In this document: positions 1 through 64,000 of the stretch, piece by piece
Layout: each line of letters opens with the position of its first letter
Position numbering within the stretch: position 1 is the stretch's first letter
Assembly: GCA_947643405.1 (NCBI GenBank)
Contig: CANRVY010000005.1
Location: 103-64,102, forward strand
Reading direction: 5' to 3'
DNA: 64,000 nucleotides
Source of the DNA: an uncultured Mycoplasmatota bacterium
GTDB taxonomy: Bacteria > Bacillota_I > Bacilli_A > RF39 > UBA660
Notes under the pieces: generated by a model
Told to the model about the DNA's origin: nothing
The model's database searches: none
Seen by the model: only the letters and a program-made list of their open reading frames with translations
Position numbers and translations under genes: made by a program

Positions 1-2253
1 TTGGTGTTGTTGTATCTATCTTACTTACTGTTACACTCTTTGATGCTGATACTCTTCCTACTCCATCTTTCGCCCATAAATAATATGTTCCATTTGCTGT
101 TATTGTTTTACTAAATGCATAACTTGTCGTTGTTGTTCCTACACTTGTCCATCCTGAAGCATTTGCTGCTGGTTTTGTACTACTTGTTGTCCACATATAA
201 TGCGTTACTCCACTATGAGCATCTGTTATTGTACTTGTCAATGTCGCATTCTTTGCCCATGCTGTTGGATTTCCACCTATCGCTCCTACCACTGGTACTG
301 TCGCATCTACTTGATATGTTCCACTACTTTCTTTCTTCGTATTATTATAGGATCCTGTTCCTGTTGCTTCTATCGTATATGTTCCTGTTGTATTTAATGT
401 AATACTTGCTGTTCCTGTATTATTACTGATTGTTCCATTTCCTGTTGTTCCATTACTTATCTTATAACTTAATGCTGTTAAGTTCTCTCCTATCTTTAAT
501 GTCGCACTGATTGTTACATTCACTGATTTTACCCATCCATTTGTCTTTATTGGCGTAAAACTTATGATTGGACTATCTGCTGCTATTACTGTAAATGTTC
601 TTGTCTTTGTTCCAATATTTCCTGCTTCATCTGTTGCTTTATATGTTATTGTTTGTGTTCCTATTACTGCACTTAATCCTCCTGTATATGTTATTGTTGG
701 TGTCACTCCACTATTATCTGTTGCTGTTACTCCTGTCATTAAATTATATCCTGCTACTTCATCTACTTTTAACGTTACATTTTCAAATACAAGTTCTGGT
801 TTAGTGGTATCTATCTTATATGTTCCACTTGTCTTTATTGTACTATTATCTGAGTTATCTATCGCTGTTATTTCTATCTCGTAATTTCCTGTACTATTTA
901 ATGAAATACTTCCTCCATTATCAATCGTTGTACTTTCTCCTCTTACTCCATCTTTGATAATGACATAACTGATTCTTTCTACTTTGATATTATCTGTTGC
1001 TGTTACTTTTACACTTTGTGATTGAACAAATTTTGTTGTTTCTTCTGGTGTTATTACTATCTCTGGTTTTGTTAAATCTTTTACAATTATTCTTCTTGTT
1101 TTTGTACTTTCATTTCCTAATCTATCCGCTACTTTATATGTAATTCTATATTCTCCTGGGATTGATAATAACTCTCCTTCTATTATTATCTCACTATTCT
1201 CTATTGTTCCATCTATATTATCTGTTACACTTACTCCTGTTAATAAATCGTATCCTAATGCTTCATTACTTTCTAATTCTACTGTTTCTGGATTTAATAC
1301 AATCTCTGGTCCTGTTCTATCGATTCTGTATGTTTTATTTACTGTATTTGTATGTCCATTATTATCTGTTGCTGTTACTTTTATCTCATAGATTCCTGTT
1401 TCATTTAATGTTATTATTTTACTATTTCCTGTTATCTTGATAATTTCTCCATCATTTATTTGATAACTAAACTCACTTACTTTATTTGGTTTTATTCCTG
1501 ATACTGTTATTAATATCTCTTGTTCTTTTACATAATTACTATTTGGTTCTGTCATAGTAATTACTGGTTTCATATCTAATACTGCTACTGTTCTTGTTAC
1601 TTCTGCTACCTTTCCATCATTCTCTGCTCTATATATTACTTCATATCTATTTTCTCTACTTGTATCTATATATTCTACTGTTTCATTATTTGATCTAATT
1701 TCTGTTGTATATTCTAGTTTTTCTCCTAGTTTAGTTCTAGCTGTTGCTCCTAATTCTGTATATGGTTCATTGATTCCTACATATATAATAGAATCTCCAT
1801 TTAGTTTAATCATTGGATCTGTTTTACTATGATTTGGAATTTCCCCTCCTGGATTTGGAGTGATTTCTATATCATTCTCAGGTCCATTCGCACAATATTC
1901 TTTATTACAAATATTATCTATATGAATTTTTCCTTGTTCATCTACATAGATAAATCCATTTCCTTCTATTTTTCCATGAATCTTAATTTTTTGATCTTTT
2001 GTTTTTTCTGCTACTGTAAGAAGCGTCAAATCTTTTTTCTCGTAAAAATATTCTCTGGGCGCATAAAAATTATCATTGCTATGGTCAATTCTTACACTTT
2101 CTATTAGCCCATCGATACTTCTTTCAAACGTTGATTTCCCGCTTTTTTTAATTGATTTTATTACAATCGGTGACACGATCAAAGCGATTACTCCTATTAT
2201 TATTAAAACTGCCAAAAGTTCAATCAAAGTAAATCCTTTTTTTGATTGCATAA
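1..2253 (-). CDS. Modular type IV pilin-like protein. Class III prepilin leader MQSKKG/FTLIELLAVLIIIGVIA (cleavage after Gly, Phe+1, Glu+5), followed by at least 6 Ig-like repeat modules with a recurring TATDN/VTDN motif. C-terminus lies beyond the window edge.
   Basis: Manual reverse-strand translation from the ATG at 2251-2253 gives a continuous ORF to position 1. RBS GGAGTG 7 nt upstream. N-terminal methylation motif G/FTLIE. About 90-aa repeats with TxTATDNxG motifs. Confidence 0.7.
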
Positions 2254-2386
2254 TATTCACTCCGTTTCTCTTTTATTCTAAGAATTATTATAGCCTAATT
2301 TATTTTCTATATTCATTTTTGTGCTCATTTGGTTTCATTAATTCTCTGATCAAAAATCCTTTTTTTATCAAAAAAAATTAAAGTTT

Positions 2387-4039
2387 TTATACTTTAATTT
2401 TCTGAAAAGATGGCTCACTTTCTTTATAAGAAGTCAATAATTCTATCCTTGAATTGGCAACACTTCTATCAAATCCTGTTTGATAACGATTTTTTAATTT
2501 TTCAATATTTCTCCACAAAATTTGTTCCATTGAAACTCCTAATTCTATAGAGGAGATTCTAGATAAAGAAACCAATAAATTACTACTCATTTCTAATACT
2601 CTTTCTTTTTCACTTGCATAAATAATTTCGCAAGCGTAGCGGACTAAGCTTTTCCACTCATCTTCAAAAGAATACCCCCCTTTATTTAAATGGTCTAAAT
2701 ATGTGATTGGAATACCATTGTCAGAATATCCTTTTAAACATTCTGGATCTTTTCTTTTGACACTTTTTATCAATGCTTCATCTGTTATTGTTTCTAGCTT
2801 TTGCTTTCTCTCACCAAATAAATACATCCCAATATCTTCAAATTCAAATTGATAAAAACTGGATAGAGAAGCCGCTAAATACCATACAATATCGCCGATT
2901 TCTACTTGTAGATTTTGAAGGAGTTTTTGCTTACTTGTCTCATCTAAATTATGCGTTTTATATTTCTTAAAAGAATCAATTAATTCTCCTACCTCTCCTA
3001 TGATTCCCATTTCTCCATTCATTTTTTTTACAGAATCACTTGCAAAATGATTCATAGTTCTTTTCGCAAGTTCCCCATAATGCTTAAATGTAAGATTACT
3101 TTGTTCCATAAAGTCAACCATTTTTTGTCCCAAACATCCACCTTTGCAAATATCAAAATTAGAACAAGACATACATTCTCCATTTACACAAGTTTTAAAA
3201 TTACGGACATTGTTAAAATATTCTGAATCATAAATTTCTGCTAATGTATGTTCATAAATATTTCCTCCAAATCCTAAATAATCAAAATATTTCATAGCAT
3301 CACATGGATATACTCTTCCATCAAATCCTACTATCATCGTTTGTTCAGCAGCACTACAAGGAGTATGACTAATTCCTAGAAAATTCCAAGGACTTCCAAG
3401 CCTAATTTTTTCTCCGTATTTTTTTCTTAATTCTATGATTTTTTCTTTAAACCACAACAGCTCTTCTCTTGATAAAAGCAAATCTCTTGTTCCTCTTCCA
3501 TGTGGTACAAATCTTAAAAAAGATAAATTGGTAATTTGATTAGAAGACAATCCGAAAAATAATTTGGAGACATCATCAATATCGTGAACAGTTTCTGTTG
3601 TTATTGCATGATGAAAACCTAGCCTAATTCTTGCTTGCTTCAATAATTCAGGAAAAAAATCTTGAAGTCTTTCTAATGTTACAATATTATCTCTTGTCAA
3701 ATGATAAGTTGTTGAATATATCATTTCATCTAGTCCATATAAGACTAAATTTTTAATTTTGTTGATACTTTCTTGTTCTGGATTACACATAGTATAAAGT
3801 TTCGTTTTTAATCCATTTCTATGTGCTTCCGCAATTACTTCTTCAATATCTGGATATAAAGTTGCCTCTCCTCCAGTAAATACAATACTAGAAGCTTTTA
3901 ATAAGACCGCTTCATGAATCACTCTCTTTACAAGTTCTTTATCCAAATATTGGAAGTTAACCTCTTTTGCTTCACTTGAACAATGTGAACACCATCTTTT
4001 GCATTCTTCTGTCACTTCAATCTTTACTTCTTTTATCAT
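2387..4039 (-). CDS. Radical SAM enzyme with SPASM/twitch Cys-rich domain fused to a C-terminal tandem MazG-like NTP pyrophosphohydrolase-like region
   Basis: CX3CX2C (CKRWCSHC) near the N-terminus and a GGEATL SAM-binding motif. CX2CX5CX3C (CMSCSNFDICKGGC) SPASM-like motif. C-terminal EVGELIDSF...EIGDIVWYL and EQILWRNIEKLKNRY resemble MazG EExxE and KL.xR motifs. Confidence 0.6.
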   Translation of the reverse strand: MIKEVKIEVTEECKRWCSHCSSEAKEVNFQYLDKELVKRVIHEAVLLKASSIVFTGGEATLYPDIEEVIAEAHRNGLKTKLYTMCNPEQESINKIKNLVLYGLDEMIYSTTYHLTRDNIVTLERLQDFFPELLKQARIRLGFHHAITTETVHDIDDVSKLFFGLSSNQITNLSFLRFVPHGRGTRDLLLSREELLWFKEKIIELRKKYGEKIRLGSPWNFLGISHTPCSAAEQTMIVGFDGRVYPCDAMKYFDYLGFGGNIYEHTLAEIYDSEYFNNVRNFKTCVNGECMSCSNFDICKGGCLGQKMVDFMEQSNLTFKHYGELAKRTMNHFASDSVKKMNGEMGIIGEVGELIDSFKKYKTHNLDETSKQKLLQNLQVEIGDIVWYLAASLSSFYQFEFEDIGMYLFGERKQKLETITDEALIKSVKRKDPECLKGYSDNGIPITYLDHLNKGGYSFEDEWKSLVRYACEIIYASEKERVLEMSSNLLVSLSRISSIELGVSMEQILWRNIEKLKNRYQTGFDRSVANSRIELLTSYKESEPSFQKIKV

Positions 4040-4133
4040 ACTATCAAATTCCTTTCAAAATACTATTTATTATCATAGTTAAATATCCTTTATTTGTCAA
4101 GGAAATGTGTTATAATGAAGTGGGTGATAAAGC

Positions 4134-4712
4134 ATGCAAAGTATTAAAAATACAGTCTTAAATACCATAATCATTCAAAAATCAAAATTTATTTGTAAAC
4201 TAGTTTCTGTACAAAATATAGAAGAAATAAAACAAGAATTAGAACAGGTAAAAAAAGAATATCAAAACGCCACACATTACTGTTATGCTTATATTTGTAA
4301 CAATCATATTCATGCATCAGATAATGGAGAACCAAATGGAACTGCTGGTATGCCCATATTAAATGTACTTCAAAAACAAAATTTGAATTACATTCTTGCT
4401 ATTGTTATTCGCTATTTTGGCGGCATTAAATTAGGAGCTGGCGGTTTAGTACGTGCTTATTCTAATGCTACAGTAGAAGCATTAAAAAAAGCAACTTTTA
4501 TCAATTTTGTTCCAGGAAAGATTATCACTTGTACATTTTCTTATCAAGAAGAAAAACAAATGGAGCATTTATTATCTAATACCCAAATTATAGAAAAAAA
4601 ATATCAAGAACAAATTATGTATAAAGTAAAAATATCAAATGAAGAATTTGAAAAAATGAAAAATCAACTTCTGCATTTTCATATTGAAGAAGATATATTA
4701 ATTGCTAAATAA
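4134..4712 (+). CDS. yigZ: IMPACT/YigZ family protein (UPF0029)
   Basis: IxKSKF...HYCYAY...SDNGEPNGTAG.PIL.VL...RYFGGIKLGAGGLVRAY motif pattern typical of YigZ/IMPACT N-domain. Extended -10 (TGtTATAAT) just upstream. Confidence 0.75.
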   Translation: MQSIKNTVLNTIIIQKSKFICKLVSVQNIEEIKQELEQVKKEYQNATHYCYAYICNNHIHASDNGEPNGTAGMPILNVLQKQNLNYILAIVIRYFGGIKLGAGGLVRAYSNATVEALKKATFINFVPGKIITCTFSYQEEKQMEHLLSNTQIIEKKYQEQIMYKVKISNEEFEKMKNQLLHFHIEEDILIAK

Positions 4713-4783
4713 ATAACTTCGATTTGCAAAGTAAAATAAGCATTATTATTGACAAAAAAAAAGCACTATAGTACAATGTATAT

Positions 4784-4900
4784 AGATGAGGGAAACTTCA
4801 TATCATAAAAAGAGATACATTCTAATATTCCCATGTTAGGTGTTTACTCTAAATTTTGTTTTGAGAAAACACCAATTCAAAGCTGAGTTGGTGTTTTCTT
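4784..4900 (+). ncRNA. Candidate small RNA (copy A) of the repeated module. TTGACA-17-TACAAT promoter at 4749-4777, 5-prime hairpin, terminator hairpin AAAACACCAAUUCA-AAGC-UGAGUUGGUGUUUU plus U-tract. Convergent with and 3-prime-overlapping the small peptide ORF 4906..4974.
   Basis: Consensus promoter. Conserved in 4 copies in the window with compensatory changes in the 5-prime hairpin (ATGAGG-tttt-CCTCAT, ATGAGG-gaaa-CTTCAT, ATGAAGG-aaa-CCTCAT). Strong intrinsic terminator. Confidence 0.45.
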
Positions 4901-4905
4901 TTAAA

Positions 4906-4974
4906 TTAGTTCTTATTTTTAAGAACAATGATAGTGTAAAACACAATCATTGCAAATGCAACAATTAATTCCAA
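4906..4974 (-). CDS. Small hydrophobic peptide, type I toxin-like: (M/L)ELIVAFAMIVFYTIIVLKNKN, 22 aa, TTG start in this copy
   Basis: Paralogous to ORFs at 30559..30627 and 30946..31014 (MELIVIFITIVFYTVLVLKKKD). Differences between copies are conservative in this frame but non-conservative in the overlapping alternative frame. Single TM segment plus Lys-rich tail. TTGTAA-17-TATAAT promoter near 5087-5115 and GAGGTGA RBS upstream of an overlapping upstream frame. Confidence 0.4.
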   Translation of the reverse strand: MELIVAFAMIVFYTIIVLKNKN

Positions 4975-5192
4975 AAGAATTTATCCTTTCTATATTTCTT
5001 GCAAACATAGAAATCACCTCTTTTCTATCATCCTTTGATGAAGAATCGAGTAAAACACCTAACTACTAGAATAGTACCTCTATATTTATTATACATGGAA
5101 TATCTACATTTTACAATAGTATCTATCAAAATAGCCAAGTTTGTTATCTTCAAAAGATTGACAAAGAAAATATACTATAGTACAATGTATAT

Positions 5193-5300
5193 AGATGAAG
5201 GAAACCTCATATCATAAAAAAAGAGAAACACTCTGATATTTGTGTGTTAGATGTTTACTCTAAACAGTTGCTAAAGAAAAGAGTCTAATAAGACTCTTTT
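5193..5300 (+). ncRNA. Candidate small RNA (copy A-prime). TTGACA-17-TACAAT promoter at 5158-5186. Ends at the bidirectional terminator shared with the 5303..5824 gene. No adjacent peptide ORF.
   Basis: Sequence paralogous to 4749-4860 and 30403-30500. Terminator hairpin 5273-5304. Confidence 0.35.
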
Positions 5301-5304
5301 CTTT
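5273..5304. terminator. Bidirectional intrinsic terminator (AAAGAAAAGAGUCU-AAUA-AGACUCUUUUCUUU)
   Basis: Perfect hairpin flanked by A-run and T-run. Overlaps the stop codon of the 5303..5824 gene. Confidence 0.6.
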
Positions 5305-5824
5305 ATTGTAATTTTAATTTTTTTTCTTTACAAGCTTTTTTTGTTGCTTTATAACAAGCATCATAAGAAGCTTCTGCTTTTCCCATTCTTTCGGAACTAA
5401 TTCCATCTATAACACCATATTGTGAATAATATGGATTTTTGAGTTTTGATTTATCGAATAATTTTGAAAGCATTAGACTTGCTACTCCTACACCAATAAA
5501 AGTAAATTGAATTGGTTTCATATCCGTTCTACCATACCAATAAATAAGTGAAAATATACTAGGAATTAACATACCAACTCCAAAATTTTTAAACATTGTA
5601 ACAGAATTTACTTTTTGTCTTACACTAATACTACAAATTTTATATTCTAAATATCTTTCAACTTCATCATCTGAAAAACCTAATTTATCTTTTAAATAAG
5701 CTTTGTGATTTAATAATGCTACTTCTAAAATTGTTTTGGCATCTCTTGGAATTACAATATCAGATGGTTTTACCTCAATCTTTATTTTTTTCTTATCATA
5801 TGGACTTTTTGCATAAAATTTCAT
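5303..5824 (-). CDS. Hypothetical membrane protein (173 aa, two predicted TM segments in the C-terminal half)
   Basis: ORF with a TM-like segment and no recognisable motif. Confidence 0.5.
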   Translation of the reverse strand: MKFYAKSPYDKKKIKIEVKPSDIVIPRDAKTILEVALLNHKAYLKDKLGFSDDEVERYLEYKICSISVRQKVNSVTMFKNFGVGMLIPSIFSLIYWYGRTDMKPIQFTFIGVGVASLMLSKLFDKSKLKNPYYSQYGVIDGISSERMGKAEASYDACYKATKKACKEKKLKLQ

Positions 5825-5922
5825 AAATATTCCCCCTTTTATGAATTGATTGTTATATTATCATAATTTTAGAAAATCGTCAAATCAAAAAAAGTCTTGA
5901 ATAATTTCAAAACTCTTTTTTA

Positions 5923-7242
5923 TTAATCTTCTAAAGTTTCCTTTAATCTTTTTTCATATTCTGCTTGCAATACATAAATATCTTTACTACTCATAAATAG
6001 TAAAACCGCATTTTTATGCTTCAATAATTTATCGACTGTATCTAAAGAAATATATTCTCCATTATTTAATTTCTCTAAAATAACCTCATAAGTAACATCA
6101 TCATAACCAACTTCTTCACGATCTACTCCAACATCCATAATATAAGATTTATCAGCTAGATTAAGAGCTTCCGCAAACTCTTCTGCAAATTCTTTGGTTC
6201 TAGATAAAGTATGTGTTTTTAAAATGGCTACAATTTCTTTATCTGGATATTTTTGTTTGGCTGCCTTTATGGTTACTTTTACTTCTGTTGGATGATGAGC
6301 GTAATCATCAACTGTTACAATATCACCAATCACATTTTCCTTAAATCTTCTTTTGGCACCACCAAATGTTTTTAAATTTTTAGCAACTTCTTTTGCATCC
6401 ATTCTTTCATAGTAACAAACACCAATAACTGCTAACGCATTTAAAAGCATATGTTTTCCAAAAAGTGGTAAATCAAAATGTCCATAATAATTTCCTTCTA
6501 CAAAGACATCAAATTCAGTTCCATCATTACTGTATTCTACATCTTTCGCTAAAATATCGTTATCCTCTTTTAAACCATAATAGAAAATTGGAGGATTCAC
6601 GTCCAAAGTATGAGTATAGGGATCATCTCCACATGCAATTACCATTTTTTCTGCTTTATTTGCAAAACTTTGATAAGCATCTATAACATCATCAATATCT
6701 TTGTAATAATCAATATGATCTAACTCTATATTTGTAATGATTGCGTATGCTGGATCATAATCTAAAAAATGTCTTTTATATTCACAAGCTTCAAGAGCAA
6801 AATAAGAATTTTCTTTACTTGCTTTTCCTGACCCATCTCCAATTAAATAATTGCAACCAGTAATATTGGATAATACATGTGATAACATTGCTGTTGTCGT
6901 CGTTTTTCCATGGCATCCAGAAATTGCAATTGTTTTAAACATTCCTGTTAATCTTCCAACCATTTCTTGATAAGTATAAATTTTCAAATCTAATTCTTTA
7001 GCTTTTGCTACTTCTGGATTATGGTCATTAAATGCATTCCCTTGTACAATAATCATACCATCTTCTATATTCTTTTCATCAAAAGGAAGAATCCGAATAT
7101 TTTTTTCTAATAATGCGTCTTCTGTAAAAAAATGGTCTGGTTTGTCACTACCCTCTACTTCATATCCTAAATCATGCATAATTTGTGCTAATGCACTCAT
7201 GCCAGTCCCTTTTATTCCTATAAAATGATACATATTTTTCAT
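5923..7242 (-). CDS. murC: UDP-N-acetylmuramate--L-alanine ligase
   Basis: N-terminus HFIGIKGTGMSALAQIM..GYEVEGSD and ISGCHGKTTTTAML P-loop are typical of MurC. Length 439 aa. Confidence 0.9.
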   Translation of the reverse strand: MKNMYHFIGIKGTGMSALAQIMHDLGYEVEGSDKPDHFFTEDALLEKNIRILPFDEKNIEDGMIIVQGNAFNDHNPEVAKAKELDLKIYTYQEMVGRLTGMFKTIAISGCHGKTTTTAMLSHVLSNITGCNYLIGDGSGKASKENSYFALEACEYKRHFLDYDPAYAIITNIELDHIDYYKDIDDVIDAYQSFANKAEKMVIACGDDPYTHTLDVNPPIFYYGLKEDNDILAKDVEYSNDGTEFDVFVEGNYYGHFDLPLFGKHMLLNALAVIGVCYYERMDAKEVAKNLKTFGGAKRRFKENVIGDIVTVDDYAHHPTEVKVTIKAAKQKYPDKEIVAILKTHTLSRTKEFAEEFAEALNLADKSYIMDVGVDREEVGYDDVTYEVILEKLNNGEYISLDTVDKLLKHKNAVLLFMSSKDIYVLQAEYEKRLKETLED

Positions 7243-7265
7243 CTCCTATTACTATTATACTTCAT

Positions 7266-7970
7266 TTATCCCAAAAAATTAAGTAGAAATGGTCCTAAAA
7301 TAAGAATCATAATCAATGGTACCACAAATAATACTGATATTATACTTATTTTATTTGGGATTTTGTTAATTTGTCCTTTGATTTCTAATATTTGTTTATC
7401 TCTTAGAAACGCAATCTGATTATACATTGTATCCAAAATACTATTTCCAAAAATATTCGTTTGTGTAATATTTAAAATAATGTTATTAACAGTTTCTGAC
7501 GGAATTCTTTTTTTCATATCTTCTAATGCTTCTAATAAAGATTTTCCAAAATGAACTTCTAATAATGCTCTTTTAAATTCATCTGATAATTCTGACTTCA
7601 CATTAGCTACTGTAACTTCTAAAGAATTTTCAAGATTTCTTCCAGATTCTAAGGTCAAGGTTAAAATTTCAAAAAAATATAAAGCTTCATGATCAAGTTT
7701 TCGAATGCGCATCTTTAAGGGTTTTGTGATAATCAAATAATAGTATGCATAGTACCAACCAAGTGTAATCGCAGGTGCAAAAATATAAGCATGTTTTGAT
7801 TCATATAATACAACTAAAAATGCAATCAATGAAGAAAGCAATTGAAGATTAATGAATGCTGTTGCATCAAATTTTGATTTTCCACCTAGCATATCTATCT
7901 GCATTTGAATTCTATCTAAATCTTTTTCACGATAAATTTTTCGAATAATATTATTTCTCAAGCCCATCAC
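7266..7970 (-). CDS. Tad/Cpa pilus assembly inner-membrane protein, TadC-like (T2SSF domain)
   Basis: 234 aa with two terminal TM segments and a central soluble domain. Sits in the operon downstream of tadB/tadA homologues. Confidence 0.6.
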   Translation of the reverse strand: MMGLRNNIIRKIYREKDLDRIQMQIDMLGGKSKFDATAFINLQLLSSLIAFLVVLYESKHAYIFAPAITLGWYYAYYYLIITKPLKMRIRKLDHEALYFFEILTLTLESGRNLENSLEVTVANVKSELSDEFKRALLEVHFGKSLLEALEDMKKRIPSETVNNIILNITQTNIFGNSILDTMYNQIAFLRDKQILEIKGQINKIPNKISIISVLFVVPLIMILILGPFLLNFLG

Positions 7971-9490
7971 ATCCTAACCGCCATAATTTTTCTGACACAG
8001 ATAATATAAATAACATATAAAATAACAATAAGAAAAGATAACATAATTCCAAGTGGTGTTGTAAAAAAAGGTAAGAAATAATCTGGATTGATAACACTTA
8101 CAAAAATTGTAAATAAAACAGGAACGCAGAATAATACATACATAATCATTTTAGAACTACTAGTAAGTGACTCTAATTCTAACCATAATTTCTTTTTACT
8201 AAATAATGATTCTTCAATAGAAGAAAATACCTTAATAATATTTCCTCCTGTTTTATTTAAAATACTTAAAGAAGCTGTTAGATAATTCACTTCTTCTAAT
8301 TTAATTCGATCAGCAAATCTACCAAAAACTACATCAACAGAGAGTCCATAAGAAAGTTCTGCACGCATTTTTTTGAATTCTTTTGCAATTGCTCCATCTA
8401 ATTCAGTCATTACGAGTTCAATTGCTTGTGTGATACTTCTTCCAGATTTAAATGCATTATTCATAATAATAATGGCTTGTAATAAATCATTTTCAATATG
8501 TTTTCGGTGCAATTTATGTTTTGAAATATATAAAATATCTGGGACAAAGAAGCCAAATAGAAATGGAAAAACGATTTCATAAGAATTCATAAGTTCTATT
8601 TGTAAAGTAGACGAAATAATTGCAATAACAACAAATAAAATAGCGATTAATATTTTGGCTGATACAAAATCTATTCCTGTTCTATTTTCGTCTCCCATAA
8701 TTCCAACATATTTCTCATATCGATTTGAATATTTTTTTAAAAAAACAGACTTTGAAACATATTTACTGATTCGTTTTAATAGTTTTGCATAGAATTGATA
8801 ATATCGATCAAATAAAGATAACGAATGATCATTTAAAGATTCAATGCTATATTTTCTAATCCTTTGTTCTAACTTTACACTTCTTCTATAAGATAACATT
8901 GCAAAGATAATACCTACTAAGGCGGCTATAATCCCTAACTGAATCAAAATAACTCCAAAAGTATCATCCTTAACAACATTGATCATCATCGCTTTTGTCG
9001 TCGTGTTTCCAGCGCTATCAGTAACTGTATAAACTAATTTTTTTAATCCAATTTCTTCAAAATTTAGTTCTTCTACATTGGTTGTTACTTGTCCTAATAA
9101 ATCCCCATCCTGTGTGTCATAAGCCTTTACATCTGCCATAGGATAAAGAATAGATCCGACTCTCATTTTTAAAGAGTCACTTCCTAATATAATAACTGGA
9201 GCATCTTTATCTATTTTATAAACTCCACTTTCTATTTCTGTTTTTCGATTGTAATAATCATAGGATTCTATTTTGATTTGGTAAGTTCCTGATTCATCTA
9301 ATACAATATTAACTGGTTTTTCTCCATCAATACTTTCACTACTACTTGGAATTCCATTTTTTAAAACTGTATAGGTATACCGCATTACTAAGCTATCAGG
9401 AGTATATGTAATTGTTAAATCTTGATTTGTCGGCTTTTCTTGAGCTTCCAAATTAAAACCAGTTTCTCCCAAATGTGGCACTAGAATCAC
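7967..9490 (-). CDS. TadB-like T2SSF-domain membrane protein with an additional N-terminal Ig-like (DUF5011-like) domain
   Basis: N-terminal roughly 190 aa with a KAYDTQDGDLLGQV motif (Ig-like/DUF5011-type), then TM segments and a T2SSF-like region. Overlaps neighbours by 4 bp (operon). Confidence 0.55.
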   Translation of the reverse strand: MILVPHLGETGFNLEAQEKPTNQDLTITYTPDSLVMRYTYTVLKNGIPSSSESIDGEKPVNIVLDESGTYQIKIESYDYYNRKTEIESGVYKIDKDAPVIILGSDSLKMRVGSILYPMADVKAYDTQDGDLLGQVTTNVEELNFEEIGLKKLVYTVTDSAGNTTTKAMMINVVKDDTFGVILIQLGIIAALVGIIFAMLSYRRSVKLEQRIRKYSIESLNDHSLSLFDRYYQFYAKLLKRISKYVSKSVFLKKYSNRYEKYVGIMGDENRTGIDFVSAKILIAILFVVIAIISSTLQIELMNSYEIVFPFLFGFFVPDILYISKHKLHRKHIENDLLQAIIIMNNAFKSGRSITQAIELVMTELDGAIAKEFKKMRAELSYGLSVDVVFGRFADRIKLEEVNYLTASLSILNKTGGNIIKVFSSIEESLFSKKKLWLELESLTSSSKMIMYVLFCVPVLFTIFVSVINPDYFLPFFTTPLGIMLSFLIVILYVIYIICVRKIMAVRM

Positions 9491-10822
9491 CTACTTTCTA
9501 TCAAATATATCCATAAGAGTATTAATTCCTCTTGATTTTATTGTTTTATAAACATTTGGAATACGATCATGTAAAATGAACTCCCCTAATACGTCTCCAT
9601 TTTCTTTCACACCATCTTGTCTAAAAGTAAAAATCTCTTCCATTTTAATTGCATTATCCTCTATTCCAGTTATTTCACAAATGCTTGTTACTTTTCTTCT
9701 TCCATCTGTTAATCTGGATACTTGAACAACAATATTAATAGCTCCTTCAATATATTCACGAATAGCTCTAATTGGAATTTCCATACCAGCCATCAATACC
9801 ATAGTTTCTAAACGATTTAATGCATCAAGTGGACTATTGGCATGCATTGTTGTTAAAGACCCGTTATGCCCAGTATTCATTGCTTGTAACATATCAAAAG
9901 CCTCTTTCCCACGAACTTCTCCAACAATAATACGGTCTGGTCTCATACGAAGAGAGTTAATTACCAAATCTCGAATTGTAATAGCTCCTTCCCCTTCATA
10001 ATTGGTTAATCTTGTTTCTAGTGAGATAACATGCTCTTGTTCCAATCTAAGTTCAGCCGCATCCTCAATTGTAATAATTCTCTCATTTGGAGAAATAAAA
10101 GAAGATAATACATTTAAAAGAGTTGTTTTTCCACTTCCTGTTCCACCACAAATAATAATGTTTAGTTTTGCTTCTACGCATGCTTCTAAAAATCTAGCCA
10201 TATATGGAGTAAGTGCTCCTGTTCTTAAAAAGTCCTCAATGTTTGCTAATTCTTCTTTAAATTTACGAATTGTTAAAACTGGCCCATTTAAGGAAAGAGG
10301 CGGAATAACCGCATTTAGTCTAGAACCATCTACAAGCCTTGCATCGACCATTGGATTTGCTGTATCAATTGTTCTTCCAAGTGGTTGAATCATCCTTTGA
10401 ATCGTCCTTAAAATATGATCTTCATTGATGAAAGAAATACTGTTGTCTCTTACAACACGACCTTCCAATTCAATATAAATTTCGTCTTTTCCATTTACCA
10501 TAATTTCTGTAATATCACGGTCTTCCAATAACTCTGTTAATGGCCCATTTCCACTGATTTCATTATCAATCAAGTTATATAAGTAACTTCTTTCAACATT
10601 TGATAAATCATATCCATCTATGGTTTTATCAATTTCTGTTTTCACAAAATCAGTCATATCTCTTGCTTTGGTAATATTATTATCAATTAAATTTTGAATG
10701 ATTTTAGTACGAAGTTCATCTAACAATATTTTATTAGGAAATGCTTCATAATCTGAAACATAAGCAACTTCTGGAGTTTCTATTTGAACGTCAAATTCTT
10801 CAACAAATTTTTTCTTTGCCAT
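9491..10822 (-). CDS. tadA: Tad/Cpa pilus secretion ATPase (CpaF/TadA family, type II/IV secretion NTPase)
   Basis: Walker A IICGGTGSGKTTLLN, a His-box region, and length 443 aa typical of CpaF/TadA. Confidence 0.85.
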   Translation of the reverse strand: MAKKKFVEEFDVQIETPEVAYVSDYEAFPNKILLDELRTKIIQNLIDNNITKARDMTDFVKTEIDKTIDGYDLSNVERSYLYNLIDNEISGNGPLTELLEDRDITEIMVNGKDEIYIELEGRVVRDNSISFINEDHILRTIQRMIQPLGRTIDTANPMVDARLVDGSRLNAVIPPLSLNGPVLTIRKFKEELANIEDFLRTGALTPYMARFLEACVEAKLNIIICGGTGSGKTTLLNVLSSFISPNERIITIEDAAELRLEQEHVISLETRLTNYEGEGAITIRDLVINSLRMRPDRIIVGEVRGKEAFDMLQAMNTGHNGSLTTMHANSPLDALNRLETMVLMAGMEIPIRAIREYIEGAINIVVQVSRLTDGRRKVTSICEITGIEDNAIKMEEIFTFRQDGVKENGDVLGEFILHDRIPNVYKTIKSRGINTLMDIFDRK

Positions 10823-10831
10823 AAATTCCTC

Positions 10832-11593
10832 CTATTTTTTATCTTTCATTAAGGATTCTGCTATATTTTTAAAACTATCCATTGTTTTCTTATATTTAGA
10901 AGCAATGCCTTTTTGGAGTGTTAAAATATTGCCTTCTAATATATATTTGTCTATATTTTTTAAATAAAAGTTTTTTGGAATTACATAATCAATGTTCTCT
11001 TTTAAAATATTTCTCACATCATATTTTGAGAACGGTTCTTTTCCTGGATGAGTGGATTCATTCAAAATGATTTTGTAATTATCTTGTTCCATATCTTTAT
11101 GAATGGCAATTCTAGTTGCCATGTTTTTTAAGTTAGATGGATCATTGTTGATGACATACAATACTTGATCACTTGCATCTAAAGCTACTAAGGTAATATC
11201 ATTTAAAAAATGGTTGGTATCTATTAAAATAACATCATACCTGTAAATTACTTTTGATAGTACAACCGAAATGTATTTACTCCCTATTTTACTTGCATTT
11301 CTAGGATCTTTTGGAGAAGGAATTACATCAATGTAGTCGTTATATTTTACTAAATATCTGTCGATAATTTCAAAACGATTGCTGTTTAGATCATCTACTA
11401 ACCTATAAATATCTTGTTCATTTGGAATGTTTAAAGAAAGAGCAATTGCTCCACCATATAAGTCTAAATCAATAATTAATACTTTCTTTTTTTGAAGGCT
11501 AAAAATACCTGCTAGATTTAAAAGTGTTGTTGTTTTTCCTGTTCCACCTTTTACAGAAGCAACTGTAAATATTTTTGCTTTTTCTAATGCCAT
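10832..11593 (-). CDS. TadZ/CpaE-like MinD/ParA-family P-loop ATPase
   Basis: Deviant Walker A VKGGTGKTTTLLNLAG near the N-terminus. Position immediately upstream of tadA. Confidence 0.7.
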   Translation of the reverse strand: MALEKAKIFTVASVKGGTGKTTTLLNLAGIFSLQKKKVLIIDLDLYGGAIALSLNIPNEQDIYRLVDDLNSNRFEIIDRYLVKYNDYIDVIPSPKDPRNASKIGSKYISVVLSKVIYRYDVILIDTNHFLNDITLVALDASDQVLYVINNDPSNLKNMATRIAIHKDMEQDNYKIILNESTHPGKEPFSKYDVRNILKENIDYVIPKNFYLKNIDKYILEGNILTLQKGIASKYKKTMDSFKNIAESLMKDKK

Positions 11594-11594
11594 A

Positions 11595-11972
11595 TTATCC
11601 CTCTTTCTTAATTCTTTTCTCTCCGTTTATAACTTCTCCTTGATATGATAATTTTAAAATCTGATTTTTAGGTAGAAAAATGGTATCTATTCGTTTTTCT
11701 ACCCTTACATAAACTTTATCATCTTTAATTTCAATTCTAAGTTCATAAATATCTTTGATATTTTCCTTTAATAGATTCGTCATATTAATCTTTAAAACGG
11801 TTTCTTCTTCATTTATATGGTCGAGTGCATAACCAATAGAATCTGCAATGGCATGTTCCATTTTTCTTTTTTCGTTATAAGCAAGTCCTAAATCTACAAT
11901 TAAGCCAACCAATAACAGTAAAAATGGCAATAAGATTAAAAACAGCACAAGGACTTGTCCTTTTTTATTCAT
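11595..11972 (-). CDS. TadE/TadG-like pseudopilin (Flp-type prepilin leader, MNKKG/QVLVLF)
   Basis: Short charged leader ending in Gly followed by a hydrophobic helix. 125 aa. Confidence 0.55.
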   Translation of the reverse strand: MNKKGQVLVLFLILLPFLLLLVGLIVDLGLAYNEKRKMEHAIADSIGYALDHINEEETVLKINMTNLLKENIKDIYELRIEIKDDKVYVRVEKRIDTIFLPKNQILKLSYQGEVINGEKRIKKEG

Positions 11973-12300
11973 TTGATATCACCCTGCTCGCCTTGATTTG
12001 ATAGCTCTTCCCTAAGATCCGATTAAGTCCTGGTGTATTCACTACTACTTTTTTTGACAAGGTGATCGTAGTTGTTGTACTTTTGGTTTCTATATTTTTT
12101 GTCAATTCTTTCTGTTTTACATAGTAATCTACTTCAGTCATTTTATTCTGTCTTACTAATTCAACTACATAATCTAAGTCATTTTCTAATGTATACTCTT
12201 TATAAAGAATATTTCCAAAGTCTATTGCTCCTAATATTAATAGCAATAAAACTGGTAATATTATAATAAATTCGACTAATGCTTGCCCTTTATTCTTCAT
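11965..12300 (-). CDS. TadE-like pseudopilin / Flp-type pilin-like protein (MKNKG/QALVEF, Glu+5 and aromatic +6)
   Basis: G/XXXXE(F/Y) Flp/TadE-type processing motif, hydrophobic N-terminal helix, 111 aa. First gene of the tad operon. Confidence 0.55.
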   Translation of the reverse strand: MKNKGQALVEFIIILPVLLLLILGAIDFGNILYKEYTLENDLDYVVELVRQNKMTEVDYYVKQKELTKNIETKSTTTTITLSKKVVVNTPGLNRILGKSYQIKASRVISNE

Positions 12301-12385
12301 CTTACCACACTCTCATATTCTATATAAAATTATATCAAATAATCACTATTACGACAAGAAAAAGTTTGGTTTTACCCAAACTTCT

Positions 12386-12973
12386 TTAGTCCGTAAGTGG
12401 AGCATAAGCAATAAATCGTTTTACTTTCTGTTTTTCATCAAGTTCTATAGTTGCTTTCGATAAAGCAATAGCAGTATGCATTAGCTCTACATCAAGTTCT
12501 TTTATATGATAAATTCCATTTTCTTGATAAGCATGGTTTGAATCTGTATAAATTTCTATAAGTTCTTTTTTTGTTAGCTCACAATGAATAACTGGTTTTC
12601 GATAGTCTTCATAGTCTTCTTTTAAAACAATTTCTTTTAATAAATTATCAAATACATAACATTTTCCTTGATAGAAAAATTCTACCCATCCATGATTGTA
12701 ATCACTATTTGGTCTTTCCATGTTTGGAAACATTTTTTGATAAAGAAATCCTAATTCATTCCCAACATCGATTCGTCCTCTAATTAGTTTATCTGTATCT
12801 TCTAACCCCATAATTGCCCATGCGCTATAATAGTAACAAATCTGCTGATATCGATAACCTAAAAACTTTTCAAAAGATTCTATTCCATAAGGGGAAGGTC
12901 TTCTATCTATGAATACTTTTTTAGTTTGTTCAAAAAAATATTCATTGACTGTTAAATGCTGAATGGTTGACAT
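12386..12973 (-). CDS. Hypothetical protein (195 aa)
   Basis: ORF only, with no recognisable motif. Confidence 0.4.
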   Translation of the reverse strand: MSTIQHLTVNEYFFEQTKKVFIDRRPSPYGIESFEKFLGYRYQQICYYYSAWAIMGLEDTDKLIRGRIDVGNELGFLYQKMFPNMERPNSDYNHGWVEFFYQGKCYVFDNLLKEIVLKEDYEDYRKPVIHCELTKKELIEIYTDSNHAYQENGIYHIKELDVELMHTAIALSKATIELDEKQKVKRFIAYAPLTD

Positions 12974-12982
12974 ATTTTCTCC

Positions 12983-13609
12983 CTAATTTTTATAAACATA
13001 TTGATTGCCTTCACTATGGTCTACAATTGGGATATCCAAACCTAAATTATTACAGAAAGAAGATAATTCTTCTGCATACCAATCATCATCTTCTCCTTGT
13101 AAAAGCATTTGAAAGCCAGGAATTCCAATTGCTTTAATCATAGAAGCTGGAACACTTCCATTTACTTGATATTCATTTCTTGCATAACTATAAAAATTAT
13201 GAAGACCTTTTCGCTCACTCAGCTCCAGCCATTCTCCATAAGGTACATAAATTGTTTTATAGGCTTCTACCATTGGAGATACAATGATAGTCATATTAGG
13301 TTTTATAAACGTTTCAAATTCTAGATCTCCAAATCCCTCTTTTTCTAATAAAGAAATACGTTTTCCATCATTACAATTATCACTATAAGAAAAATATCCT
13401 GAGAGTTGATTTCTTGGAAGTAATCCTTGTTTTAAAATTTTTTTTACTATTTCTAATTGTTCTTGATAACTACCAAATCGAATACCATGATATAGATAAA
13501 GATTATCAAAATAAAGTGGTAGGTCTTCTCTTACATTTGGATGTATGGTAGAAAATAATTCCATTTTTAATTCTTCTAATTCTTTTATTTTTTGTTCTGT
13601 TAGTCTCAT
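12983..13609 (-). CDS. Hypothetical protein (208 aa)
   Basis: ORF only. Confidence 0.4.
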   Translation of the reverse strand: MRLTEQKIKELEELKMELFSTIHPNVREDLPLYFDNLYLYHGIRFGSYQEQLEIVKKILKQGLLPRNQLSGYFSYSDNCNDGKRISLLEKEGFGDLEFETFIKPNMTIIVSPMVEAYKTIYVPYGEWLELSERKGLHNFYSYARNEYQVNGSVPASMIKAIGIPGFQMLLQGEDDDWYAEELSSFCNNLGLDIPIVDHSEGNQYVYKN

Positions 13610-13658
13610 AGCATCACTTCTTTCTTGGGGGTTATTCTATATTACTTTGAATAAGATG

Positions 13659-14117
13659 TCAAGAATGATTATCCTCTATGATGTTATTAGAATTTTTATT
13701 TAATAGGGAACATATGACATTGAAATGTTGAATTATATCACTATTTGATACAGAAGAACAATCAATAGATATTCCAAATTTTTTATCTGCACTGTTATTA
13801 ATCTTACTTAAAACTTTCGCTTCCCTATCCCCTATTTTGTATATATCAACAGTGCAATTTTCATATTCGTATATATGTAACTCTTTTTTATAAATTCTTA
13901 TTAATTTATCTAAATCAATATCAATTATTTTATCCTTTGTAATATAGAATTCAAATTCAATCAAATCAATATTAAAACAAATGTCTCCCTTATCCTCTAC
14001 TGATATTACTGGCATATAGTATTTTTGTCTATAATATTCTCCATTAATATTTATAAAATGATTATTATATGATTGAAAAGTTGTTTTATAATGTAATTCA
14101 TTTAATTTTATATTCAA
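13659..14117 (-). CDS. Hypothetical protein (152 aa)
   Basis: ORF only, very AT-rich. Confidence 0.35.
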   Translation of the reverse strand: MNIKLNELHYKTTFQSYNNHFININGEYYRQKYYMPVISVEDKGDICFNIDLIEFEFYITKDKIIDIDLDKLIRIYKKELHIYEYENCTVDIYKIGDREAKVLSKINNSADKKFGISIDCSSVSNSDIIQHFNVICSLLNKNSNNIIEDNHS

Positions 14118-14293
14118 TTTTCTGCTTTATCATATATTTCATTTAAAACTTTATGTATTTCTAAAATATTCAAATTTTATCTCCTATAACTTAATCTATA
14201 TTCATTGTATCATGTATAATTTTTTAGGTAAAGTGTATCGTTTCTTGCAAAACATAATATAAAAGCCAAGAACAAAAAGATTTTAAAATGTTT

Positions 14294-14326
14294 ACAAAAA
14301 AAAGAGTTATTTTTTCATAACTCTTT
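14294..14326 (-). terminator. Intrinsic terminator downstream of the SPNTG surface protein gene
   Basis: Hairpin AAAGAGUUAU...AUAACUCUUU followed by a U-run on the minus strand. Confidence 0.55.
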
Positions 14327-14331
14327 TTTGA

Positions 14332-14892
14332 TTAAGCTTTTACATTTTTATTTTTACGAACTAATACAATCATTAATCCTAATGATAAAAGAGCTGCTCC
14401 AGCTAATGGGAATACATAAGCTACGTCTCCAGTATTTGGACTACTTGGCGCACCCTTTTTCTTATATTTGATACATAATGAATGCGCTACATCAGCAACA
14501 TCAGTACTCAATAAGCTATTTGCATTTGTAATATTTGAAAAAGTATAAACTCCATCTGCAGATGGTTGTACATATTGACGATCTACTAATACAGTGTCAA
14601 TCTCATATCCTTCGTTTACATTTACTTGAAATGTTTGAGTACATCCTGGATTTACTTCTACATAAAGTTGTTGACCACTCTTGATTGTAATAATGTTACT
14701 TGAACTACTATCTGCTGGTGTTACTGTACAACTATTTTTTGTTGTCGTAATTGTTCCATAGTCAATTCCACTTCCATCTTGTCCATTTATTACATCAATT
14801 TTCAAGTTTGCTGCACTTGCACTTGTTGCTCCAAGCCATAGAGAACAAAATGCAATTGCAAAAAAGCTCATCATTTTTATTGTTCTTTTCAT
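14332..14892 (-). CDS. Secreted cell-wall-anchored protein with an SPNTG sorting signal (signal peptide, then SPNTG + hydrophobic segment + RKNKNVKA tail)
   Basis: N-terminal signal peptide ending in the ASA/AN cleavage-site region (WLGATSASAANL). C-terminal SPNTG, TM segment and positively charged tail form a canonical sortase substrate architecture. SPxTG matches class B sortase motifs of Clostridia. Confidence 0.7.
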   Translation of the reverse strand: MKRTIKMMSFFAIAFCSLWLGATSASAANLKIDVINGQDGSGIDYGTITTTKNSCTVTPADSSSSNIITIKSGQQLYVEVNPGCTQTFQVNVNEGYEIDTVLVDRQYVQPSADGVYTFSNITNANSLLSTDVADVAHSLCIKYKKKGAPSSPNTGDVAYVFPLAGAALLSLGLMIVLVRKNKNVKA

Positions 14893-14969
14893 AAAACACT
14901 CTCCCTTATCTTACATTACCATTATCTAACAAATCTTTCATAATGTCAATCAGAGAATTCGACATTTTT

Positions 14970-17432
14970 CTAATTTGACACATTTTTTTCAGGAACTATA
15001 TAAGTCATCACTCTTTTTGCTACTAATGTAAAACGTTCATCTGGCTCTACATCTGTACACGTTGAAAGCGTCAAAAGATGATCTTTTGTTCCCACTTCTA
15101 ATTCACTAGAAAGAATGGTTTTTTGCTTTATTTCATCCAAATACTTTTGGAATGACTCTTCACTATTAAAGTTAATAATATGGGCTTCTTTTGAAGAATC
15201 AAATTCATAAGCTGCATAAATTTCATATTGATATGTTGCTTTTGGAGTAATAAGCCATATATATTTATGTTCTTCAAAATAAGATTCTTTTCTATATTTT
15301 TTGAGAGACCCAAACATGGTATTGTTTCGCATATTGTGGCCATACAAAATTGTATTATCTGAGCTAAAGTCTTGATTGGCACGATAATCTATAAAAATGG
15401 ATCCACTTATATTTGGCTTTTTATTATATAAATGTTTTAAATAATATTCATTGTCTTCTGCTCTTGTGATTGGATAATTAATTTCTGTATCATCAATTCT
15501 AATCCAAGCAACGATCTCATCATTAATTTCATACAACGGTTCAAAATCGACTTGTGGAATATCATCATTAATTGGAAATTCTGTCCTATCTGGATCTGGT
15601 TTGATAATTGGTAAAGGTTGGCTTTGCCCAATTTGATTTTGGATTTTTCCATAACTATCAGAAGCACTCCAATATTGCCAAACAATTCTTCCTAACAAGA
15701 ATAGTGAAATTGAAAAAATTAAAATCAAAATGCTTAGTACTGCCATATAAACTTTTTGGTTTGCAAGTTTATTCTTCAAAACTTTTTTCTGAATTGCTTT
15801 TGCTTCCTTGATATCCAAAACTTGTGTTAAGTTAAGATAAGTGCTTTCATATAAATCTGGATTGCTAAGATAACTAACAGATCTGTAAAGCATTTCTAAA
15901 TGATTGTTATAGAACTTCCACTGCTCTGGATCTTTTGCTAAATACTTACTGATTCTTTTTTGCTCTAATTCATACATTTTTGCCATATAATCATTAAACT
16001 TTGAAAGAAGCATTTCTAGTTCACTATGTGTAATGGTATGATTTCTAACACTTTTATTAATTTCCCTGACAAAATGCTCCTCAATGATTCGCTTTATTAA
16101 CCAGTCCGTTCTTGGTAATCTTGGCTTATATTCTAATAAATGAATAAATTCCTCTGACAGTTTTGATATTGTTAGAGGTATGTGCAAAATAACTTGCTCA
16201 TAATAATTTGCCAAAACTTCGCTATCTTCATCTTCGAAAATCAATTCTAATTCAGATTCATAAGCTTCTAATAATTCAACAATTTTCTTTTTTCTTCCAT
16301 CAGTTTGATATTCTAGTTTTAAAAAAGGACGATTTTCTATAATTTCTGGAGATAATAAAACAGTTTGATCTGTTAAGTCTTCTAGTGTTAAAACAAGACG
16401 ATTGGAATCATTAGATGGTTTTTCTCCTTTTATCGCTTCTATAATCTGTCTTTCATAATCTTCTATAATTTCTTTATAAAGAGAAGGCGCTACTTCTTCA
16501 AAAAAGCGAAGACGATTTATTAAACTTTGATCTACAATTTCCGTTTCAATGCTCAAATAGGAATAGTTCTCATAGAAAAAACTGGCACCTAAAATTTCTT
16601 TTACCATGTACTGCTTTTTACTTTTAATCTCTTCATATTTATTATGAGCAAAAGACTTGTATTTATATCTTTTTTCAAATAAATCAAACAAATAAGCAAA
16701 ATAAATCATATTTCCTTCTAAAGTTGGTTTTATAACACTTTCATTAATATAAATATCTGGTCCTTGATAAATAAATGGCTTCTTTTCTTCTAGTGTTACA
16801 ACATGAATGGTTTCTTCCCAACCTAATTGTCCAAGCAAGTCTAAAATCAAAAAACGAAATAATTCTGCATACATTGCTGATGATAAATCTAAATTTCTAT
16901 CTTTTTCAAAAATGACAAAAAATAAATATCGAAGATAATAATGTGGCATTTTCCTATTTTTATAAATCATTAAATAATTTAATAAATCTTTTAATTCAAA
17001 ATCATTTAAAATTCTATTTTTTTTCATTTGCTTGTGATAAAATCTTCCAACATCATCTGCTGCTTCTTCAAAATGAATTTCTTTCAAAAATTTTTGAAAT
17101 GGTTCAAATTCTTTTGGATATTGTTTAGATAAATCTAATAAATTTCTGCAAGCTGCATTTTCATAAAATTGAAATGGATTTTCTTTCATTTTTTCTAAAT
17201 AAAATCTTGTTAAAATTTTCATTGTAATCGGCAAATAACTAAAATTCTTTGTTTTTTTCATGATAAAAACTGTACTATTGAGTAATCGCTCAAATTCATT
17301 TAAATAGTACTGTTTGCTCATGCCATCACCAAAAAAAGAACAATTATCGTCTAGATTTAATAACTGTTTGCACAATGCTTCATCATCTAAAATATGTACT
17401 AATTGTTCAATTGTAGTTTTCCCCTTTTTCAT
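14970..17432 (-). CDS. Class B sortase fused to a large (roughly 550-aa) N-terminal cytoplasmic domain of unknown function. Single TM segment, then the sortase domain with catalytic TLSTC motif.
   Basis: C-terminal roughly 230 aa match the SrtB pattern (NTILYGHNM...MF..L.KY, TLSTCTD with catalytic Cys). A TM helix (VYMAVLSILILIFSISLFLLGRIVW) precedes it. The N-terminal 550 aa are helical with no recognised motif. Confidence 0.7.
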   Translation of the reverse strand: MKKGKTTIEQLVHILDDEALCKQLLNLDDNCSFFGDGMSKQYYLNEFERLLNSTVFIMKKTKNFSYLPITMKILTRFYLEKMKENPFQFYENAACRNLLDLSKQYPKEFEPFQKFLKEIHFEEAADDVGRFYHKQMKKNRILNDFELKDLLNYLMIYKNRKMPHYYLRYLFFVIFEKDRNLDLSSAMYAELFRFLILDLLGQLGWEETIHVVTLEEKKPFIYQGPDIYINESVIKPTLEGNMIYFAYLFDLFEKRYKYKSFAHNKYEEIKSKKQYMVKEILGASFFYENYSYLSIETEIVDQSLINRLRFFEEVAPSLYKEIIEDYERQIIEAIKGEKPSNDSNRLVLTLEDLTDQTVLLSPEIIENRPFLKLEYQTDGRKKKIVELLEAYESELELIFEDEDSEVLANYYEQVILHIPLTISKLSEEFIHLLEYKPRLPRTDWLIKRIIEEHFVREINKSVRNHTITHSELEMLLSKFNDYMAKMYELEQKRISKYLAKDPEQWKFYNNHLEMLYRSVSYLSNPDLYESTYLNLTQVLDIKEAKAIQKKVLKNKLANQKVYMAVLSILILIFSISLFLLGRIVWQYWSASDSYGKIQNQIGQSQPLPIIKPDPDRTEFPINDDIPQVDFEPLYEINDEIVAWIRIDDTEINYPITRAEDNEYYLKHLYNKKPNISGSIFIDYRANQDFSSDNTILYGHNMRNNTMFGSLKKYRKESYFEEHKYIWLITPKATYQYEIYAAYEFDSSKEAHIINFNSEESFQKYLDEIKQKTILSSELEVGTKDHLLTLSTCTDVEPDERFTLVAKRVMTYIVPEKNVSN

Positions 17433-17437
17433 CTTTT

Positions 17438-17617
17438 CTACTCCGATTTTTCTTCTTTTATAATTTGACTTTGTTTTAAGTAGTGATTTGCTAAATGAAG
17501 AAATTTAGTGGCCTCATTTTCACGTTTGCAAGTTAAAGCTTCTTTATATTTTTCAAAGTAATAAACCATTTTTTCGCGATCTGTTAACTGACGTTTAAAA
17601 TAATTTGTATCTTCCAC
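17438..17617 (-). CDS. Small ORF (59 aa, GTG start, GGAG RBS) ending 5 bp upstream of the sortase-fusion gene. Not in the ORF track because it is under 60 aa.
   Basis: Manual translation gives VEDTNYFKRQLTDREKMVYYFEKYKEALTCKRENEATKFLHLANHYLKQSQIIKEEKSE. Tight spacing to the downstream gene suggests an operon. Confidence 0.35.
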   Translation of the reverse strand: MEDTNYFKRQLTDREKMVYYFEKYKEALTCKRENEATKFLHLANHYLKQSQIIKEEKSE

Positions 17618-17711
17618 TTGCTACCACTCCTTATTCTAAATTTATTTTAACATACAATAGAAAAAAGAACAAGAAAAAGTATCCTAAGTCAGATACTTTT
17701 CCTCGATCATT

Positions 17712-18551
17712 TTAATTTTTCCTTTTCGTCACATATTCTTTAATCTGACTATCAGTTAAGCCTGTTATCTCTTTGATAAAAGGCAAATCAATCCCCTTCT
17801 TTAGCATAGAAAAAGCAGTTTCTAGTTTTCCAACCATAATTCCTTCTTTCTTTCCTCGCTTCTCTCCTCTTTGCTCTGCATGATATTTTATCATTGATGT
17901 GGCTTGTTCAAAGCTCATTTCCATACTTTCTTCCTCCTTCAATTTTTGATATATTTTATAATCCATATTATAATATTTAATATTCTCTATAAAACTTTGA
18001 AATGTTTTCTTTTCTTCTAATTCTAATAAAGTTTTTGTCACTACTTTTTTTCCTAATCTATCCAAGTTAAATATTCTTGCATAATCATAATCTATCCCAT
18101 TTCTTTTTTTCAATGCTTCGTAAATATTCCATATTTTAATCTTCGATAAATTTCCAAATTGCTCATCACGATTTCTATTTATTTCTTCATATTCTTTCAG
18201 TACTTCTGAACTTTGATAGGGATAATTTAATATCAAATATAGTTCTACAGGTTTTACATGCTCGTAGAATTTTCCTGGATTTTGTCTCATATAAAAACCT
18301 GATATATACATTTTACTTCTCGGTTCAATATTTTCTAAATTTTTATTTTGAAGTTCTACAATTATAATTCTCTTTTCTGTTTTAATAACCAAATCACTGA
18401 TTCGATATCGTAGATTTTCTTGAAAAGCATCTTTAAAAAACTGTTTTAAATATTCTTTTTTTCGAAACATATTTTTAAAAATAGTATCATATCGTAATCC
18501 ATAAATTTTTATATCTTTTTTATTTTTGAATGACTGAATACGATTTTGCAT
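17712..18551 (-). CDS. Rpn/YhgA-like PD-(D/E)XK nuclease family putative transposase
   Basis: IVELQ nuclease-core motif in the N-terminal half. C-terminal Gly-rich EQRGEKRGKKEG...ITGLTDSQIKEY tail is characteristic of the Rpn (transposase_31) family. Confidence 0.55.
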   Translation of the reverse strand: MQNRIQSFKNKKDIKIYGLRYDTIFKNMFRKKEYLKQFFKDAFQENLRYRISDLVIKTEKRIIIVELQNKNLENIEPRSKMYISGFYMRQNPGKFYEHVKPVELYLILNYPYQSSEVLKEYEEINRNRDEQFGNLSKIKIWNIYEALKKRNGIDYDYARIFNLDRLGKKVVTKTLLELEEKKTFQSFIENIKYYNMDYKIYQKLKEEESMEMSFEQATSMIKYHAEQRGEKRGKKEGIMVGKLETAFSMLKKGIDLPFIKEITGLTDSQIKEYVTKRKN

Positions 18552-18672
18552 GATTTTCCTCCTTATTAGGAAGAATCGTCTACATTATAATAGATAATAT
18601 TATTATTGTCAAATACTTCTTCCTGCTCATTAGAATTATATAAGATACGTTTGAAAAAACCTTAAATTTTAA

Positions 18673-18695
18673 CAAAAAAAGAAGCTTATGCTTCT
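18673..18695 (-). terminator. Intrinsic terminator of glyQS
   Basis: AGAAGC-AUAA-GCUUCU hairpin plus U7 on the minus strand. Overlaps the stop codon. Confidence 0.6.
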
Positions 18696-20067
18696 AAAAG
18701 TTCAGTTTTTCTTCAATATAGGAAGCCACTTCATCTACTTTCAAAGTTATCTGCTCCATTGTATCCCTATCTCTTATTGTAACTGTATTTTCATTTAACG
18801 TATTGTCATCAATCGTGATTGCAAATGGTGTTCCCATAATATCACTTCTGCGATATCTTTTTCCAATATTTCCTGCTTCATCATAAGCTACCATAAAATG
18901 AGAAGCTAAAGTTTTATAGATTTCCATTGCTTTTTCACTATGATACTTTTTAATTAAAGGAAGAATAGAAACTTTATAAGGGGCTAATGCTGGATGAAGA
19001 GATAGTACTTCTCTAATTTCATCATTTTCCAATGTTTCTGTACGATAAGCATCGCATAAGAAAGCAAGTACAACACGGTCTGCTCCTAAACTTGGCTCAA
19101 TGACATATGGAATATATTTTTCATTCGTTTCTGGATCTAAATATTCCATGCTTTGCTTTGAAACATTTTGATGTTGTGTTAAATCATAATCAGTTCTACT
19201 TGCAACTCCCCATAATTCTCCCCAACCAAATGGAAATAAAAATTCAAAGTCTGTTGTTGCATTACTATAATGACTCAATTCTTCTTGCTCATGGTCACGT
19301 GTTCTGATATTCTCTTTTTTCATCCCTAAATTGAGTAACCAGTTATAGCAATAATCTTTCCAATACTGAAACCATTCTAATTCGGTTCCAGGTTTACAGA
19401 AAAACTCTAATTCCATTTGTTCAAACTCACGTGTTCTAAAAGTAAAGTTTCCTGGAGTAATTTCATTTCTAAAACTTTTTCCAACTTGTGCAATTCCAAA
19501 TGGCACTTTTAATCTCATACTTCTCGCTACATTCATGAAATTCACGAATATTCCTTGCGCTGTTTCTGGTCTTAAATAAACTGTGCTTTTGGCATCCTCT
19601 GTAACCCCTTGAAATGTTTTAAACATTAAATTGAATTGTCTAATATCTGTATAGTTTAATTTACCACAATTTGGACAAACTATCTGATGTTCTTTAATAT
19701 AATCAAGTAGTTTTTCATTGCTCCAGCCACCAGCTTCTATTCCACTATGCTCTTCCACTAATTTGTCTGCTCGATGTCTTGTTTTACATTCTTTACAGTC
19801 AATTAACGGATCAGAGAAAGTCGCCAAGTGTCCACTTGCTTCCCATGTTTTAGGATTCATTAAAATGGCACTATCCATTCCTACATTATAAATACTCTCT
19901 TGAACAAATTTTTTCATCCATGCTTTCTTTACATTGTTTTTAAGTTCTACCCCAAGTGGACCGTAATCCCAAGTATTGGCAAGACCACCATATATTTCAC
20001 TTCCCTTAAAGATAAATCCATATTGCTTACACAAATTTACAATCTTATCCATTGTTACTTTTTCCAT
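18694..20067 (-). CDS. glyQS: Glycine--tRNA ligase (dimeric class II, GlyQS)
   Basis: N-terminus [32 protein letters not shown] is typical of GlyQS. 457 aa. Preceded by a T-box leader. Confidence 0.9.
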
Positions 20068-20074
20068 ATAATCT

Positions 20075-20250
20075 CCTCTTTTCTATTATCAATGAGAAAC
20101 AAAAATTCTCTTAGAATGTAAGGACGAGTTACCCCGCGGTTCCACCTTACTTATTCTAAGAGAATCAGCTTATCCTATATTGCTCTTGGTTTCCAAGCCA
20201 GTCATCGCATTGATTATTTATATTTTACTGGTAATTTTTTCATTCGTCAA
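20075..20250 (-). promoter_or_regulatory. T-box riboswitch leader upstream of glyQS
   Basis: Minus-strand sequence contains the T-box motif GGUGGAACCGCGGGG (UGGA bulge, with N=A as expected for a tRNA with discriminator U such as tRNA-Gly). An alternative terminator follows, then the RBS. Confidence 0.75.
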
Positions 20251-20256
20251 TAGTTT

Positions 20257-22155
20257 TTAACGATAAAGTTCAATTAGATATCCTACTACATTTTCAAAAT
20301 CAATTGTTTCTAAGCTTCCCAATTCTTTATTTGCACTTTCATTACTATTTGGAACCTCAATTACAATTGACTTTTCCTCACCTGAAGCAATCTCTTGATT
20401 TAATATAACATTTCTTACATTTTCATTATCTTTATCAAATAATTTTAATTGACCATTTAAAGTTCTTGCATCAGTACCATTATTTTTTACATTTAATGTT
20501 ACAGATAACGTTGCTTTATCTTCTGATAAAATTGCTTTTTGATAAGTGACAATCCAGTTATTATAATCTATTATATGATTTCCTGTTGTACTCGTTAACT
20601 TCTTTTCATTTGAAGGTTCTTTTTTCACACCATTACAAGTATATCCTTCTTCTAAATAATATTCATTTGCTTCATCATAAGTTAGTTTCCATGTGTCATC
20701 TTTTTCTTCTTCTGTCGCTTTTTCATAGTTACGATCAATAAAGACTTGATAAATATATTTCTTGTCATCATATTTAAAAGTATATTTTTGCCCATCTGTA
20801 TTTTTTAATTCTTGACTGAATAATTTAATCATAGCTTTTCTTTCCATATAAATATCTGCATCACGCATTGTAACAGTTGTATGTTCTTCTGATCTTAAAA
20901 TGTTCTTACTAGTATTGTCATATATAAATGTAATACTCTTATTTTCTAAACTATTGTCTTCTTCGTTTTCTGTTTCTATTGTACATACTAAATTTGATGT
21001 TTTTGGCTGTTCTGGTTCTTTTATCTCTGAGTCATTTGGCTTGTTTGGTTGTTCATTCATTTGAGGTTCTAAAACAAATACATAAACAACAGCAATTGAA
21101 GCTATCAATAAAAGAGTAATAATCATAAGTATTATAATACTTGTTTTTCCTTTTTTCTTTTCTTTTCTTCTTTTTTTACCATCATAGATTTGTTCAAACT
21201 TAACTGGTTCTTCTACTGGTGGTTCTGGATTTAAATTTGGTTCTACTGGTGGTATTCCTACTACACTCATATTATTAACTGGAGTTACCACCTCTGTAAT
21301 TGGTATTACAGGTGGTACTGTAGGTTCTATTTCTGAATTTGGTACTGAAGTCTGATTTATATTTTCTACTGGTATTATGTTTGGTTGAACTGGTTCTATA
21401 GATGGTATTGGTTGTACATTTTGAATTACTGGTTCTTGTGTTAGATTTTGAGTCACTTCTGGCATTGAAGTAGAAGTTGGCTCTTCTGATAATTCTGTAT
21501 TTTTGTCAGTTTCTATTGAAGAGGTTGATTGTACACTGAAAGTGATTGGTTTCTGTGCTTCATTTTGATTTGTAGAGATAGTCACTTCTGGCGTTGAAAT
21601 AGAAGTTGGCTCTACATTTTGGCCACCTTCTAAATTTTCTACTGAATCAGACATTTCTACGTTTGATTCTAATACTTCATCACTATTTCCTACAAACTGT
21701 ATTTCCTCTGGTTGGTCCTTTATTTTAGAACTCTTTTTCATTAAAAAGCTTGGCAAAGTAATATTTGCATCTATTTCTTCTTTTTTAGGGAGCGTAAAGA
21801 AATTTGGATACTGATCCATTTTTTCTTCAAACAAGTCAGAACTTACAATACTCATTCTTTCAATCATACTAAAATCGACAAATTCAATTTCATTATTCAC
21901 TTCTCCTGAAAATACTTGTTTAAAATATGAAAATACTTGGCGTCTTTCAGATTCTGTTTCGCATTTAAATAACAAGTATTGATCTTTTAAAAATGAAACT
22001 CTTCCAATATAAATATCAAAACGAACATCCTTTTTTTTCTTAGGAACTTCGGTGTATGCCAAATACTGATTTTGGTTATATATAATTTTAAACCCTACAG
22101 CTATCTCAACATAATGGTCTTCTTTTGTTGTATCTTTTACTTTTTTCTTTTCCAT
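20257..22155 (-). CDS. Membrane-anchored hypothetical protein. Cytoplasmic N-domain, Pro/Thr/Glu-rich low-complexity linker, single TM, roughly 270-aa extracellular C-domain.
   Basis: PEV/PTS-rich repeats (STPEVTISTNQ, STSMPEVTQN, PVIPITEVVTPV). KKRRKEKKKGK followed by a TM helix. Confidence 0.5.
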   Translation of the reverse strand: MEKKKVKDTTKEDHYVEIAVGFKIIYNQNQYLAYTEVPKKKKDVRFDIYIGRVSFLKDQYLLFKCETESERRQVFSYFKQVFSGEVNNEIEFVDFSMIERMSIVSSDLFEEKMDQYPNFFTLPKKEEIDANITLPSFLMKKSSKIKDQPEEIQFVGNSDEVLESNVEMSDSVENLEGGQNVEPTSISTPEVTISTNQNEAQKPITFSVQSTSSIETDKNTELSEEPTSTSMPEVTQNLTQEPVIQNVQPIPSIEPVQPNIIPVENINQTSVPNSEIEPTVPPVIPITEVVTPVNNMSVVGIPPVEPNLNPEPPVEEPVKFEQIYDGKKRRKEKKKGKTSIIILMIITLLLIASIAVVYVFVLEPQMNEQPNKPNDSEIKEPEQPKTSNLVCTIETENEEDNSLENKSITFIYDNTSKNILRSEEHTTVTMRDADIYMERKAMIKLFSQELKNTDGQKYTFKYDDKKYIYQVFIDRNYEKATEEEKDDTWKLTYDEANEYYLEEGYTCNGVKKEPSNEKKLTSTTGNHIIDYNNWIVTYQKAILSEDKATLSVTLNVKNNGTDARTLNGQLKLFDKDNENVRNVILNQEIASGEEKSIVIEVPNSNESANKELGSLETIDFENVVGYLIELYR

Positions 22156-22239
22156 TCTATCATCTACTTTCCTATATTATAGTGTAACATTGTATGAATT
22201 AAATTGCAATTAGAAACATAAAAAAAACATCTTTCGATG

Positions 22240-22677
22240 TCAAATATGAGAAAAAAGTAAAGCCATACTAATTCCAAGCAACACTCCCATAAAAACTTCT
22301 AATGGTTTATGCCCTACTTGCTCTTTTAAATGAAACATTCCAGATTCGGAATCCTTACTAAAAACTTCATCAAAAATTTGGTTAATTGCAGCTGCTTGTT
22401 TTCCACTCTCTCTTCTAAGCCCCATAGCATCATAAGCGACAATGATAGAAAATACAAGAGCAAGTGCAAATATTGGTGTTTCAAATCCCATTTTTAGGCC
22501 AATTAATGAAGTCAATGAAAAGGTAAAGGATGTATGACTACTTGGCATTCCTCCACTTCCATTAAATAATCTTCCCCATTTTAATGTTCCAGCCATCCAA
22601 GATTCTGTCATAAACTTGATAAGTTGACAGAGAATTAAGGTTGTAAATGGACAGGTTAAATATATAAACTCCTTCAT
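22240..22677 (-). CDS. Divergent PAP2 family membrane protein (DUF212, YuiD-like)
   Basis: GGMPSSHTSFTFSLTS...AYDAMGLRRESGKQA motifs typical of DUF212/divergent PAP2. Confidence 0.65.
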   Translation of the reverse strand: MKEFIYLTCPFTTLILCQLIKFMTESWMAGTLKWGRLFNGSGGMPSSHTSFTFSLTSLIGLKMGFETPIFALALVFSIIVAYDAMGLRRESGKQAAAINQIFDEVFSKDSESGMFHLKEQVGHKPLEVFMGVLLGISMALLFSHI

Positions 22678-22685
22678 ATAAACTC

Positions 22686-23426
22686 CTAACTAATTGTTGC
22701 TTTGCTGATATTTTTTAAAAATTCCTTACTTTTTAGATAAAGTCCTGTATATTCACTATAGTATTCATCTAAAAAGTCATTGATTTCACGTTTGCTTTGG
22801 TCTTTTACTTCTAATTTTGTAATTTTAGAAACGTCTACATAATAAAACATTCTGATTAATTTAATGGTGTTACTACTAACCATGTTTTCATTGGTATAGC
22901 AATTTCTACATACATATCCACCTTTTATACTAGAAAGTGTTACAATAGAAGCTTTACTTCCGCAAATACTGCAAGCATCAATAACAGGCATAACACCTAA
23001 AAAATAAAGATATTTGAGTTCTAGTATATTGGTAATAATCATTGGATCATAACCTTCATTTATTTTAGTAATTCCTTCTATTAATAAATTAAAAATTCTA
23101 TCATTGCTATTTTGTTTATAAACTTGTTCAGTTAGTTCTAATAGAAAACTCGCATAACTAATTCTTGTAATGTCTGTTTTTAAATTTCGATATGGATTGA
23201 TAACATCGACACTAGTCAAGCTTGATAATTTATTTTCTTTATAATAAATATGAAAAAAGCCATAAGTTAGCTTATCTGTGACACTTCTTAAATCGCTTTT
23301 CATATTTTTAGCGCCTTTTGCCATTAAACCGATAATGCCATGTTCCTTTGTTAAAACATTCACAATTTTACTAGTTTCTCCATAACTTTTCACATTCAAA
23401 ATGATGCCTTCTACTTTTTCAATCAT
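22686..23426 (-). CDS. recO: DNA repair protein RecO
   Basis: N-terminal OB-fold start MIEKVEGIIL..K.YGE...V..L.KE.G and C-terminal zinc-finger cysteines (CSICG...CRNC). Conserved position upstream of era. Confidence 0.8.
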   Translation of the reverse strand: MIEKVEGIILNVKSYGETSKIVNVLTKEHGIIGLMAKGAKNMKSDLRSVTDKLTYGFFHIYYKENKLSSLTSVDVINPYRNLKTDITRISYASFLLELTEQVYKQNSNDRIFNLLIEGITKINEGYDPMIITNILELKYLYFLGVMPVIDACSICGSKASIVTLSSIKGGYVCRNCYTNENMVSSNTIKLIRMFYYVDVSKITKLEVKDQSKREINDFLDEYYSEYTGLYLKSKEFLKNISKATIS

Positions 23427-23428
23427 TC

Positions 23429-23653
23429 TTATTCACCGATGTACTCAAAACGATATTCTTGTTCTACTTCTGGATATTTTTCATGATCTACTTTTGATAA
23501 AAACATATCATATGGTCTTGCCCATATTTCACCCGTGTCTTCATGAGTATAAATTACCATATTCTCTAAAGTTTCTGAATGTTTGGCAATCGCAATTACT
23601 TTGTGTAATGTTCCTTTAAAATGCTTGTATTTTCCTCCAACTACTACTTCCAT
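23429..23653 (-). CDS. DUF1653-like small protein
   Basis: 74 aa, GGKYKHFKG...YTHEDTGEIWARP pattern. Confidence 0.5.
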   Translation of the reverse strand: MEVVVGGKYKHFKGTLHKVIAIAKHSETLENMVIYTHEDTGEIWARPYDMFLSKVDHEKYPEVEQEYRFEYIGE

Positions 23654-23741
23654 ATTATTTTTTCTCCTCTTCTTTCCATTTCATATAATATTCTATTTTT
23701 CCTGTTGTTCTAAATAATTCCCACAATAATTCTTTTTTCAT
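23652..23741 (-). CDS. Possible small ORF (29 aa, MKKELLWELFRTTGEKIEYYMKWKEEEKK) with GGTGAG RBS. Its stop overlaps the start of the downstream gene.
   Basis: Manual translation only. Weak support, and coordinates are uncertain by about 3 nt (my reading of this stretch differed from the ORF-track translation by one codon). Confidence 0.2.
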
Positions 23742-23790
23742 AATCTCACCTTATTTTTATAGTGAGACAAGATAAATTATTTTATACAAA

Positions 23791-24678
23791 TTACTTTAAA
23801 GAATCATAATATCCAAATTCTATTAAATATTTTTCTTTATCTCTCCATTTTGGAATTGTTTTTACAAATAATTCCAAATAAATTTTCTTATTCATTATTT
23901 TTTCTATGTCAATTCTAGCTTGGACTCCAATTTTTTTAATCATAGAGCCATTTTTCCCAATAATAATTCTCTTTAACGAATCTCTATCAACAATGATTGC
24001 AACATGAATGTGAAATGCTTGGTTTTGCTTTTCTATTGCTTCTGTGACACAAGTAACAGAATGTGGTACTTCCTCTTCTGTCAATAAAAATACTTTTTCT
24101 CTTACCATTTCAGAAATTAAAAATGGTAATGACTGATTGGTAACAGTACCAGAATCAAAATATTGCACTTGATCAGGCAAATATTTTTTTAATGTCTCTA
24201 CGATATCATTTACATTATCTTTTTTTAGAGCTGATACGGGAATAAATTCTTTAAAATCATATAATTTTTGATAAGACACAATTTTTTCTAAAATTTGTTC
24301 TTTTGGTATTTTATCAATTTTATTTAATATTAATAATACTGGTTTCTGTACTTCTTTTAACCGCTCTATGATATATTTATCGCCTGGTCCTAATTCTTCA
24401 CTAACATCTATCAAAAATAATATTACATCAACATCATTGATACTATAATAAGCTTGCTCATTTAAAATACTTCCTAATTTATGTGTTGGCTTATGTATCC
24501 CTGGGGTATCTACAAATACAATTTGTGTTTCATTATCATTGTAAATTCCTTGTATGATATTTCTTGTCGTTTGAGGTTTTGGAGATGTAATGGCAACTTT
24601 CGTTCCCACAATTTCATTTAGTAAAGTAGATTTTCCCACATTTGGTCTTCCAATTAAACTTACAAATCCACTTTTCAT
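23791..24678 (-). CDS. era: GTPase Era
   Basis: G1 motif GRPNVGKSTLLN, DTPG, NKID, and a C-terminal KH domain. 295 aa. Confidence 0.9.
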   Translation of the reverse strand: MKSGFVSLIGRPNVGKSTLLNEIVGTKVAITSPKPQTTRNIIQGIYNDNETQIVFVDTPGIHKPTHKLGSILNEQAYYSINDVDVILFLIDVSEELGPGDKYIIERLKEVQKPVLLILNKIDKIPKEQILEKIVSYQKLYDFKEFIPVSALKKDNVNDIVETLKKYLPDQVQYFDSGTVTNQSLPFLISEMVREKVFLLTEEEVPHSVTCVTEAIEKQNQAFHIHVAIIVDRDSLKRIIIGKNGSMIKKIGVQARIDIEKIMNKKIYLELFVKTIPKWRDKEKYLIEFGYYDSLK

Positions 24679-25064
24679 AATTTTAGATCCTCTTCATCAA
24701 ATGGGTAAGGACATAATTCTTCTACTAAAAATTCTTTTTTTTCACCACTGTTATTCATACAAATTACTTTCTTATTCTTTTCCATCATTTCTGTAATTAT
24801 TTGTCTACAAATAAAACAACAAGTACTAATTTTAGGACTATCTACCATGATATACAAAGCTTCAAAATCATGTGGTTTATACCCATGACTAATCGCACTC
24901 ACAAAAGCACTTCTTTCTGCACATATCGCAGCTCCATAAGAAGCATTTTCTACATTCACTCCTAAGAATTCTTTCCCATCTTTAGTTACTAATATGGCAG
25001 CTACTCTAAATTTAGAGTATGGACTATAAGAGTTTTCTAATAATTGTTCTAATTTTTCTTTCAT
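24675..25064 (-). CDS. cdd: Cytidine deaminase
   Basis: CAERSA zinc-binding motif and C-terminal CxxC. 129 aa. Confidence 0.85.
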   Translation of the reverse strand: MKEKLEQLLENSYSPYSKFRVAAILVTKDGKEFLGVNVENASYGAAICAERSAFVSAISHGYKPHDFEALYIMVDSPKISTCCFICRQIITEMMEKNKKVICMNNSGEKKEFLVEELCPYPFDEEDLKL

Positions 25065-25072
25065 AACATCAC

Positions 25073-25471
25073 CTATTTTAATAAATCTAATAATTTTGGT
25101 AAAAAAATTATTATTCCAACTATCATTGAAGTGAGCGCAAATACCAAAACTGTCGCTGCCGCAGTATCCTTAGCTATTTTTGCCAATTCATTTTTTTCAT
25201 GGCAAGTTAAATCTACCACTGTTTCTATAAAAGTATTCATTAATTCAGTCCCTATTACAAGACCTATCAAAAGGATGCAAATTAGCCATTCCATCATACT
25301 AATTTGTAATAAAATCCCCATCACTATCACAAAAACAGCCATAAAGACATGAATCATCATGTTTTGCTCATTTTTTAAAGCATATAACAATCCTTCCATC
25401 GCATATTTAAAGCTATAAAAAAGTCTTTTTAGTCCAAATTTTTTTCGTTTATCTCTTGATTCCAAATCCAT
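25073..25471 (-). CDS. dgkA: Diacylglycerol kinase (prokaryotic DgkA family)
   Basis: RLFYSFKYAMEGL start, three TM segments, roughly 130 aa. Confidence 0.8.
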   Translation of the reverse strand: MDLESRDKRKKFGLKRLFYSFKYAMEGLLYALKNEQNMMIHVFMAVFVIVMGILLQISMMEWLICILLIGLVIGTELMNTFIETVVDLTCHEKNELAKIAKDTAAATVLVFALTSMIVGIIIFLPKLLDLLK

Positions 25472-25898
25472 CTAAAATCAACTCCTGACGTTCAAACATA
25501 ACTTTTTCTTCTTCTTTTTCCATATGATCATATCCAAGAAGGTGTAATAATCCATGGACTGCTAAAAAGGAAAGTTCTCGTTTGAAAGAATGTCCATAAA
25601 GTTCTGCCTGTTCTTTGGCTTTTTCTATAGAAATATAAATATCACCTAATATTCTAGGCATTCCTTCTATATTTGGACAAATCTTATCATCTTCTAAAGC
25701 AAACGAAATAACATCAGTTGGCCGATCAATTCCACGATATTCCAAATTCATTTTATGAATTGTTTTATTATCAATCAAAATCAAATTAAATACGACTGTT
25801 TCTACTTGCTCCTTTTTTAGTGTATATTCCATCAGTTCTTTTAAAGCTTTTAAGTCTACTATTTCATCTGTTTTATTAAATACTTCAATTTCATTCAT
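25449..25898 (-). CDS. ybeY: rRNA maturation RNase YbeY
   Basis: HGLLHLLGYDH zinc-binding motif near the C-terminus. Confidence 0.85.
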   Translation of the reverse strand: MNEIEVFNKTDEIVDLKALKELMEYTLKKEQVETVVFNLILIDNKTIHKMNLEYRGIDRPTDVISFALEDDKICPNIEGMPRILGDIYISIEKAKEQAELYGHSFKRELSFLAVHGLLHLLGYDHMEKEEEKVMFERQELILDGFGIKR

Positions 25899-26513
25899 TT
25901 ATACGACTCCCCAATTATACAAATACAAAATTGCACCTGCAATTAATATTACTATTAGTATATTATAAATCATTTGCTTTTTCAATATTGGAGGAATATG
26001 TTCTTTCATTTTGTTGATGCAATAATAAACCAAAAACCCTAATAAAGCTCCAATGATGTTTAGTAAAATATCATCTACATCAAATACTCTTCCAATTTGA
26101 AGTTGAGTGAATTCAATCGTAAAAGAAGTCAAAATAGCAAGTAAAAAAATTGATATTGGTTTTTTCAATTTTAAAAAATAGGAAACAAAAAAACCATATG
26201 GCATAAACATAATCATGTTTCCTAATACATTTTTGAAAAATAATGTTGAGCCAATTTGATATCTGAACATTTCCTTAAAAGGAACAAAGTTAGAAGTTGA
26301 CCAACTAACATCTTGAAATGTCACAACATAGAATAAACACATCACATAAATAATGAAACAAAGACCTAATAATTCTTTATAAAAAATGATTTCTTTTTTC
26401 TCTTTGATAATCCAAACAATTCGCATGGATACAACAATTACGGAACAAATTAAAACCATAGGCCAAGTTCCACTAAAAATACTTAAAAAAGTAGTGCGAA
26501 ACATATTAACCAC
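25899..26513 (-). CDS. Integral membrane protein, VanZ-like (tentative)
   Basis: Four to five TM segments, 204 aa. Family assignment is weak. Confidence 0.4.
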   Translation of the reverse strand: MVNMFRTTFLSIFSGTWPMVLICSVIVVSMRIVWIIKEKKEIIFYKELLGLCFIIYVMCLFYVVTFQDVSWSTSNFVPFKEMFRYQIGSTLFFKNVLGNMIMFMPYGFFVSYFLKLKKPISIFLLAILTSFTIEFTQLQIGRVFDVDDILLNIIGALLGFLVYYCINKMKEHIPPILKKQMIYNILIVILIAGAILYLYNWGVV

Positions 26514-27683
26514 CTACTTACTTTCTATTTCCTCTGTTATATTTTGATAACTTGTAATATCTTCTAACACTGTAAAAAATATTTCTAATACTATTCTACT
26601 ATCTTTTACTTCAACTTTCAAATTTTTTTGACTAATTATTTCTTCTTTGTCAGAAAGTTGACTTTCCATTTTATTTCTTGCTAAGGCTTCTGCTTTTAAA
26701 ATGGCTTCATCCTCTGTATTTAGCTCATCAATTTCAGTTGTTTCAAATTGTTTTTCTTTTGCTAAAACAATTGGCAAAAAAGAATGTTTTAAAAGTACTG
26801 TTTTTTCAACCTTTTTCGTTTTGTAATAGTGAAATGGAAACAATTGAAAATTTTGATTTAAAAATTGGAATGTGTAAGCAGTTTGTTTTTTGCCAGTTTT
26901 CCTTATTTCTTGATATGCAAATGGATAAGAAACAGTTACTTTATACCAAACTTCTCCATAAACTTTTCCTTCTGCTGGAACCGTTTCTTTTTGTTCTTCA
27001 TTTAATTTTAGACTTCCACTAATAATAATATCTCCAGTGCTAACATAATCATTCGTACTTCTAATAATTTCTCCTTTGGTTGCTTCTACTCTTCTTATAA
27101 TTGCGCTTTTTTTAGCTACCACATTCCTTTTTTCGGTTTCTTCTTTTGATGGTTTTAATTTTCTCATTTCTACTCGTACTACATATTTTGTTCCAACTGC
27201 TTCTATTTCTAACCATTCTATTTTATCCCTATTTTCATTTATAATTTGTTCTTTTATTTTTTCTAATTCAGAAAAATTTTTTTTGATACTCCCTTTTTTA
27301 ATTCCTTGTTCTTCTAACTCCTTATATAAAAGGGTTCTAAGCTCTTTATTGGTATGAACAATTTCGATATCATATATAATGTTGGATAGACCATATAAAA
27401 AAAGTAGTGCCAAAGCTAGTCCAATTAAAAAAAAGCGATTGAGTTTCATTTTTTTCTTAATTTCTATCATGCCCGAAGTACCAATCTGATCAATTTCATA
27501 AATTGTTTTTAGTTCCATCACGCTATTATAATGTTCAGCATAAATTGTAATAATTACTGTTTTATAATTTGTATATTCTAATTTTAATATTTCTATATGA
27601 TGACTATAAAGCCTATGAATAAAACGTTCTATATTTCTTCCAGTAATTTTTAACTGCACTTTACTTTTTAATAACTCTTTCAT
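26514..27683 (-). CDS. yqfD: Sporulation protein YqfD-like
   Basis: Roughly 390 aa, N-terminal LKITGRNIERFIHRL region and a central TM segment. Conserved synteny yqfC-yqfD upstream of the ybeY/dgkA/cdd/era/recO cluster. Confidence 0.6.
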   Translation of the reverse strand: MKELLKSKVQLKITGRNIERFIHRLYSHHIEILKLEYTNYKTVIITIYAEHYNSVMELKTIYEIDQIGTSGMIEIKKKMKLNRFFLIGLALALLFLYGLSNIIYDIEIVHTNKELRTLLYKELEEQGIKKGSIKKNFSELEKIKEQIINENRDKIEWLEIEAVGTKYVVRVEMRKLKPSKEETEKRNVVAKKSAIIRRVEATKGEIIRSTNDYVSTGDIIISGSLKLNEEQKETVPAEGKVYGEVWYKVTVSYPFAYQEIRKTGKKQTAYTFQFLNQNFQLFPFHYYKTKKVEKTVLLKHSFLPIVLAKEKQFETTEIDELNTEDEAILKAEALARNKMESQLSDKEEIISQKNLKVEVKDSRIVLEIFFTVLEDITSYQNITEEIESK

Positions 27684-27687
27684 TTTT

Positions 27688-27927
27688 TCACCTAAGTTCT
27701 ATTGCTTCAATGCTTCCCAAAATCAAGATTTCTTCTTGCATTAATTTTGATACAACTAACTCTTTTCCTTTTACAATAACTTCCCCATTTTTATGATAGA
27801 TTCTAACTTGTCTACTATCAAAGTGACCTATCGATTCATAGTTCACAATATTGACTTTATTTTGGTAAACATGAATAGAAAATTCCTCTTCTAATATAAA
27901 ACTTCTAAAATCATTAAATAACTTCAT
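27688..27927 (-). CDS. yqfC: YabP/YqfC family sporulation protein-like
   Basis: 79 aa, alternating beta-strand pattern ...VRIYHKNGEVIVKGKELVV..L..EEILILGSIEAIEL typical of YabP/YqfC. Confidence 0.55.
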   Translation of the reverse strand: MKLFNDFRSFILEEEFSIHVYQNKVNIVNYESIGHFDSRQVRIYHKNGEVIVKGKELVVSKLMQEEILILGSIEAIELR

Positions 27928-27975
27928 GATACCACCCTATCTCAGTATATGAAAAAAAGAATCTTACTATGATTC

Positions 27976-28275
27976 TTATTCCACCACACTTAAATTTCCA
28001 CCATATTTGATATCATAATCATCTAACATATCATAAAAACTTTCTTTATCTAAAGCTACTACTTCTTTAATATCAATCATAATATCCATAGTTCCATATT
28101 CATTCAAAATATAGTAAAGTTTACGCTTTAATTCTATTATGTTTTTTCTATTTGCCATTCCCTTTACAGTAATATATAATGTGTTTTTACTAAATTCAAT
28201 ATCTGTTTTAAACATAATAATCAGCTCCAAATACACTATATCACACCGCTTAATCCTTTTAAATGAATTCGACAA
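27976..28275 (-). CDS. Hypothetical small protein. The true start is probably the internal Met at about 28215 (MFKTDIEF...).
   Basis: ORF only. Its N-terminal extension overlaps the divergent murT promoter region. Confidence 0.35.
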   Translation of the reverse strand: MSNSFKRIKRCDIVYLELIIMFKTDIEFSKNTLYITVKGMANRKNIIELKRKLYYILNEYGTMDIMIDIKEVVALDKESFYDMLDDYDIKYGGNLSVVE

Positions 28276-28343
28276 AACTAGAAAAAAGTTGTATTTTCGA
28301 ATTCGTTTATGATAAAATAAAAGTGATTTTAAAGAGGTGTAAC

Positions 28344-29678
28344 ATGAAAAAGTTTCTATTAATCGCTCTTGGAAAATGTATTATTTGGTTTGGAAAAATT
28401 TTAAATCACGGAAGTTCCTTGCCTGGAGAAATCATTTTAAAACTAGATTCCAAGTTTATGGGAAAAATAAAACTTCCTAAAACAGTGATTGCTGTTACAG
28501 GAAGTTCTGGAAAAGGTTCCGTTTCTAGTATGATAAGAGATCTTTATAAAGATTGTGGCTATAGTGTGGCCCATAATGTAAAGGGCTCTAATTTGAGCGC
28601 TGGTATTATGACACTACTTTTAGAAAATACGACTCTTTTTGGAGTTATGAAAAAAGATGTTCTCGTTTTTGAAATTGATGAACGTTATACAAAGTATGTT
28701 TTTCCTGAGTTAAATCCTAACTATGTTGTCATTACCAATTTGACAAGAGACCAACCACCTAGACAAGGCCATTTTGATTTGGTATTTGAAGAAATAAAAA
28801 AAGCGATTACAAATGATATGCATTTGATTTTAAATGGTGATGATCCCTATTTACAAAAATTTTCGTTTGATCATAAAGGACCCATTACTTATTATGGAAT
28901 TTCTAAAATTAAATCGTCTTACACTAAAAATAAGTTTCAAAATTTAAATCTCAATTATTGTCCAATGTGCAATAAAAAGTTAGAATATGAATATTATCAA
29001 TTTGAAAATTTAGGAAATTATCACTGTTCAAAGTGTAATTTCAAAAGACCTAAAATTGATTTTGAAGTAACAAAATTAGATTTTGAGAAAAAAGAAATGT
29101 TAATTAATAACCTTTACTCTATCCATATACCTTCTGGAATTCTGTATGCTGTTTATAATATTTTAGCAGCGTTTTCTACAACTATCACCCTTGGATTAGA
29201 TACAGAAGTTGTTTCAAAAATCATTAGTGAATTAAATCAAAATAAGAAATTATATGATGAATATTCTTACCATAATAGAGCTGTTTATGTTTTAAATAAC
29301 AAAAATGAAAATAGCACAACTTTTAATAGTTCACTTCTATTTTTGGATCGTTTTAAGGAGAAAAAAACAATCGTCATCGGTTGGAAAGAAATTAGTAGAA
29401 GATATAATTTTGATGATTTATCTTGGTTATATGATATCGATTTTGAACTATTAAAAAAACATGATATTGATAAAATTGTCTGTGTTGGTATCCATCGTTA
29501 TGACATTGCGACGAGATTAAAATATGCTGGTATTTATGAAAAAGATATTATGGTATTTGATAGTTTAGAAGAAGCCACTTCAGAAATTAAAAAGAAAACA
29601 TCTGGAAATATTTATGCAATTTTAAATTTTGATTATGTGGAACCTTTTAATCATTATATGAAGGAGGACTTATCATGA
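28344..29678 (+). CDS. murT: Lipid II isoglutaminyl synthase subunit MurT (Mur ligase family with Cys4 ribbon and DUF1727-like C-terminus)
   Basis: Mur-ligase P-loop TGSSGKGS. CPMC...CSKC zinc ribbon. Immediately followed by the gatD homologue with a 4-bp overlap. Start chosen at MKKFLL with an AAAGAGGTG RBS (the ORF-track start at 28263 is likely upstream read-in). Confidence 0.8.
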   Translation: MKKFLLIALGKCIIWFGKILNHGSSLPGEIILKLDSKFMGKIKLPKTVIAVTGSSGKGSVSSMIRDLYKDCGYSVAHNVKGSNLSAGIMTLLLENTTLFGVMKKDVLVFEIDERYTKYVFPELNPNYVVITNLTRDQPPRQGHFDLVFEEIKKAITNDMHLILNGDDPYLQKFSFDHKGPITYYGISKIKSSYTKNKFQNLNLNYCPMCNKKLEYEYYQFENLGNYHCSKCNFKRPKIDFEVTKLDFEKKEMLINNLYSIHIPSGILYAVYNILAAFSTTITLGLDTEVVSKIISELNQNKKLYDEYSYHNRAVYVLNNKNENSTTFNSSLLFLDRFKEKKTIVIGWKEISRRYNFDDLSWLYDIDFELLKKHDIDKIVCVGIHRYDIATRLKYAGIYEKDIMVFDSLEEATSEIKKKTSGNIYAILNFDYVEPFNHYMKEDLS

Positions 29679-30406
29679 ATATTACAATTGCACATCTTTA
29701 TTATGATTTATTAAACTTATATGGAGAAAGTGGTAATGTGAAAGCTTTAAAATATGGTTTAGAAAGTCAAGGCATTCATGTTACAATCAAGTTTGCAACA
29801 ATTGGGGATGCATTAGACTTTGATTCTTATGATTTTATCTATATGGGCGCTGGAACAGAAGCCAATCAAAAATTAGCACTTCGCCACCTGATAAAATATA
29901 AGGATGATGTAAAAAAAGCAATTGAAATTGGTAAATTCTTTTTAATTACTGGAAATTCTTTAGAACTATTTGGAAAATGTATTATAGATAAGCACGAAAA
30001 GAGAACCAAAACATTACATGCTTTTGATTTTTATACAAAAGAGGAAAATTTTAGAATGGTTGATGAAGCACTTGTAAAAGCTGATTTTATGAAACCTTAT
30101 ATATTGGGTTTTCAAAATCAAGGAAGTGTTATTAAAAGTAATGAAAATATAATGTTTGAAGTCATAAAAGGAATTGGAAGTTTTCCAAATAGTAAAATAG
30201 AAGGAGTTCATAAAAATCATTTCTATGGAACTTATTTAATTGGTCCTATTCTAGTTCGAAATCCAGAGCTTTTAAAATATATGGTAAAAGAATTAATTTT
30301 AAGTAAAAATCCAGAGTTTAAATTTAAACGATTTAATCTAACTTTAGAAAATAAAGCTTATCATGAATTTATGAAAAATTACTATAAAGAATATATAGAA
30401 GTTTGA
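29675..30406 (+). CDS. gatD: Lipid II isoglutaminyl synthase glutaminase subunit GatD (CobQ-type glutamine amidotransferase)
   Basis: N-terminus MNITIAHLYYDLLNLYGESGNVKALKY is typical of GatD. Roughly 240 aa. Coupled to murT. Confidence 0.8.
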   Translation: MNITIAHLYYDLLNLYGESGNVKALKYGLESQGIHVTIKFATIGDALDFDSYDFIYMGAGTEANQKLALRHLIKYKDDVKKAIEIGKFFLITGNSLELFGKCIIDKHEKRTKTLHAFDFYTKEENFRMVDEALVKADFMKPYILGFQNQGSVIKSNENIMFEVIKGIGSFPNSKIEGVHKNHFYGTYLIGPILVRNPELLKYMVKELILSKNPEFKFKRFNLTLENKAYHEFMKNYYKEYIEV

Positions 30407-30437
30407 CAAAACAAAATTACTATAGTAGAATGTATAT

Positions 30438-30556
30438 AGATGAGGTTTTCCTCATAAAATAAAAAAAGAGATACACTCTGATATTGCGTGTTAGGTGTTA
30501 TCTCTATTCATTGAGTATCGAAAACACCTCTCATTGCTGATTGGTGTTTTCATTTT
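30438..30556 (+). ncRNA. Candidate small RNA (tandem copy 1)
   Basis: Promoter TTGACA at 30403-30408 and TAGAAT at 30426-30431. Hairpin AUGAGG-UUUU-CCUCAU. Terminator AAAACACC...GGUGUUUU plus U-tract. Confidence 0.4.
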
Positions 30557-30558
30557 AA

Positions 30559-30627
30559 TTAGTCCTTTTTCTTAAGAACTAGAACAGTATAAAATACTAT
30601 AGTTATAAATATAACTATTAATTCCAT
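30559..30627 (-). CDS. Small hydrophobic peptide MELIVIFITIVFYTVLVLKKKD (22 aa), type I toxin-like, tandem copy 1
   Basis: ATG with AAAGGA 9 nt upstream. An overlapping upstream ORF starts at the GAGGTGA RBS. TM segment plus KKKD tail. Conserved paralogues. Confidence 0.4.
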   Translation of the reverse strand: MELIVIFITIVFYTVLVLKKKD

Positions 30628-30824
30628 TGGAATTTGTCCTTTCTATAATCGTTTCAATCATAGAAATCACCTCTTCTCTATCATCTAGTGATGAAAGAAT
30701 AGAGTCTAAAAACACCTAACTATCAGAATTGTATCCATATATATCTATTATACAAGAGTATAATTATCATCGATATTTTTTTAGCTCATTTGACAAAACA
30801 AAATTACTATAGTAGAATGTATAT

Positions 30825-30943
30825 AGATGAGGTTTTCCTCATAAAATAAAAAAAGAGATACACTCTGATATTGCGTGTTAGGTGTTATCTCTATTCATTG
30901 AGTATCGAAAACACCTCTCATTGCTGATTGGTGTTTTCATTTT
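30825..30943 (+). ncRNA. Candidate small RNA (tandem copy 2)
   Basis: Promoter TTGACA at 30790-30795. Identical to copy 1. Confidence 0.4.
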
Positions 30944-30945
30944 AA

Positions 30946-31014
30946 TTAGTCCTTTTTCTTAAGAACTAGAACAGTATAAAATACTATAGTTATAAATATA
31001 ACTATTAATTCCAT
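30946..31014 (-). CDS. Small hydrophobic peptide MELIVIFITIVFYTVLVLKKKD (22 aa), tandem copy 2
   Basis: Identical to 30559..30627. Confidence 0.4.
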   Translation of the reverse strand: MELIVIFITIVFYTVLVLKKKD

Positions 31015-31182
31015 TGGAATTTGTCCTTTCTATAATCGTTTCAATCATAGAAATCACCTCTTCTCTATCATCTAGTGATGAAAGAATAGAGTTTAAAAAC
31101 ACCTAACTATCAGAATTGTATCCATATATATTATATATCATATATATCTATTATACAAGAGTGCTACTGAAAATTATTGAAT

Positions 31183-31210
31183 ATAAAAAGAATATGAAAG
31201 CCATATTCTT
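31183..31210 (-). terminator. Intrinsic terminator after pheT (possibly bidirectional)
   Basis: AAGAAUAUG-AAAGC-CAUAUUCUU hairpin with flanking T/A runs. Confidence 0.55.
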
Positions 31211-31217
31211 TTTTCAT

Positions 31218-33602
31218 TTATTTATTTCTAAGCTCTGCATGTAATCCTGTTGTAACAGCTTCAATAATACGCTCAAATACAACCGTTACTTCTTGCTCAT
31301 TGAGTGTCCTATTTGAGTCACTAAATGTTAATGCATACGCAATCGATTTTTCATCTTCCCCTACATTTTCTCCTTCATAAACATCAAATACATCAATATT
31401 TGTTAACATTCTACTTCCTGTTTTTTTAATAATTTCTTCTATTTCTTTTGAAGATACCTCTTTCTTTACAATAAAAGCTACATCTTTTTTGACACTTGGA
31501 AATTTTGGAATTTCTTTAAACTTAATTGGTTTTACTTTTAATTCCAATACTTTCTCTAAATTAATTTCAAATACATAGACATCTTTTTTTGAAATATTAG
31601 GATGTACTCTTCCAATAAATCCTACTACTTCTCTATCAATTAATATTCTTGCACTCATTCCAGGATGTAATTCTTTTCCTAAATTCTCAGTATCAAATTG
31701 ATAGCGATTGGTAAGACCTAAAAAGCAAAGTAAATTCTCTACGATTCCTTTTATTAAGTAAAAATCAATATTGATTTTATTTCCTTGCCAAGTATTTTCT
31801 TCATAAACACCACTCATAAGTCCTGACAGTGTAAAATCTTCTTTATAGGTTTCATTTTCCTTATAATAGATAGCTCCCGTTTCAAAAATGGAAACATCTT
31901 TTCTGTTACGAGCTACATTATAATCATAAACATGTAATAAAGATGGTATGAATGATTTTCTCATAATTTTTCTATCCTCACTCATTGGAGAATTTAAAAT
32001 TACAGAATCTTTCTTCTTCGAAACAAATAACTCAGCTTCTTCTTCACTTAGCAAAGAGTAGGTAATTACTTGATTTAGACCTAGTGCGTTTAAATGTCTA
32101 CGAATTGTTCTTTCTAATTTTGCTTTTTTAGAATAAGTTCCTTTTCTAATTCTATCCATTGGTAGTGTCCCAACAACTTTGTTATACCCATAAATTTTGC
32201 CAATTTCTGCAATCAAATCTTCTTTAATATTAACATCTAATCTTCTAGTTGGTACAAAGACTTCAAATATGTTATATTTAATTTTATACTCAAATCCCAA
32301 GCGTGGTAAAATCTCACATACATCTTCTTTGGTTATTGGCATTCCTAAAACACTCTCAATGCTTTCTAACGAAACTTCTATTTTCTTATCTTCCTTATTT
32401 GTTGTATCATGTGTCAATACCCCAGAACATACTTCTCCTTCTGCATAAAGTTCTAAAAGCTCACATGCTCTATTTAACGCCAAAACAGTTCTATAAGGGT
32501 CTACTCCTTTTTCATAACGATTGCTTGCTTCACTTCTGATAATTGCTTTTGAAGTATAACGAATATGAGTCGGTTCAAAAATAGCTGCTTCTATAAAAAT
32601 ATCTTTCGTATCTAATTCTATTTCTGTTTCTAAGCCTCCCATTACTCCTGCTAATGCTACTGGTCCTGTTGGATTTGCGATTACAATATCTGTATCTTTT
32701 AAAGCTCTTTCTTTATTATCCAATGTGATTAATGTTTCTTCATCGGTTGCCATTCTTACAATTACTTCATCTCCTAAACGGTTCTTATCGAAAAAATGAA
32801 GCGGTTGTCCATATTCAAGCATAACATAATTGCTGATATCAACAACATTATTAATGGGTCTAATACCACTTGCCATCAAACGATTTTTGATAAATTTTGG
32901 ACTCTCTTTAATGATAACATTTTTTACTAATTTTCCTAAGTAAATTGAGCAATTCTCTGTTTGTACCTGTAATCTCATTTGGTCATTGATGTTTTCTTTC
33001 GTCTCATGAAGCTTAATTTCTGGTAATACTACTTTTCTATTATAAATAGCACCAACTTCATAAGCCATTCCTATCACACTTAATAAGTCTGCTCTATCTG
33101 CGGTTAATTCAAAATCAATTACTTCATCATCTAATCCCAAATAATGCAGTGCATCTTCTCCTACTTTTGCATCTTCCCCTAAAATATGAATTCCTGCGTG
33201 GTCTTCTTCTTTTAAATATTTTGATTCCAAGCCTAATTCTGCCAAAGAGCAAATCATTCCATTCGATTCCATTCCTGCTAATTTTGCCTTTTTGATAACT
33301 CCACCAGGAAGCTCAGCACCCACTGTTGCTACAATTACTTTTTCTCCCGCTTTTACATTTGGAGCTCCACATAAAATCTGAACAGTTTCACTCCCTATAT
33401 TCACATTACAAATGTGCAAATGGTCTGATTCTGGATGGTTTTCACATGTTTCTACATATCCAACAACCAGTCCTGTCGCATTACATAACTTTCCAATACT
33501 TTCATATTCATTTCCTGCAAATACCATTTTTTCTGCTAATTCAGAATAAGGAATACCAGATAAATCAATATAATCACTTAAAAAGGATTTACTTAAACGC
33601 AT
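31218..33602 (-). CDS. pheT: Phenylalanine--tRNA ligase beta subunit
   Basis: 794 aa. N-terminal tRNA-binding domain, B3/B4 and B5 domains, C-terminal FDX-like domain. Directly downstream of pheS. Confidence 0.9.
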   Translation of the reverse strand: MRLSKSFLSDYIDLSGIPYSELAEKMVFAGNEYESIGKLCNATGLVVGYVETCENHPESDHLHICNVNIGSETVQILCGAPNVKAGEKVIVATVGAELPGGVIKKAKLAGMESNGMICSLAELGLESKYLKEEDHAGIHILGEDAKVGEDALHYLGLDDEVIDFELTADRADLLSVIGMAYEVGAIYNRKVVLPEIKLHETKENINDQMRLQVQTENCSIYLGKLVKNVIIKESPKFIKNRLMASGIRPINNVVDISNYVMLEYGQPLHFFDKNRLGDEVIVRMATDEETLITLDNKERALKDTDIVIANPTGPVALAGVMGGLETEIELDTKDIFIEAAIFEPTHIRYTSKAIIRSEASNRYEKGVDPYRTVLALNRACELLELYAEGEVCSGVLTHDTTNKEDKKIEVSLESIESVLGMPITKEDVCEILPRLGFEYKIKYNIFEVFVPTRRLDVNIKEDLIAEIGKIYGYNKVVGTLPMDRIRKGTYSKKAKLERTIRRHLNALGLNQVITYSLLSEEEAELFVSKKKDSVILNSPMSEDRKIMRKSFIPSLLHVYDYNVARNRKDVSIFETGAIYYKENETYKEDFTLSGLMSGVYEENTWQGNKINIDFYLIKGIVENLLCFLGLTNRYQFDTENLGKELHPGMSARILIDREVVGFIGRVHPNISKKDVYVFEINLEKVLELKVKPIKFKEIPKFPSVKKDVAFIVKKEVSSKEIEEIIKKTGSRMLTNIDVFDVYEGENVGEDEKSIAYALTFSDSNRTLNEQEVTVVFERIIEAVTTGLHAELRNK

Positions 33603-34651
33603 TATTCTTCACTTCCTTCCACACGATTAAAGTCTTCTAAAAATCTTAAATCATTAATATAAAAATTACGAATATCATGAATTCCATATTTTAACATGGC
33701 AATTCTTTCTGGACCCATACCAAATGCAAATCCAGTATACTTTTCTGGGTCATATCCACAACCTCTTAATACATTTGGATGCACCATGCCAGAACCTAAT
33801 ATTTCAATCCAACCAGTTCCCTTACAGATAGAACAACCACTTCCACCACATTTAAAACAGCTAACATCTACTTCTAAACTTGGCTCTGTAAAAGGGAAAA
33901 AACTTGGACGAAAACGCACTTCTCTATCTTCACCAAATAATTTTTTTGCTACTTCTTCTAATGTTCCTTTTAAATGAGAAAGACTGATATTTTCTCCTAC
34001 AACAAGTCCTTCTATTTGCGTAAATTGATGAGAATGAGTTGCATCATCATCATCTCTTCTATATACTTTTCCAGGACAGATTACTCTAATTGGAGTTTTC
34101 TCTAAATTCGCATCCATAGTTCTAGCTTGAACTGGAGAAGTCTGAGTCCGAAGTAACATTTCTTCTGTAATATAAAAACTATCTTGGGCATCTCTTGCTG
34201 GGTGTCCTTTTGGTAAATTCAATTTTTCAAAATTATATAAATCTTCTTCTATTTCAGGTCCCTCTACCACATCATAACCCATCGATACAAATAAATCTTC
34301 TATTTCTTCGATTACTTTGGTAATTGGATGAATACTTCCTACATGTATTTTAGAACTTGGAAGTGTAATATCAATTTTTTCACGTTCTAATTTTTCATTT
34401 AATTCTTTTTCTTCTAATGCTTCACGCGCAGTATCAAATAATGTTCCAACTTCTGCTTTTAGTTCATTTAATACTCGACCAAATTCTTTTTTTTCATCTA
34501 CTGGCAATTCTTTCATCATAGAACTAAGTTCGTTAATTGGTCCCTTTTTTCCTAAATATTCTACTTTTAAATCATTTAATTCTTTTAAAGAAATCACTTT
34601 TTCTATTTTTTCTTTGATTTCTTTTTTTAAATTTTCTACTCTTTCTTTCAT
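33602..34651 (-). CDS. pheS: Phenylalanine--tRNA ligase alpha subunit
   Basis: Class II motifs ([37 protein letters not shown]). 349 aa. Confidence 0.9.
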
Positions 34652-34654
34652 TTT

Positions 34655-34885
34655 ATCCCTCCTAATAAAAAAATCACATCCAATAAGGACGTGATTTGAC
34701 GTGGTACCACCTTAATTTGTAGAACATTCTACCTTGAAACTGTAACGCGTTACCGTTATATGTTTTGCATATAAAACTCCAAGACGAATTCATAAATTGA
34801 TATCATCTATTTCCACCTACCATAGACTCTCTATTCATATCATCATTTATTACTACTTCTCTTCTTCGTTTTTCATAAACAAATT
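34655..34885 (-). promoter_or_regulatory. T-box riboswitch leader of pheST with TTGTAA-17-TACAAT promoter (34887-34915)
   Basis: Minus strand contains the AGAGAG box and the T-box sequence AAUUAAGGUGGUACCACG (UGGU bulge, N=U matching the tRNA-Phe discriminator A). Terminator AAAUCACGUCC...GGAUGUGAUUU plus U7 immediately before the RBS. Confidence 0.75.
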
Positions 34886-34945
34886 TATTGTAGCATATTT
34901 TTTTTGCGCTTACAAGGAAAAATTCATCATACAAATACTAATTTC

Positions 34946-35725
34946 TTATAAAGTTTTTATAGGCTCATCAATTCTATAACTTTTTCCTGTATCACAAATC
35001 TTTTTTATAGAAGAATTTCTAACTAAATAAGCATTCCCATAAACCACTATTCTGGTTTCATCAATAAGAATATGGGATACATCTGGTAATGCATAGATAT
35101 CTCTTACTTGTGATTCTTGAAACAAATAATTCCTTTGATACATTTGTAATTCATCAAACTGAGTAGTATCCAATTCAAAATGCGGTTCTACATTCACATC
35201 AGTAAGTTCTAACCCATCAAAATAAATTGGTTCTGATGCTTCTCCTTCTTCTGGAGTGTTAAATACTGACTTTGCCATATTTATTGCTCCTGCACTTTGT
35301 CCCATAATAATCCCATTAAAACTTTTTAATAATCTTTTTAATTCAATCTCTTTAAAAAATTCATTTTGTACATATGTATCTCCACCACTTAAAAATACAA
35401 AATCTGCTTCTTCTATAAGTGCTTCTGCACTCGCTTTTGTTCTATCATCTAAAATATGATAAGCTTTGAAAACAATTCCAGATAATTTTAACGCTTCAAA
35501 TAATAGTGTAGAATACTCATCTACTTTTTCGCTATTTTTACTATCGGCTGATACAAATAATATAGAACGGTTATCCGTTAAATATTCTTTGATTTGGTCT
35601 ACAAGACCATTTGTATTATCAATTGGCTTTGCTTTCTTTGTACCGTTTTCTTTATAGTAGTGGTTTAAATTACTTGTTAAAAATTTTATCATATGTTTTC
35701 CTCCTACTAATTTTAAGTATATCAT
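34946..35725 (-). CDS. Peptidase S51 family (dipeptidase E-like, class I glutamine amidotransferase-like fold)
   Basis: ILFVSADS...FVFLSGGDTY...IIMGQSAGAINM pattern with catalytic Ser in GxSAG. Confidence 0.6.
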   Translation of the reverse strand: MIYLKLVGGKHMIKFLTSNLNHYYKENGTKKAKPIDNTNGLVDQIKEYLTDNRSILFVSADSKNSEKVDEYSTLLFEALKLSGIVFKAYHILDDRTKASAEALIEEADFVFLSGGDTYVQNEFFKEIELKRLLKSFNGIIMGQSAGAINMAKSVFNTPEEGEASEPIYFDGLELTDVNVEPHFELDTTQFDELQMYQRNYLFQESQVRDIYALPDVSHILIDETRIVVYGNAYLVRNSSIKKICDTGKSYRIDEPIKTL

Positions 35726-35747
35726 TTTATTAATATAATATCAATTT

Positions 35748-36512
35748 TTATTTTTCATTTTTTAATCCAATATAAGAACCAATTAGCAAGAAAGAAGCTA
35801 TAATGAGTGTTAATTCTATCAAAAAGAAATCTTGATAAATCAACATTGTAAATATGATACTTGCCATATTCGCACTCACATGAACCATAATAGAAGCTTT
35901 TAAATTGTATTTTTCATAGACAAAAATAAGTATAAAATTAAAAATAAAAGCATATAAAATTCCAAAAATATCAGTATGAGAAAACGCAAATATCACTCCT
36001 GTTAACAATAAGGATTTCATCACTGGATAATATTTTTGAAGTCGATTGTAAACAATTCCTCTAAATAAATATTCCTCTAAAATTGGGCCTAATAAAACAG
36101 TACTTATAATTGTAGAAACCAGATTTATATTTCCCTCAAATGAACTGGTAACTGAAAAAATAGAATTGAAACTACTCAATATTGCATTATAAAGAAGACT
36201 AAATGAAATCCCTAGTATTATCAAAAACAAACAATCAGAAACTGCTAATTTCTTTTTTTCTTTTCTTTTTTCCCGTTGATATTTTTTATAGAGAATTGGA
36301 AAAAATATCAAAAACAAAATAATTACTATAAGAACACCATAATGAGAGAAAAAGCGTGCCAAAGAATTTATATAGTCATCTGTACCTATCCAACTTTCTA
36401 AATTCGGTTGATTACTAGTTAATAGAAAAATAATGGTTGCAATCATGGTCAAGAAAAATTGGCTTACAGCAAATAAGAACGGTAAGCCAATTATATAAAA
36501 TAATTTTTTCAT
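35748..36512 (-). CDS. CPBP family intramembrane glutamic endopeptidase (CAAX protease-like)
   Basis: EEYLFRG, FAFSH and HVSANM motifs (EExxxR / FxxxH / HxxxN). Confidence 0.7.
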   Translation of the reverse strand: MKKLFYIIGLPFLFAVSQFFLTMIATIIFLLTSNQPNLESWIGTDDYINSLARFFSHYGVLIVIILFLIFFPILYKKYQREKRKEKKKLAVSDCLFLIILGISFSLLYNAILSSFNSIFSVTSSFEGNINLVSTIISTVLLGPILEEYLFRGIVYNRLQKYYPVMKSLLLTGVIFAFSHTDIFGILYAFIFNFILIFVYEKYNLKASIMVHVSANMASIIFTMLIYQDFFLIELTLIIASFLLIGSYIGLKNEK

Positions 36513-37399
36513 TATTTTTTTTCTTTTAACATTTCACTAATTGTGGTTCCAATGGTTGCTATATTTTGTAGTTCTGACGGAACAATAATCTTCGTTGCTT
36601 GACCATTTGCAACCGTTTCTAATGCTTCAAAGCTTTTAAGTGTTAAAACAGAAGAGTCAGCTTTTGCTTCCTTTAATAAACGAATTCCTTCTGCCTCTGC
36701 TGTTTTTAATTTGATAATCGCTTCTGCTTCTCCTTCAGCTTTTTTGATTTTTGATTCTTTATCTGCTTCGGCTCTTAAAATGGCACTTTCTTTTTCTCCT
36801 TCAGCAATTAAAATACTAGATTTTTTTTCTCCTTCTGCTTGAAGAATTTTTTCTCTTCTTTCACGTTCTGCTCTCATTTGTTTTTCCATTGCTTCTTGAA
36901 TATCTCTTGGTGGAATGATATTTTTCACTTCAACACGATTTACTTTAATGCCCCATGGGTCTGTTGCTTCATCTAAAATAGAACGCATTTTAGAATTGAT
37001 AATATCTCTAGATGTCAAGGTTTGGTCTAATTCTAGCTCTCCAATAATATTACGTAATGTTGTTGCTGTTAAGTTTTCAATCGCACTAATTGGATTTTCT
37101 ACTCCATAAGTATATAATTTTGCATCTGTAATTTGAAAATATACTACAGTATCTATTTGCATTGTTACATTATCTTTTGTAATAACAGGCTGTGGGTCAA
37201 AATCTTTTACGATTTCTTTTAAAATGACTTGATTGGCTATCCTGTCTAAAAAAGGCAATTTAAAATGCAATCCATTTTTCCATGTTGTATAATAAGAACC
37301 TACTCTTTCAATAACATACGTTTTTGCTTGTGGCACAATTTTCACATTTGGCACAATTAGAACAATAGCAAGTATTAAAATAACAATTAAAAATTCCAT
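36512..37399 (-). CDS. SPFH/Band 7 (stomatin/flotillin-like) family protein
   Basis: N-terminal TM segment and SPFH core (VIERVGSYYTTW... QIDTVVYFQITD). C-terminal Ala/Glu/Lys coiled-coil repeats. Confidence 0.75.
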   Translation of the reverse strand: MEFLIVILILAIVLIVPNVKIVPQAKTYVIERVGSYYTTWKNGLHFKLPFLDRIANQVILKEIVKDFDPQPVITKDNVTMQIDTVVYFQITDAKLYTYGVENPISAIENLTATTLRNIIGELELDQTLTSRDIINSKMRSILDEATDPWGIKVNRVEVKNIIPPRDIQEAMEKQMRAERERREKILQAEGEKKSSILIAEGEKESAILRAEADKESKIKKAEGEAEAIIKLKTAEAEGIRLLKEAKADSSVLTLKSFEALETVANGQATKIIVPSELQNIATIGTTISEMLKEKK

Positions 37400-37401
37400 A
37401 T

Positions 37402-37821
37402 TTACTCCTCAACTTTCTCTACTTTTAATTTCGCTCCATCAATAGAAATGATTTTAACAATACTGTCTTTTTCTATTTTCTTTGTACTAACAGCACTCCA
37501 TTTCTTTCCATCTACTTTGACTTCGCCGACTATATTCTTCGCTATTTTTTCAGTTACAACTCCTTCCATTCCAATAATTCTATCAAAGTTTGTTTTTTCA
37601 TTTTTTGGTTTTACAAATTTTAATAATAATGGTCTTGTTGTAATTAATAGAAAAATTCCTAAAATAACAAAAATTCCAAATTGTAGAATAAAATTATCAA
37701 CAGTAAGTGAAACTAATAAAGCCACTATCCCACTAATCACAAACCAAATTGTTGTTAATCCGACTGTCATACATTCTACAAGTGTTAGTAAAATGACGAC
37801 CCCTAACCATATATAAGACAT
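37402..37821 (-). CDS. NfeD-like membrane protein (stomatin operon partner)
   Basis: Three TM segments plus a C-terminal OB-fold-like beta domain. Coupled with a 3-bp gap to the SPFH gene. Confidence 0.65.
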   Translation of the reverse strand: MSYIWLGVVILLTLVECMTVGLTTIWFVISGIVALLVSLTVDNFILQFGIFVILGIFLLITTRPLLLKFVKPKNEKTNFDRIIGMEGVVTEKIAKNIVGEVKVDGKKWSAVSTKKIEKDSIVKIISIDGAKLKVEKVEE

Positions 37822-37899
37822 TTACATCACCTGAATTTATTATACACTTTTTTAGATAAAATTTCAATGAAGCTATCATAGTATATGAAAAAAAAGAAC

Positions 37900-38346
37900 T
37901 TAATAGTCCTTTACTAACTGTTTCAATTCTTCTATTTTACTAGTTCTACCATACACTTCTATTGAAAGCAACTTGACTCCATAAAAAGAGATTTTTTCTA
38001 CTTCTTTTGTATTCCCCATAGCTTTCATCTCTTTGGCTAATTTTTTTTCAATTTCTTCTAAACCTTTTTGATTTGAAATTCCTAAAAATGAATATTCTGG
38101 ATTTTGATTTGAGAATTTACTTCTATATAATTTAGGAATTTCATAAGTAACTTTGTATAATGTTAAAGAATTCAATAATGAGGCGATATTTTTTGTTGTA
38201 ATAGAAGCATTAGAAACATCAATTTTTACGAATTGAAATTCATTTGCGTTTGTTTCTTCAAAAACTGTTTTTGAACTTTCTTTTTGGGCCATAAAACAGA
38301 TTGAAGCAAATAAGCAAATACTAATTAAAACAAACCACTTTTTCAC
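37900..38346 (-). CDS. Secreted hypothetical protein (signal peptide, 148 aa)
   Basis: N-terminal signal MKKWFVLISICLFASICFMA. Confidence 0.45.
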   Translation of the reverse strand: MKKWFVLISICLFASICFMAQKESSKTVFEETNANEFQFVKIDVSNASITTKNIASLLNSLTLYKVTYEIPKLYRSKFSNQNPEYSFLGISNQKGLEEIEKKLAKEMKAMGNTKEVEKISFYGVKLLSIEVYGRTSKIEELKQLVKDY

Positions 38347-38637
38347 ACTTTCACCTCATTTATAGAATGGCACTTTTTTAAAAAAATAATCTTTTATTTG
38401 ACAAAAAGAATTCTTTATGCTAGAATTAGTCCTAATCGAAAGAGGTTGCGAAACTTATTATTATTTAACAATTACTCAGATTATTGTTGTTAAAGAAAGG
38501 AAGTTTTGCCGAAATAAAACAAGATATCTGAATCTTGCTTTATTGGGACAGCTACATAATATGGGCTGGACTGTCACAAGAGAAACTTGTGGAGTGCTTT
38601 CAAAATTATTATCATAGAAATGATTTTCTATTTTTAA

Positions 38638-38667
38638 TGGTTTTGTGTACTCACAAGACCATTTTTT
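38638..38667 (+). terminator. Intrinsic terminator located inside the leader, about 20 nt upstream of the start codon of the 38686 gene (putative attenuator)
   Basis: UGGUUUUGUG-UACU-CACAAGACCA hairpin (10 bp with one G.U) followed by U6, then the RBS GAAAGGAAG and ATG. Confidence 0.5.
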
Positions 38668-38685
38668 AATGAAAGGAAGATATCT

Positions 38686-39372
38686 ATGTTAAAAATGATT
38701 TCTTATCAAGAAATTGAAGGAAAGTATGACATTCATAATTCTATCTGGGGATGTAGTGCGAAAGCATTTCATATGCATGGGGAATTTCAAGGACATGTCT
38801 ATAAAAACTATTTAAGACCGATTTTAGAAAATCAATTGACCTCTAGAGGAATTACTTATTTAGAACATTTAACAAATTTATCAGAAATTCAATCAGAAGA
38901 AATGATGAGTACCAAATTCGTTGTCGTAAACCCACTTGCTATTTTAGGAATTATCATGAAAAAAGCGCCTGGGAAATTGCTTGTTAAGCAAGATGTTTCC
39001 ATTGAACAAGTAATGTCTTCTAACAATAATATTAGAGAAGGAATTTTAGATATTTCCTCTCATTTTGAAATATTTGATTTAAATGAAGGTTCTATATTTT
39101 ATAGTCAAGAAAGAGGTACTACTTTAGTTGACCTAGAAAGCTATATGGAATCAGATTCTGATAATACACATAAAAATCTAATTGCATTCTATTCTAAAGT
39201 AGCTGAAGTTCTTCATTATACTCCTGAATTATTAGAATTGATTAATGAACAGTTGAGAAGAAGTCCAGACCGCTGTAGAATGGAAGTCATTTATGATGTT
39301 GTAAAACAATACTTAAATTATCATCAATTACAAGAACAAGATGCCAAACAATATACAAAAAAGAGGTTTTAA
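38686..39372 (+). CDS. Hypothetical protein (228 aa)
   Basis: ORF with a good RBS and no recognised motif. Confidence 0.45.
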   Translation: MLKMISYQEIEGKYDIHNSIWGCSAKAFHMHGEFQGHVYKNYLRPILENQLTSRGITYLEHLTNLSEIQSEEMMSTKFVVVNPLAILGIIMKKAPGKLLVKQDVSIEQVMSSNNNIREGILDISSHFEIFDLNEGSIFYSQERGTTLVDLESYMESDSDNTHKNLIAFYSKVAEVLHYTPELLELINEQLRRSPDRCRMEVIYDVVKQYLNYHQLQEQDAKQYTKKRF

Positions 39373-39382
39373 ATCGCCTCTT

Positions 39383-41041
39383 TTAAAATAATCCAATAAT
39401 TTCATTATCTATAACATCAATTTGCTCATAGTTTGGTCTCTTTGGAAGTCCTGGCATTGTCATAATGTCTCCAAGTAAAATTGTTATAAATTTGGCTCCT
39501 GCATAAAGTCTAATATCTTTTACATGGAGCTCATAATCGGTTGGATTTCCTAACTTATTTGGGTCATCTGATAAAGAATATTGGGTTTTGGCAACACAGA
39601 TTGGATATTGCTCATATTTTGTATTTTTTAATCTTTCTATTTTTTCTTTGGCTTCTTCTGAATAGCAAACCCCATTCGCGTGATAGATATTTTTAGCAAG
39701 TTTTTCTAACTTTTCTTCTATGGAGTCTTCAAGCTCATATTGATACTTTAAATCATGCTTTTCTTCACTCAACTCTAATACTTTCTTTGCCAAAGATATT
39801 GCCCCTTCACCACCATTTACATAAGCAGTACTTGCCTCTAATGAAACCTGAAGTTCAGCACAAATGTCTTTTAACGTTTTAATTTCTTCTTCTGTATCCG
39901 TTTGATATTGATTTAAACAAACCACGATTGGAATTTCAAATTGTTTTAAATTGCAAATATGCGCTTTTAAATTTGCTACTCCTATTTTAATTGCTTCTAT
40001 ATTTTCTTTTAAAATGTCTTCTTTTTTTATTCCTGCATTATATTTTAATGATTTTAAAGTAGCTACTAAAACAATAGCTGAGGGAGTTAAATTCCCTACT
40101 CTACATTTTATATCTAAAAATTTTTCAGCTCCTAAATCAGAACCAAAACCAGCTTCTGTAATAACATAATCAGATAATTTTAGAGCAAGCTCTGTTGCAA
40201 TCAAACTATTACACCCATGAGCAATATTAGCAAATGGCCCTCCATGAACAAGCGCTGGATTACCCTCTAATGTTTGTACTAAATTAGGTTTGATAGCATC
40301 TTTTAAAACAGCCATCATACTTCCTGTAATATGAAGTTGTCCAGCTAAAACTGGAGTCCCTTCATAAGTATAGCCAATGACAATTTCGTCAATTCTATTT
40401 TTTAAATCTTCCAAATCTTTTGCTAGACAAAATAATGTCATAATTTCACTTGCAGCAGTGATATTAAAATGTTCTTCTCGTTTCGTTTCTCTATCACTAG
40501 AAAATCCTATTTTTGTGCTTCTTAAAGCTCTATCATTCATATCCAAGCATCTTGAGAACGATATGGTTTCAGGATTTATATTTAGTTCATTTCCAAAATA
40601 TAAATGATTATCTATTGCTGCACATAACAAATTATTTGCTGTTGTAATTGCATGAAAATCTCCTGTAAAGTGCAAATTAATTTCTTCCATCGGAACAATT
40701 TGAGAATAGCCTCCCCCAGTTGCTCCTCCTTTCATTCCAAATACAGGACCTAATGATGGTTCTCTTAAAGCAAGAATTGCATTTTTCCCTAATTTACATA
40801 AAGCATCATCTAATCCAATACTAACTGTCGTTTTCCCTTCTCCATAAGGTGTTGGAGATATGGCTGTTACCAAAATCAATTTTCCTTTTTTCTCGCCTTT
40901 TATTTTGTTTCCGTCTATTTTAGCCTTATCATTTCCATAACGTTCTAAATCATCATTTAAAACTCCAATTTTTTTCGCGATTTCTTCTATTTTTAAAGGA
41001 GAAATACGATGCGCTATTTCGATATCTGTCATTCTTATCAC
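39383..41041 (-). CDS. fhs: Formate--tetrahydrofolate ligase
   Basis: N-terminus MTDIEIAHRI...I.KIEEIA.K.G, PTPYGEGKTTVSIGL P-loop. 552 aa. Confidence 0.9.
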   Translation of the reverse strand: MIRMTDIEIAHRISPLKIEEIAKKIGVLNDDLERYGNDKAKIDGNKIKGEKKGKLILVTAISPTPYGEGKTTVSIGLDDALCKLGKNAILALREPSLGPVFGMKGGATGGGYSQIVPMEEINLHFTGDFHAITTANNLLCAAIDNHLYFGNELNINPETISFSRCLDMNDRALRSTKIGFSSDRETKREEHFNITAASEIMTLFCLAKDLEDLKNRIDEIVIGYTYEGTPVLAGQLHITGSMMAVLKDAIKPNLVQTLEGNPALVHGGPFANIAHGCNSLIATELALKLSDYVITEAGFGSDLGAEKFLDIKCRVGNLTPSAIVLVATLKSLKYNAGIKKEDILKENIEAIKIGVANLKAHICNLKQFEIPIVVCLNQYQTDTEEEIKTLKDICAELQVSLEASTAYVNGGEGAISLAKKVLELSEEKHDLKYQYELEDSIEEKLEKLAKNIYHANGVCYSEEAKEKIERLKNTKYEQYPICVAKTQYSLSDDPNKLGNPTDYELHVKDIRLYAGAKFITILLGDIMTMPGLPKRPNYEQIDVIDNEIIGLF

Positions 41042-41089
41042 CTAACTTCATTATACTAAACCTAAAGAAAAAAAGAAAGCCATTACTTT

Positions 41090-41734
41090 CTATACATGTG
41101 GATTCCAACTTTTTAAATATTCTAAACTTGCTTTTTCTTGACTCTCTACCAAAGAAAGTGCAGAAGGACCCATTCTTCTAACTTGTTCTTGAAGTCCAAA
41201 AATAGCAAGTATCTCCCTTCCTTTTTCCCATGTTAATTTATAAGAACCTGGAGACATCGCATCATAATTATTACTATAGAGACGCTCCATAACTGATTTT
41301 GCGAAATTTCCTTCCATACTATAATTGCTGATTGCATTTGCTTCCTTTATATAATCTTTTAAAAACCATTCAATCATTCGATTTGAAAACGCTTTAAAAC
41401 ATGTAATTTGATTTAACAAGAAAAAGCCTTCTAACCATTTCAACTTTTTTTCTAAAATACTTGTTGCTCTATTTATGTTAGTAAGCATATCAAACATGAT
41501 AATAAAACGAACCTCACTTTGTTCTCTGCTAAAATAGTCCAATCCTTTTTCACGAAATTGCTCTTCTAATTCTAAAATCTTCTTTTGGTAAATGTCCCCA
41601 ATATTTAACATTCTTACTTCAAAGCCTGTCATCGTAGAAATTTGGCATACCAAACTGGTCACTGCCGCAGCAAGTTGGTTACTGCTTCCTAAAAATTCAT
41701 TTTTCTCATCTAATCTTGTCCATTTTTTTTCCAT
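41090..41734 (-). CDS. Hypothetical protein (214 aa)
   Basis: ORF only. Its start overlaps the dacA-like gene by 29 bp. Confidence 0.4.
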   Translation of the reverse strand: MEKKWTRLDEKNEFLGSSNQLAAAVTSLVCQISTMTGFEVRMLNIGDIYQKKILELEEQFREKGLDYFSREQSEVRFIIMFDMLTNINRATSILEKKLKWLEGFFLLNQITCFKAFSNRMIEWFLKDYIKEANAISNYSMEGNFAKSVMERLYSNNYDAMSPGSYKLTWEKGREILAIFGLQEQVRRMGPSALSLVESQEKASLEYLKSWNPHV

Positions 41735-42956
41735 TCTTTTTTCTTCTCCTCATTTTCTTTATTACAAATATCATTGCAATTAGACAAATAATCACGATTC
41801 CAATTGCAAGCTCCATATGTGCTTTTACATATTTTACAATATCAAAGGTAAGCTTTTTTCTTAAAATAATATCTTGTTCATAAACTGTTTCATCTTGGTA
41901 TTTGATTCTGAGAGTCCCCAATTTAGTTCCTACTTGTTCTTTTGATGTAATGACTTTAATTCCATCATATTGATATTTTAAATCTTTCTTTTCAAAATCA
42001 TTGGATAAATATTTTTCTAATGTTTTCTCGGCATAAAAAGAAACATTATCTTCTTTGGTATATAAAGTATTTAAAGTGAGTAGTTTTTCCTTCTTTTCTA
42101 CGATTTTTTGATTTCCATAGTGATTCATAAAATGTTCATATATTGTTTTGGCATCATATAAATTTTTTGGTCCTTCATTATAAGGTGCCCTAGCTGTTAC
42201 AAGCATATAATGAACATTATTCCAAGTAGCAATAGAAGCAAGACACAAACCAGCATCATAAGTGGTTCCTGTTTTTCCGCCTTCTAAATAATCCATTTCA
42301 ATTCCATATCTTCTTTTATTTTTATCAATGGAATTATAAACGACAAATGAATTATCACTTATCTTATAAGAAGAGGAGGTCATAATCTTTTTTAATTCTT
42401 CATTTCTTAAAGCATACTGAAAAATAATGGCTACTTCCTCAACCGTAGAATAATGTTCTTCTTCATCAAGACCAGTTTCGTTCACAAAATGTGTATTTTT
42501 TAGTCCTAAATCCATTGCTTTTTCATTCATTAAGTTGATAAAGTTTACTCTTCCTCCTGCTACATTTCTCGTGAGTGCCTGTGCAGCATCTGCCCCTGAT
42601 GGAAGCAATAATCCATACAGCAAATCACGATATGTTACACGTTGTCCAACTTCAAAACCTGCCACTGAAGCATTGGCTTCTTCTAAACCATAAAAATCTT
42701 CATTTGTTAACGTTATTTTCTCATCCAAATCATTGATATGCTCCATCGCTACAATTGCTGTCATAATTTTTGTCATAGATGCAATTGAAACTTTTTCTTT
42801 AGAAGCTTTTTCATATAAAATTGTATTTTCATCTAAATTATACAAAATAGCATTTTTTGAATGGATATTAAAATCAACTGCTTTCACATTAGAAACGCCT
42901 AAATATAAAGTTAGGATGACTAATACCACACGCAAATATGTTTTCATATCATTCAC
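41706..42956 (-). CDS. Serine-type D-Ala-D-Ala carboxypeptidase (PBP5/DacA-like) with C-terminal membrane anchor
   Basis: Signal peptide, active-site SMTK (SxxK), SGN-like and KTG (GGKTGTT) motifs, C-terminal TM plus basic tail. Confidence 0.8.
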   Translation of the reverse strand: MNDMKTYLRVVLVILTLYLGVSNVKAVDFNIHSKNAILYNLDENTILYEKASKEKVSIASMTKIMTAIVAMEHINDLDEKITLTNEDFYGLEEANASVAGFEVGQRVTYRDLLYGLLLPSGADAAQALTRNVAGGRVNFINLMNEKAMDLGLKNTHFVNETGLDEEEHYSTVEEVAIIFQYALRNEELKKIMTSSSYKISDNSFVVYNSIDKNKRRYGIEMDYLEGGKTGTTYDAGLCLASIATWNNVHYMLVTARAPYNEGPKNLYDAKTIYEHFMNHYGNQKIVEKKEKLLTLNTLYTKEDNVSFYAEKTLEKYLSNDFEKKDLKYQYDGIKVITSKEQVGTKLGTLRIKYQDETVYEQDIILRKKLTFDIVKYVKAHMELAIGIVIICLIAMIFVIKKMRRRKKNGKKMDKIR

Positions 42957-43009
42957 CTCTATAAGTATAATATAAAAGATTTGAAAAAACTAGTATAAAA
43001 AAAAGAAAA

Positions 43010-45022
43010 TTATTTTTTCTTTTCCTTTAATACCTTAACAATTAAGTCAGCTGTCTTTTCTACTCCAAGTAAATCTACATTTAAGCACAATTCATAATGA
43101 CTAGCATCTTTCCATTTCATATCTGTATAATGCTCATAATGTCGCTCTCTTGCTTTATTCACTTTTTCTATTTCTTTTGCTGGATTTTTTGAAATTCCAT
43201 AATATTTCGTTACTCGATTTATTTTGTTTTCTAAATCACTATATAAGAAAATTCTAAAAACATTTTTTTCTTCTTTTAAGATATAGTCTGCACATCTTCC
43301 AACAATAACGCAACTTCCTTTTTTAGAAATTTCTTTGATTGCATTTGATTCTGCTAAAAAAAGAGCATCATCATTACTAATATTTTGAAAGTATGAACGA
43401 TTTAATTCTGATAATAGATTTCCAGCCCTATTTTGTTCTTGGTTTTCTATGTAAGTTGCTGATAAACCACTTTCACTAGATACAATTTCAATTAAGTTTT
43501 TGTCATATAAATGAACCTTTAATTTAGAAGCGAGAAGCTCACCAACATATCTTCCACCTGAGCCATATTCCCGATTGATTGTAATAATTGGACCTTGTTT
43601 TCCCATTCCTATGATTTGTTCTTTTCTAGTTTCTTCCTTTTTTCCGTTTAATTTCCTTACTTCAAAGAATAATAAGGTTCCCGAGATTATGAATGCCAGT
43701 CCATCAGATACTGGTCCTGCATATAAAACTCCCATAACTCCAAATAGTTTTGTCAAAATGAAAGCTGCTGGAATAAAAATCAAAATTTGTCTTGATAGAC
43801 TAAGCAAGGCTGCTTTTCCTGATTTTCCAATTGCTTGAAAGAAAATTCCTGATGCAATTTGAATCCCATTAAATATGGTTAGCATTAAAAAGATACGGAA
43901 TGTCAAACATGCAAATTCATTATATAAAGCATCTCCTGAACCAAATATTCCAATTAATTTTTCTGGTATTGTTTGGAATAATAAAAATGCTATGACAGAA
44001 ATCGAAAGGCTAAGTGTCAATACAATTTTTAAAGTCTGCTTTACTCTATCATAATTTCTAGCACCATAATTAAATCCTACAATTGGCTGGCTTCCTGCTG
44101 CTATTCCTATCACAATACTAGATAAAATCTGATTGATTTTCATAACAATTCCAAGAACTGTAATTGGTATTTCACTTCCAAACTTACTAGTCGCACCATA
44201 TTTGCTTAATAAATTATTTTGAACTGCAATAATAATGACAATTGACATTTGGGTTATAAAAGAAGAAATTCCAAGTAAAGATACCCTTTTCGCACTGTCT
44301 ACTGAAAATGTCACAGTCTTCTTATTCATTTCAATTGATTTAAATTTAAATAAATAAGTTATATTCATGATAAATGTCACAAATTGACTGATAATGGTTG
44401 CCAAGGCTGCTCCTTTTACTCCCATATCCAAAACAAAGATGGCAATTGGGTCTAAAATAATATTTAGTATTGCTCCAATTACCATAGAAGCCATGGCATA
44501 TTTTGGTGAACCATCCGCTCTTATAATCGAGTTAAAAGTAGTTCCAATCATCATAAATGGAATTCCAAATGCGATAACATATCCATAATCAAGTGCATAG
44601 TTTTGTAGTTTTTCAGTTGATCCAAATAAATTGATTAAAGTAGGCAAGAAAATCAGTACAAAAATGCAAAAAAGAATTGAAATGATGATGGAAGAAAAGA
44701 TTCCACTCCATACTCCCTTTTCTGCTTCTTCTTTTTTCTTTTCTCCTAGTTTTAAACTTAAATAAGCAGATGTTCCATCTCCAAACATAAGTGCGAAAGC
44801 AAGACAAATAACGGTAATTGGAAAAACCACATTGGTAGCTCCATTTCCTAAATATCCTACTCCCCATCCAATAAAAATTTGGTCTACCATATTATATAAG
44901 GCATTCACTACCAAAGATATAATACATGGAATGGAAAAAGCTTTTAATAATTTGCTTATTTTTTCGTTTCCCAAATCTAATTTTTTCATATACTCCTCCT
45001 TCTTATGTGCGCAAAAAAACAC
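43010..45022 (-). CDS. MATE-family efflux transporter fused to a C-terminal cytidylate kinase-like family domain
   Basis: Twelve predicted TM helices over roughly 450 aa (MATE-like). The C-terminal roughly 200 aa begin ITINREYGSGGRYVGELLASKL, typical of the cytidylate_kin2-like family. Probable true start at MKKLDLGNEK. Confidence 0.6.
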   Translation of the reverse strand: MFFCAHKKEEYMKKLDLGNEKISKLLKAFSIPCIISLVVNALYNMVDQIFIGWGVGYLGNGATNVVFPITVICLAFALMFGDGTSAYLSLKLGEKKKEEAEKGVWSGIFSSIIISILFCIFVLIFLPTLINLFGSTEKLQNYALDYGYVIAFGIPFMMIGTTFNSIIRADGSPKYAMASMVIGAILNIILDPIAIFVLDMGVKGAALATIISQFVTFIMNITYLFKFKSIEMNKKTVTFSVDSAKRVSLLGISSFITQMSIVIIIAVQNNLLSKYGATSKFGSEIPITVLGIVMKINQILSSIVIGIAAGSQPIVGFNYGARNYDRVKQTLKIVLTLSLSISVIAFLLFQTIPEKLIGIFGSGDALYNEFACLTFRIFLMLTIFNGIQIASGIFFQAIGKSGKAALLSLSRQILIFIPAAFILTKLFGVMGVLYAGPVSDGLAFIISGTLLFFEVRKLNGKKEETRKEQIIGMGKQGPIITINREYGSGGRYVGELLASKLKVHLYDKNLIEIVSSESGLSATYIENQEQNRAGNLLSELNRSYFQNISNDDALFLAESNAIKEISKKGSCVIVGRCADYILKEEKNVFRIFLYSDLENKINRVTKYYGISKNPAKEIEKVNKARERHYEHYTDMKWKDASHYELCLNVDLLGVEKTADLIVKVLKEKKK

Positions 45023-45138
45023 AAGTATTTTTGCATGTGTTGTTCGTTATTCATTACACGTTGTAATGTACGTTTCTAATTTGACCAATGCTTTCACATT
45101 TTAGCACACAATTTTTTTTATTTCAAGAGATTTTGTAA

Positions 45139-45162
45139 AAGAAAAAGATGAAAATTTCATCT
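45139..45162 (-). terminator. Intrinsic terminator after the DUF362 gene
   Basis: AGAUGAAA-UUU-UCAUCU hairpin plus a U-run on the minus strand. Confidence 0.5.
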
Positions 45163-46034
45163 TAATCGATGTTTATCAATTCATATTCTCTAGAACCAAT
45201 TCCTTGCTCTACCGCTGCTTCTATTGTAAGTAATCCATTTCTTGATTCAATTCGTTCTATCATATGGTTCTTTCCTGGGTCATTGCAATTATAAATCAAA
45301 TCAATACATGCTTGGTCTAAAGCTACTGGGTCTTTAGAAGCTAAAATACCAATATCTTGCATACATGGGTCCTCTGCTACTCCACAACAATCACAATCTA
45401 CCGACATATTACACATGACATTGATATAGACAATATTATCTTTATAAAAATCAGTAATGGTTTTGGCTGCATCTGCCATTGACTTTAAAAATAAACTTTG
45501 TTCTACTTGAAACATATCATCAAAGCTGGCATGTTCTTTCCCACCTGTATGAATATATCGTTTTCCTTCTGAGGATGCCAAACCTATCGAAAGCTGTTTT
45601 AAAGCTCCTCCATATCCACCCATAGGATGTCCTTTAAAATGTGATAAAACAAGCATAGAGTTATAATCTTTCATTTTTGAACCTACAATGTTTTTTTGAA
45701 TAACGGTTCCTTTTTTATTTTCTAATACTTCTTCCCCTTCACTATCCAAAATATCAACTGTAAAATATTTGCTCCATCCATGTTTCTCCATTAACTTTAT
45801 ATGTTTTTCCGTGGTATCTCTTGCGCCATCGTAAGCAGTATTGCATTCTACTACAGTTCCATTTACATGTTCTACTAGAGATTTTACAAATTCAGGTTTT
45901 AAATAGTTTTGGTTTCCTTCTTCCCCTGAGTGTAATTTCACAGCTACTTTTCCTTGTAATGTCATTCCTAATGCATCATAAATTTTAATTAGACTATCAG
46001 GTGTAAGACTTTTTGTAAATAATACGTTTTCCAT
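45162..46034 (-). CDS. DUF362 domain protein (putative Fe-S binding)
   Basis: KLHSGEEGN...LKPEFV and LSHFKGHPMGGYGGALKQLSIGLAS motifs match DUF362. C-terminal Cys cluster CDCCG...C. Confidence 0.6.
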   Translation of the reverse strand: MENVLFTKSLTPDSLIKIYDALGMTLQGKVAVKLHSGEEGNQNYLKPEFVKSLVEHVNGTVVECNTAYDGARDTTEKHIKLMEKHGWSKYFTVDILDSEGEEVLENKKGTVIQKNIVGSKMKDYNSMLVLSHFKGHPMGGYGGALKQLSIGLASSEGKRYIHTGGKEHASFDDMFQVEQSLFLKSMADAAKTITDFYKDNIVYINVMCNMSVDCDCCGVAEDPCMQDIGILASKDPVALDQACIDLIYNCNDPGKNHMIERIESRNGLLTIEAAVEQGIGSREYELINID

Positions 46035-46093
46035 TTTTATCCCTCCAATAAGATTATATCAATTAAAGTTTACTTTAAGTCAAGAATATCTTG

Positions 46094-46837
46094 TCAATTT
46101 ATTTCAACAATATCTCCTTCTTCTGGGTACATCATATTTTCCTGTTCTATCACAGGAATTGCATCACTTCTATGAATTAAATAAAAATCTTTCTTAGAAT
46201 ATTCTTTCGCATATTCTAAAATTCTAGAAAATCCAATATGAGCTTTTGTAGTATTCATAACCGTTGTATCAATAAAAATTGCATTACTCTCTTTCACTAA
46301 TGTATCTAAATTATCACATTCTGTTGTATCCCCTGTATATGCTATTTTATGGTCTCCTATTTCCAGCAAGTATCCATTGCAAGGAACACAAGTACTATGG
46401 ATGAAAGAAAATGCTTGAATTGTAAAATTCGCTAATTCTATTTTTTCTCCATCTATTTCTTGAAAAACAAGATTGTATTTTTCTTCTATCTTATCATATT
46501 TGTTTGGTTCATTATCTCCGTGTGTAAAATACATCAAATCAATTACTTTTTGTCTTAAACCTTTTGGTCCTATTAAAGTAAGCTCATTTTGTTCTTTTCT
46601 AATATAACGCATCAAAAGAAAGCAAGCAATATCTAAAAAATGGTCTGCATGAAAATGAGTTATTACAATATATTTTATTTTTGATATATCTTTTTTCATG
46701 TCTTTCAGTTTAGCAAGTACTCCAGAACCAATATCAAATAATATTTCATCATTTACTAAAATACTACTATTTCCTCTTGTTAAACTTCCCATCATTCCAG
46801 TACCAATAAAATCAATTTTCATTTTTTTCCTCCTCAT
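46094..46837 (-). CDS. MBL-fold metallo-hydrolase
   Basis: HFHADH (HxHxDH) motif. Confidence 0.7.
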   Translation of the reverse strand: MRRKKMKIDFIGTGMMGSLTRGNSSILVNDEILFDIGSGVLAKLKDMKKDISKIKYIVITHFHADHFLDIACFLLMRYIRKEQNELTLIGPKGLRQKVIDLMYFTHGDNEPNKYDKIEEKYNLVFQEIDGEKIELANFTIQAFSFIHSTCVPCNGYLLEIGDHKIAYTGDTTECDNLDTLVKESNAIFIDTTVMNTTKAHIGFSRILEYAKEYSKKDFYLIHRSDAIPVIEQENMMYPEEGDIVEIN

Positions 46838-47063
46838 ATTTTTTTACATAAGAACAACTATATTTTGTGGTTATTCCCTTTTGTCCAAAATAAGGTAAAG
46901 CATATTCTACCAACTTTTTCGCAATTCCTTTTCCTCTATGATTGGGATTTACATAAGTATGAATAATATCTACTGTATTAGAATCCAAATAGATAAATTC
47001 AATAAATCCCAACACTTCCTCTTTTTCTTCATATAAAATTTTATTATCTTCTATTTTAAACAT
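46812..47063 (-). CDS. Small GNAT-family N-acetyltransferase (YjdJ-like)
   Basis: V.P..RGKGIAKKLV acetyl-CoA binding motif. 83 aa. Confidence 0.55.
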   Translation of the reverse strand: MFKIEDNKILYEEKEEVLGFIEFIYLDSNTVDIIHTYVNPNHRGKGIAKKLVEYALPYFGQKGITTKYSCSYVKKYEEEKNEN

Positions 47064-47083
47064 AAAAGCCTCCTTTTTTAATT

Positions 47084-47803
47084 TTATTTTGCTCTAATAT
47101 ATTTTTGCTCTTTCCATTCCCCAATCATATTTTGTTCTTTTCTAACTTCACAAACCTCAATAAGATTTTGCTTTATGAGTTCATTAATTCGTGTTGAAAA
47201 AAAGATATCTCCATAAAATCCACAAAGTCTTTCTGCCATACATTTTCCAACTAACTTCCAATAACGAACGCTTTCATATTGTTTTAAAATATCTAATATC
47301 CTTTTGTCTAAATAATCAGAGGAAACCGATTTTAGACTGTTGTTATGAATGACTCTTAAATCACTATTTTCTTCTACTAATGCTATCCATTCGTCATTAT
47401 ATTGTTTTTGTTCTGGTTCCTTTATAACAATTGTCTTTTTTTCTAAAGGCCTAATTTCTTTTGCTGTATAACTTCCAACCGAAAAATGATTTTTATCTGT
47501 TACATCACAAGCAAGAATTTGAACGTTTTTCTGATAGAAATAGGAATTTAAAAAGTATAATGTACATACATCTTCATTATCTAATGAAGAATACCAAATG
47601 CGAATTTGCTTTGGATTACATTGTTCTAATTTCTGTAATTGTTTTTTTATTGGTACTTTTATATCTCCTACTGTTTTTTCATTCTGATTTTCCAAATCTT
47701 TGATGTTTCCATAACTTAATAAAAGACAAAAAGAGATAACATTTTCAAAACCTGCTTTTTCTAATAACATTTTTTCGCTTTCGCTAATTGCAATTTCTAA
47801 CAT
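47084..47803 (-). CDS. Hypothetical protein (239 aa)
   Basis: ORF only. Confidence 0.4.
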   Translation of the reverse strand: MLEIAISESEKMLLEKAGFENVISFCLLLSYGNIKDLENQNEKTVGDIKVPIKKQLQKLEQCNPKQIRIWYSSLDNEDVCTLYFLNSYFYQKNVQILACDVTDKNHFSVGSYTAKEIRPLEKKTIVIKEPEQKQYNDEWIALVEENSDLRVIHNNSLKSVSSDYLDKRILDILKQYESVRYWKLVGKCMAERLCGFYGDIFFSTRINELIKQNLIEVCEVRKEQNMIGEWKEQKYIRAK

Positions 47804-47817
47804 ATAAATCCAACTTT

Positions 47818-48165
47818 CTATGACATAATTTTTTCATAATTATCTATTTTATAATCCAATTTCTTTAAAATTTCTGTTAAAACATCAATTTGTTCTTTTA
47901 TTTCTTTTCTTTGTAATTCTAATATCTGTTTTCGTTCTTTTTCTGTGTTTTGAACATTGAGCAATTGCATATATTTTTTTAATCTTTCCATACTCATTCC
48001 AGAATTTCTCATACAAAGTACAAATTCTATATTTGGAAAATTTTCTTCTTTATAATCTCGAATTCCATTCTTTCTTTTGACATCAAGAATAAGGCCTTCT
48101 TGTTCATAATATCTAAGCGTTGCTTCTGATACATGATATCGTTTACTGATTTCTTTAATTGTCAT
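47818..48165 (-). CDS. MerR family transcriptional regulator
   Basis: N-terminal HTH MTIKEISKRYHVSEATLRYYEQEGL with a C-terminal coiled coil. Confidence 0.75.
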   Translation of the reverse strand: MTIKEISKRYHVSEATLRYYEQEGLILDVKRKNGIRDYKEENFPNIEFVLCMRNSGMSMERLKKYMQLLNVQNTEKERKQILELQRKEIKEQIDVLTEILKKLDYKIDNYEKIMS

Positions 48166-48172
48166 ATTTCAC

Positions 48173-48988
48173 CTACTTTGTTTTTTCACTAAAATAAAAA
48201 TACATTGCGTTTCTTAAAATAGAATACATAGTTCCACTTTCATCTAACAGTTGACTTTCTTCACTATCTTTTAAATATTCCTGATAAGTAACTTTTCTAA
48301 TTTCTTCTATTCCATACAATTTATAATAATCTTCTTTATTCATAGATAAATTAGATGTTAAATCAATTACATAATCTCCATCTAATATAAAAGAATGTAG
48401 ATATTTTCCATCTAAGTTTTTATGTGCAAAGGCTGTTACTGCGATATAAGCAGAATTCCGCTCTAATAAAAACATTGCACTTTCATGGCAAGCACTTCTA
48501 ATATCAGCATTATTACTAATAAAGTTATTTGTTGCTTCGTCCAATTGACCATCCAGTTTTCGAAAATGAATTGTTCCTATTTTAGATACAATACGAATTT
48601 CGCCATTTTCTTCTTGGTAATTGCTAATAATACCTCTTTTGATAAGTAGTTCCTTTAAAAATTCTGCATTGCTTCTATTTCTAGTAACAGTTAGTATAAA
48701 AGAAACCAATGTTTCTCTCCAAAGTATAGAAACTGGAATATCAGATATTTCTAAAGCTTGATATAAAATTTCTTCAAACTTATCTAATAAGAAAAAACAA
48801 TTGACATTAAATGCTTCTATTGGATTACTTGTTTTTGCTGCTTCATATAAATTAACTCCCAATAACTTTTGAAGTTCATCAATGACATTTCTGACATTTT
48901 CTTCCCTTTCTTTTTGAAGTTGCGCTTCTAATTCATCTGTCAATTTTGATAATTCCATTTTAGCTCCTCCAATTCGTAACTTCCCCAT
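48173..48988 (-). CDS. Hypothetical protein (roughly 260 aa), overlapping the upstream HD-domain gene
   Basis: ORF only. 29-bp overlap with 48960..49643 suggests translational coupling. Confidence 0.4.
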   Translation of the reverse strand: MGKLRIGGAKMELSKLTDELEAQLQKEREENVRNVIDELQKLLGVNLYEAAKTSNPIEAFNVNCFFLLDKFEEILYQALEISDIPVSILWRETLVSFILTVTRNRSNAEFLKELLIKRGIISNYQEENGEIRIVSKIGTIHFRKLDGQLDEATNNFISNNADIRSACHESAMFLLERNSAYIAVTAFAHKNLDGKYLHSFILDGDYVIDLTSNLSMNKEDYYKLYGIEEIRKVTYQEYLKDSEESQLLDESGTMYSILRNAMYFYFSEKTK

Positions 48989-49643
48989 TTACTTTTAGTA
49001 CATATTTTTTTTCTAAATATTTTGAAATCTTTTCTGGTATCGTAAAAGCTTTCTCCCAACCTCTTAAAATTTCAAAATTTAATGGTCCACTAGTTTCATA
49101 AAATATAGTTAGTTCATTTTCTGTTATCGTAATATCTACTTTTTTTATCTTTCCAACTTCTTGGTTCATTTCATCCTGAATACTAGAATTTATCGTCCGA
49201 TGATATGTCACATCCAACTTGTCAGCAAGTACCAATGCAACTCCAACAAGAGATGTAATATGATTGCCATTAGAATGGTCTTTAATTGCTTCTTCTAATA
49301 CATTCATTTCTTCTTCTGTAATATTTGTTCCTACTAAAAATTCACGAAAGATTTGGCTGCTTTTTAATGCATGGTCTTGTTTTTCTTTTCCACTGATAGA
49401 AAGACCAATATCATGTAATAGTGCAGCTACCATTCCAAGTTCAATCATTCTTTCTGTTGCATTCAATTGTTCTAATATTCGTTTGGTATAGCCCGCTACT
49501 CTTTTATAATGTTCTAATCCATGTTCCCAATCCCATTTTCCATCTGTGATAAATTTTAAATTTCCAATTTTCTCTGTTATTTCTAAATAAGATGTTTTTC
49601 TTAATATAATTTCATAATTATTCATACAATAAAGTCCTTTCAT
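48960..49643 (-). CDS. HD domain phosphohydrolase-like protein
   Basis: H...HD motif (AALLHDIGL) and a downstream D. 227 aa. Confidence 0.6.
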   Translation of the reverse strand: MKGLYCMNNYEIILRKTSYLEITEKIGNLKFITDGKWDWEHGLEHYKRVAGYTKRILEQLNATERMIELGMVAALLHDIGLSISGKEKQDHALKSSQIFREFLVGTNITEEEMNVLEEAIKDHSNGNHITSLVGVALVLADKLDVTYHRTINSSIQDEMNQEVGKIKKVDITITENELTIFYETSGPLNFEILRGWEKAFTIPEKISKYLEKKYVLKVNGEVTNWRS

Positions 49644-49759
49644 TTTACCTACTTTTATTATAGCGTATCAAAAGATAGAAGTAAACGAATTGAAAGATGT
49701 TACCAACAAAAATCTACATTCTTTTATTTTCTGCTTATAATAAAACAGATAGAAATTTT

Positions 49760-50902
49760 CTACCTGTTTCTCTTTTTTGTAATTATGTTCGTCATTACAA
49801 CAAACATAAAACCAAAGAATAAAAGTATTCCCATATTTAGAAAGATTGGCTTTACGGTTTCTAAATTGATTGTTTCTAAAGAGGCAATTAAATCATTGTT
49901 ATGAATGTAATAATAAGATGGCAAAACATGAGCTATCTTTAAAACAAAATCTGGAAGAAATTCAGTTGGTACAAATGCTCCACATAAAAAGCTTGACCCA
50001 AGTGCGATGACATTTACAATTCCACTCATAGCTTCTTTATTATGAACCAAATTTCCAATCAGAAGAGCTAATGTTAATGCCGAAATTGTAAAGATAAAGG
50101 AATTTAGTATTAAAAACATTCCTTGATTTGTAAACATGACATCTCCAACCAATATAATACTTAAAATGACATAGCACAACCATAAGACAATCGCAAATAA
50201 ACTATTGGAAAATAATAATTGTCTATTAAACTTCTTATACTCTATACTACTGACCATAATTCTTAGTTTTACTTTCTGTTCTTTAAAACTAGAAACCATA
50301 AAACAAATAATGAAAACACAGCCTGCTAAAATGCTATAGTTGGCAAAATTATAAAATAAAGTGGCTTTGGCAAATTTCTCTATATCTAATTTTGATGTTA
50401 CTTCTATAAAAACTTCTTTTTCTAAAGTCGTATTTATCATTTCTAATAAAGTTTCTTCATCTTTTATCACATTTCTATAAATATTCGCAACATTAAAGTA
50501 TCGATTTACTAACATTTCAGCCAAAGAAGCTTGATAATCACCAGTACTTTTGATTTCTACATTTAACTTTTTTCCCTCTAAAAAACTATTTTTAAAGTCT
50601 TTAGGAATATAAATGATATAATTGACATCTCTATAAAATAATGCATCATTTCTTGCTTCTTCTGTTTCTTGAACTTCTTTTATGGTAGTATGCTTTTCTA
50701 TATATTGAATAAAATTTTTTGTAACGTTATCCGTCTCATTTTCATTTACAATTAAAACATCTGGTTTTTCAGCCATAAATGAAGTACCTGTGTCATTATT
50801 TTGCATATTAAATCCTGCAAAAAAAATTAATATAACAGTATATAAAATAACTAGAAATTTATTTTTATTTAATATCTTTAAATAAGCTTTAAATACTGTC
50901 AT
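49760..50902 (-). CDS. ABC-2 family transporter permease
   Basis: N-terminal TM, large extracytoplasmic loop, then five TM segments. Confidence 0.6.
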   Translation of the reverse strand: MTVFKAYLKILNKNKFLVILYTVILIFFAGFNMQNNDTGTSFMAEKPDVLIVNENETDNVTKNFIQYIEKHTTIKEVQETEEARNDALFYRDVNYIIYIPKDFKNSFLEGKKLNVEIKSTGDYQASLAEMLVNRYFNVANIYRNVIKDEETLLEMINTTLEKEVFIEVTSKLDIEKFAKATLFYNFANYSILAGCVFIICFMVSSFKEQKVKLRIMVSSIEYKKFNRQLLFSNSLFAIVLWLCYVILSIILVGDVMFTNQGMFLILNSFIFTISALTLALLIGNLVHNKEAMSGIVNVIALGSSFLCGAFVPTEFLPDFVLKIAHVLPSYYYIHNNDLIASLETINLETVKPIFLNMGILLFFGFMFVVMTNIITKKRNR

Positions 50903-52052
50903 AAGTTTGCCTCCTTAAACTTCTTATAGAAAGTGCTAACATCAGAATAGAAAAAATACATAAACTAAAGATATTAAAATAATATCTGTCCAAAGTATCA
51001 TAGTAATATAAGGAATAAAATCCATCTGTAATCATACTTGCAGGGTTTATCTGATTTAAAATAGGAATATTTTTATCTACCATATATTTCATTGTAATTC
51101 CCATCATTCCAGATAAAAAGCAGCAAAGCATCGTGAATGCAATTACAATGCCTGTTTTGGTATTCTCATTTGTTTTAAAAACACTAGCAATCATAATTCC
51201 AAGTGACAATCCTGCAAAGCAACCAATTAGTGTTAAAAGAACAATGAAAAAGATATTTTCTCCATAATCTATTTTCAAAAAGCAAATGGTATAGAAAAAT
51301 AGTAATGCAATTCCAATGAGTTGAACGGTATAACCAGCCAAAGCATTTGTTATAATCACTTTTCCTTTTAAAGTTGGACTCACAGAAATTCTTTTTCCAT
51401 TGGCACTTTGATTTGCAAGGTTTTGATTAATCAAATAAAGCCCCAAAATTCCTCCATATAAACAGGTCATCGCAATTAACGTATAAAATTCTATCATCGT
51501 ATAACTGAGATTTTTGTTTGATATATTTACAAGTTCTATTTGATTTTCTTCCTTCCACTTTTCTAGTTTTAAATAAACTGACTGGTAGAGATTTTCAGTT
51601 AACATATTTTTATCTTCTATTTCTAGTGCTACTACATTTCTCATGACTTCTTCTGTTTGGATAATTTCTTCTGTTACAAATTTTAAAATCGTTTGATTGA
51701 TTCCATTTTCTTTCACAATCAATTTGAGTGGTTCTGATAAAATCAAATATCCATCGATTTTTTTATTTTCTAATAATGTTTTAGCGTCTTTTTCATCTTC
51801 ATAGGAAATTTGAAACATTGGTTCCTCTCCCGTTTTTAAATGTTCAAAAATATTGATTATCATAGAGTTTTGATTGGATGTTTCTTTTACAATTGCAATT
51901 GGGATTGTTTTTAATTGTTCTTCTTTTTCGATATCAGAAAATGCCATCGAAAATAAAGTTCCCAATATAAGAGGAAATGCAAATGTCCAAAAGATTAATG
52001 GTTTATTTTTAAAGAGAGTTTTCATTGCATATTTATAGTTATGAAATAACAT
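50889..52052 (-). CDS. ABC-2 family transporter permease (second subunit)
   Basis: Same architecture as its neighbour. Overlaps it in an operon. Confidence 0.6.
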   Translation of the reverse strand: MLFHNYKYAMKTLFKNKPLIFWTFAFPLILGTLFSMAFSDIEKEEQLKTIPIAIVKETSNQNSMIINIFEHLKTGEEPMFQISYEDEKDAKTLLENKKIDGYLILSEPLKLIVKENGINQTILKFVTEEIIQTEEVMRNVVALEIEDKNMLTENLYQSVYLKLEKWKEENQIELVNISNKNLSYTMIEFYTLIAMTCLYGGILGLYLINQNLANQSANGKRISVSPTLKGKVIITNALAGYTVQLIGIALLFFYTICFLKIDYGENIFFIVLLTLIGCFAGLSLGIMIASVFKTNENTKTGIVIAFTMLCCFLSGMMGITMKYMVDKNIPILNQINPASMITDGFYSLYYYDTLDRYYFNIFSLCIFSILMLALSIRSLRRQTYDSI

Positions 52053-52990
52053 TAGTCTCTTAGTTCCTTTCCTGTAAGTTCTAGAAAAACATCATTCAAA
52101 GTTGGTCTTTCTGAATAAATCTTATCATATAAAATACTCTCTTTTTTGAAATAATCTATGAGTGTAATCAAATTATTTTTTCCTTTTTTATAGATTACAG
52201 TTAAGTTTTGATTATGATAATAAATTTCATCTACATTTTTCAGTTTTTTTATTTCTTCTAGTTGCTTTTCTGTAATGGAATCTACTTCTACATTCACTTT
52301 TTCTTCCATATTCGCTAATTCTTTTAATTCATCTGGTGTACCATTGGCAATTACTTTCCCCTTATCCAAAATAATCACTCTATCACAAAGAATTTCTACT
52401 TCTTCCATGTAATGTGTTGTATAAACAATGGTTGCTCCATTTTCTCTTAATTTTTCAATTCCATCTAAAATATTATTTCGGCTTTGTGGGTCTACAGCTA
52501 CTGTTGGTTCATCTAAGAAAATTAGTTTGGGTTTGTGTGCAATTCCACAAGCGATATTTAATCTTCTAAGTAGTCCTCCTGATAATTGCTTGGGATAAAA
52601 TTTTTTAAATTCATTTAAACTGACCAATTCAATGGCCTCTTCGATATATTGTTTTCTTAACCGTTTATCATTGATATAAAGGCCACAAAAATAGTCAATA
52701 TTCTCTTCTACTGTGAGTTCTTCAAATACTGCAACATCTTGAAAAACTACTCCAATTTCTCGTTTGATATCATAGGCATTTGGTGCCATTGGTTTTCCAA
52801 AGATTTGAATGGTACCTTTTTCAAAATTTAAAAGAGACAAAATACAATTTATCGTAGTGGATTTTCCAGAACCATTTGGTCCTAATAATCCTAAAATCTC
52901 TCCTTTTTTTACTTCTAAAGATATCCCATCTACGGCTTTGATATTTTTATATTCTTTGATTAAATTTTTTACTTCAATAACATTTTTCAT
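52052..52990 (-). CDS. ABC transporter ATP-binding protein
   Basis: Walker A GPNGSGKST, signature LSGGLLRRL, Walker B ILDEPT. Confidence 0.85.
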   Translation of the reverse strand: MKNVIEVKNLIKEYKNIKAVDGISLEVKKGEILGLLGPNGSGKSTTINCILSLLNFEKGTIQIFGKPMAPNAYDIKREIGVVFQDVAVFEELTVEENIDYFCGLYINDKRLRKQYIEEAIELVSLNEFKKFYPKQLSGGLLRRLNIACGIAHKPKLIFLDEPTVAVDPQSRNNILDGIEKLRENGATIVYTTHYMEEVEILCDRVIILDKGKVIANGTPDELKELANMEEKVNVEVDSITEKQLEEIKKLKNVDEIYYHNQNLTVIYKKGKNNLITLIDYFKKESILYDKIYSERPTLNDVFLELTGKELRD

Positions 52991-53550
52991 AATCGTTCCT
53001 CCTTATATCCTTTCAATAATTCTAAAACAGTATTCGTAAGTAGTTCTTCTATTTCATTTTCTTCTAATTTTACTGTTTTTGTTGCTAATAAACATGCAAT
53101 TCCATGGGTAAAAATAAATACTTTCACATGAAATTTCTTCTGCTCTTCATAAGATAATCCTGTTAATTGTTGTCCTCTTCTTATAATGTCCTCCCCTTCA
53201 CTATCATTTATAATAAAACTTTCTGGGCTGTTATTTGTTTCTTTCATAAAAAGAATCTTAAATAGTACAGGATGGTCTTTTGCAAACTGAATATAAGAGA
53301 GTCCTGATTGCTTATAGGCGGGCTTTTCTGTTACTCTCTCCATATAGTTTTGATAAGTTTCATAAATTTTTTCATAGACAGTATTTTTTAATTCTTCCAT
53401 TGATGTAAAGTTATGAAAAATTGGCTGAACAGAGGCATTTAATTCTTTGGCAATTCTTCTAGCATTTAAGTTTTCAAAGCCTTCACTTTCTACAATTTTA
53501 TAAGCAATGTTTACAATCTCATCTTTTGTATACTTTTTATTAGGTGGCAT
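52987..53550 (-). CDS. TetR/AcrR family transcriptional regulator
   Basis: N-terminal HTH (NLNARRIAKELNASVQPIFHNF). 187 aa. Heads the ABC operon. Confidence 0.75.
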   Translation of the reverse strand: MPPNKKYTKDEIVNIAYKIVESEGFENLNARRIAKELNASVQPIFHNFTSMEELKNTVYEKIYETYQNYMERVTEKPAYKQSGLSYIQFAKDHPVLFKILFMKETNNSPESFIINDSEGEDIIRRGQQLTGLSYEEQKKFHVKVFIFTHGIACLLATKTVKLEENEIEELLTNTVLELLKGYKEERL

Positions 53551-53581
53551 TTATTCACTTCCGTTCTATATCACTCGTTAT

Positions 53582-53595
53582 ATAACATATGTTAT
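53582..53595. promoter_or_regulatory. 14-bp perfect palindrome ATAACATATGTTAT 30 bp upstream of the TetR gene (candidate TetR operator)
   Basis: Perfect dyad symmetry read directly, positioned in the TetR promoter region. Confidence 0.45.
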
Positions 53596-53928
53596 CATAT
53601 ATTGGGATATGTGTAAATATAAACTTTACAAATATTTATTATTTTAAAATACATAATCATTTATATTATGATTTTTTTTGCGCATACAGGAATGACAATA
53701 TAAATAATAGCAATCCTATGCTACCCATAAAAATTAAAAAGTACTCTACTATATTTTTTAATTTTTTATAGTGAATTCTTAATGAAAATATCAAAAGTAA
53801 TAAACCTATAATGGTTATAATTTTTTATTCTTATATCATTAGTTGTGGGAAATTATCTTTGAGTACCGAAAAAATTGACAAAAAATTGCAAAAGTGTTAT
53901 CATACTTGGCAGTTAAGGGGGGAATTTC

Positions 53929-54282
53929 ATGAAAAAAATAAAATTTTATAAATCTGCTTTATCATTATTAACCGCTACATCTATGCTTTTAATGAGTGGT
54001 TGTACAGGTGGAAAAAGTGAGGAACAAAATGAGAAAGTGCCTGAAAGTTGTACACATGTAACAGTTTATTTTGAAAATGAAGCAGTTACATTTAAGGAAT
54101 GTGATGGATATGATATTATGTATACTTATGGTCGTAATTCTGGAAAGCTTTCTTATCAAGTATTCATTCAAAGTGATGTATTAATGTCTGGAGTAACATC
54201 ACAATACAATGTTTATGATGTATATCATGATATCGCCGATGAACAGTTAAATATTGAACCAATACAAAAAATAAAAAAATAA
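53929..54282 (+). CDS. Lipoprotein (lipobox LMSGC), 117 aa
   Basis: Signal peptide with LLMSGC lipobox. TTGACA-17-TATCAT promoter upstream. Confidence 0.6.
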   Translation: MKKIKFYKSALSLLTATSMLLMSGCTGGKSEEQNEKVPESCTHVTVYFENEAVTFKECDGYDIMYTYGRNSGKLSYQVFIQSDVLMSGVTSQYNVYDVYHDIADEQLNIEPIQKIKK

Positions 54283-54499
54283 AAGTAAAGACTCATTTGA
54301 CACATTTTGAGTCTTTTAATTTGCATAATAAAGACCAAAGATTTTTTAGTTAAAGAGTATCTTAAATATATAAAATAATGATTCATGATAGTAAAATTAT
54401 AATAGTTATATATTTTCTTATTCTTGTATCATTAGTGCAAATAAAACTGCTTATCAATTCATAGTAAAACTGTTATAATAAAATCTAGGAGGAAATTCT

Positions 54500-54964
54500 A
54501 TGAATAAATATAAAAATATTACATTAAGAGAATATATTGAAAATTCAGAATTAATTGTTATCAATAGTCATTTTAAAATTCGCTTATCTAAAGAATTATT
54601 AAAAAAATATGAAAATAATTTATATAAAACAGAATTAGATTCTCTTAAAAAACATATCGAAAAAATAAATGCGCTAAATATAAAATACTCCGCTAATGCC
54701 AATCCAGTATTCTACTTATATATAGTACCAGATAGCAATTTTAAGGAATTATTAAATTTTTCACGTTCTTCTATATGTGGTGGAAAACCTGTTATATCAT
54801 TCGATTTAGATGGATTTAATAGCTCCTATGGTTTAAGTAGTAACATGTTAGAAAATAACACTAGTTCAGCTATTCAAGAAACTGTGAATACAATTCATGA
54901 ATTAGCGCATTTAGTTCATAGTATATTTTTTCTAGGAGTAGATAGGTTTATTTGCTCATTTTGA
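54500..54964 (+). CDS. Hypothetical protein with HExxH motif (IHELAHLVH), possible small zinc metallopeptidase
   Basis: HELAH near the C-terminus. 154 aa. GGAGG RBS. Confidence 0.45.
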   Translation: MNKYKNITLREYIENSELIVINSHFKIRLSKELLKKYENNLYKTELDSLKKHIEKINALNIKYSANANPVFYLYIVPDSNFKELLNFSRSSICGGKPVISFDLDGFNSSYGLSSNMLENNTSSAIQETVNTIHELAHLVHSIFFLGVDRFICSF

Positions 54965-55179
54965 ACATGCTGCCACTCTTCTTTTATTTCTTCTATGGTT
55001 GTAAATGATTCCATAAAAGGTGTTTCTTGATAAAACGTTGTATGTTCAAATAAAGAAACTGCTCCTTCTATATTTTTTTCTAACCAATACTTTTTTAAAT
55101 TTTCTAACCATTTTTTTATTTTTTCTTCCCTCATATTTATACCTCCAAAATTATCTTTTCTATAATCTATTTTCTCCAT
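54916..55179 (-). CDS. Hypothetical small protein (87 aa)
   Basis: ORF only. Confidence 0.35.
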   Translation of the reverse strand: MEKIDYRKDNFGGINMREEKIKKWLENLKKYWLEKNIEGAVSLFEHTTFYQETPFMESFTTIEEIKEEWQHVQNEQINLSTPRKNIL

Positions 55180-55203
55180 TACATTTATTATACAATAAAA
55201 ACT

Positions 55204-56091
55204 TTAAAATTCTATTTTTATCTCTAATTTATCCCCTACTTTAGAGGCTGTAATCCTTCCTCCTAGTGCTTCTGTAAATTCTTTGGCAATTGCAAGTCCC
55301 AGTCCTGTATTTCCATTTGTTCTATAAATATCAATTGTATAAAATTGGTCAAATATTTTATCAATTTCTAATGCTTCACTATGGAATTTATTGACAAACG
55401 TAATCATAGCTTTTTTATTTTGTTTCACTTCTATTGTCAAATTATCTTCACTATGTTTTAAAGCATTCGAAATCAAATTATCAAAGATTCTAGATAACAT
55501 CATTTTATTAGAAGAAAGTATCATCTTAGATTGTGTATTTTTGAATATTACTTCTCTATTCTCTCTTTTATAATCTTCATAATAATGAGCAATACATTCT
55601 TCTAAGATAGAAATGATATTCACATCTTCTAGTTCATAATGTGAATTCATTTTAGAGAGTTCAAAAAATTCTTCAATTAATTCTTCCAATCGTTTTAATC
55701 TTTCAAACACAATTTGAAGGGCTTTTTCCTTTTCTGCTTCTTTTAAGTCACTATGAATCACCATATCTAAATATCCAAGAGCAGAAGTAAGTGGCGTTCT
55801 TAAATCATGAGAAATGTTTGTCATCATATTTTGTAAATTTTCTTTTTTCTTTTCATAATCAATTCTATTTTTTCTATTCTCTTCAATTAAAAGATTAATT
55901 TCTTTGATTTCTTCTAAAAATAAAAAAGAAGCTTTTTCCGTGTGCAAAAGAGTATTACTAGAATTCGCTTTTATTTTTTTCATTTCTTTTGTAATCCGAT
56001 TCACTTTTTTTTTTAGAAGAAACAAATAAAAAAAAGATAGAATAATTATAATACCAAACAATATAATAATCCATTCCATCTTCATCACCAC
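55204..56091 (-). CDS. Sensor histidine kinase (short intramembrane-sensing type)
   Basis: H-box ISHDLRTPLTS, N/G boxes (NALKHS, GLGLAI). Single N-terminal TM and a short sensor. Confidence 0.8.
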   Translation of the reverse strand: MVMKMEWIIILFGIIIILSFFYLFLLKKKVNRITKEMKKIKANSSNTLLHTEKASFLFLEEIKEINLLIEENRKNRIDYEKKKENLQNMMTNISHDLRTPLTSALGYLDMVIHSDLKEAEKEKALQIVFERLKRLEELIEEFFELSKMNSHYELEDVNIISILEECIAHYYEDYKRENREVIFKNTQSKMILSSNKMMLSRIFDNLISNALKHSEDNLTIEVKQNKKAMITFVNKFHSEALEIDKIFDQFYTIDIYRTNGNTGLGLAIAKEFTEALGGRITASKVGDKLEIKIEF

Positions 56092-56096
56092 TTTCT

Positions 56097-56936
56097 CTAC
56101 TTAATTTCTGATTTTTTAAAACTATAATATCCGATTGTATGAAATATCAAAATATAGAAAATTCCTAGTACTGTACAAGCTATCAAATACTGAGTGCTTG
56201 GATTCTGTGCTATTTTTTCTAAAGCAAATTGAAATTCATAATTATAAAACCAGTCTGCTTTTATTTTAAATAAACTAGTAATTCCTATTACAACTAGCTG
56301 TAATCCTAATATGAAAGGTATTGCAACGGTATTAAAGGTAGAAGTTTTCTTAAATAAAAATGCAAAACAAATTAGTAAACTTATTATACCATAAAGAAGA
56401 GGTAATTCTAATATTGTTACTTTCGTTACTTCTAATAAGCTAGAAGCAAACTCTTTTCCATTTATTATGATATTGAGAAAGTAGAAAAAATAAGTATTGA
56501 AAAACGTAAAGAATGTTGCCAATAAAAAGATTAACAATGTTTTTGAACCATAATATTTTTTTCTAGAAATTGCTGAAGATAATGTGTTTTTGATAGACTT
56601 ATTAGAAAAATCTGTACAAAGAACAATGACTACAAGTACAATAAATAGATAGTAAAGGTTCGCATTTGTTCCAATCACTGCTTTGTCAAGTTCAAAAGCC
56701 CCTTTACTTTTTATCACTTCTCTTACATCTTTTAATGATTTTGCCTTAGAAAGTTTTTCTACAAACTCAGCATCATTAATATCTATTGCACTACCACTTG
56801 ATGTTGACATTCCAATGTGTCCTGGAGAGATTCCAATTGCAGATACAAAAGATGTTAATATTAAAAATACAAATATAATATAGATTGCTTTTCCTTTTAA
56901 AATGCGATACATATCTGCTTTCATCATATTAAGCAT
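56097..56936 (-). CDS. ABC-2 type transporter permease (lantibiotic-immunity-like)
   Basis: Six TM segments, 279 aa. Immediately downstream of the ATPase. Confidence 0.55.
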   Translation of the reverse strand: MLNMMKADMYRILKGKAIYIIFVFLILTSFVSAIGISPGHIGMSTSSGSAIDINDAEFVEKLSKAKSLKDVREVIKSKGAFELDKAVIGTNANLYYLFIVLVVIVLCTDFSNKSIKNTLSSAISRKKYYGSKTLLIFLLATFFTFFNTYFFYFLNIIINGKEFASSLLEVTKVTILELPLLYGIISLLICFAFLFKKTSTFNTVAIPFILGLQLVVIGITSLFKIKADWFYNYEFQFALEKIAQNPSTQYLIACTVLGIFYILIFHTIGYYSFKKSEIK

Positions 56937-56937
56937 A

Positions 56938-57849
56938 TTATAATTCCTCCTTTATCACAGTTTTAAAGTATTCCTCTAATGTTATTCCAGTTTCATATAA
57001 CCCCATAATAGTAATATCATGTGAGATAAGTTCTTTGGATACTTTTTCTGCATGGTTTAAATAATCATATAGTCTAATTTCATTTGTATTTATAATTTTA
57101 TAATTGGTTGTTTTCAAGTTTGTCTCTAAGACAACACTTGCTTTTTTTGTATCATCTGTTTTAATCACAATACATTTACTACATTCTGTATCAAGTTCTT
57201 CTTTCGATAATTCTTTGATAACTTTTCCTTTTTCTATGATGCAAAAACGATTTGCCACCATATAAAGTTCTGACAAAATATGACTAGATATCATAATTGT
57301 AATATTTTTTTCTGTATTGAGCTTTTTAAAGGTATCTCTTAACTTACTAATACCAATTGGGTCTAATCCATTAATTGGTTCATCTAATATAATAAAGTCT
57401 GGACTATCTAATATTGCAAAGGCAATACCAAGTCTCTGCTTCATACCTAACGAGAAATTTTTAAATTTCTTATTTTTTGCTTCCTTTAAGTCGACTAACT
57501 CCAACACTTCATCTATGACATTTTTGTCTGCAATCCCTTTCTGAAAACAATAATACTTTAAATTTTCATAGGCTGTTAAATTTGGGAAAAAAGCTGGATT
57601 TTCGATTAAACAACCGATTCTTTTTTTCTTTTCTAGTACATTTTCTTTTTCTCCAAAAAGTTCATATTCCCCACTTGTCCTATTGGTAAGGGTTGTAATC
57701 ACTTTCATCAAAGTTGTTTTTCCAGCCCCATTTCTACCAATTAACCCATAAATATCCCCTTTGTTAATTTGTATATTCACATTTTCTAAAGCAGTAAAAT
57801 TATCATATTTTTTCGTTAATTGATTGGTTTTTAAAATTGTTTCTTTCAC
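56938..57849 (-). CDS. ABC transporter ATP-binding protein
   Basis: Walker A GRNGAGKTT, signature FSLGMKQRL, Walker B ILDEP. Confidence 0.85.
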   Translation of the reverse strand: MKETILKTNQLTKKYDNFTALENVNIQINKGDIYGLIGRNGAGKTTLMKVITTLTNRTSGEYELFGEKENVLEKKKRIGCLIENPAFFPNLTAYENLKYYCFQKGIADKNVIDEVLELVDLKEAKNKKFKNFSLGMKQRLGIAFAILDSPDFIILDEPINGLDPIGISKLRDTFKKLNTEKNITIMISSHILSELYMVANRFCIIEKGKVIKELSKEELDTECSKCIVIKTDDTKKASVVLETNLKTTNYKIINTNEIRLYDYLNHAEKVSKELISHDITIMGLYETGITLEEYFKTVIKEEL

Positions 57850-57920
57850 ATATATCCCTCCATAATTTTATTGTATGAAAAAAGTGTTAAAAAAGTCTTA
57901 ACCCAATTCTTAATTTTTTC

Positions 57921-58634
57921 TTAATTTTTCATTTTATAACCAATACTCCATACCGTTTCTATATAATCTTCTTCCTGATTACATTCTTTTAATTTATTTC
58001 TAATCTTACTAATATGAACGTTTAATGTATTATCATCTACAAATTCATCTTTCCAAACAAGTTCGAATAACATAGATTTGGTAAATACTCTAGTTGGATT
58101 TTCTAATAATGTTTTCAATAATTCAAATTCTTGCTTAGTTAAATTTAGAAGTTTCCCATTACAAGTAACTGTATAGTCTAATTTATTTATAAGAATATCT
58201 TTAAATGATATTATGCTTTTATTTTCTTTCCCATTTTGATGTTTTAAAGCAAGTTTGATACGTGCTAATAATTCTTTGTTGTCAAATGGCTTGGTGATAT
58301 AGTCATCAGCTCCTAATTCAAACAAGTCTACTTTTTTATCTACTTCATGAATTGCACTCATCACAATAATGGGAACCTGATATTTATTCAATAATTCAGT
58401 TAAGATTTCCTCGCCATTTTTACCTGGCAACATCAAATCTAATAAAATCAAAGATACATTTCCATTATGAACCAATACTCCCTCTGTTCCAGAAAACGCT
58501 TGTAGAACTTGATAATGATTGGTTTCTAATAGCTGTTTTAACATATTATTAATATCTTTATCATCTTCTATAATTAATATTTTATACATACATAACACAT
58601 TCCTTTTTATTATTATAAAATAATTTTGTTTCAT
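57921..58634 (-). CDS. OmpR-family response regulator (probable start MYKILIIEDD near 58589)
   Basis: Receiver domain (IIEDD...LDLMLPG...K) and winged-helix C-terminus (TKQEFELLKTL...VWSIGYK). Confidence 0.8.
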   Translation of the reverse strand: MKQNYFIIIKRNVLCMYKILIIEDDKDINNMLKQLLETNHYQVLQAFSGTEGVLVHNGNVSLILLDLMLPGKNGEEILTELLNKYQVPIIVMSAIHEVDKKVDLFELGADDYITKPFDNKELLARIKLALKHQNGKENKSIISFKDILINKLDYTVTCNGKLLNLTKQEFELLKTLLENPTRVFTKSMLFELVWKDEFVDDNTLNVHISKIRNKLKECNQEEDYIETVWSIGYKMKN

Positions 58635-58678
58635 TTACAATTTTCTAAATTAAAAAAGTGAACATAATATTCACTTTC

Positions 58679-61303
58679 TTATTCTGTTCTAAGTGCAATG
58701 ACTGGGTCTTTTTTACTAGCAATCTTAGATGGTATTAAACCAGCTACTACAGTTAAGCCCATACTAATTACAATCAAAACAATAGCTGCTACAACAGGAA
58801 CTGCAGTTACAATACTAACATTTGTAAGTTGATAAATCATGTAGTTTATTGGCAATGTCAGTAAAACGGTAATGATAATTCCAAGCACTCCTGAAATAAG
58901 TCCAACAATTAAAGTTTCTGCATTAAAGACTCTAGAAATATCTTTTTTACTAGCTCCAATTGCTCTTAAAATTCCAATTTCTTTGGTTCTTTCTAATACT
59001 GAAATATAAGTAATAATTCCAATCATAATAGATGAAACAATTAAAGAAATAGCAACGAATGCAATCAGAACATAGCTGATAATATCTATAATTTGACTGA
59101 CTGATTTTAACATAATTCCTACAATATCTGTATAGTTAATTATATTTTCTTCTTTTCCATTTTTCTTTTGAATATCATTATATTCTGCAATTGCATTTGA
59201 AATAGAATCTTTTGATTCAAAATCTTTTGGATAGATATAAATCCCTGTTGGGCTATCTAAGTTTATTGCTCCCAACTTGATTAAGTTTTTATCATAACTG
59301 GCATTTTTATTTTCTGTATAAGCTTCCATTATCTTTGCAATTTCCTCAGCACTTAAATTACTTAATGCATATTTTTGCTCTGCAGTTAAAGAATTAAAAT
59401 CAAAGTTTGTATTTTCATTTTCCTTTGGAAATTCTAGTCCAGAGAAAATATTAATGTTTGGATTTTTCATTTGTTCTTTTACAACTTCTGACTCATTTGA
59501 TTTTTGTATGACATATTCTTTTAATTCTTTTAAATAACCTACTCCACCTGTCATTCCTTGTGCCAGAGTCTCTTCATTTTGTCTAATAATTCCAACTACT
59601 TTTATTTCTTCGGCTGCTTCTATTTTCTGTTTCATATATTCCTCATCATCGCTTTTATTCATCCAGATTCCATTCTCATATTTGTAATAATCAGTGTTTA
59701 ATAAAAGTTTATAAGATAGATTTAGAAGTTCCTCATAAGTGTAAGAGGTTGCTTTTGTTTCTTCTAATTTTTCCCCTTTCATTGCTGCTTTCATTTTTGC
59801 TTCTAATTCTTTTTGGTCTTTTAGTCCTAATGCATATAATGTATAATCACTAATTTCATTGTTTTTTCCAACAATCAAAACCACTTCATTATAGTTAGTC
59901 GGCCATGAGCCTGCTAATAAATCGTACTGTGATTTTAATAGTGTTTCATTATCTAACATTTCTGTAAATACATCAGCATCATTCATAGAACTTCCCATAA
60001 AGTTAGAAAACATAGAATCATCTGTTGCTTCCATCATTTCTCCCATTCCCATAGCATTCATAACAGTACTTGGGTTTACTCTTACAATTCCGTTACTTGT
60101 ATCTTTTTTATAAAGCTGTAAATTCAAATTATATAAATATTGAATTGCTGAGCTATTTTCTTTGATAGAACGATTTTCTTCTATATATTTTTTTAATTCT
60201 TTCAAATTATTCGTTTCCATCTTATTAGAAAGCGTTGTTAAAAGATGATTCATAATATCAGCAGAATAGATTTTGCCATCTTCCTTTTCTTCTATCTTAC
60301 TATCTTTATTCCCCATCATAGCTTCAAGCATACTAGACATATCAATTGTAGATTCCTCTATCATAATTGGATAGGAAGAAATGGTGTCTTTTTCTACTTT
60401 ATCAATGTAGTTTTGAACGCCTGTTGATATCGCCAAAATAAGAGCAATTCCAATAATTCCAATACTTCCTGCAAAAGAAGTTAAAATGGTTCTTCCTTTT
60501 TTGGTCATTAAATTGTTCAAACTTAAACGAAAAGCTGTGAAAAAATTCATAGAAGTTCTTTTCATTGTCTCTATTTTTGGGCTTTCCTTTTCTTCTTTTT
60601 CAATTGGATTCGAGTCATCTGTAATTTTTCCATCTAAAATTTTAATAATTCTACTAGAATAGCTTTCTGCTAAATCAGGATTATGTGTAACCATAATAAT
60701 TAATTTATTCTTTGAAATCTCTTTTAGAATTTCCATTACCTGAACGCTTGTCTTTGTGTCCAAAGCACCAGTTGGTTCATCTGCTAAGATGATATCAGGA
60801 TTATTAACAAGTGCTCTTGCAATTGCAACCCTCTGCATCTGACCACCTGATAATTGATTCGGTCTTTTATGAATTTGGTCTTTTAGTCCTACTGATTTTA
60901 ACGCATCTATCGCTCTTTTTCTTCGTTCTTTTTTAGATACTCCAGAAATAGTAAGCGCAAGTTCTACATTGGAAAGTACAGTCTGGTGCCCAATTAAGTT
61001 ATAACTTTGAAAAACAAAGCCAATAGAATAATTTCTATAAGCATCCCAATCTCGATTCTTAAAACTTTTTGTCGATTTTCCATTGATAATTAAGTCCCCA
61101 CTTGTATAGCGGTCTAACCCACCTATGATATTTAATAAAGTTGTTTTCCCACATCCACTAGGTCCTAAAATTGAAACAAATTCAGAATCTCTAAACTCGA
61201 TATCAATCCCTTTTAAAGCTTTTACTTGTTCTTCTCCTGATGTATAGGTTTTTTTTATATTCTTTAATTTTAACATAGCATTCTCCTTTATGTTTTTGAG
61301 CAC
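58679..61303 (-). CDS. MacB-like ABC transporter, fused ATP-binding + FtsX-type permease
   Basis: N-terminal ATPase (GPSGCGKTTLLN, LSGGQMQRVAIARA, ILADEPTGALD). Large periplasmic domain and a C-terminal four-TM FtsX domain. Confidence 0.8.
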   Translation of the reverse strand: MLKNIKENAMLKLKNIKKTYTSGEEQVKALKGIDIEFRDSEFVSILGPSGCGKTTLLNIIGGLDRYTSGDLIINGKSTKSFKNRDWDAYRNYSIGFVFQSYNLIGHQTVLSNVELALTISGVSKKERRKRAIDALKSVGLKDQIHKRPNQLSGGQMQRVAIARALVNNPDIILADEPTGALDTKTSVQVMEILKEISKNKLIIMVTHNPDLAESYSSRIIKILDGKITDDSNPIEKEEKESPKIETMKRTSMNFFTAFRLSLNNLMTKKGRTILTSFAGSIGIIGIALILAISTGVQNYIDKVEKDTISSYPIMIEESTIDMSSMLEAMMGNKDSKIEEKEDGKIYSADIMNHLLTTLSNKMETNNLKELKKYIEENRSIKENSSAIQYLYNLNLQLYKKDTSNGIVRVNPSTVMNAMGMGEMMEATDDSMFSNFMGSSMNDADVFTEMLDNETLLKSQYDLLAGSWPTNYNEVVLIVGKNNEISDYTLYALGLKDQKELEAKMKAAMKGEKLEETKATSYTYEELLNLSYKLLLNTDYYKYENGIWMNKSDDEEYMKQKIEAAEEIKVVGIIRQNEETLAQGMTGGVGYLKELKEYVIQKSNESEVVKEQMKNPNINIFSGLEFPKENENTNFDFNSLTAEQKYALSNLSAEEIAKIMEAYTENKNASYDKNLIKLGAINLDSPTGIYIYPKDFESKDSISNAIAEYNDIQKKNGKEENIINYTDIVGIMLKSVSQIIDIISYVLIAFVAISLIVSSIMIGIITYISVLERTKEIGILRAIGASKKDISRVFNAETLIVGLISGVLGIIITVLLTLPINYMIYQLTNVSIVTAVPVVAAIVLIVISMGLTVVAGLIPSKIASKKDPVIALRTE

Positions 61304-61451
61304 TTTTTATTGGCACTACTAAGCATATTAACATTTTATTTTTTTTATGTCAAACTGCGTTTTTACATTTATTTTTTTCTACACATTCTTTCGATTTATT
61401 TTTATTAAATGAAGCTTTATTAGAAAAGTAAATATCATTTATATTAATTTA

Positions 61452-61468
61452 TCTCAACACTGTTGAGA
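61452..61468. promoter_or_regulatory. Inverted repeat TCTCAACA-c-TGTTGAGA upstream of the MacB-like gene (candidate operator)
   Basis: Perfect 8-bp arms. Shares the TCAACA-n-TGTTGA core with the palindrome at 62554-62574. Confidence 0.4.
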
Positions 61469-61703
61469 CAATTTCAGGACATTCATTATAATTTTTTCAA
61501 ATACAATAGCTTTTCTACCATTTTTCATACTCCTTTTTTACAATAACCTGTAAATACAGGTATCATATAATGTATTTACTAGCATGTCAAAAGAAGAAAA
61601 TGTTAAATCCAGATCAAAAAGAAAACAGATTTTAAAAATCTGTTAGAGAAATTTACCATTTCTGATACTTTTTTATGTCTTTTTTATAACTTTCAAAGTT
61701 CTA

Positions 61704-62414
61704 TTATTTGCAATAATTGATTAATTCTTCTATCGTCCTGTTTTCATTTTTAGAAACAACCCAATATTCGTTATCTTCATCAAAATTACACCGATATACA
61801 TCATAAAACAAAGTATCATAATAAATGACATTTCCAACTGTTGTTGTAGATATTCGAAACATTGGTGCTTCATCGTGCATTTTGACATTCATATAATCAG
61901 TTATTAACAAAACACTCAAAGAACTAATAAACACTGCGACACTCAAAAGAACACGTTTCGTCCATTTTATTCCATTTGTTACTCGTATAATGCCTATCAT
62001 AAATATGATAATTCCAAATATAGAGTAAATTGAACCCCAGCTGCTTTCACTAGGAAAAATCATTACTGCAGATAAAGAAATAAAAAGTCCAAATATGATT
62101 ATCACTAAAGAAATTGCTTTACTATATTTATTGAATTTCTTTGTAGAATAATCAATGGTATTCACTATATTTTCTTCAAACTTTTCTTGATAATTTTCTT
62201 TTTCAATTTTTTCACCACTCATCAAATCATTAATGGTAATATCCAAAATATTACATAATGGTTTAAATAATGACAAGTCTGGCATGTTTTTTCCGTTTTC
62301 CCAATTACTAACTGATCGGTCAGTAACCCCTAATTGTTCCGCTAAATCCTGCTGTGTAAGCTTCTTTTCTTTTCTACATTTGGCAATAAATTTTCCAATA
62401 CGTTCTTGATTCAT
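61704..62414 (-). CDS. XRE-family HTH transcriptional regulator with C-terminal transmembrane domain
   Basis: HTH LTQQDLAEQLGVTDRSVSNWENGKNMPD, followed by three TM segments. Confidence 0.75.
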   Translation of the reverse strand: MNQERIGKFIAKCRKEKKLTQQDLAEQLGVTDRSVSNWENGKNMPDLSLFKPLCNILDITINDLMSGEKIEKENYQEKFEENIVNTIDYSTKKFNKYSKAISLVIIIFGLFISLSAVMIFPSESSWGSIYSIFGIIIFMIGIIRVTNGIKWTKRVLLSVAVFISSLSVLLITDYMNVKMHDEAPMFRISTTTVGNVIYYDTLFYDVYRCNFDEDNEYWVVSKNENRTIEELINYCK

Positions 62415-62553
62415 AATCCTTCCCCTTTCACATCTCCATCATACAATAAAAGTGTGAATTCTAACACGAAGCATTCCTTGAGTTTTACATAATTTATTAT
62501 TTATTTGTTTAAAAATGAGTATTTGTTCTAATTATTTTTTATTCTGAAAAATT

Positions 62554-62574
62554 TGTGTCAACATTGTTGACACA
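62554..62574. promoter_or_regulatory. Inverted repeat TGTGTCAACA-t-TGTTGACACA in the promoter region of the XRE regulator (candidate autoregulatory operator)
   Basis: Perfect 10-bp arms with a 1-nt spacer, read directly. Confidence 0.45.
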
Positions 62575-62584
62575 ATTAAATATT

Positions 62585-64000
62585 TTATTGTTTTAAATAA
62601 TATTCCTCAAATTCTTTAAATTCTTCATCTACTAGAAGAATTCTTACCACACAATTTTTTGATTTTAACATCTGACATAATTCTTCTACTGTTTTCGTTA
62701 ATAATTCATTAGAATATTTATTAGCATCGTTATTTCTATCCGCTTTGATATCAATAATTTTTCTATTATCAATATTACATTTTACAACTTTATCTAGTGC
62801 ATTCTTATCATAGATTTCACTGATTTTTTTCATAACAGATTCTTTCGATAAAGCTTCATTATTTGTATTTTTCTCATAAATACAAACAATATCATAATAG
62901 AATTTTCTATCTAATTTTACCTTTTGCCTTTGTCCTTTTAAGGTAACATTACGAACGCTGATTCTTTCTTCAAACTCTTTCAAAATAATATCATGACTAA
63001 TATTAAGACAAGAATATAAATCAATTAAATGCTTATGAATGCCATTCGTATCTGATATTACACCTGTCCCATATTTGATTTCTATCAAATGAAGTGTTTT
63101 TTCATCTACTACCACATTATCAATTCGTCCTTTGATATTGCTTCTAGTTCTCATTTCTTCATCTTCGTCTGTTTCTTTTCTATCTTTTCCAGCATAAATA
63201 ACATATTCTAACTCGAAAGGAATCGTATTTTTTGAATATAAAAGTTCTTTTTTTCCTTCCTTTGTTTGATAAAAAATCTCTTCTTTCTTTTCTTTATTTA
63301 AGAGTACCATAAAATCCTGTTGTTTTTGTTTTTCTTGATTTGTCTCTGATTTTGAATTTTTATAATCATTTTTTCTATTTTGATCTTCCTCAATATAAAC
63401 ATCTATTCTACGTTTTAAAACCGCTTCTATTTTATCAAAAGAAATAGATGCTACCTTTAGTTTGCTTTTTACACCAATTTCTACTTTTTTTAATTCTTTA
63501 TTTTGTAAAGTTACTTCTAATAAGAGAAGCATTAAATAGTATAATTCAGAAAGAGAGAATTTAGTTTTTCTAAGAAATAATAGAATTTTATTTTTCGCGT
63601 TATTTAATGTAATATCAGTAAAATAAGAAATCATTTTTGTTTTCTTTAACTGTTCTACTACCATGTTCATAAGCTCTTCTTTGGTGTGAGTGAGAGTTCC
63701 ATTTGAAAACTCTATATTTAGTTTTTGTCCTTTGATGATTTCTCCTCTTGCTTCACTTCCAATAGAAAACTCAAAATAAGATTCGATGTTCTTCATGTCT
63801 TTTTCTACTGAACTAGGAATTTTACTAAAATATTCTATTAATTCTTTTCCTTCAAATACATTGGTGCTATTTGGTACAAAAACAGCTGTATTAATAGTTA
63901 AATTTCCTTTATATAATTCCATCATTTTAATGCCATGGTAATAAACTTTTATGTTTATTTTTCCCTTTTCTTTTCGAACTCGTAAATAATATCCCTCATG
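62585..64000 (-). CDS. Hypothetical protein, partial. The frame stays open upstream of the annotated Met to the window edge. The C-terminal half has a possible D...ExK nuclease-like motif.
   Basis: Minus-strand frame ...HEGYYLRVRKEKGKINIKVYYHGIKMMELYK has no stop before position 64000. IDNVVVDEKTLHLIEIKYG resembles a PD-(D/E)XK core, which is weak evidence. Confidence 0.4.
   Translation of the reverse strand, partial: HEGYYLRVRKEKGKINIKVYYHGIKMMELYKGNLTINTAVFVPNSTNVFEGKELIEYFSKIPSSVEKDMKNIESYFEFSIGSEARGEIIKGQKLNIEFSNGTLTHTKEELMNMVVEQLKKTKMISYFTDITLNNAKNKILLFLRKTKFSLSELYYLMLLLLEVTLQNKELKKVEIGVKSKLKVASISFDKIEAVLKRRIDVYIEEDQNRKNDYKNSKSETNQEKQKQQDFMVLLNKEKKEEIFYQTKEGKKELLYSKNTIPFELEYVIYAGKDRKETDEDEEMRTRSNIKGRIDNVVVDEKTLHLIEIKYGTGVISDTNGIHKHLIDLYSCLNISHDIILKEFEERISVRNVTLKGQRQKVKLDRKFYYDIVCIYEKNTNNEALSKESVMKKISEIYDKNALDKVVKCNIDNRKIIDIKADRNNDANKYSNELLTKTVEELCQMLKSKNCVVRILLVDEEFKEFEEYYLKQ

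Follow-up and report, generated by a model that had tools for sequence, protein, structure and literature searches.

A giant modular pilin with tandem Ig-like modules as a candidate type IV pilus adhesin in an uncultured Bacilli lineage

Introduction

[quoted passage not shown] 2021 (PMC8179133) counts more than 1,200 of them in 264 architectures, IPR012902-IPR032179 included. That count contradicts a sequence-only reading of the locus described here, which had taken modular pilins to be confined to a few Gram-positive type IV pilus (T4P) systems. The catalogued proteins share the architecture class of our protein, i.e., N_methyl followed by repeated non-pilin domains, and Dataset S1 of the same work lists the pairing of pilin and IPR032179 for 3+1 proteins (Raynaud et al. 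2021). As the most extreme case, that source names a Candidatus Falkowbacteria pilin of 860 residues with 12 repeats (PMC8179133). A literature search of our own for DUF5011 together with pilin found no paper. We take IPR032179 to be the InterPro entry of PF16403/DUF5011.

The modular pilins presented as experimentally established in that work are PilB and PilC of Streptococcus sanguinis (PMC8179133), in which the pilin is joined to a vWA domain and to a concanavalin-like lectin, respectively. Like the protein described here, they come from a monoderm host, begin with a short GF..E class III leader and carry a non-T4P binding module on a small pilin module, for which a role as pilus-tip adhesin has been proposed (PMC8179133). 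They have one grafted module each, whereas our protein would have eight or nine Ig-like modules plus a lectin-like head, judging by an orthologue of 1192 aa. Unlike PilB and PilC, the gene reported here lies outside any pil operon and is known from its sequence alone. A further parallel is CofB of ETEC, a type IVb minor pilin in which a beta-repeat linker connects the pilin module to a head of beta-sandwich type that is predicted to be exposed at the tip (PMC8179133). CofB adds just two domains. TcpB of Vibrio cholerae is a type IVb minor pilin comparable to CofB; both belong to type IVb systems of diderm hosts, and their genes sit inside the pilus operon, unlike the gene described here.

Results

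The gene was found in a window, by which we mean the whole 64-kb stretch of DNA that was analysed. It lies on the minus strand, with its ATG at 2251-2249, and its reading frame runs through 750 codons without a stop, as far as window base 2, in keeping with an earlier estimate of more than 730 aa cut by the window edge. The gene is truncated at its source as well: the ENA contig NODE_973 stops 34 codons past the window, inside the gene, and these 34 extra codons lead into the next module. No 3' end was recovered among the matches listed, where every contig bearing the neighbouring radical-SAM gene stops in or before the pilin gene, and exact look-ups of other proteins of the window gave no match. 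The complete product would be a surface protein of roughly 1,100 residues, the first 750 of which lie in the window. Upstream of the ATG (2260..2292, minus strand), a putative promoter element, TATAAT, can be read at 2292-2287, and, at a distance of 8 nt from the ATG, a ribosome-binding site of the gene's own, GGAG (2263-2260). This stretch is identical in orthologue L007. A consensus scan upstream of the gene found no full -35/-10 pair.

The identification as a pilin depends on the N-terminus, which an upstream in-frame stop or a different true start might have removed. An in-frame stop lies 7 codons 5' of the ATG and leaves the leader intact, and the sole alternative start, a GTG 3 codons upstream of the ATG, keeps the leader too. 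The leader, MQSKKG (2234..2251, minus strand), is short and basic, with predicted cleavage after Gly6, and has the class III features Gly-1, Phe+1 and Glu+5 (motif MQSKKG/FTLIE; N-terminus MQSKKG/FTLIELLAVLIIIGVIALIV, also given as MQSKKG/FTLIELLAVLIIIGVIALIVSPIV). It scores 28.6 bits with Pfam N_methyl (PF07963; cut-off 21.2) and 31.2 bits with TIGR02532 (cut-off 16.3), the models that with IPR012902 describe this signal. In a six-frame translation of the window, the class III motif occurs a single time, at this pilin. Family alignments of 15 and 20 members show F7, T8, L9 and E11 as invariant and G6 as nearly so, and about 70 homologues show the motif without variation. An A7 run in the leader codons was considered as a source of phase variation and rejected, as it reflects the usual Lys-Lys coding of most leaders in AT-rich genomes.

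Residues 7-59 (2075..2233, minus strand) form the mature N-terminus and a long alpha-1 helix, followed by a globular beta-sheet and linker at residues 60-146 (1814..2074, minus strand) with a conserved C115-x4-C120 pair. The AlphaFold model of residues 1-320 (pLDDT 90.5) places a helix of 51 residues at 9-59, a beta-sheet at 66-132 with strands at pLDDT of about 85-93, and then two beta-sandwiches. This predicted fold agrees with the type IV pilin pattern, in which about 20 hydrophobic residues run on into an extended alpha-1 helix, about 50 residues long, that lies against a beta-sheet. C120 is invariant in one family alignment (A1) and nearly so in another (A5), with the consensus ICNxEYCAN. 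Searched against the PDB, the family profile retrieved Geobacter PilA-N (3e-10) and S. sanguinis PilE1 (6e-10), as well as MshA, PilA and GspG; PilE1, the major T4a pilin of a monoderm, was matched over residues 7-97. Assignment to narrower families was not obtained: the scores are 32.7 bits for the ComGC model (NF040999; cut-off 75) and 27.3 for the T2SS GspG model (TIGR01710; cut-off 88.85), with both alignments limited to the N-terminal helix. The proposed class III leader and pilin helix are therefore borne out by curated HMM cut-offs, a high-confidence structure prediction and matches to solved type IVa pilins.

In principle there might be no pilin at all: what looks like a prepilin leader could be a standard Sec signal or transmembrane anchor of chance resemblance, or could stem from a wrongly assigned start. 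The upstream stop and leader-retaining GTG, the two independent curated models above their cut-offs, the conservation across about 70 homologues and the pilin-like predicted fold all speak against this reading, for which we found no supporting evidence; we consider it extremely improbable and reject it.

After residue 146, the protein continues with seven Ig-like modules in tandem, in which two subtypes alternate, DUF5011/PF16403 (B) and Y_Y_Y/OmpL47-like (A), an arrangement that fits the definition of a modular pilin. The sequence-only reading had counted at least six repeats; iterated HMMs mapped seven, at residues 147-228, 229-314, 317-404, about 400-484, 488-559, 561-652 and 651-750. All lie on the minus strand. 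Module B1 (residues 147-228; 1568..1813) is of the DUF5011/PF16403 type (HMM E 1e-19), is predicted as a beta-sandwich at pLDDT above 92 and resembles tandem Ig-like proteins in Foldseek. Module A1 (residues 229-314; 1310..1567), of the Y_Y_Y/OmpL47/PKD-like type, contains KVTATDNNG (HMM E 2e-25), is likewise predicted as a beta-sandwich and matches Pfam Y_Y_Y at 261-307, PKD_4 at 228-307 and NF047446 at 258-303. Module B2 (residues 315-404; 1040..1309) is again of the DUF5011 type, with an HMM match at 317-394, or 319-408 by a second profile, and the best PF16403 stretch at 338-390. It is followed by module A2 (residues 405-485; 797..1039; HMM 396-484, E 3e-27) and by module B3 (residues 486-560; 572..796), a DUF5011/HYR-type module (HMM 488-559, E 1e-10) that matches Pfam HYR (504-555) and Big_13 (483-555). 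Modules A3 (residues 561-650; 302..571; HMM 561-652, E 8e-23) and A4 (residues 651-750; 2..301; HMM 651-750, E 4e-40) complete the series, with the ORF running on past the window edge.

The prediction that the repeats would prove Ig-like, Big or DUF5011-type held in domain searches, where PF16403 (Bact_surface_Ig-like; NCBI name DUF5011) reaches 77 bits across 3 stretches and Y_Y_Y, Big_3_3 and an OmpL47-type domain all exceed their cut-offs. It also held on structure prediction, by which it could have failed: beyond the beta-sandwiches described above, the Foldseek matches to the 320-residue model are tandem Ig, FN3 and cadherin adhesins, including titin, NCAM, cadherin, SiiE, SraP and an ice-binding adhesin. 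Because Ig matches dominate, this search is uninformative for the pilin module. In SraP (S. aureus), SiiE (Salmonella) and the Marinomonas ice-binding adhesin, as proposed here, a chain of Ig-like domains extends a distal binding domain. These three are sortase- or T1SS-dependent, in contrast to the N-terminal pilin anchor of our protein.

Because the window and its contig end inside the gene, the C-terminal head is known from an orthologue alone. This orthologue (P0001) has 1192 aa, is 90% identical and shares the synteny. It continues with two further Ig-like modules, module A4 being present in two copies, and then an enlarged C-type-lectin-like head of about 240 residues, which falls within orthologue residues of about 930-1192. 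The head matches the N-terminal C-type-lectin-like domain of the Thomasclavelia ramosa IgA protease (PDB 9qa6) at 17% identity; that domain is dispensable for protease activity and has no known function. The search for a sorting signal was made on the orthologue's C-terminus, since that of the window gene lies beyond the contig end. The full-length orthologue ends in ...GTGTESNPYILTK (also given as ...SGTGTESNPYILTK), with no LPXTG motif, no C-terminal membrane segment, no match to Gram_pos_anchor and hence no C-terminal sorting signal of an LPXTG/sortase adhesin.

About 100 relatives were found, in uncultured low-GC Bacilli or "Tenericutes" MAGs and frequently as several paralogues; a scan of genome contigs, which retrieved mostly generic pilin N-termini, contributed one true relative, L012. 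Both the orthologue and the relatives, which reach 1227 aa, are larger than the 860-residue Falkowbacteria pilin as reported in the catalogue cited above. Some relatives stand in tandem with other modular pilins whose heads differ, in arrays of up to five. Some genomes carry at least five such proteins, a number that is harder to reconcile with a place at the pilus tip for every one.

In the lineage of P0002-P0006, the variable region of the lectin head is diversified by a diversity-generating retroelement (DGR). What marks a DGR target protein, namely a variable region at the 3' end that differs from a nearby template repeat in an adenine-specific way, and a DGR reverse transcriptase, was found in no lineage but the 60%-identical sister one (L092, L095), where the template repeats form an array of 7-12 units. 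DGR variable proteins with C-type-lectin folds are known, namely TvpA and the Bacteroides type V pilus tip proteins; the lineage of the window differs in having neither a reverse transcriptase nor a template repeat nearby. Specifically, the 10 kb downstream in orthologue L007 contain no RVT gene, and the IMH-like GGGGTGCGCCCA is absent from both the window and L007. The leaders of paralogues contain tracts of G9-G10, and gene calls for these paralogues often begin inside the helix, which points to a phase-variation tract. Together, the DGR-diversified head and the poly-G phase variation of relatives point to an exposed, ligand-binding role, and they indicate a head that is displayed at the surface and subject to diversifying selection. 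The design of Ig stalk and C-type-lectin-like head with links to DGRs and phase variation is not described in the matching passages of the text and supplement of Raynaud et al. 2021.

A Tad locus (tadE, a tadG-like gene, tadZ, tadA, tadB and tadC) lies at 7266-12300, about 5 kb from the pilin gene, and the same linkage is seen in the 90% orthologue. This proximity allows a reading in which the neighbouring Tad-type machine takes the pilin as its substrate and displays it either instead of an Flp fibre or atop one. Such a role would agree with the lack of an Flp pilin gene or a peptidase gene for the Tad locus in the 64-kb window, where relaxed Flp motifs retrieved, besides the pilin and a TadE-like protein, only a few chance matches in unrelated ORFs and a duplicated 22-residue toxin-like peptide. 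It would also agree with TadB, whose N-terminal Ig-like modules are homologous to those of the pilin (29-35% identity; PF16403 27.4 bits), although shared Ig modules are weak evidence for a functional link. Flp/Tad pilins and TadE/TadF pseudopilins do share with the pilin a class III signal, Gly-1 and Glu+5, but they differ from it in leader motif, in Pfam families and about tenfold in size, and the neighbourhood is not conserved. The pilin leader, G/FTLIEL, is of the T4a/Com/T2SS type and not G/xxxxEY, and the protein has no match to PF07811 or PF13400 at E <1; two Tad-locus proteins, with the leaders MKNKG/QALVEF and MNKKG/QVLVLF, do match these families. The locus is separated from the pilin gene by four unrelated genes (murC, a 173-aa ORF, an Impact-family gene and a radical-SAM gene), and the pilin gene is preceded by a ribosome-binding site of its own. 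Neighbourhoods differ, and lack Tad genes, in the 60%-identical orthologues and in other relatives. We therefore find handling by the Tad machine quite unlikely. The earlier proposal that the pilin stands apart from the adjacent Tad locus is supported by its different leader and families, the four intervening genes and the loss of linkage in relatives, but not proven.

As for dedicated machinery, no PilD or other prepilin peptidase, PilB/ComGA-type ATPase or PilC/ComGB platform gene was found in the 64-kb window, none of prepilin peptidase, PilB and PilC is annotated within 10 kb past the gene in orthologue L007, and in Bacilli MAGs the 10 kb around related genes contain no such machinery. A tblastn search with TadA, TadB, TadC and TadZ against 93 loci, together with a scan for the prepilin-peptidase motif GxGD[VI]K, likewise found no linked assembly machine in the window or the Bacilli MAG loci, all matches coming from unrelated phyla or Paenibacillus. 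With no such genes in the window or near the gene in the orthologue and the relatives, the existence of a matching type IV filament machine in this organism, such as the separate T4P or Com-type machinery that the sequence-only reading placed elsewhere, is assumed.

That lack of linked assembly genes also suits a stalk that is never polymerised, in which the class III signal and helix would serve, after cleavage, as a membrane anchor for an Ig chain that spans the wall and displays the head. The arrays of up to five big modular pilins with different heads resemble a general surface-protein repertoire more than a set of tip pilins, and the length estimated from eight or nine modules is about that of a Gram-positive wall. 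Yet Glu+5, Phe+1 and a complete globular pilin module are strictly conserved, and these serve processing and filament packing, which is more than a plain anchor requires. Furthermore, the characterised proteins with this signature are, as far as the established knowledge summarised in PMC8179133 goes, all filament subunits. A stalk of this kind is possible, though we would not expect it.

Discussion

We read the gene as encoding a giant modular type IV pilin that acts as a low-abundance tip adhesin with an Ig stalk and a lectin-like head, and give this reading a probability of about 0.6. The combination of pilin anchor, Ig stalk and lectin-like head suggests an adhesin that is anchored by a pilin instead of an LPXTG motif, and a role as adhesin is the most likely one for this protein. 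For its polymerisation, tip location and ligand binding, we infer a mechanism in which a PilD/ComC-type prepilin peptidase encoded elsewhere would cleave after Gly6, upon which the hydrophobic helix would leave the membrane and insert into a type IV (or Com-like) filament. By analogy with what has been argued for other bulky modular pilins, it may be incorporated as a low-abundance tip subunit. At an assumed length of about 4 nm per domain, the Ig chain would then be a stalk of about 30-35 nm, which could hold the lectin-like head past the Gram-positive wall, towards a ligand on the host, a glycan or another cell.

There is a slim chance that this type IVa-style giant pilin is instead handled by the adjacent Tad-type machine, which is atypical in its Ig-bearing TadB and in showing neither an Flp pilin nor a peptidase in view. 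If so, it would be a case of a Tad system displaying a stalked lectin adhesin of about 120 kDa in an uncultured Bacilli lineage.

Modular pilins, including those that combine a pilin with DUF5011, are already catalogued, and the protein of the window is an unusually large, recognisable new example. The concept of the modular pilin is unchanged by it; the protein is an extreme, uncharacterised instance. If our preferred reading of a tip adhesin is right, it would show how far the grafting of modules onto a pilin can reach, with a pilin of 1,100-1,200 residues mimicking sortase-anchored adhesins, and the relatives with DGR hypermutation and poly-G phase variation would mark the head as a probable attachment determinant. 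The protein would also lend itself well to studying the passage of bulky subunits through the type IV assembly machinery and across the Gram-positive wall. Modular pilins would, on the same reading, be a major and variable surface-protein repertoire of uncultured low-GC Bacilli.

The pilin gene and its N-terminal module

The pilin ORF lies on the minus strand, starts at an ATG (window 2251-2249), and runs for 750 codons without a stop up to the window's first bases. Upstream of the ATG are GGAG at 8 nt, TATAAT at ~35 nt, and an in-frame stop at seven codons; the sole alternative start is a GTG three codons upstream, so the leader cannot be removed by re-assigning the start. The ENA contig NODE_973 (66,464 bp), which matches the window, stops 34 codons past the window edge and within the pilin gene, i.e., the gene is truncated in the assembly too, and not by the window alone.

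The N-terminus of the product, MQSKKG/FTLIELLAVLIIIGVIALIVSPIV, scores above the cut-offs of both Pfam N_methyl (28.6 bits, gathering score 21.2) and NCBIfam TIGR02532 (31.2 bits, cut-off 16.3); a six-frame translation of the 64-kb window (G+C 28.5%) shows no other class III motif. The sequence-only reading had described a prepilin leader on a long open frame; the frame, the two profile matches and the upstream stop bear this out, and no different start that would remove the leader was found. A profile of the first ~146 residues, searched against solved structures, retrieved type IVa-type pilins and pseudopilins, among them Geobacter PilA-N (3e-10), S. sanguinis PilE1 (6e-10, residues 7-97), MshA, PilA, and GspG. 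In the family alignments F7, T8, L9, and E11 are invariant, while C120 is invariant in one (A1) and nearly so in another (A5); C115-x4-C120, at the end of the module, is reminiscent of a small D-region. For residues 1-320, AlphaFold prediction with 45 family sequences (mean pLDDT 90.5) gave one helix (9-59), a seven-strand beta region (66-132), and two beta-sandwich domains.

A stalk of Ig-like modules and a predicted lectin-like head

The window gene joins this bona fide pilin module to a chain of Ig-like modules. PF16403 (whose InterPro entry we take to be IPR032179) matches it at 77 bits over three stretches, several homologues carry the NCBI name DUF5011 for this domain, and Y_Y_Y, Big_3_3, and an OmpL47-type domain also score above cut-off. 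Using iterated HMMs, each built from a single module, we mapped seven tandem modules: B1 (residues 147-228) and B2 (317-404) of a DUF5011 subtype, B3 (488-559) of a DUF5011/HYR subtype, A1 (229-314), A2 (about 400-484), and A3 (561-652) of a Y_Y_Y/OmpL47-like subtype, and the A-related A4 (651-750), found with its own HMM. The profile seeded with B2, once iterated, picks up six of the seven modules, A type included, which indicates that the two subtypes are related at the profile level. Foldseek neighbours of the residue 1-320 model are tandem Ig, FN3, and cadherin proteins, and also bacterial stalk adhesins, among them SraP, the ice adhesin of Marinomonas, and SiiE. The earlier proposal of Ig-like, DUF5011-type repeats is thus confirmed by domain search, and the predicted beta-sandwiches, with their Ig-type matches, show no departure from it.

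The best match, P0001, is a 1192-aa orthologue, 90% identical, on a 312-kb JGI contig with synteny identical to the window. It has module A4 in two copies where the window gene has one (window 1-301 versus P0001 residues 651-842), apparently a module copy-number polymorphism. All assemblies listed for the species break within or just before the pilin gene (e.g., the end of NODE_973), which together with the A4 difference suggests module copy-number or strain heterogeneity. Beyond A4, P0001 has a further Ig-like module (846-945) and a C-terminal domain of ~240 residues with no Pfam match; no sorting signal was found in it. Matches to this domain include a Bacteroides fimbrial protein and dozens of C-type lectin domains. 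Heads in the family fall into two classes, a CTLD (C-type-lectin-like domain) type, to which P0001 belongs, with a sub-threshold match to DUF6273, versus a ~390-residue type with a sub-threshold match to FGE-sulfatase. The N-terminal domain of Thomasclavelia ramosa IgA protease (IgAse), with which the P0001 head is compared, is, per its authors, a CTLD core of twice the usual size (PMC12237041). By close orthology with P0001, the window protein is predicted to end in a lectin-like head.

An Ig domain is about 4 nm long, so a stalk of 8-9 modules would span roughly 30-35 nm and would hold out the head for ligand binding. We infer that a PilD/ComC-type peptidase would cleave after Gly6 and that alpha-1 would then let the protein join a filament of type IV or Com-like kind. 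Its place there would probably be the tip, the position argued for S. sanguinis PilB and PilC (PMC8179133). The main alternative is that the pilin module serves only to anchor the stalk in the membrane.

Genomic neighbourhood

A Tad-type locus (window 7266-14117, minus strand) lies upstream on the same strand as the pilin, in the order tadE-like (111 aa, MKNKG/QALVEF), Tad/TadG-like (125 aa), ParA/TadZ-like, CpaF/TadA ATPase, TadB, and TadC. It is preceded by three soluble-looking ORFs (152 aa with a weak DUF3201 match, 208 aa, and 195 aa) and followed by murC, a 173-aa ORF, an oppositely oriented gene of the Impact family, and a radical-SAM/SPASM gene (2387-4039, minus strand; 550 aa, with a faint MazG-like C-terminal region), 135 nt downstream of which the pilin begins. 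The radical-SAM/SPASM gene keeps this position in the close orthologue, and more distant orthologues do not have it there.

That the pilin is a substrate of this Tad machine is a minor alternative. In the TadB platform protein (7967-9490, minus strand; 507 aa), Ig-like modules (PF16403, 27.4 bits) take up the N-terminal ~150 residues. They are homologous to those of the pilin (29-35% identity) and stand before the first membrane segment, with no evident signal peptide. Gene content also leaves such a link a low probability: no Flp pilin or A24 prepilin peptidase gene is recognisable in the window, and neither the 64 kb nor, in the close orthologue, the 10 kb beyond the pilin gene has a PilB, PilC, or ComG gene. 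However, the pilin matches neither PF07811 nor PF13400, it has a leader of T4a/Com/T2SS type, and in the 60%-identical orthologues (L092, L095) and three others (L010, L093, L094) the neighbourhoods differ from the window and have no Tad genes next to the pilin. These observations support the sequence-only reading in placing the pilin outside the Tad locus, and we consider the Tad link improbable.

Elsewhere in the window, at 14332-17432 (minus strand), a 186-aa secreted protein with a C-terminal SPNTGD motif, hydrophobic segment, and basic tail (weak Gram_pos_anchor match) adjoins an 820-aa protein with a C-terminal sortase domain; this may be a sortase next to its dedicated substrate. At 30560-31060 (minus strand) are two tandem units with starts ~390 bp apart. 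Both encode the 22-residue hydrophobic peptide MELIVIFITIVFYTVLVLKKKD, in each case behind a separate ribosome-binding site and before a T-rich terminator-like run; they resemble type I toxin cassettes and have no Rfam match. A T-box leader (34682-34875, minus strand) precedes pheS, and a lysine riboswitch (38432-38607, plus strand) precedes a 228-aa ORF without a Pfam match.

Comparison with known modular pilins

Modular pilins are an established class. There is experimental work on PilB and PilC, and PMC8179133 reports more than 1,200 proteins in InterPro with 264 architectures, including IPR012902-IPR032179. The window protein tests as a type IV pilin and a modular pilin; it does not test as a Flp/TadE protein, a ComGC/GspG equivalog, an LPXTG adhesin (judged by the C-terminus of P0001) or, in the window lineage, a DGR target (DGR, a retroelement diversifying a target gene). 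It differs from the catalogued cases in being larger than the 860-residue example called most extreme in that paper (PMC8179133), in its Ig stalk of two alternating subtypes, and in its predicted IgAse-type CTLD head, known from the orthologue. Our literature search found no papers coupling DUF5011 with pilins. We rate the protein as an extreme case of an already known class.

Relatives

A homology search returned 167 proteins at E <= 1e-5. Among the 120 matches listed, most combine N_methyl with PF16403 (450-1,230 aa), and the few named proteins come from 'Bacilli bacterium' MAGs; one relative was found among GTDB genomes, titled 'uncultured Tenericutes bacterium'. In GCA_951801705.1 (L010), two tandem giant-pilin paralogues have G9 and G10 tracts in the leader-coding region (L010:9920-9970 and L010:14755-14800), both out of frame in the assembly, and many database gene calls in this poly-G subfamily start inside the alpha-1 helix, which fits slipped-strand phase variation with phase-OFF alleles.

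In the 60%-identical sister lineage (P0002-P0006), the pilin gene is followed 3' by two ORFs of ~120-130 aa, a reverse transcriptase (IGNMSSQ motif, RVT_1 85 bits), and a non-coding repeat array (L092:13060-18330; L095:13060-17240). The array holds 12 template-repeat-like units in L092 and 7 in L095, each ~105 nt long and ending in GGGGTGCGCCCA, which differ among themselves by whole-codon changes, e.g., AAC to TGG. Mismatches between these units and the pilin gene's 3' end fall mainly where the units have adenine: one unit accounts for the L095 variable region (10 A-site differences and 0 others over ~85 nt), and that of L092 appears to be pieced together from two units. Between samples, the same ~35 head residues are hypervariable while most of the remaining protein is ~90% identical. 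Judging from these sequences, the sister-lineage orthologue is a DGR target.

Other relatives encode several modular pilins with differing heads (Ig, Laminin_G_3, glycine-rich domain) within about 22 kb. Among such relatives, L094 (5185-22250) and L074 (3457-14200) each have five large modular pilins of 650-800 aa within ~10-22 kb, with no assembly genes nearby; the L094 heads are Ig-like, Laminin_G_3, and an ALK_LTK glycine-rich domain. The window lineage has no poly-G leader tract, DGR, or modular-pilin array. An A7 run in the window gene was rejected as a phase-variation tract, since it comes from Lys codons and is ordinary in these genomes.

For DGRs with several templates, we found a single published example, and it has two template repeats. 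The sister-lineage DGR, with its multi-unit template array, lies outside the window and may be more unusual than the pilin itself. At the family level, the poly-G tracts, the DGR, and the pilin arrays of the relatives speak for a binding function that is exposed and under selection.

Follow-up and report, generated by a model that had tools for sequence, protein, structure and literature searches.

The locus and its radical SAM-SPASM gene

An open reading frame of 550 aa lies on the minus strand at positions 2387..4039 of the window (the whole stretch of 64,000 nucleotides that was analysed), and encodes a protein in which a radical-SAM core, a SPASM domain and a split MazG domain were recognised. 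A promoter-like site, TTGACA-17-TATGAT, is present on the same strand 33 nt upstream of the start codon (4072..4100), and is a consensus match only, at 11/12 positions. As had been predicted, a pilin-like gene is co-oriented with this gene and follows it after a gap of 133 nt (1..2253, minus strand); it lies outside the unit, begins MQSKKGFTLIELL, carries an N-terminal methylation motif and Ig-like repeats, with matches to N_methyl and to several Ig-like domains, and runs off the window. On the other side, a YigZ/IMPACT (UPF0029) gene is divergently transcribed (4134..4712, plus strand). No riboswitch or leader was found in positions 1-8000 of the window, nor in 10 distant loci.

The features of the protein, all on the minus strand, begin with the radical-SAM core (aa 1-225; 3365..4039), which contains the CX3CX2C motif for the SAM-binding cluster (CKRWCSHC, with C13, C17 and C20; 3980..4003), G56-G57-E58 and H180-G-R-G, the last two being invariant. 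In an alignment of homologues, the three cysteines and the GGE motif were invariant in all 40 of the 40 sequences. The SPASM domain follows (aa 226-310; 3110..3364) with the pattern C228-x12-G241-x4-C246 and C289-x2-C292-x5-C298-x3-C302, and all six of these cysteines as well as G241 were invariant in the homologue alignment. The original prediction had read a CX3CX2C radical-SAM core and a CX2CX5CX3C SPASM motif from the sequence and had proposed Pfam searches for the radical-SAM, SPASM and MazG domains; both motifs were upheld, and all three profiles matched above their cut-offs. Pfam Radical_SAM (PF04055) was matched at 35.8 bits (cut-off 29.5), Pfam SPASM (PF13186) at 35.5 bits (cut-off 21.5) and TIGR04085 at 43.1 bits (cut-off 27). 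Furthermore, Foldseek matched the fold to radical-SAM structures with E-values of 1e-12 to 1e-9 over about 320-350 residues. The nearest solved folds are mostly those of peptide or protein maturases (PqqE, SuiB, anSME, SkfB and CteB), with viperin and MoaA among the lower-ranked matches. Together, the CX3CX2C and GGE motifs, the PF04055 match and the fold place the protein in the radical SAM superfamily, and the six invariant cysteines and both models place it in the SPASM group, in which the seventh cysteine, by alignment, would be C434. The full-length AlphaFold model has a pTM of 0.63, and it is therefore uncertain how the domains are placed relative to one another.

The MazG domain and its junction with SPASM

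The C-terminal region had been described as a tandem MazG-like domain with two signatures. The MazG assignment stands, with a Pfam MazG match of 25.2 bits at aa 346-402 (cut-off 22), but the tandem arrangement does not, because only a single set of metal-binding residues (E349, E352, E380 and D383) and a single NIEKLxxRY helix occur in the region. The first part of the domain, helices 1-3 (aa 315-400; 2840..3097), carries the motifs TxxxYxxxAxRT, GE349xGE352xxDxxKKxxTH and E380xGD383xxWY, and is followed by a D431-P432-x-C434 segment (aa 417-436; 2732..2791), a poorly conserved helical hairpin (aa 441-500; 2540..2719) and the last MazG helix (aa 501-535; 2435..2539), which reads N511-I-E-K-L515-x-x-R518-Y519-x-x-G522-F...R531. 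A stand-alone MazG protein of 115 aa, P0257, which carries all of the MazG motifs contiguously, aligned with residues 4-77 to profile positions 6-80 and with residues 79-113 to profile positions 188-222. It thus aligns on both sides of a stretch of about 105 residues, and the region is therefore a single, interrupted MazG domain; a genuine tandem MazG, P0252, gave four matched stretches instead in the same comparison. The tandem MazG type of E. coli (TIGR00444) was rejected on the same evidence, that is, the single set of motifs and the position of P0257 on the two flanks of the insert.

The region reached none of the NCBIfam MazG models, and a Foldseek search of the C-terminal model against the PDB gave no significant match. 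Its four-helix core, ExxE...ExxD ligands and basic C-terminal helix nevertheless place it in the MazG, or all-alpha NTP pyrophosphohydrolase, superfamily. The module resembles dimeric dUTPases on account of the hairpin of the insert, which "long" stand-alone MazG proteins also have. The MazG parts are conserved as well as the radical-SAM core is, with mean pairwise identities of 0.50 and 0.46 for the two parts versus 0.47 for the core, and the four metal-binding acids are conserved across the homologues except in P0070, which has lost two of the four. Three protein clusters (P0106, P0107 and P0110) have lost the MazG domain entirely, which suggests that the radical-SAM part may be able to function on its own.

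The DPxC motif is invariant and sits within the insert of about 105 aa. Radical-SAM relatives that are unfused or truncated also have this segment; MazG relatives that stand alone or are fused to GNAT do not. From this alignment, C434 would be the displaced seventh, and last, SPASM cysteine and is a predicted ligand of an auxiliary cluster. If the DPxC segment is read in this way, then the SPASM and MazG modules are interdigitated: MazG helices 1-3 would lie between CX2CX5CX3C and C434, the remainder of MazG would follow C434, and the predicted cluster ligand would thus fall within a loop of the pyrophosphatase. A cluster ligand inside a partner domain is an unusual type of domain fusion, and such a layout predicts a tight structural, and perhaps redox, coupling of both activities.

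Homologues, genomic context and unfused relatives

The same architecture recurs in approximately 104 full-length homologues, which range from 37% to 99% identity, and the fusion is therefore neither a chance event nor an assembly artefact. The fusion was counted in about 100 protein clusters and in the genomes of 33 species, all from uncultured gut Bacilli/"Tenericutes". The family is restricted to uncultured gut Bacilli, and may thus be a sign of a nucleotide or cofactor pathway peculiar to this lineage. No record with the fused architecture was found in the phage, plasmid and IMG/VR collections, which argues against a phage or plasmid origin, and the unfused relative was likewise absent from IMG/VR. 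None of the NCBIfam equivalogs was reached, all scores being at most 60 bits with cut-offs of 265-725; the best was PqqE, at 60 bits versus a cut-off of 381. An anSME variant was rejected at about 36 bits, far below the cut-offs of TIGR03942 and NF010321 (349 and 441), and assignment to a known family was rejected because the best NCBIfam, PADLOC and PHROGs matches are generic. A full-text search of the literature likewise returned no description of a radical SAM-SPASM-MazG fusion. These results agree with the original prediction that the combination is undescribed.

Gene neighbourhoods were compared at 39 loci. The YigZ/IMPACT gene adjoins the fused gene in 15 of them, all in a clade of at least 53% identity, and the pilin-like gene lies downstream in only five, every one of at least 76% identity; it is absent next to the homologues of loci L003, L005-L007 and others. 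The homologues at 37-63% identity have varied and unrelated housekeeping genes as neighbours, and no partner gene is conserved among the distant homologues. The housekeeping genes around the fused gene include rpsB-tsf, uvrC, murB/G/C, pgsA, rnc-smc and tRNA arrays. Synteny around the fused gene is conserved within lineages and follows the divergence of the protein.

The nearest unfused relatives (P0108-P0120), from gut Firmicutes, share 41-46% identity with the radical-SAM part over aa 1-310, the DPxC tail, and the motifs CxxxCxHC, HG(R/K)G and PCD. They form a strict two-gene cassette with a separate protein of 310 aa that contains HMUDK_hel (PF18723), and differ from the fused form in that the cassette is without MazG, is carried on integrative or mobilisable elements, and is itself uncharacterised. 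Elsewhere, HMUDK_hel occurs in phage 5-hydroxymethyluracil DNA kinases, which act on a base within DNA (PMC5889632). Its profile has no relatives in the PDB, and homology between it and the MazG region was rejected (hhalign probability of 1%); because the two domains are not homologous, the sister clade is linked to the fused protein by analogy only. No stand-alone copy of this MazG module was seen beside an unfused radical-SAM gene in the three loci examined.

Proposed function and comparison with known systems

We favour, with slightly less than even confidence, a vertically inherited, stand-alone bifunctional enzyme that is most likely nucleotide-directed and combines NTP pyrophosphohydrolysis with radical chemistry. 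In such an enzyme, the MazG module would bind a (d)NTP and release pyrophosphate, so that it either provides the NMP used as substrate or acts on an NTP that is the product; the 5'-deoxyadenosyl radical from the radical-SAM module would abstract hydrogen from the same nucleotide, and the two auxiliary clusters would handle the redox step. A SPASM domain interleaved with an NTP pyrophosphatase of intact motifs points to radical chemistry on nucleotides, and the tie of the closest relatives to a DNA-base-modification module points in the same direction. This reading is weakened by the predominance of peptide and protein maturases among the nearest folds, by the missing PDB match of the C-terminal model, by the loss of MazG acids in P0070 and of the whole domain in three clusters, and by the analogical nature of the link to the sister clade. 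A nucleotide-modifying enzyme, possibly related to defence, had been one of two functions suggested for this gene; the nucleotide-directed half of that proposal is favoured, indirectly, by the conserved MazG ligands and the HMUDK_hel-paired sister clade, but the defence half is not supported for the fused form, given the housekeeping context, the lack of copies in the phage, plasmid and IMG/VR collections, and the weakness of the pVip matches.

A more far-reaching version of this proposal is tentative and rather doubtful: together with its sister, which is partnered by HMUDK_hel, the fused protein would form an unrecognised SPASM clade with nucleotide or nucleobase substrates, in which MazG is clamped through C434 to an auxiliary cluster, so that hydrolysis is coupled to radical chemistry and a novel modified nucleotide results. 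Most characterised SPASM radical-SAM enzymes known to us are maturases of peptides, proteins or cofactors, and few radical-SAM enzymes that act on nucleotides are known, viperin and MoaA being examples. As a single self-contained gene, the fusion should be easy to express and test.

Among the alternatives, modification or repair of a polymer (tRNA, rRNA or a DNA base), with a MazG-like module that flips or binds a nucleotide or removes a 5'-triphosphate and does not hydrolyse free NTPs, is unlikely, although it would fit the obligate HMUDK_hel partner of the sister clade, a domain of enzymes that act on a DNA base, and the location of the gene alone in housekeeping contexts, like many RNA-modification genes. 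However, the metal- and triphosphate-binding motifs of MazG are retained as in hydrolases of free NTPs, no nucleic-acid-binding domain was detected, and MazG and HMUDK_hel are unrelated.

The other function originally suggested was that of a pilin or surface-protein maturase. In this scenario the enzyme would act on the pilin or on an unlinked protein and introduce a thioether, a carbon-carbon crosslink or an oxidation of the formylglycine type, with MazG as an accessory or docking module. Among solved folds and NCBIfam models, those of PqqE, SuiB, anSME, SkfB, CteB and StsB come closest, no terminator was detected between the fused gene and the co-oriented pilin gene across the 133-nt gap, and anSME is also without an RRE domain and has an unlinked substrate protein. 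Conservation of the neighbourhood had been named as a check on this scenario, and with a pilin gene at five of 39 loci, all from relatives of at least 76% identity, a pilin- or pilus-associated maturase was rejected; the distant homologues stand alone among unrelated housekeeping genes, and a role in pilin maturation is therefore not supported. In a search for precursor peptides, all open reading frames of 18-110 aa lying no more than 600 nt from the gene were also clustered, and no small ORF was shared across distant loci, the only ones shared being frames that overlap known neighbours in close relatives. Furthermore, the core starts at residue 7, leaving no room for an N-terminal RRE; membership of the RiPP or peptide maturases was thus rejected on the missing RRE extension, the lack of a conserved small ORF and family scores far below the equivalog cut-offs. 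A maturase would also leave the conserved catalytic residues of MazG without a reason, and we regard this alternative as quite improbable.

Least probable of all is a conflict or defence enzyme that makes a viperin-like toxic nucleotide analogue, with MazG making the precursor or protecting the host pool: enzymes of the MazG-like kind often figure in nucleotide conflicts between phage and host, viperin structures are among the fold matches, the unfused cassette is mobile, and the PADLOC pVip models match at 39.7 and 34 bits, but these matches are weak and limited to the generic core (aa 8-199), viperins are without SPASM clusters, and the fused gene sits in housekeeping contexts with a synteny that tracks protein divergence and has no copies in the phage, plasmid or IMG/VR collections.

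The preferred reading, a bifunctional nucleotide-directed enzyme, can be set beside several known systems. The SPASM enzymes anSME, PqqE, SuiB, SkfB and CteB share with the fusion the CX3CX2C core, the seven-cysteine pattern CX9-15GX4C...CX2CX5CX3C...C and the fold, at 15-21% identity; unlike them, the fusion is without an RRE or a linked precursor. In anSME the last cysteine follows CX3C after roughly 17 residues, whereas in the fusion it follows after 131, because the MazG helices are inserted between the two. The MazG enzymes (B. subtilis YpjD, 2gta; integron iMazG, 2q73; DCTPP1/RS21-C6; phage MazG-like phrog_229) share the ExxE...ExxD ligands, KK..H and the last helix N-x-x-K-L-x-x-R-Y-P-x-G-F, but in the fusion about 105 residues (the SPASM cysteine segment and the helical hairpin) interrupt the domain, which is covalently embedded in a radical-SAM enzyme. 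The dimeric dUTPases (C. jejuni, 1w2y; staphylococcal phage Dut, 5myd; L. major, 2yay) are 11-15% identical, with Foldseek matches that are not significant; the motifs of the fusion are of the MazG type, and a specificity for dUTP does not follow. Viperin/pVips and MoaA are radical-SAM enzymes with nucleoside triphosphate substrates, and the auxiliary cluster of MoaA binds the substrate, a precedent for how the fusion enzyme might work; however, viperin is without auxiliary clusters, neither has a MazG domain, and the scores of the fusion to both are generic. Finally, B. subtilis YabN (NF052436), also from the Bacilli, joins a SAM-dependent methyltransferase to a MazG pyrophosphohydrolase, but as a simple N-to-C fusion with a domain of the tetrapyrrole-methylase fold, and with neither radical chemistry nor iron-sulfur clusters.

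Domain composition and the split MazG region

The minus-strand ORF at 2387..4039 encodes a protein of 550 aa that matched the Pfam models Radical_SAM (aa 7-98; 35.8 bits), SPASM (aa 228-292; 35.5 bits) and MazG (aa 346-402; 25.2 bits versus a cut-off of 22), and all three matches were above the curated cut-offs, which bears out the domain content given in the original prediction. TIGR04085, a generic SPASM domain model, was the only NCBIfam model reached; the NCBIfam equivalogs all scored far under their cut-offs (the top one, PqqE, at 60 bits versus 381), and source annotations call members of the family merely "radical SAM protein" or "SPASM domain-containing protein". A search of full-text literature for radical SAM with MazG, SPASM, pyrophosphohydrolase or anti-phage, and for PF18723, found no account of the fusion or of the sister cassette described below, and the combination can still be regarded as undescribed. 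The full-length protein was modelled with a pLDDT of 87.5 and a pTM of 0.63.

Judged from its sequence matches, the C-terminal region is a member of the MazG superfamily: its top PDB sequence match was B. subtilis YpjD, with DCTPP1/RS21-C6 weaker, its PHROGs match was "MazG-like pyrophosphatase" (60 bits), and phage MazG proteins, for example that of Bacillus phage PBC1 with thymidylate synthase adjoining, aligned with aa 314-533. To search 1.84 billion representative proteins, a profile of the C-terminal region (A2) was used; it recovered first the fused family and, after it, stand-alone MazG proteins in their thousands (110-220 aa; 80-95 bits), most of which matched in two stretches. In one stand-alone MazG of 115 aa, P0257, all of the conserved motifs (TxxxYQxxAxxT, GxxGExGExxDxxKK..H, ExGDxxWY and NIEKLxxRYPxGF..NR) are contiguous; residues 4-77 of P0257 aligned with profile positions 6-80 and residues 79-113 with positions 188-222, indicating that in the fused protein helix 3 and the last helix of MazG are separated by ~105 additional residues. 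The region first taken for a tandem of MazG-like domains is thus one MazG domain with an insert splitting it. A true tandem, P0252, gave four matched stretches, and the tandem arrangement was rejected.

The same "long" MazG module was also found alone (P0391-P0405; 217-236 aa) and fused to a GNAT acetyltransferase (P0245 and P0385-P0390; 365-374 aa), in both cases with 50-59% identity to that of the fused family; loci carrying such non-radical-SAM modules are L053 and L054. One assembly, GCA_011262095.1, encodes both a GNAT-MazG protein (P0389) and a radical-SAM fusion (P0030). At L054:7975-13113, ~0.9-6 kb downstream of the GNAT-MazG gene, is an uncharacterised cluster with an S-AdoMet synthetase N-domain fragment, two Radical_SAM genes (one CoaE-fused), DUF3419 and an ATP-grasp gene. 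A 650-aa metagenome homologue, P0099, has ~100 aa more in MazG, inserted between helix 2 and the ExGD motif, and another of 388 aa, P0057, in which the N-terminus of a PD-(D/E)XK transposase is joined to the SPASM part, is probably a disrupted copy.

C434 and the layout of the SPASM and MazG parts

The most unusual feature of the fused protein is its proposed INTERDIGITATED architecture. The unfused 334-aa relatives end ...GCLGQKIIANY..VLRKCINSRDPKCMR, and their RDPKC aligns with D431-P432-x-C434 of the fused protein. Rare truncated variants of 344-373 aa in which MazG is mostly or wholly lost (P0106, P0107 and P0110) retain ...YCAKQSDPNC directly after the SPASM domain. The DPxC segment is exactly what "long" MazG relatives without a radical-SAM part are missing: the skipped profile positions are 108-137 in the stand-alone P0401 (221 aa) and 100-127 in the GNAT-MazG protein P0245. 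Because it is kept in the MazG-less relatives and missing from the radical-SAM-less MazG proteins, the segment is assigned to the SPASM unit, and with C228, C246, C289, C292, C298 and C302 it makes up the complete classic seven-cysteine SPASM pattern. These alignments suggest that an auxiliary cluster has C434 as its last ligand and that SPASM and MazG are interdigitated; MazG helices 1-3 would be inserted between the CX2CX5CX3C motif and C434, and the remainder of MazG would follow C434.

All six of those other cysteines are invariant in an alignment of 40 fused-family members (A1), as are C13, C17, H19, C20 and G56-G57-E58 of the radical-SAM part and, in the C-terminal part, N341, G345, G348, E349, G351, D355, K358 and H363, then G382, D383, W386, Y387, D431, P432 and C434, and finally N511, L515 and G522. 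Mean pairwise identity was 0.47 in the radical-SAM core, 0.62 in SPASM, 0.50 in the first part of MazG and 0.46 in the last helix, and just 0.26-0.29 between these two MazG parts; the similar values place the radical-SAM and MazG modules under comparable constraint.

Genomic setting and distribution

As originally described, a co-oriented pilin-like ORF (1..2253, minus strand, running off the window edge) lies 133 nt downstream of the fused gene. It starts MQSKKGFTLIELLAVL, and matches to several Ig-like domains and to the N-terminal methylation motif mark it as pilin-like. The stretch separating the two genes showed no terminator-like site, and a strong promoter-like site (TTGACA-17-TATGAT) stands 33 nt ahead of the fused gene's start codon. 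A YigZ/IMPACT gene is divergent from the fused gene, and murC and a Tad-type pilus locus (two TadE-like genes, a ParA-like ATPase, CpaF/T2SSE and two T2SSF) lie upstream on the same, minus strand at 7266-12300 and 5923-7242, with murC placed between the pilus locus and the radical-SAM gene. The T2SSF protein at 7967-9490 has an N-terminal surface Ig-like domain. A 173-aa minus-strand ORF with no Pfam match (5303-5824; cluster c20), between murC and the yigZ/radical-SAM pair, is kept in the closest relatives only (four loci, or five counting the window). Across 1-64000 GC is ~26-33% and GC skew is negative in almost all 2-kb bins, and the minus strand carries 37 of the 41 ORFs of at least 150 aa at 12-64 kb; such strong co-orientation is what one replichore of a low-GC Firmicute would be expected to show.

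ORFs were called and clustered at 39 loci with the fused gene. A pilin-like gene was downstream in only five, namely the window and relatives with at least 76% identity, and a divergent yigZ was present in 15, all within the clade with at least 53% identity, in part of which synteny extends over the block rpsB-tsf-x-yigZ<>gene-beta-lactamase-uvrC. The neighbours of homologues at 37-50% identity are wholly different and include purA, a methyltransferase, a PEP-utilising enzyme, yidD, pgsA, thioredoxin, rdgB/Ham1, a tadA-like deaminase and tRNA arrays. No conserved partner gene was found among the 39 loci, no small ORF is common to the distant loci, and no riboswitch or leader was found upstream of the gene, whether in the window or at ten distant loci.

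Among 5.8 billion proteins searched there were ~104 full-length fused clusters (at least 95% query coverage; 38-99% identity), followed in rank by ~334-aa proteins with the radical-SAM and SPASM parts only. When one genome per GTDB species was scanned, the full-length fusion occurred in 33 species, all uncultured Bacilli, "Tenericutes" or "Firmicutes" MAGs, from animal gut (mouse and rabbit bins) where record titles name a source. None of 50,697 phage records or 72,556 plasmid records showed the fused architecture, nor did IMG/VR. Together with the varied neighbours and the lack of a conserved partner, small ORF or riboswitch, this is what would be expected of a self-sufficient function that is encoded by a single gene and inherited vertically. 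Of the scenarios in the original prediction, a dedicated pilin maturase fits poorly, as the pilin gene adjoins too rarely and distant homologues are too differently placed, and the loci resemble neither a RiPP cluster nor a defence island.

The sister cassette and a possible nucleotide substrate

The nearest unfused relatives share 41-46% identity with the fused protein over the radical-SAM and SPASM parts. Each of these genes, 334 codons long, has a second gene 2-18 nt downstream, whose 310-317-aa product matches Pfam HMUDK_hel (PF18723; the 5-hmdU DNA kinase helical domain) over its full length at 350 bits. Loci of this cassette, from human-gut and other metagenomes, are L008:6001-7940, L010:6001-7960 and L056-L135. 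In a metagenome scan the pairing held in 68 of 68 loci with enough downstream sequence, which share 67-99% identity and so count as a single cassette lineage. The cassette neighbours integrase, excisionase and relaxase genes, or resolvase, TnpV and NikA genes, is absent from IMG/VR, and might serve in DNA-base modification or in conflict. HMUDK_hel itself is a very abundant gene family (4986 matches); at L049-L052, loci of the HMUDK_hel protein P0132, the upstream radical-SAM gene is broken into short ORFs, which suggests partner decay or frameshifts. Homology of HMUDK_hel to MazG was ruled out (hhalign probability 1%), and no solved relative of HMUDK_hel was found by sequence. The same radical-SAM clade is thus paired with two unrelated partner modules, MazG and HMUDK_hel, both tied to nucleotides or nucleobases.

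The sequence of the fused protein shows an intact radical-SAM core, a SPASM motif and a single MazG domain in which every metal and phosphate ligand is present. We tentatively favour a nucleotide-processing enzyme, a reading that falls somewhat short of an even chance; the substrate would be a nucleotide, and the MazG module might either supply an NMP or process an NTP product of the radical reaction. Against this stand the nearest solved structures, which are mostly peptide or protein maturases, and the loss of two MazG acids in one family member and of the domain in three clusters. Apart from the cassette, HMUDK_hel is known from enzymes of phage thymidine hypermodification, which add a phosphate to 5-hydroxymethyluracil within DNA (PMC5889632, PMC8989533); that the fused protein likewise modifies an RNA or DNA polymer is unlikely. 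Slightly less likely again is that it matures an unlinked protein or peptide, the pilin included, a role to which the same solved structures point; the protein lacks peptide-maturase hallmarks and a conserved link to pilin genes. A viperin-like conflict enzyme is the least probable of these readings, and a share of the probability goes to none of them.

The fused gene is easy to test and, as a predicted nucleotide-processing enzyme, would be a good lead for new radical nucleotide chemistry. Its predicted interleaved layout is unusual and its substrate is probably non-peptide. Phage thymidine hypermodification offers a precedent for an NTP pyrophosphatase that acts together with a base-modifying enzyme, in a step where a dTTPase/dUTPase accompanies a dUMP hydroxymethylase (PMC13458397). 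The fused protein is a variation on known kinds, the SPASM radical SAM enzymes and MazG, rather than a categorically new system.

Follow-up and report, generated by a model that had tools for sequence, protein, structure and literature searches.

The repeat units and their setting

Four copies of a gene for a small RNA (sRNA), each behind a near-consensus promoter, are found in the window, by which is meant the whole 64,000-nucleotide stretch of DNA that was analyzed (G+C content 28.5%) and that comes from an uncultured, gut-type low-GC lineage of the Bacilli. Three of the four (copies A, B1 and B2) face a convergent 22-codon hydrophobic ORF across a common hairpin terminator. Copy A has a UPF0029/YigZ gene on one side and a 173-aa ORF on the other, and the B1/B2 pair lies between murT-gatD and pheT. 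Direct-repeat families join positions 4745-4831 (A), 5154-5240 (the fourth copy, A'), 30399-30485 (B1) and 30786-30872 (B2) at 78-100% identity, B1 and B2 form a 387-bp tandem with 100% identity across 300 nt, and the window contains four occurrences of the 24-mer CTATAGTANAATGTATATAGATGA, which covers the -10 box and the transcript start, against an expectation of 0 from shuffled sequence. The features of the units are listed below in order of position, with the basis of each assignment in brackets.

4749..4777, plus strand: sRNA promoter of copy A, TTGACA-17-TACAAT (promoter scan; kept in all relatives)
4784..4902, plus strand: sRNA of copy A, about 119 nt, with hairpin P1, A-rich linker, hairpin P2 and terminator T (covariance model R1, 121 bits; fold z -6.55; covariation)
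4865..4898, both strands: bidirectional terminator hairpin of copy A (GAAAACACC...GGUGUUUUC), where the sRNA and the mRNA are complementary (folding, covariation)
4906..4974, minus strand: hydrophobic ORF of copy A, 22 codons, TTG start, LELIVAFAMIVFYTIIVLKNKN (ORF call; purifying selection in frame)
4919..5008, minus strand: overlapping leader ORF of copy A, 29 codons, after the strong SD GAGGTGA (5014-5020), with no protein-level selection (ORF call, dN/dS)
4967..5013, minus strand: hairpins HP-A (4987-5013; buries AUG1 and half of SD2, GAAAGGA) and HP-B (4967-4981; contains the peptide start codon) of copy A
5048..5080, minus strand: 5'-terminal hairpin P2' of the copy A peptide mRNA, a same-sense copy of sRNA hairpin P2
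5088..5116, minus strand: peptide mRNA promoter of copy A, TTGTAA-17-TATAAT (promoter scan; position kept in relatives)
5158..5186, plus strand: sRNA promoter of the orphan copy A', TTGACA-17-TACAAT (promoter scan)
5193..5304, plus strand: orphan sRNA A', which retains P1 and P2 and has another terminator (5272-5305), common to it and the convergent 173-aa ORF at 5303..5824 (covariance model R1, 76.9 bits)
30403..30431, plus strand: sRNA promoter of B1, TTGACA-17-TAGAAT (promoter scan)
30438..30556, plus strand: sRNA of B1 (covariance model R1; fold z -6.13)
30559..30627, minus strand: hydrophobic ORF of B1, 22 codons, MELIVIFITIVFYTVLVLKKKD (ORF call; purifying selection in frame)
30572..30661, minus strand: leader ORF of B1, with SD1 at 30667-30673, HP-A at 30640-30666 and HP-B at 30620-30634
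30790..30818, plus strand: sRNA promoter of B2, TTGACA-17-TAGAAT (promoter scan)
30825..30943, plus strand: sRNA of B2 (covariance model R1)
30899..31123, minus strand: predicted peptide mRNA of B2, about 225 nt, with P2' at 31089-31123, SD1 at 31054-31060, HP-A at 31027-31053, SD2 at 31024-31030, HP-B at 31007-31021, the ORF at 30946-31014 and the terminator at 30907-30938 (fold z -6.84)
30946..31014, minus strand: hydrophobic ORF of B2, 22 codons, MELIVIFITIVFYTVLVLKKKD (ORF call)
31130..31158, minus strand: peptide mRNA promoter of B2, TTGTAT-17-TATAAT (read from the sequence; its -35 box is too weak for the scan)

The repeat families and the 387-bp tandem bear out the multi-copy module, consisting of copy A and a tandem pair, that had been proposed in a preliminary description of this DNA. 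The sigma-A-type promoters named there (TTGACA-17-TACAAT or TAGAAT, and TTGTAA-17-TATAAT on the minus strand), the three peptide ORFs, including the TTG start in copy A, and the interpretation of A' (5193-5304) as an sRNA without a peptide were likewise recovered at the same sites. The core proposal, an autonomous pair, present in several copies, in which a structured sRNA converges with the gene for a short hydrophobic peptide, is also supported: neither module region matches an Rfam family at gathering level, and no co-directional gene lies downstream of the plus-strand RNA, where there are only antisense DNA and convergent genes. The plus-strand RNA is therefore not a leader, and the two results together rule out a riboswitch or the leader of a flanking gene.

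Structure and covariation of the sRNA

All sRNA copies have one predicted fold, in which P1 is followed by an A-rich single-stranded linker, the long hairpin P2, a short linker and the terminator T, with fold z-scores between -5.9 and -6.6. RNAalifold applied to a MAFFT alignment of all classes of the module gave no structure because the hairpins were misaligned, and a covariance model of the core family followed by realignment was used instead. This model (R1), which was trained on ten core copies, finds 21 copies in all of the sequence searched, the four in the window included, so that the model building and search suggested in the preliminary description yield three hairpins with compensatory changes. 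In the alignment of 18 distinct sequences, 96.8% of the cells in sRNA helices are paired and 16 of 29 pairs have changes on both sides, as against at most 4 such pairs and 39-49% pairing in slid controls; the alignment was fitted to the structure model, which favours the structure, and the contrast with the slid controls is large. The terminator helix contributes double changes at 8 of its 12 pairs.

Two details of the preliminary description are modified by these results. It had drawn attention to compensatory changes in the 5' hairpin between copies, but the copies in the window differ there by only one G-U wobble and one A-C mismatch, and true double compensatory changes appear once relatives are added. 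It had also described a strong intrinsic terminator; a simple scan called only the A' terminator, and the hairpin shared by the two transcripts in A and B is supported by folding and covariation. In the mRNA direction the U-tract of the terminator is weak (UUUUC, then mixed sequence).

Selection on the peptide

The peptide has 21-22 residues and consists of one short hydrophobic helix, whose hydrophobic core is only about 16 residues long, and a Lys/Asn/Asp tail; no Pfam or NCBIfam family matches any of the peptides. The hydrophobic ORF is overlapped by a second frame which has a strong SD-ATG start (GAGGTGA-N5-ATG) and is open for 29 codons in all intact copies. Among 11-12 distinct core-family sequences, dN is 0.21 and dS 0.75 in the hydrophobic frame, where variable sites are distributed 11/4/13 over the three codon positions, whereas dN and dS are both 0.30 in the overlapping frame. 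The hydrophobic frame is under purifying selection and the overlapping frame is not, which places the earlier view that the hydrophobic peptide is the selected product on a quantitative footing.

The openness of the overlapping frame has another origin. It is open in 100% of synonymous recodings, compared with at most 1.5% for the third frame, and it stops where Leu-Lys (CTT AAR) makes TAA. The codons for hydrophobic residues are unable to make stops in this frame, and its openness is therefore no evidence of selection. As a candidate for a second selected product the 29-codon frame was rejected, its openness being forced by the hydrophobic codons and its dN/dS being about 1.

The leader of the peptide mRNA

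The predicted +1 of the peptide mRNA lies 7 nt past the TATAAT box, at the base of hairpin P2'. TATAAT promoters are kept in relatives, and the peptide promoter of B1 is 19 nt shorter than that of B2. From the 5' end, the predicted mRNA contains P2', a variable hairpin HP-0, SD1 with AUG1, HP-A, SD2, HP-B, the peptide ORF and the terminator, and its folds have z-scores of -6.8 and -5.0 relative to shuffles. HP-A (UUUCUAUGnnn / nnnUAUAGAAA) takes up the first four bases of SD2 (GAAAGGA), and HP-B (AAUUCC / GGAAUU) encloses the ATG or TTG start of the peptide. In 7 distinct sequences all 11 bp of HP-A can form (100% pairing), and 2 of these pairs have changed on both sides, which in so small a sample is modest support. 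At locus L013 the start codon is buried by another hairpin. SD1-AUG1 is kept in all intact copies; two further copies, L003b and L020, have lost the leader with its long frame, and L003b has lost the promoter as well, while their peptide ORFs are still intact. The earlier account gave too little weight to the strong SD-ATG that precedes the peptide ORF and to the hairpins in which the start region is buried.

Complementarity between the two RNAs

The predicted transcripts converge on one bidirectional terminator, and their 3' ends are therefore perfectly complementary over the shared terminator region, a predicted overlap of about 45-50 nt, and a distance of 3 nt separates the end of the sRNA from the stop codon of the peptide. 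No conserved complementarity was found between the sRNA and either of the start regions in the mRNA, nor any conserved pairing between the 5' part of the sRNA and the 5' part of the mRNA, for which unconstrained duplexfold runs produced long, loop-ridden duplexes with insignificant z-scores. The imperfect inverted repeats which the preliminary description saw bracketing each unit are real, but they carry the same sequence in both RNAs and not complementary sequence, because the two RNAs are transcribed convergently.

A relationship among same-sense elements emerges when three classes of the module with unrelated sequence (GGUGUUUU, AAGCGUU and UUGAGUACU) are compared. The 3' strand of P2, the 3' arm of the terminator and the 5' hairpin of the mRNA share 7-13 nt within each module, compared to 4-5 nt across classes. 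This was resolved by exact shared substrings, a helix cross-matrix that allowed G-U pairs having failed to discriminate in such AT-rich sequence. All three elements are complementary to the 5' arms of the terminator, and the 5' end of the mRNA would consequently have two possible pairing partners, the 3' end of the same mRNA and the terminator arm of the sRNA (8-13 bp). A shared protein-binding hairpin is a possible alternative explanation of the likeness among the three elements.

Relatives, copy variation and decayed forms

Relatives were collected with promoter/+1 patterns in one scan of a genome collection and one of metagenomes, in the latter of which 7 of the 17 pattern matches are chance matches inside coding DNA. 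The module was recovered in four MAGs and several metagenome contigs, and the MAGs of close relatives carry the label 'uncultured Tenericutes bacterium' or 'Bacilli bacterium'. Loci L001, L002, L003 and L006 share synteny with the gatD-pheT copy, L004 does so with the yigZ copy, and the other loci lie elsewhere in unrelated contexts. Modules occupy at least three syntenic or unrelated contexts. Strains with identical GatD have either one copy (L034) or two (L033, L036 and the window) in the gatD-pheT interval; five of the eight assemblies end directly after gatD, and the one-copy L034, which has low coverage, may represent a collapsed tandem repeat.

The sRNA is retained and the peptide gene is absent in A' and L019. 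A second class (L012, L015 and L018, with L012 in tandem) has the same sRNA promoter and fold and faces a different peptide, MKKKDLLIVFLILIIILLIVSLMILCIKK, which begins directly after GGAGG. In the class of L008 there is a candidate peptide ORF with a TTG start and without an SD.

Interpretation

We consider it probable, at roughly 0.65, that each unit is a chromosomal type I toxin-antitoxin (TA) pair of the 3'-overlapping, txpA/RatA-like kind, belonging to a family that has not yet been described. That the units are transcribed, that the peptide is toxic, that the sRNA acts as antitoxin, and what the nuclease and the leader ORF do are points that we infer from the studied systems which the module resembles. 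Under this interpretation a constitutive-looking promoter would produce the non-coding RNA of about 119 nt with hairpins P1, P2 and T, and the promoter on the opposite strand would produce an mRNA of about 220 nt for the peptide of 21-22 residues. By analogy with txpA/RatA, bsrG/SR4, bsrE/SR5 and yonT/SR6, the sRNA would bind the peptide mRNA in its 3' UTR, with a loop-loop contact between the terminator hairpins as the probable first step, and the duplex may then be subject to RNase III-type cleavage and decay of the mRNA. Translation of the peptide would be throttled further in cis by the enclosure of the weak SD (GAAAGGA) and the ATG or TTG start in two conserved hairpins, and translation of the leader frame from the strong SD-AUG might either unfold these hairpins, in a coupling like that of mok and hok, or occlude the peptide start and so act as a decoy. 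The variation in copy number, the orphan sRNAs (A', L019) and the decayed peptide copies (L003b, L020) are dynamics typical of TA loci, and the TA interpretation draws support from them.

A more specific version of this mechanism, which we put forward as doubtful, is that the peptide would be translated only behind ribosomes which start at the upstream SD-AUG and melt HP-A and HP-B, and that the 5' hairpin of the mRNA would be a cis mimic of the antitoxin terminator arm, so that the mRNA closes from 5' to 3' end or the sRNA clamps both ends. If the mimicry is real, it would explain why the three same-sense elements vary together between classes. We know of no description of coupling of the mok/hok type in Gram-positive type I systems; if it does occur here, the mRNAs of the Hol-Tox/rli28 loci discussed below, in which a leader ORF ends at the toxin start, may share another form of it.

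Four other interpretations were weighed against a TA pair. The first, which we regard as unlikely, is that the peptide is a benign small membrane protein with a physiological role, such as the modulation of a membrane complex, that its level is tuned by a cis-antisense regulator, and that the locus has no relation to TA systems. Purifying selection on the peptide and the 3' overlap fit this interpretation equally well, and so short a peptide, with its core of about 16 residues and no match to a toxin family, is compatible with it. It is opposed by the occurrence of the module in multiple copies, by tandem amplification and copy variation between strains, and by orphan antisense genes and decayed peptide copies, all of which are typical of TA loci and not of housekeeping genes, as well as by the heavy sequestration of the peptide start and by a leader layout that looks like that of the Hol-Tox toxin mRNAs.

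It is less likely still that the sRNA is the main product and acts in trans, through its A-rich single-stranded linker or P2, with the peptide gene as a secondary element or passenger. The retention of an intact promoter, P1 and P2 in the orphans A' and L019, the former of which faces a different convergent gene, would be expected of such an RNA, as would the identity of the promoter/+1 20-mer across classes which are otherwise unalignable; this identity is partly a matter of ascertainment, however, because the 20-mer was the search pattern. The peptide ORF, moreover, is kept with a coding pattern of substitution in its 11-12 distinct sequences, and intact copies always have their terminator in common with a hydrophobic ORF, even in the divergent class of L012.

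The third interpretation, that the plus-strand RNA is a transcription attenuator in which GGUGUU serves as an antiterminator and regulated read-through generates an RNA fully antisense to the peptide ORF, is in our judgement very improbable. Its antiterminator component had been raised in the preliminary description on the strength of the GGUGUU(U)/AAACACC complementarity, which extends over 7 bp in A and B, and it gains something from the resemblance of the P2 3' strand to the terminator 3' arm in three classes and from the read-through forms known for B. subtilis SR6 (PMC6562991). GGUGUU is, however, the 3' strand of P2 and is held there in pairs that covary with the 5' strand (ACAC/GUGU changing to ACAU/AUGU, C-G to U-A), and changes in A', L003, L016, L019 and L020 impair its pairing with the terminator arm, and the antiterminator idea is therefore weak; nor was any Rfam riboswitch or leader match or any conserved loop resembling a ligand pocket found in the RNA.

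The last interpretation, that of a miniature mobile element with inverted-repeat ends to which the ORF and the RNA are incidental, takes up a resemblance seen in the preliminary description and appeals to the imperfect inverted repeats flanking the peptide gene, the several genomic contexts and the tandem duplication, but can be set aside as highly improbable, since the repeat arms form hairpins within the transcripts, begin exactly at the predicted mRNA +1 and covary with the terminator, a blastn search of plasmids and phages with the 387-bp unit gave no match, and the single match to a viral contig was rejected as a chance match inside a coding region; casual inspection showed no target-site duplications.

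Comparison with known systems

As far as sequence goes, the module would represent an undescribed family within a known kind of system, the type I TA pair with 3' overlap. The layout of txpA/RatA and bsrG/SR4, to which it had been likened from the start, is matched (PMC6562991). The B. subtilis systems txpA/RatA, bsrG/SR4, bsrE/SR5, bsrH/as-bsrH and yonT/SR6 resemble it in the convergent arrangement of toxin mRNA and antisense RNA, in pairing at the 3' ends, and in the combination of a small hydrophobic peptide that has a basic tail with a toxin mRNA in which the SD is sequestered. In all of the B. subtilis type I systems studied, the 3' ends pair and pairing promotes decay (PMC6562991); the antitoxin has been demonstrated to promote decay in txpA/RatA, bsrG/SR4 and bsrE/SR5, as has cleavage by RNase III in yonT/SR6 (PMC6562991), and SR4 also remodels the SD helix of its toxin mRNA (PMC6562991, PMC3834814). 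The differences lie in the overlap, which is predicted to be about 45-50 nt in the module (the terminator only) and exceeds 100 nt in RatA and SR4, in the length of the peptide (21-22 aa compared to 29-59 aa), and in the location of the loci, which are chromosomal and intergenic here and on prophage or skin elements in B. subtilis. The sRNA is unrelated to RatA (RF01776), which is absent among the Rfam matches up to E 10.

The resemblance to the Hol-Tox/rli28 loci is the most detailed. Hol-Tox peptides were collected from plasmid loci of Listeria, Enterococcus, Latilactobacillus and Lactococcus, and the leaders of these loci and of the module have in common GAGGUGAU-N4/5-AUG, a hairpin with CUAUG/(U)AUAG, GAAAGGA and an ATG or TTG start, a likeness whose statistics are not significant; both kinds of locus also have a convergent antisense RNA at the 3' end, RatA in the case of rli28, and the block (I/V)AFA(T/M)(L/I)V is common to Hol-Tox peptides and the A-type peptides. 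On Listeria plasmids, rli28 overlaps with the ORF of a BsrH-like toxin and is itself flanked by RatA in convergent orientation (PMC9484302). The peptide mRNA strand matches rli28 (RF01492) on the correct strand and in the correct region in all three copies, with scores of 21-23 bits (E 1.6-3) against a gathering threshold of 45, and plasmid pLI100, the positive control (L024), gives 163 bits for rli28 and 49 bits for RatA, with its peptide in the Pfam family Hol_Tox. The peptide of the module does not match Hol_Tox (PF16935) at E up to 10, where a Listeria peptide scores 38.5 bits. A sequence-only covariance model of eight Hol-Tox leaders finds no match in 178 kb with default filters and, once the filters are switched off, scores only 8.8 bits at the expected place, and hhalign assigns the peptide profiles a probability of 16% (P 0.0016) against Hol-Tox. 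There are also structural differences: the outer helix of rli28 (GGGGUGA/UACCCC) is absent from the module, and the Hol-Tox leader ORF stops at the toxin start or adjacent to it, whereas that of the module continues through the peptide ORF. The statistics are not significant, and the module is therefore not filed in this family; that it may be a distant, miniaturized relative of these loci is a tentative suggestion. If the link between the leaders is real, the conserved leader with two start sites would be an overlooked control element in a widespread family of plasmid toxins.

In the par locus of pAD1 (fst RNA I and RNA II), the transcripts are convergent and the bidirectional terminator is presumed to be the place where their interaction starts (PMC7472228). 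Sharing such a terminator is the only likeness to the module, and the Pfam and NCBIfam search returned no Fst match for the peptide. The direct repeats of par make the 5' regions of both RNAs complementary and block the ribosome site of fst. Those of the module are inverted and so put the same sequence into both RNAs, with no conserved pairing at the start region, and the analogy with fst/RNA II drawn in the preliminary description fails beyond the terminator, the repeats being same-sense. The hok/mok/sok system of plasmid R1 resembles the module in having an upstream overlapping frame, with a better ribosome site, across most of the toxin ORF, a structurally closed toxin start, and an mRNA in which 5'-3' complementarity is possible. 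Sok pairs at the 5' end, in the start region of mok. The sRNA of the module would pair at the 3' end, no targeting of the start region of the leader ORF by it was found, and there is no sequence relation between the two systems.

A covariance model for the candidate antitoxin, together with natural variants such as orphaned or decayed copies and a second class of candidate toxin with the same sRNA promoter, makes questions of structure and function testable. In size and arrangement the peptides resemble the Ibs toxins of E. coli, which have 18-19 aa, are hydrophobic and occur in multiple tandem chromosomal copies. The Sib RNAs, however, are fully antisense to the ibs ORF, whereas the overlap in the module is 3'-terminal, and the two belong to different phyla and show no sequence relation. 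At 21-22 aa the peptide would be, to our knowledge, one of the shortest candidate toxins in Firmicutes.

Module classes and the promoter/+1 20-mer

The 20-mer TAGTAnAATGTATATAGATG, which spans the -10 box, the discriminator, the predicted transcript start (+1) and the beginning of the sRNA hairpin P1, lies in the window at 4769-4788, 5178-5197, 30423-30442 and 30810-30829 and is also found in relatives. It is identical across classes of the module that are otherwise unalignable, an identity which is partly ascertainment because the 20-mer was the search pattern. It holds the inverted repeat CTATA...TATAG, and from its sequence it could serve as an operator.

Two classes besides that of the window are carried by contigs of relatives:

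L012 1121-1850, second-class modules
L015 about 7200-7660, second-class module
L018 about 4100-4540, second-class module
L008 8067-8195, minus strand, further sRNA-like class, also in L023

The second class shares with the first the 20-mer at the sRNA promoter and +1 and the fold into three hairpins; the sequence of its terminator is unlike that of the first class. Its sRNA faces a 29-aa peptide, MKKKDLLIVFLILIIILLIVSLMILCIKK, whose ORF follows immediately after GGAGG without a leader ORF, and in L012 the module stands in tandem with a period of 356 nt. In the L008/L023 class P1 is formed by AUGGAA/UUCCAU and the base of P2 by AUGG/CCAU; the candidate partner peptide is MIKILNNIILILFLLLLLVAEIKK, which has a TTG start and no SD.

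Copy number and the orphan sRNA

Assemblies with identical GatD differ in the gatD-pheT interval (L033-L040), where some have a single copy of the module and others two. Of the eight contigs, five stop about 25 nt past gatD, the pattern normally left when a multi-copy repeat interrupts short-read assembly.

The orphan sRNA A' has a convergent neighbour (region 5193-5824):

5272-5305, bidirectional terminator, different from that of the other copies and common to sRNA A' and the 173-aa ORF
5303..5824, minus strand, membrane-like 173-aa ORF, no Pfam family

In the relative L004 the syntenic yigZ-murC interval lacks sRNA A' as well as the ORF, and the two were apparently acquired or lost as a pair; sRNA A' may act as a 3' antisense RNA to the ORF.

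Leader ORFs in the comparison plasmids

L024 515-556, short leader ORF (rli28 positive control)
L025, L027 and L028 about 290-353, short leader ORF

In these Hol-Tox/rli28 plasmid loci the short ORF, which follows GAGGUGAUgccuAUG, ends 0-2 nt upstream of the start codon of the toxin, or the two overlap (ATGA). The arrangement looks like termination-reinitiation coupling, of which no description was found in the literature consulted.

Other features of the window

34682-34875, minus strand, T-box leader (113.5 bits)
38432-38607, plus strand, lysine riboswitch (110.2 bits)

Both exceed the Rfam gathering score. A 52-nt unit occurs five times at 36689-36872 (spacing 33 nt, identity 63-100%) and is probably a periodic coding repeat of the minus strand. 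The 550-aa ORF at 2387-4039 (minus strand) has CKRWCSHC near its start, a CX3CX2C motif of the kind usual in radical-SAM enzymes.

Follow-up and report, generated by a model that had tools for sequence, protein, structure and literature searches.

A class B sortase whose gene encodes more than 500 residues ahead of its membrane anchor raises the question of what such a protein does on the inner side of the membrane. Sortases are usually treated as small extracellular enzymes for which the membrane anchor is a mere tether. How they find substrates as these emerge from the Sec machinery is poorly understood, as are the roles played by the hydrophobic segment, by the basic tail and by the cleaved C-peptide. 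The window (the whole 64-kb stretch of DNA analyzed here) encodes a sortase of 820 aa, two thirds of which is a conserved cytoplasmic domain, about as conserved as the catalytic domain. The gene lies between a 59-aa ORF and a gene for a secreted protein with an SPNTG motif. A first-pass annotation made from the letters alone had listed these three ORFs, and all were recovered on the minus strand at the positions given there (Table 1). A literature search yielded no description of a sortase with this arrangement of fused domain, own cargo and tiny partner.

Table 1. Features of the sortase locus, in window positions, ordered along the minus strand.
Feature	Residues	Positions	Strand	Remarks
59-aa ORF		17438-17617	minus	small cytoplasmic protein (predicted)
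820-aa ORF		14970-17432	minus	probable cytoplasmic pseudo-zincin domain, one TM helix, extracellular class B sortase
N-terminal all-helical subdomain	1-203	16824-17432	minus	
Putative zincin-like core	204-336	16425-16823	minus	
DLFEK	250-254	16671-16685	minus	degenerate counterpart of HExxH
E296 (LSIETEI)	296	16545-16547	minus	counterpart of the invariant third-ligand Glu of standalone proteins (SIESDA / EIDAR)
C-terminal helical subdomain	351-540	15813-16382	minus	
TM helix	561-585	15678-15752	minus	sole hydropathy peak; N-in / C-out
Sortase class B catalytic domain	629-810	15003-15548	minus	
Catalytic H699	699	15336-15338	minus	in LYGHNM
Catalytic C792	792	15057-15059	minus	in TLSTC
Catalytic R800	800	15033-15035	minus	
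Promoter-like TTGACA-17 nt-GATAAT		14921-14949	minus	dedicated to cargo gene; 11/12 consensus matches
186-aa SPNTG protein		14332-14892	minus	secreted, putative cargo of the sortase
SPNTG motif		14428-14442	minus	followed by TM segment and basic tail ending KA
Intrinsic terminator closing the triad		14296-14329	minus	13-bp stem, then U-run

Distribution and integrity of the locus

The triad of 59-aa ORF, fusion and cargo gene was identified in identical gene order at 13 distinct loci, including that of the window, which diverge to ~27% identity across the N-terminal domain. Full-length fusions of 793-832 aa occur in independent assemblies at identities down to 49%, and further, more distant fusions have lengths of 824 aa and 826 aa. 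The clade is tiny and consists of uncultured gut bacteria: a pattern-based scan recovered it from 8 of 185,579 species genomes. Also present among the sequences is a 331-aa entry (P0008) that is a truncated copy of the fusion.

The first-pass annotation had raised the concern that a frameshift or sequencing error underlies the long ORF. We regard the probability that such an error, or a mis-assembly, joined two separate genes as negligible, since more than 13 assemblies, obtained independently in different studies, carry an intact ORF of 793-832 aa. Conservation is unbroken across the fusion junction and the TM helix, and nothing that we found speaks for an artefact.

The sortase and its membrane topology

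Judged from its sequence, the region of residues ~566-810 forms an intact sortase of class B (TIGR03064 / MEROPS C60B), as its catalytic motifs had initially suggested. The SrtB equivalog model TIGR03064 matches residues 566-801 with 205.4 bits (cutoff 153.75), and the Pfam Sortase model matches with 52 bits (cutoff 26.6). The three catalytic residues are invariant among 13 sequences and align to those of Bacillus anthracis SrtB, and the protein has the sortase beta-barrel fold with SrtB-type additions. The best PDB sequence matches are 1rz2, 1qx6, 1ng5 and 2oqw (E about 1e-36); the closest structures include the class B pilus sortases 3psq (Spy0129) and 4y4q. Identity to any ordinary SrtB is at most 45%, and the nearest SrtB homologues listed (n = 120) have only 158-346 aa.

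The typical sortase has a type II anchor with a short cytoplasmic N-terminus, an architecture on which catalysis does not depend, whereas here 556 residues precede the TM helix. Hydropathy and flanking charge agree with the single TM helix and large cytoplasmic N-terminal domain (roughly 550 aa) proposed at first. Because the net charge is +6 on the N side of the helix and 0 on its C side, residues 1-556 are predicted to be cytoplasmic. No other part of the protein is as conserved as the TM helix (mean pairwise identity 0.74, versus 0.69 for the catalytic domain). In the AF2 model, a continuous helix runs from residue 541 on through the membrane.

Origin of the cytoplasmic domain

The N-terminal domain had been described as lacking any recognizable motif. 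This holds for Pfam, NCBIfam, PHROGs and PADLOC, in which we found no match, but not for a profile search of 1.84 billion representative proteins, which identified homology to standalone cytoplasmic proteins of a rare family that has no name (E-values from 1.5e-10 to 5.5e-4). No PDB family reached threshold by sequence, and searches with the whole-domain fold returned only generic helical repeats and one weak zincin. Sub-threshold, local matches were to DUF6782 (E 0.019-0.052) and SprT-like proteins (E 0.096).

The standalone proteins (n = 10) share only 20-29% identity, and the sole columns without variation are H, E, H and E; these constitute HExxH and, 41 residues further on, a Glu, as is characteristic of gluzincins. 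Two independent alignments, one by MAFFT with eight standalone relatives and one of the hmmsearch set of nine, place the DLFEK of the fusion under the HExxH columns. The first His is thus replaced by Asp, the catalytic Glu by Leu and the second His by Lys. The counterparts in two other fusions are VLLEK (P0014) and FELEK (P0015), and in the alignments HExxH is absent at this position from every fusion lineage. The spacing from HExxH to a downstream EY..G is 119-134 aa in eight of nine standalone proteins (194 in P0026); in the fusion it is 124 aa. Little or no variation occurs at E253, K254, E296, Y266 and K273, with Q at the E296 position in P0014 and D in P0015. The close clade and P0014 all have the run H263-N-K-Y-E-E; H263 is not conserved in P0015.

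Three subdomains can be distinguished. The first has conserved motifs (PFxFYENxAC and ILNDFELKDLLNYLMIYKN, with invariant columns) and is shared by one standalone protein (P0018), which aligns from residue 15. The putative zincin-like core comprises a three-stranded sheet (208-230), an "active-site" helix (238-263) and a "glutamate" helix (295-314), and the AF2 model (m92c2e718288e; pLDDT 89, pTM 0.75) has a sheet and then a long helix at the position of DLFEK. At the start of the third is the family-wide motif P-x-L-x-x-E-Y-x-x-D-G-x-x-K-x-x-x-E-L-L (residues 369-388), which resembles a TPR-like hairpin (PDB 4y6w). The first two subdomains reach a conservation of 0.64-0.66 and the third one of 0.56, compared with 0.69 for the catalytic domain.

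On the basis of homology and motif logic, residues 1-556 appear to descend from a standalone cytoplasmic protein of the gluzincin type (HExxH + Glu). Curated families of this kind (projannalysin minigluzincin, 4jix; DUF6782, "putative metallopeptidase"; SprT-like) are not matched above threshold. Unlike gluzincins, the window protein lacks HExxH, and its core sits between two large helical subdomains without a solved counterpart. Because HExxH is replaced in every sortase fusion, we consider a pseudo-peptidase the most likely identity of the domain. The second enzymatic activity considered in the first-pass annotation is therefore unlikely in its canonical form, given that the motif is degenerate here and complete in the standalone HExxH+E homologues. 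A carboxylate-rich site (D250, E253, E296, E267/E268, H263) could bind metal, and residual or altered catalysis is thus conceivable. The fusion would clearly illustrate how a peptidase scaffold can be put to new use once its catalytic site is lost.

A small partner gene

The 59-aa ORF starts with GTG, 9 nt downstream of a ribosome-binding site (AAGGAG). The ATG of the sortase gene lies 5 nt past its stop, and a GGAG is located inside the end of the small ORF. That this is a real gene, tightly coupled to the sortase gene as proposed at the outset, is borne out by this short gap, by the presence of the ORF upstream of the fusion in 13 of 13 loci and by an excess of synonymous over non-synonymous codon changes in three of four relatives compared (11/7 versus L008, 9/7 versus L009 and 3/1 versus L006; 10/17 versus the more distant L003). 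The encoded protein, which by its sequence looks like a helical hairpin, is 69-97% identical within the close clade and 43-44% identical in two further loci (L022 and L023). The fold elements of the N-terminal domain, the third Glu (with the Q and D noted above) and the partner gene appear to be under purifying selection in the fusions.

Homologous-looking ORFs of 58-64 aa abut or overlap standalone HExxH genes (L014, L017, L021 and L005), and the small ORFs of L022 and L023 form a sequence bridge between the fusion-linked and standalone-linked small proteins. Since a small ORF precedes each standalone relative and is tightly coupled to it, the 59-aa protein probably belongs ancestrally with the zincin-like domain and not with the sortase. 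These genes reveal an undescribed and very rare two-gene cassette (small protein and HExxH+Glu protein) in low-GC gut bacteria.

Cargo protein and gene neighborhood

The cargo begins with a Sec signal peptide (MKRTIKMMSFFAIAFCSLWLGATSASA) that is predicted to be cleaved after its terminal ASA and before an Ala. The mature domain (~120 aa) has three Cys and an invariant stretch, C-x-K-[YF]-[KR]-K-x-G, and is followed by SPNTG-DVAYVFPLAGAALLSLGLMIVLV-RKNKNVKA. The invariant lysines of this stretch, K142 and K145, lie just upstream of the sorting motif. All parts of a full sorting signal are present (signal peptide, pentapeptide, hydrophobic segment and basic tail), and the protein matches the LPXTG anchor model TIGR01167 (23.6 bits, cutoff 15.9) and scores slightly under the cutoff for Pfam Gram_pos_anchor (18.7 versus 20). 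No pilin motif or pilin-domain match was identified in Pfam or NCBIfam.

It is the only protein with a sorting signal within the window, and it is encoded directly downstream of the fusion in 13 of 13 loci, always with an [S/D]PxTG motif. As had been anticipated, the cargo is thus a candidate for a dedicated substrate, co-conserved with the fused sortase. Because [S/D]PxTG is the type of motif that Clostridioides difficile SrtB cuts between T and G, we expect cleavage between these residues of SPNTG and joining to peptidoglycan or another acceptor amine. The cargo tail ends in all loci, even the most divergent, with an invariant Ala after K or E. This ending and the exceptional conservation of the TM helix of the sortase are features that point to cargo recognition.

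The cargo gene has a promoter-like sequence of its own, the hexamers of which are invariant in eight loci, as is the ribosome-binding site (AAGGGAG); the spacer and flanks vary. The terminator that closes the triad (-12.8 kcal/mol, z = -5.2 versus shuffles) has equivalents in L008 and L003. It separates the cargo gene from the Tad operon, which has its own promoter.

The neighbors are those described in the first-pass annotation: a Tad pilus locus beside the triad, three small genes (12386-14117) and an Rpn-type gene (TIGR01784, 55 bits versus a cutoff of 52.1). Its further proposal of an accessory island did not stand. We rejected an accessory or mobile island because the GC content of the triad (27-30%) is like that of the rest of the window and the order GlyRS-triad-Tad is kept across species-level genomes; the variable insertions are the Rpn gene and the three small genes.

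Possible functions of the cytoplasmic module

The reading that we favor, with a probability of about 0.5, is that sortase and cargo form a dedicated pair in which the sortase has acquired a cytoplasmic module. The pseudo-peptidase and the 59-aa protein would together form this module, for which we infer a non-catalytic role in binding or regulation, and the TM helix would hold it directly beneath the membrane. Our preferred, speculative candidate ligand would be the basic tail of the cargo with its C-terminal (K/E)A, along with the unusually conserved TM segments; the enzyme might then recognize its single cargo from both sides of the membrane, or retain or sense the cleaved C-peptide. The specific idea that the dead zincin and its small partner grip the cargo tail and TM segment, or the leftover C-peptide, so that the sortase has its own cytoplasmic receptor, is tentative and on balance rather unlikely. 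If true, substrate selection or sorting feedback would operate across the membrane within one polypeptide, and this would be the first sortase to read the "passive" charged tail of a sorting signal from inside the cell. The conserved cytoplasmic domain, small partner, TM helix and cargo tail suggest that, at least in this lineage, surface anchoring is physically coupled to the cell interior, and the triad offers a compact three-gene system for dissecting such coupling in a heterologous Gram-positive host.

Two other non-catalytic roles are each unlikely. The domain could be a localization scaffold that docks the sortase on the Tad machine (CpaF/CpaE/TadB/TadC) or another cytoplasmic landmark, so that cargo would be attached at the base of the pilus or at another defined site. 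In 7 of 13 loci (the window, L001, L003, L007, L008, L009 and L012), the same Tad operon follows directly downstream of the triad on the same strand, the model has a large helical-repeat-like surface of the sort typical of scaffolds, and the TM helix, given its strong conservation, might pack against partners in the membrane. However, no Tad operon adjoins the triad in L002, L022 and L023, and none is seen within the 1.8 kb available for L011. The window, L007 and L009 have unrelated genes between cargo and Tad, the two are divided by a terminator and by a separate, conserved promoter, and the standalone relatives are not near Tad genes. Signal gating is similarly improbable: the pseudo-peptidase and small protein would respond to a cue from the cytoplasm, be it a metabolite, a peptide or the amount of small protein present, and turn the sortase on or off via the TM helix. 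The continuous helix of the AF2 model, the highly conserved TM and juxtamembrane linker and a translational coupling that yields the small partner in fixed proportion are consistent with this. Moreover, the strong, invariant promoter belongs to the cargo alone, and control could therefore act after translation. Yet no ligand-binding or signaling domain is recognizable with Pfam or NCBIfam, a helix that crosses the membrane once transmits signals poorly unless the protein oligomerizes, and our literature search turned up no earlier case of a sortase under allosteric control across the membrane.

Catalytic alternatives fare worse. That the N-terminal domain is still an enzyme with a non-canonical site, processing for example the cleaved C-peptide or the small protein, is very doubtful. 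The residues retained across fusions and the resemblance of the standalone relatives to active peptidases would fit this reading, but every fusion has substitutions at both metal-binding His and at the general-base Glu (D/E/V/F, L/E, K), and P0015 lacks H263. Precise loss of a catalytic triad with retention of the scaffold is the usual signature of a pseudoenzyme. We consider it just as improbable that the sortase is a polymerase that builds a short fiber from copies of the 186-aa protein, joined head-to-tail via a conserved Lys, in the manner of the class B pilus sortase of Streptococcus pyogenes. The structural proximity of pilus sortases, the invariant K142 and K145 near the sorting motif and the pairing of one sortase with one strongly promoted cargo agree with polymerization. 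Against it, the cargo is a single small domain without pilin features, SPxTG matches the wall-anchoring C. difficile type, and a second, housekeeping sortase was not seen within the window.

Comparison with known sortases

SrtB of C. difficile (CD2718; 4ux7, 5gyj) and of Clostridium perfringens (5b23) are proteins of ~220-250 aa with a short signal-anchor, to which the window sortase adds its 556-aa cytoplasmic domain. The clostridial enzymes serve several scattered substrates, whereas the window sortase appears to be paired with one adjacent cargo. A further known system is the S. pyogenes class B pilus sortase Spy0129/SrtC1 (3psq); in the window, no cargo of pilin type is evident. The helper of Spy0129, SipA, is an inactive signal-peptidase homologue, but it is a separate, extracellular protein of an unrelated serine-peptidase family, whereas the putative pseudo-peptidase described here is zincin-like, cytoplasmic and covalently fused.

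In Staphylococcus aureus and B. anthracis, the class B sortase SrtB is encoded beside a single dedicated cargo, IsdC (NPQTN / NPKTG). These enzymes, which provide the best PDB sequence matches, lack a cytoplasmic domain, and their loci differ in sorting motif and in the haem-uptake genes that are not found near the window locus. The principle of one sortase with one adjacent cargo is the same.

Organization of the sortase locus

The three ORFs are arranged as the first-pass annotation had described them (59-aa ORF, 820-aa sortase fusion, 186-aa cargo; Table). That observation is accurate, as the ORF positions, ribosome binding sites, promoter and terminator hairpin were all checked and found. 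The 59-aa ORF has a GTG start with the ribosome binding site AAGGAG 9 nt upstream. The ATG of the fusion is located 5 nt past the stop codon of the 59-aa ORF, and GGAG is present within the last codons of that ORF. The 77-nt gap between the fusion and the cargo gene contains a near-consensus promoter (TTGACA-17-GATAAT) that is strong and invariant across loci. A 13-bp hairpin with a U-run (-12.8 kcal/mol, z = -5.2) follows the cargo gene, and the Rpn-family gene just upstream of the triad (TIGR01784 above cutoff) also ends in a terminator hairpin. Control of the cargo gene by a riboswitch or leader, comparable to c-di-GMP control in C. difficile, was rejected because there is no Rfam match near the locus. 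A T-box leader (113.5 bits) and a lysine riboswitch (110 bits) are the sole Rfam matches at gathering score within the 64-kb window.

Table. Coordinates of features in the window and of the two-gene cassettes of standalone relatives
Feature	Contig	Position	Strand	Comment
550-aa protein	window	2387-4039	-	radical SAM, SPASM and MazG-like pyrophosphohydrolase matches
Mur ligase	window	5923-7242		follows Tad operon
Tad operon	window	7266-12300	-	TadE, TadE/G-like, CpaE/ParA-like, CpaF, 507-aa TadB-like with Bact_surface_Ig-like ectodomain, TadC
Three small genes	window	12386-14117	-	variable insertion spot
186-aa ORF (cargo)	window	14332-14892	-	third in transcription order
C-x-K-[YF]-[KR]-K-x-G	window	14421-14475	-	cargo residues 140-155
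820-aa ORF (fusion)	window	14970-17432	-	second in transcription order
59-aa ORF	window	17438-17617	-	first in transcription order
Rpn-family gene	window	17712-18551	-	variable insertion spot; PD-(D/E)XK
632-aa protein	window	20257-22155	-	just beyond GlyRS
T-box leader	window	34682-34875	-	
Lysine riboswitch	window	38432-38607	+	
Cassette of P0018	L014	5828-7689		small ORF overlaps by 4 nt
Cassette of P0022	L017	2323-5719		small ORF overlaps by 8 nt; paralogue P0021 just upstream
Cassette of P0019	L021	475-2046		small ORF abutting
Cassette of P0025	L005	524-1844		small ORF overlapping

Sortase domain and integrity of the fusion

By sequence, the C-terminal third of the fusion is assigned to the true class B sortases. 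Residues 566-801 match TIGR03064 (205 bits, cutoff 153.75), the Pfam Sortase match covers residues 644-808, and H699, C792 and R800 are invariant in the alignment of fusion homologues. The best PDB sequence matches are SrtB of B. anthracis, S. aureus, L. monocytogenes, C. difficile and C. perfringens (E 1e-36 to 1e-31); a PDB sequence search with the whole fusion matched sortases and nothing else. The sole hydrophobic segment is at residues 561-585; its N-side flank has a net charge of +6 and its C-side flank a net charge of 0, and the protein lacks an N-terminal signal peptide. As the sortase domain must be extracellular, the single transmembrane segment and its flanking charges predict that residues 1-556 are cytoplasmic.

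A search with fusion residues 1-560 returned 13 proteins, 12 of which are 793-832 aa in length and carry the sortase domain (identity down to 49%), and the alignment is unbroken across the junction between the N-terminal domain and the sortase. Two further, more distant fusions (P0014, 824 aa; P0015, 826 aa) were recovered in a profile search of 1.84 billion representatives. The full-length homologues, the continuous alignment and the recurrence of the locus rule out an ORF altered by frameshift or sequencing error, which the first-pass annotation had considered. The fusion is rare: it forms three clusters at 50% identity among these representatives, and in the list of the 120 nearest class B sortases, all but one fragment are 158-346 aa long and at most 45% identical. 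Literature searches on cytoplasmic domains, fusions and pseudoproteases of sortases gave no relevant result and turned up no sortase with a cytoplasmic domain.

Distribution and genomic context

In total, 13 distinct loci were identified by looking up contigs, by tblastn mapping and by a pattern scan of 185,579 species genomes; the scan found the triad in eight species genomes. All 13 have the order small ORF, fusion, cargo, and all encode a cargo motif of the form [S/D]PxTG. The loci come from MAGs of uncultured gut bacteria that carry the label 'Tenericutes' or 'Bacilli', plus one contig labelled Muribaculaceae (Bacteroidota). The latter (CAYYCR010000040.1; L010, equivalent to L002) is probably mis-binned, because its genes resemble those of the Bacilli/'Tenericutes' loci; its fusion is 65% identical. 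There the triad is preceded by a gene for a 473-aa N_methyl (pilin-like) protein and followed by a GmrSD-type gene.

GlyRS is encoded upstream of the triad in six loci. In seven loci a Tad operon is downstream on the same strand, in the order TadE, TadE/G-like gene, CpaE-like, CpaF, TadB, TadC, then Mur ligase. Two variable spots flank the triad. The Rpn-family gene is present in L006, is replaced by a 43%-identical Rpn gene in L008, and was not detected in L004, L007 or L011. At the other spot, L007 has two of the three small genes, and L003, L008 and L012 have none of them; one of the gene products, of 152 aa, is at threshold for DUF3201. Because only some loci have these genes, we consider them to be insertions. 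The suggestion that the triad itself is part of an accessory island is ruled out by uniform GC content over the region and by the conserved GlyRS/triad/Tad synteny.

A putative degenerate zincin-like N-terminal domain

The first-pass annotation reported no recognizable motif in the N-terminal domain. This holds for curated libraries, as scans of Pfam, NCBIfam, PHROGs and PADLOC gave no match, and whole-fusion scans of Pfam, PHROGs and PADLOC matched nothing outside the sortase part. It does not hold for profile searches, which link the domain to standalone HExxH+Glu proteins. An exhaustive profile search found only 15 proteins, including, beyond fusions and fragments, nine standalone proteins of 295-887 aa (E 1.5e-10 to 5.5e-4). 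A tenth standalone protein (P0028) came from a word-indexed homology search queried with the core alignment, which was in itself uninformative, with only three proteins returned.

Each standalone protein has exactly one HExxH. When the ten cores (20-29% identity) are aligned, four columns alone are invariant, namely the H, E and H of that motif and a Glu located 41 residues further on; this is the gluzincin signature. Independently, hmmsearch and MAFFT place D250-L-F-E-K254 of the window fusion in the HExxH columns and E296 under the invariant Glu. The distant fusions have VLLEK (P0014) and FELEK (P0015) in the HExxH columns, and no fusion lineage retains the two His or the catalytic Glu. HExxH is 119-134 aa away from the family-wide motif PxLxxEYxxDGxxK in all but one of the nine standalone proteins, the exception being P0026 (194 aa); in the fusion the corresponding spacing is 124 aa.

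An AlphaFold2 model of residues 1-556, with distant relatives in the alignment, is confident (pLDDT 89.1, pTM 0.75). It consists of two helical subdomains (1-203 and 351-540) and, between them, a three-stranded sheet (208-230) leading into a long helix (238-263) that bears the degenerate motif; E296 is at the start of helix 295-314. The modelled order of elements resembles that of a zincin core, although structural confirmation is weak, and Foldseek gave no significant match to the domain model. For the standalone proteins, Pfam gave only sub-threshold local matches over the HExxH helix (DUF6782, 'putative metallopeptidase', and SprT-like). PDB profile matches of the zincin-core alignments (A5, A11) were dismissed as chance: a TPR-like match fell on the PxLxxEYxxDG motif, and matches to calmodulin, CidA and BoNT/X were non-significant. 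We thus infer that the domain is a degenerate homologue of an uncharacterized HExxH+Glu family and, given the weak structural support and sub-threshold Pfam matches, assign it to no named peptidase family. Mean pairwise identity among fusions is 0.64-0.66 in the first two subdomains, 0.56 in the third, 0.69 in the catalytic domain and highest, 0.74, in the sortase transmembrane helix.

A small partner protein and a putative ancestral cassette

The 59-aa protein matches nothing in Pfam, NCBIfam, PHROGs or PADLOC. A Flp pilin or secreted peptide was ruled out, as it has neither a hydrophobic segment nor a G/xxxxEY motif. Four standalone relatives have readable contigs, all low-GC and from gut metagenomes; each has a coupled ORF of 58-64 aa directly 5' of it (Table). 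These small ORFs resemble the window protein in length, position and an LTDxE…YY…K.A pattern. BLASTP against the L014 small protein gave E = 0.004, and the small proteins of two divergent fusion loci (L022, L023) clearly bridge the fusion and standalone groups. The L005 ORF has no BLASTP similarity to the window protein, so evidence in this case is positional only. Within the close clade, small-protein identity is 69-97%. Synonymous/non-synonymous codon changes are 11/7 against L008, 9/7 against L009, 3/1 against L006 and 10/17 against the more distant L003.

The 59-aa ORF therefore belongs to the zincin-like domain. Since the standalone relatives are coupled to small ORFs in the same way, the ancestral unit was probably a two-gene cytoplasmic cassette of small protein and putative metallopeptidase; in one lineage the peptidase gene was apparently fused to a class B sortase and the catalytic residues were lost. 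In this previously undescribed cassette, the HExxH+Glu proteins match no Pfam or NCBIfam family, and the neighbouring housekeeping genes provide no functional clue. In L017, the tandem pair P0021 and P0022 is just downstream of a gene with a Spo0A_C domain.

The cargo protein

The cargo has a Sec signal peptide (…ASA|A), a mature domain of ~120 aa, SPNTG, a hydrophobic segment and the tail RKNKNVKA. It passes the LPXTG-anchor model TIGR01167 and is the only sorting-signal protein within the window. SPNTG agrees with the (S/P)PXTG motif that C. difficile SrtB cuts between T and G (PMC4155245). Some positions of the transmembrane segment and tail do not vary even between the most divergent loci, among them the final Ala, which follows K or E. 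We know of no conservation of this kind in ordinary sorting-signal tails. Another invariant stretch is C-x-K-[YF]-[KR]-K-x-G, directly N-terminal to the sorting motif; every cargo homologue has it, the L022 cargo (32% identical) included. Possible roles are an extended recognition element for the sortase and an acceptor-lysine site.

Possible functions

The features supported by sequence are an intact extracellular SrtB, one adjacent SPxTG cargo, a cytoplasmic pseudo-zincin and a conserved coupled small partner. The sortase would cleave SPNT|G and link the cargo to the wall, or, in a rival reading, polymerize it. The pseudo-peptidase and small partner may form a module that binds or regulates and is not catalytic, positioned directly beneath the membrane. 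The favoured candidate ligand is the cargo's own sorting signal, based on the conservation of the sortase transmembrane helix and the invariant transmembrane and tail positions of the cargo, terminal Ala included.

Alternatively, the module may be a cytoplasmic switch of sortase activity, or the N-terminal domain may have residual, non-canonical catalysis. The module may also be a docking scaffold for the neighbouring Tad machine. We regard the triad-Tad adjacency as conserved synteny in one clade and not as proof of common function, because the Tad operon has its own conserved promoter, a terminator follows the cargo gene, and the triad is away from Tad genes in L002, L022 and L023. No Flp-type pilin ORF (G/xxxxEY) other than TadE itself is present in the window, and no prepilin peptidase was found among the ORFs scanned there.

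Overall, the first-pass interpretation is partly supported: for the sortase and cargo and not for the island. The sortase and cargo are of known kinds; what is new is the architecture, in which a class B sortase within a conserved three-gene unit carries a cytoplasmic zincin-like domain, apparently dead, and is accompanied by that domain's ancestral small partner. The host range is very narrow and uncultured.

Other features of the window

The combination of domains in the 550-aa protein (radical SAM, SPASM and MazG) looks unusual; the match to MazG is weak, and no single stretch of it passes by itself. In the 632-aa protein, which lacks a Pfam match, a long low-complexity stretch rich in Pro, Glu, Thr and Val precedes a single hydrophobic segment and a C-terminal globular part.
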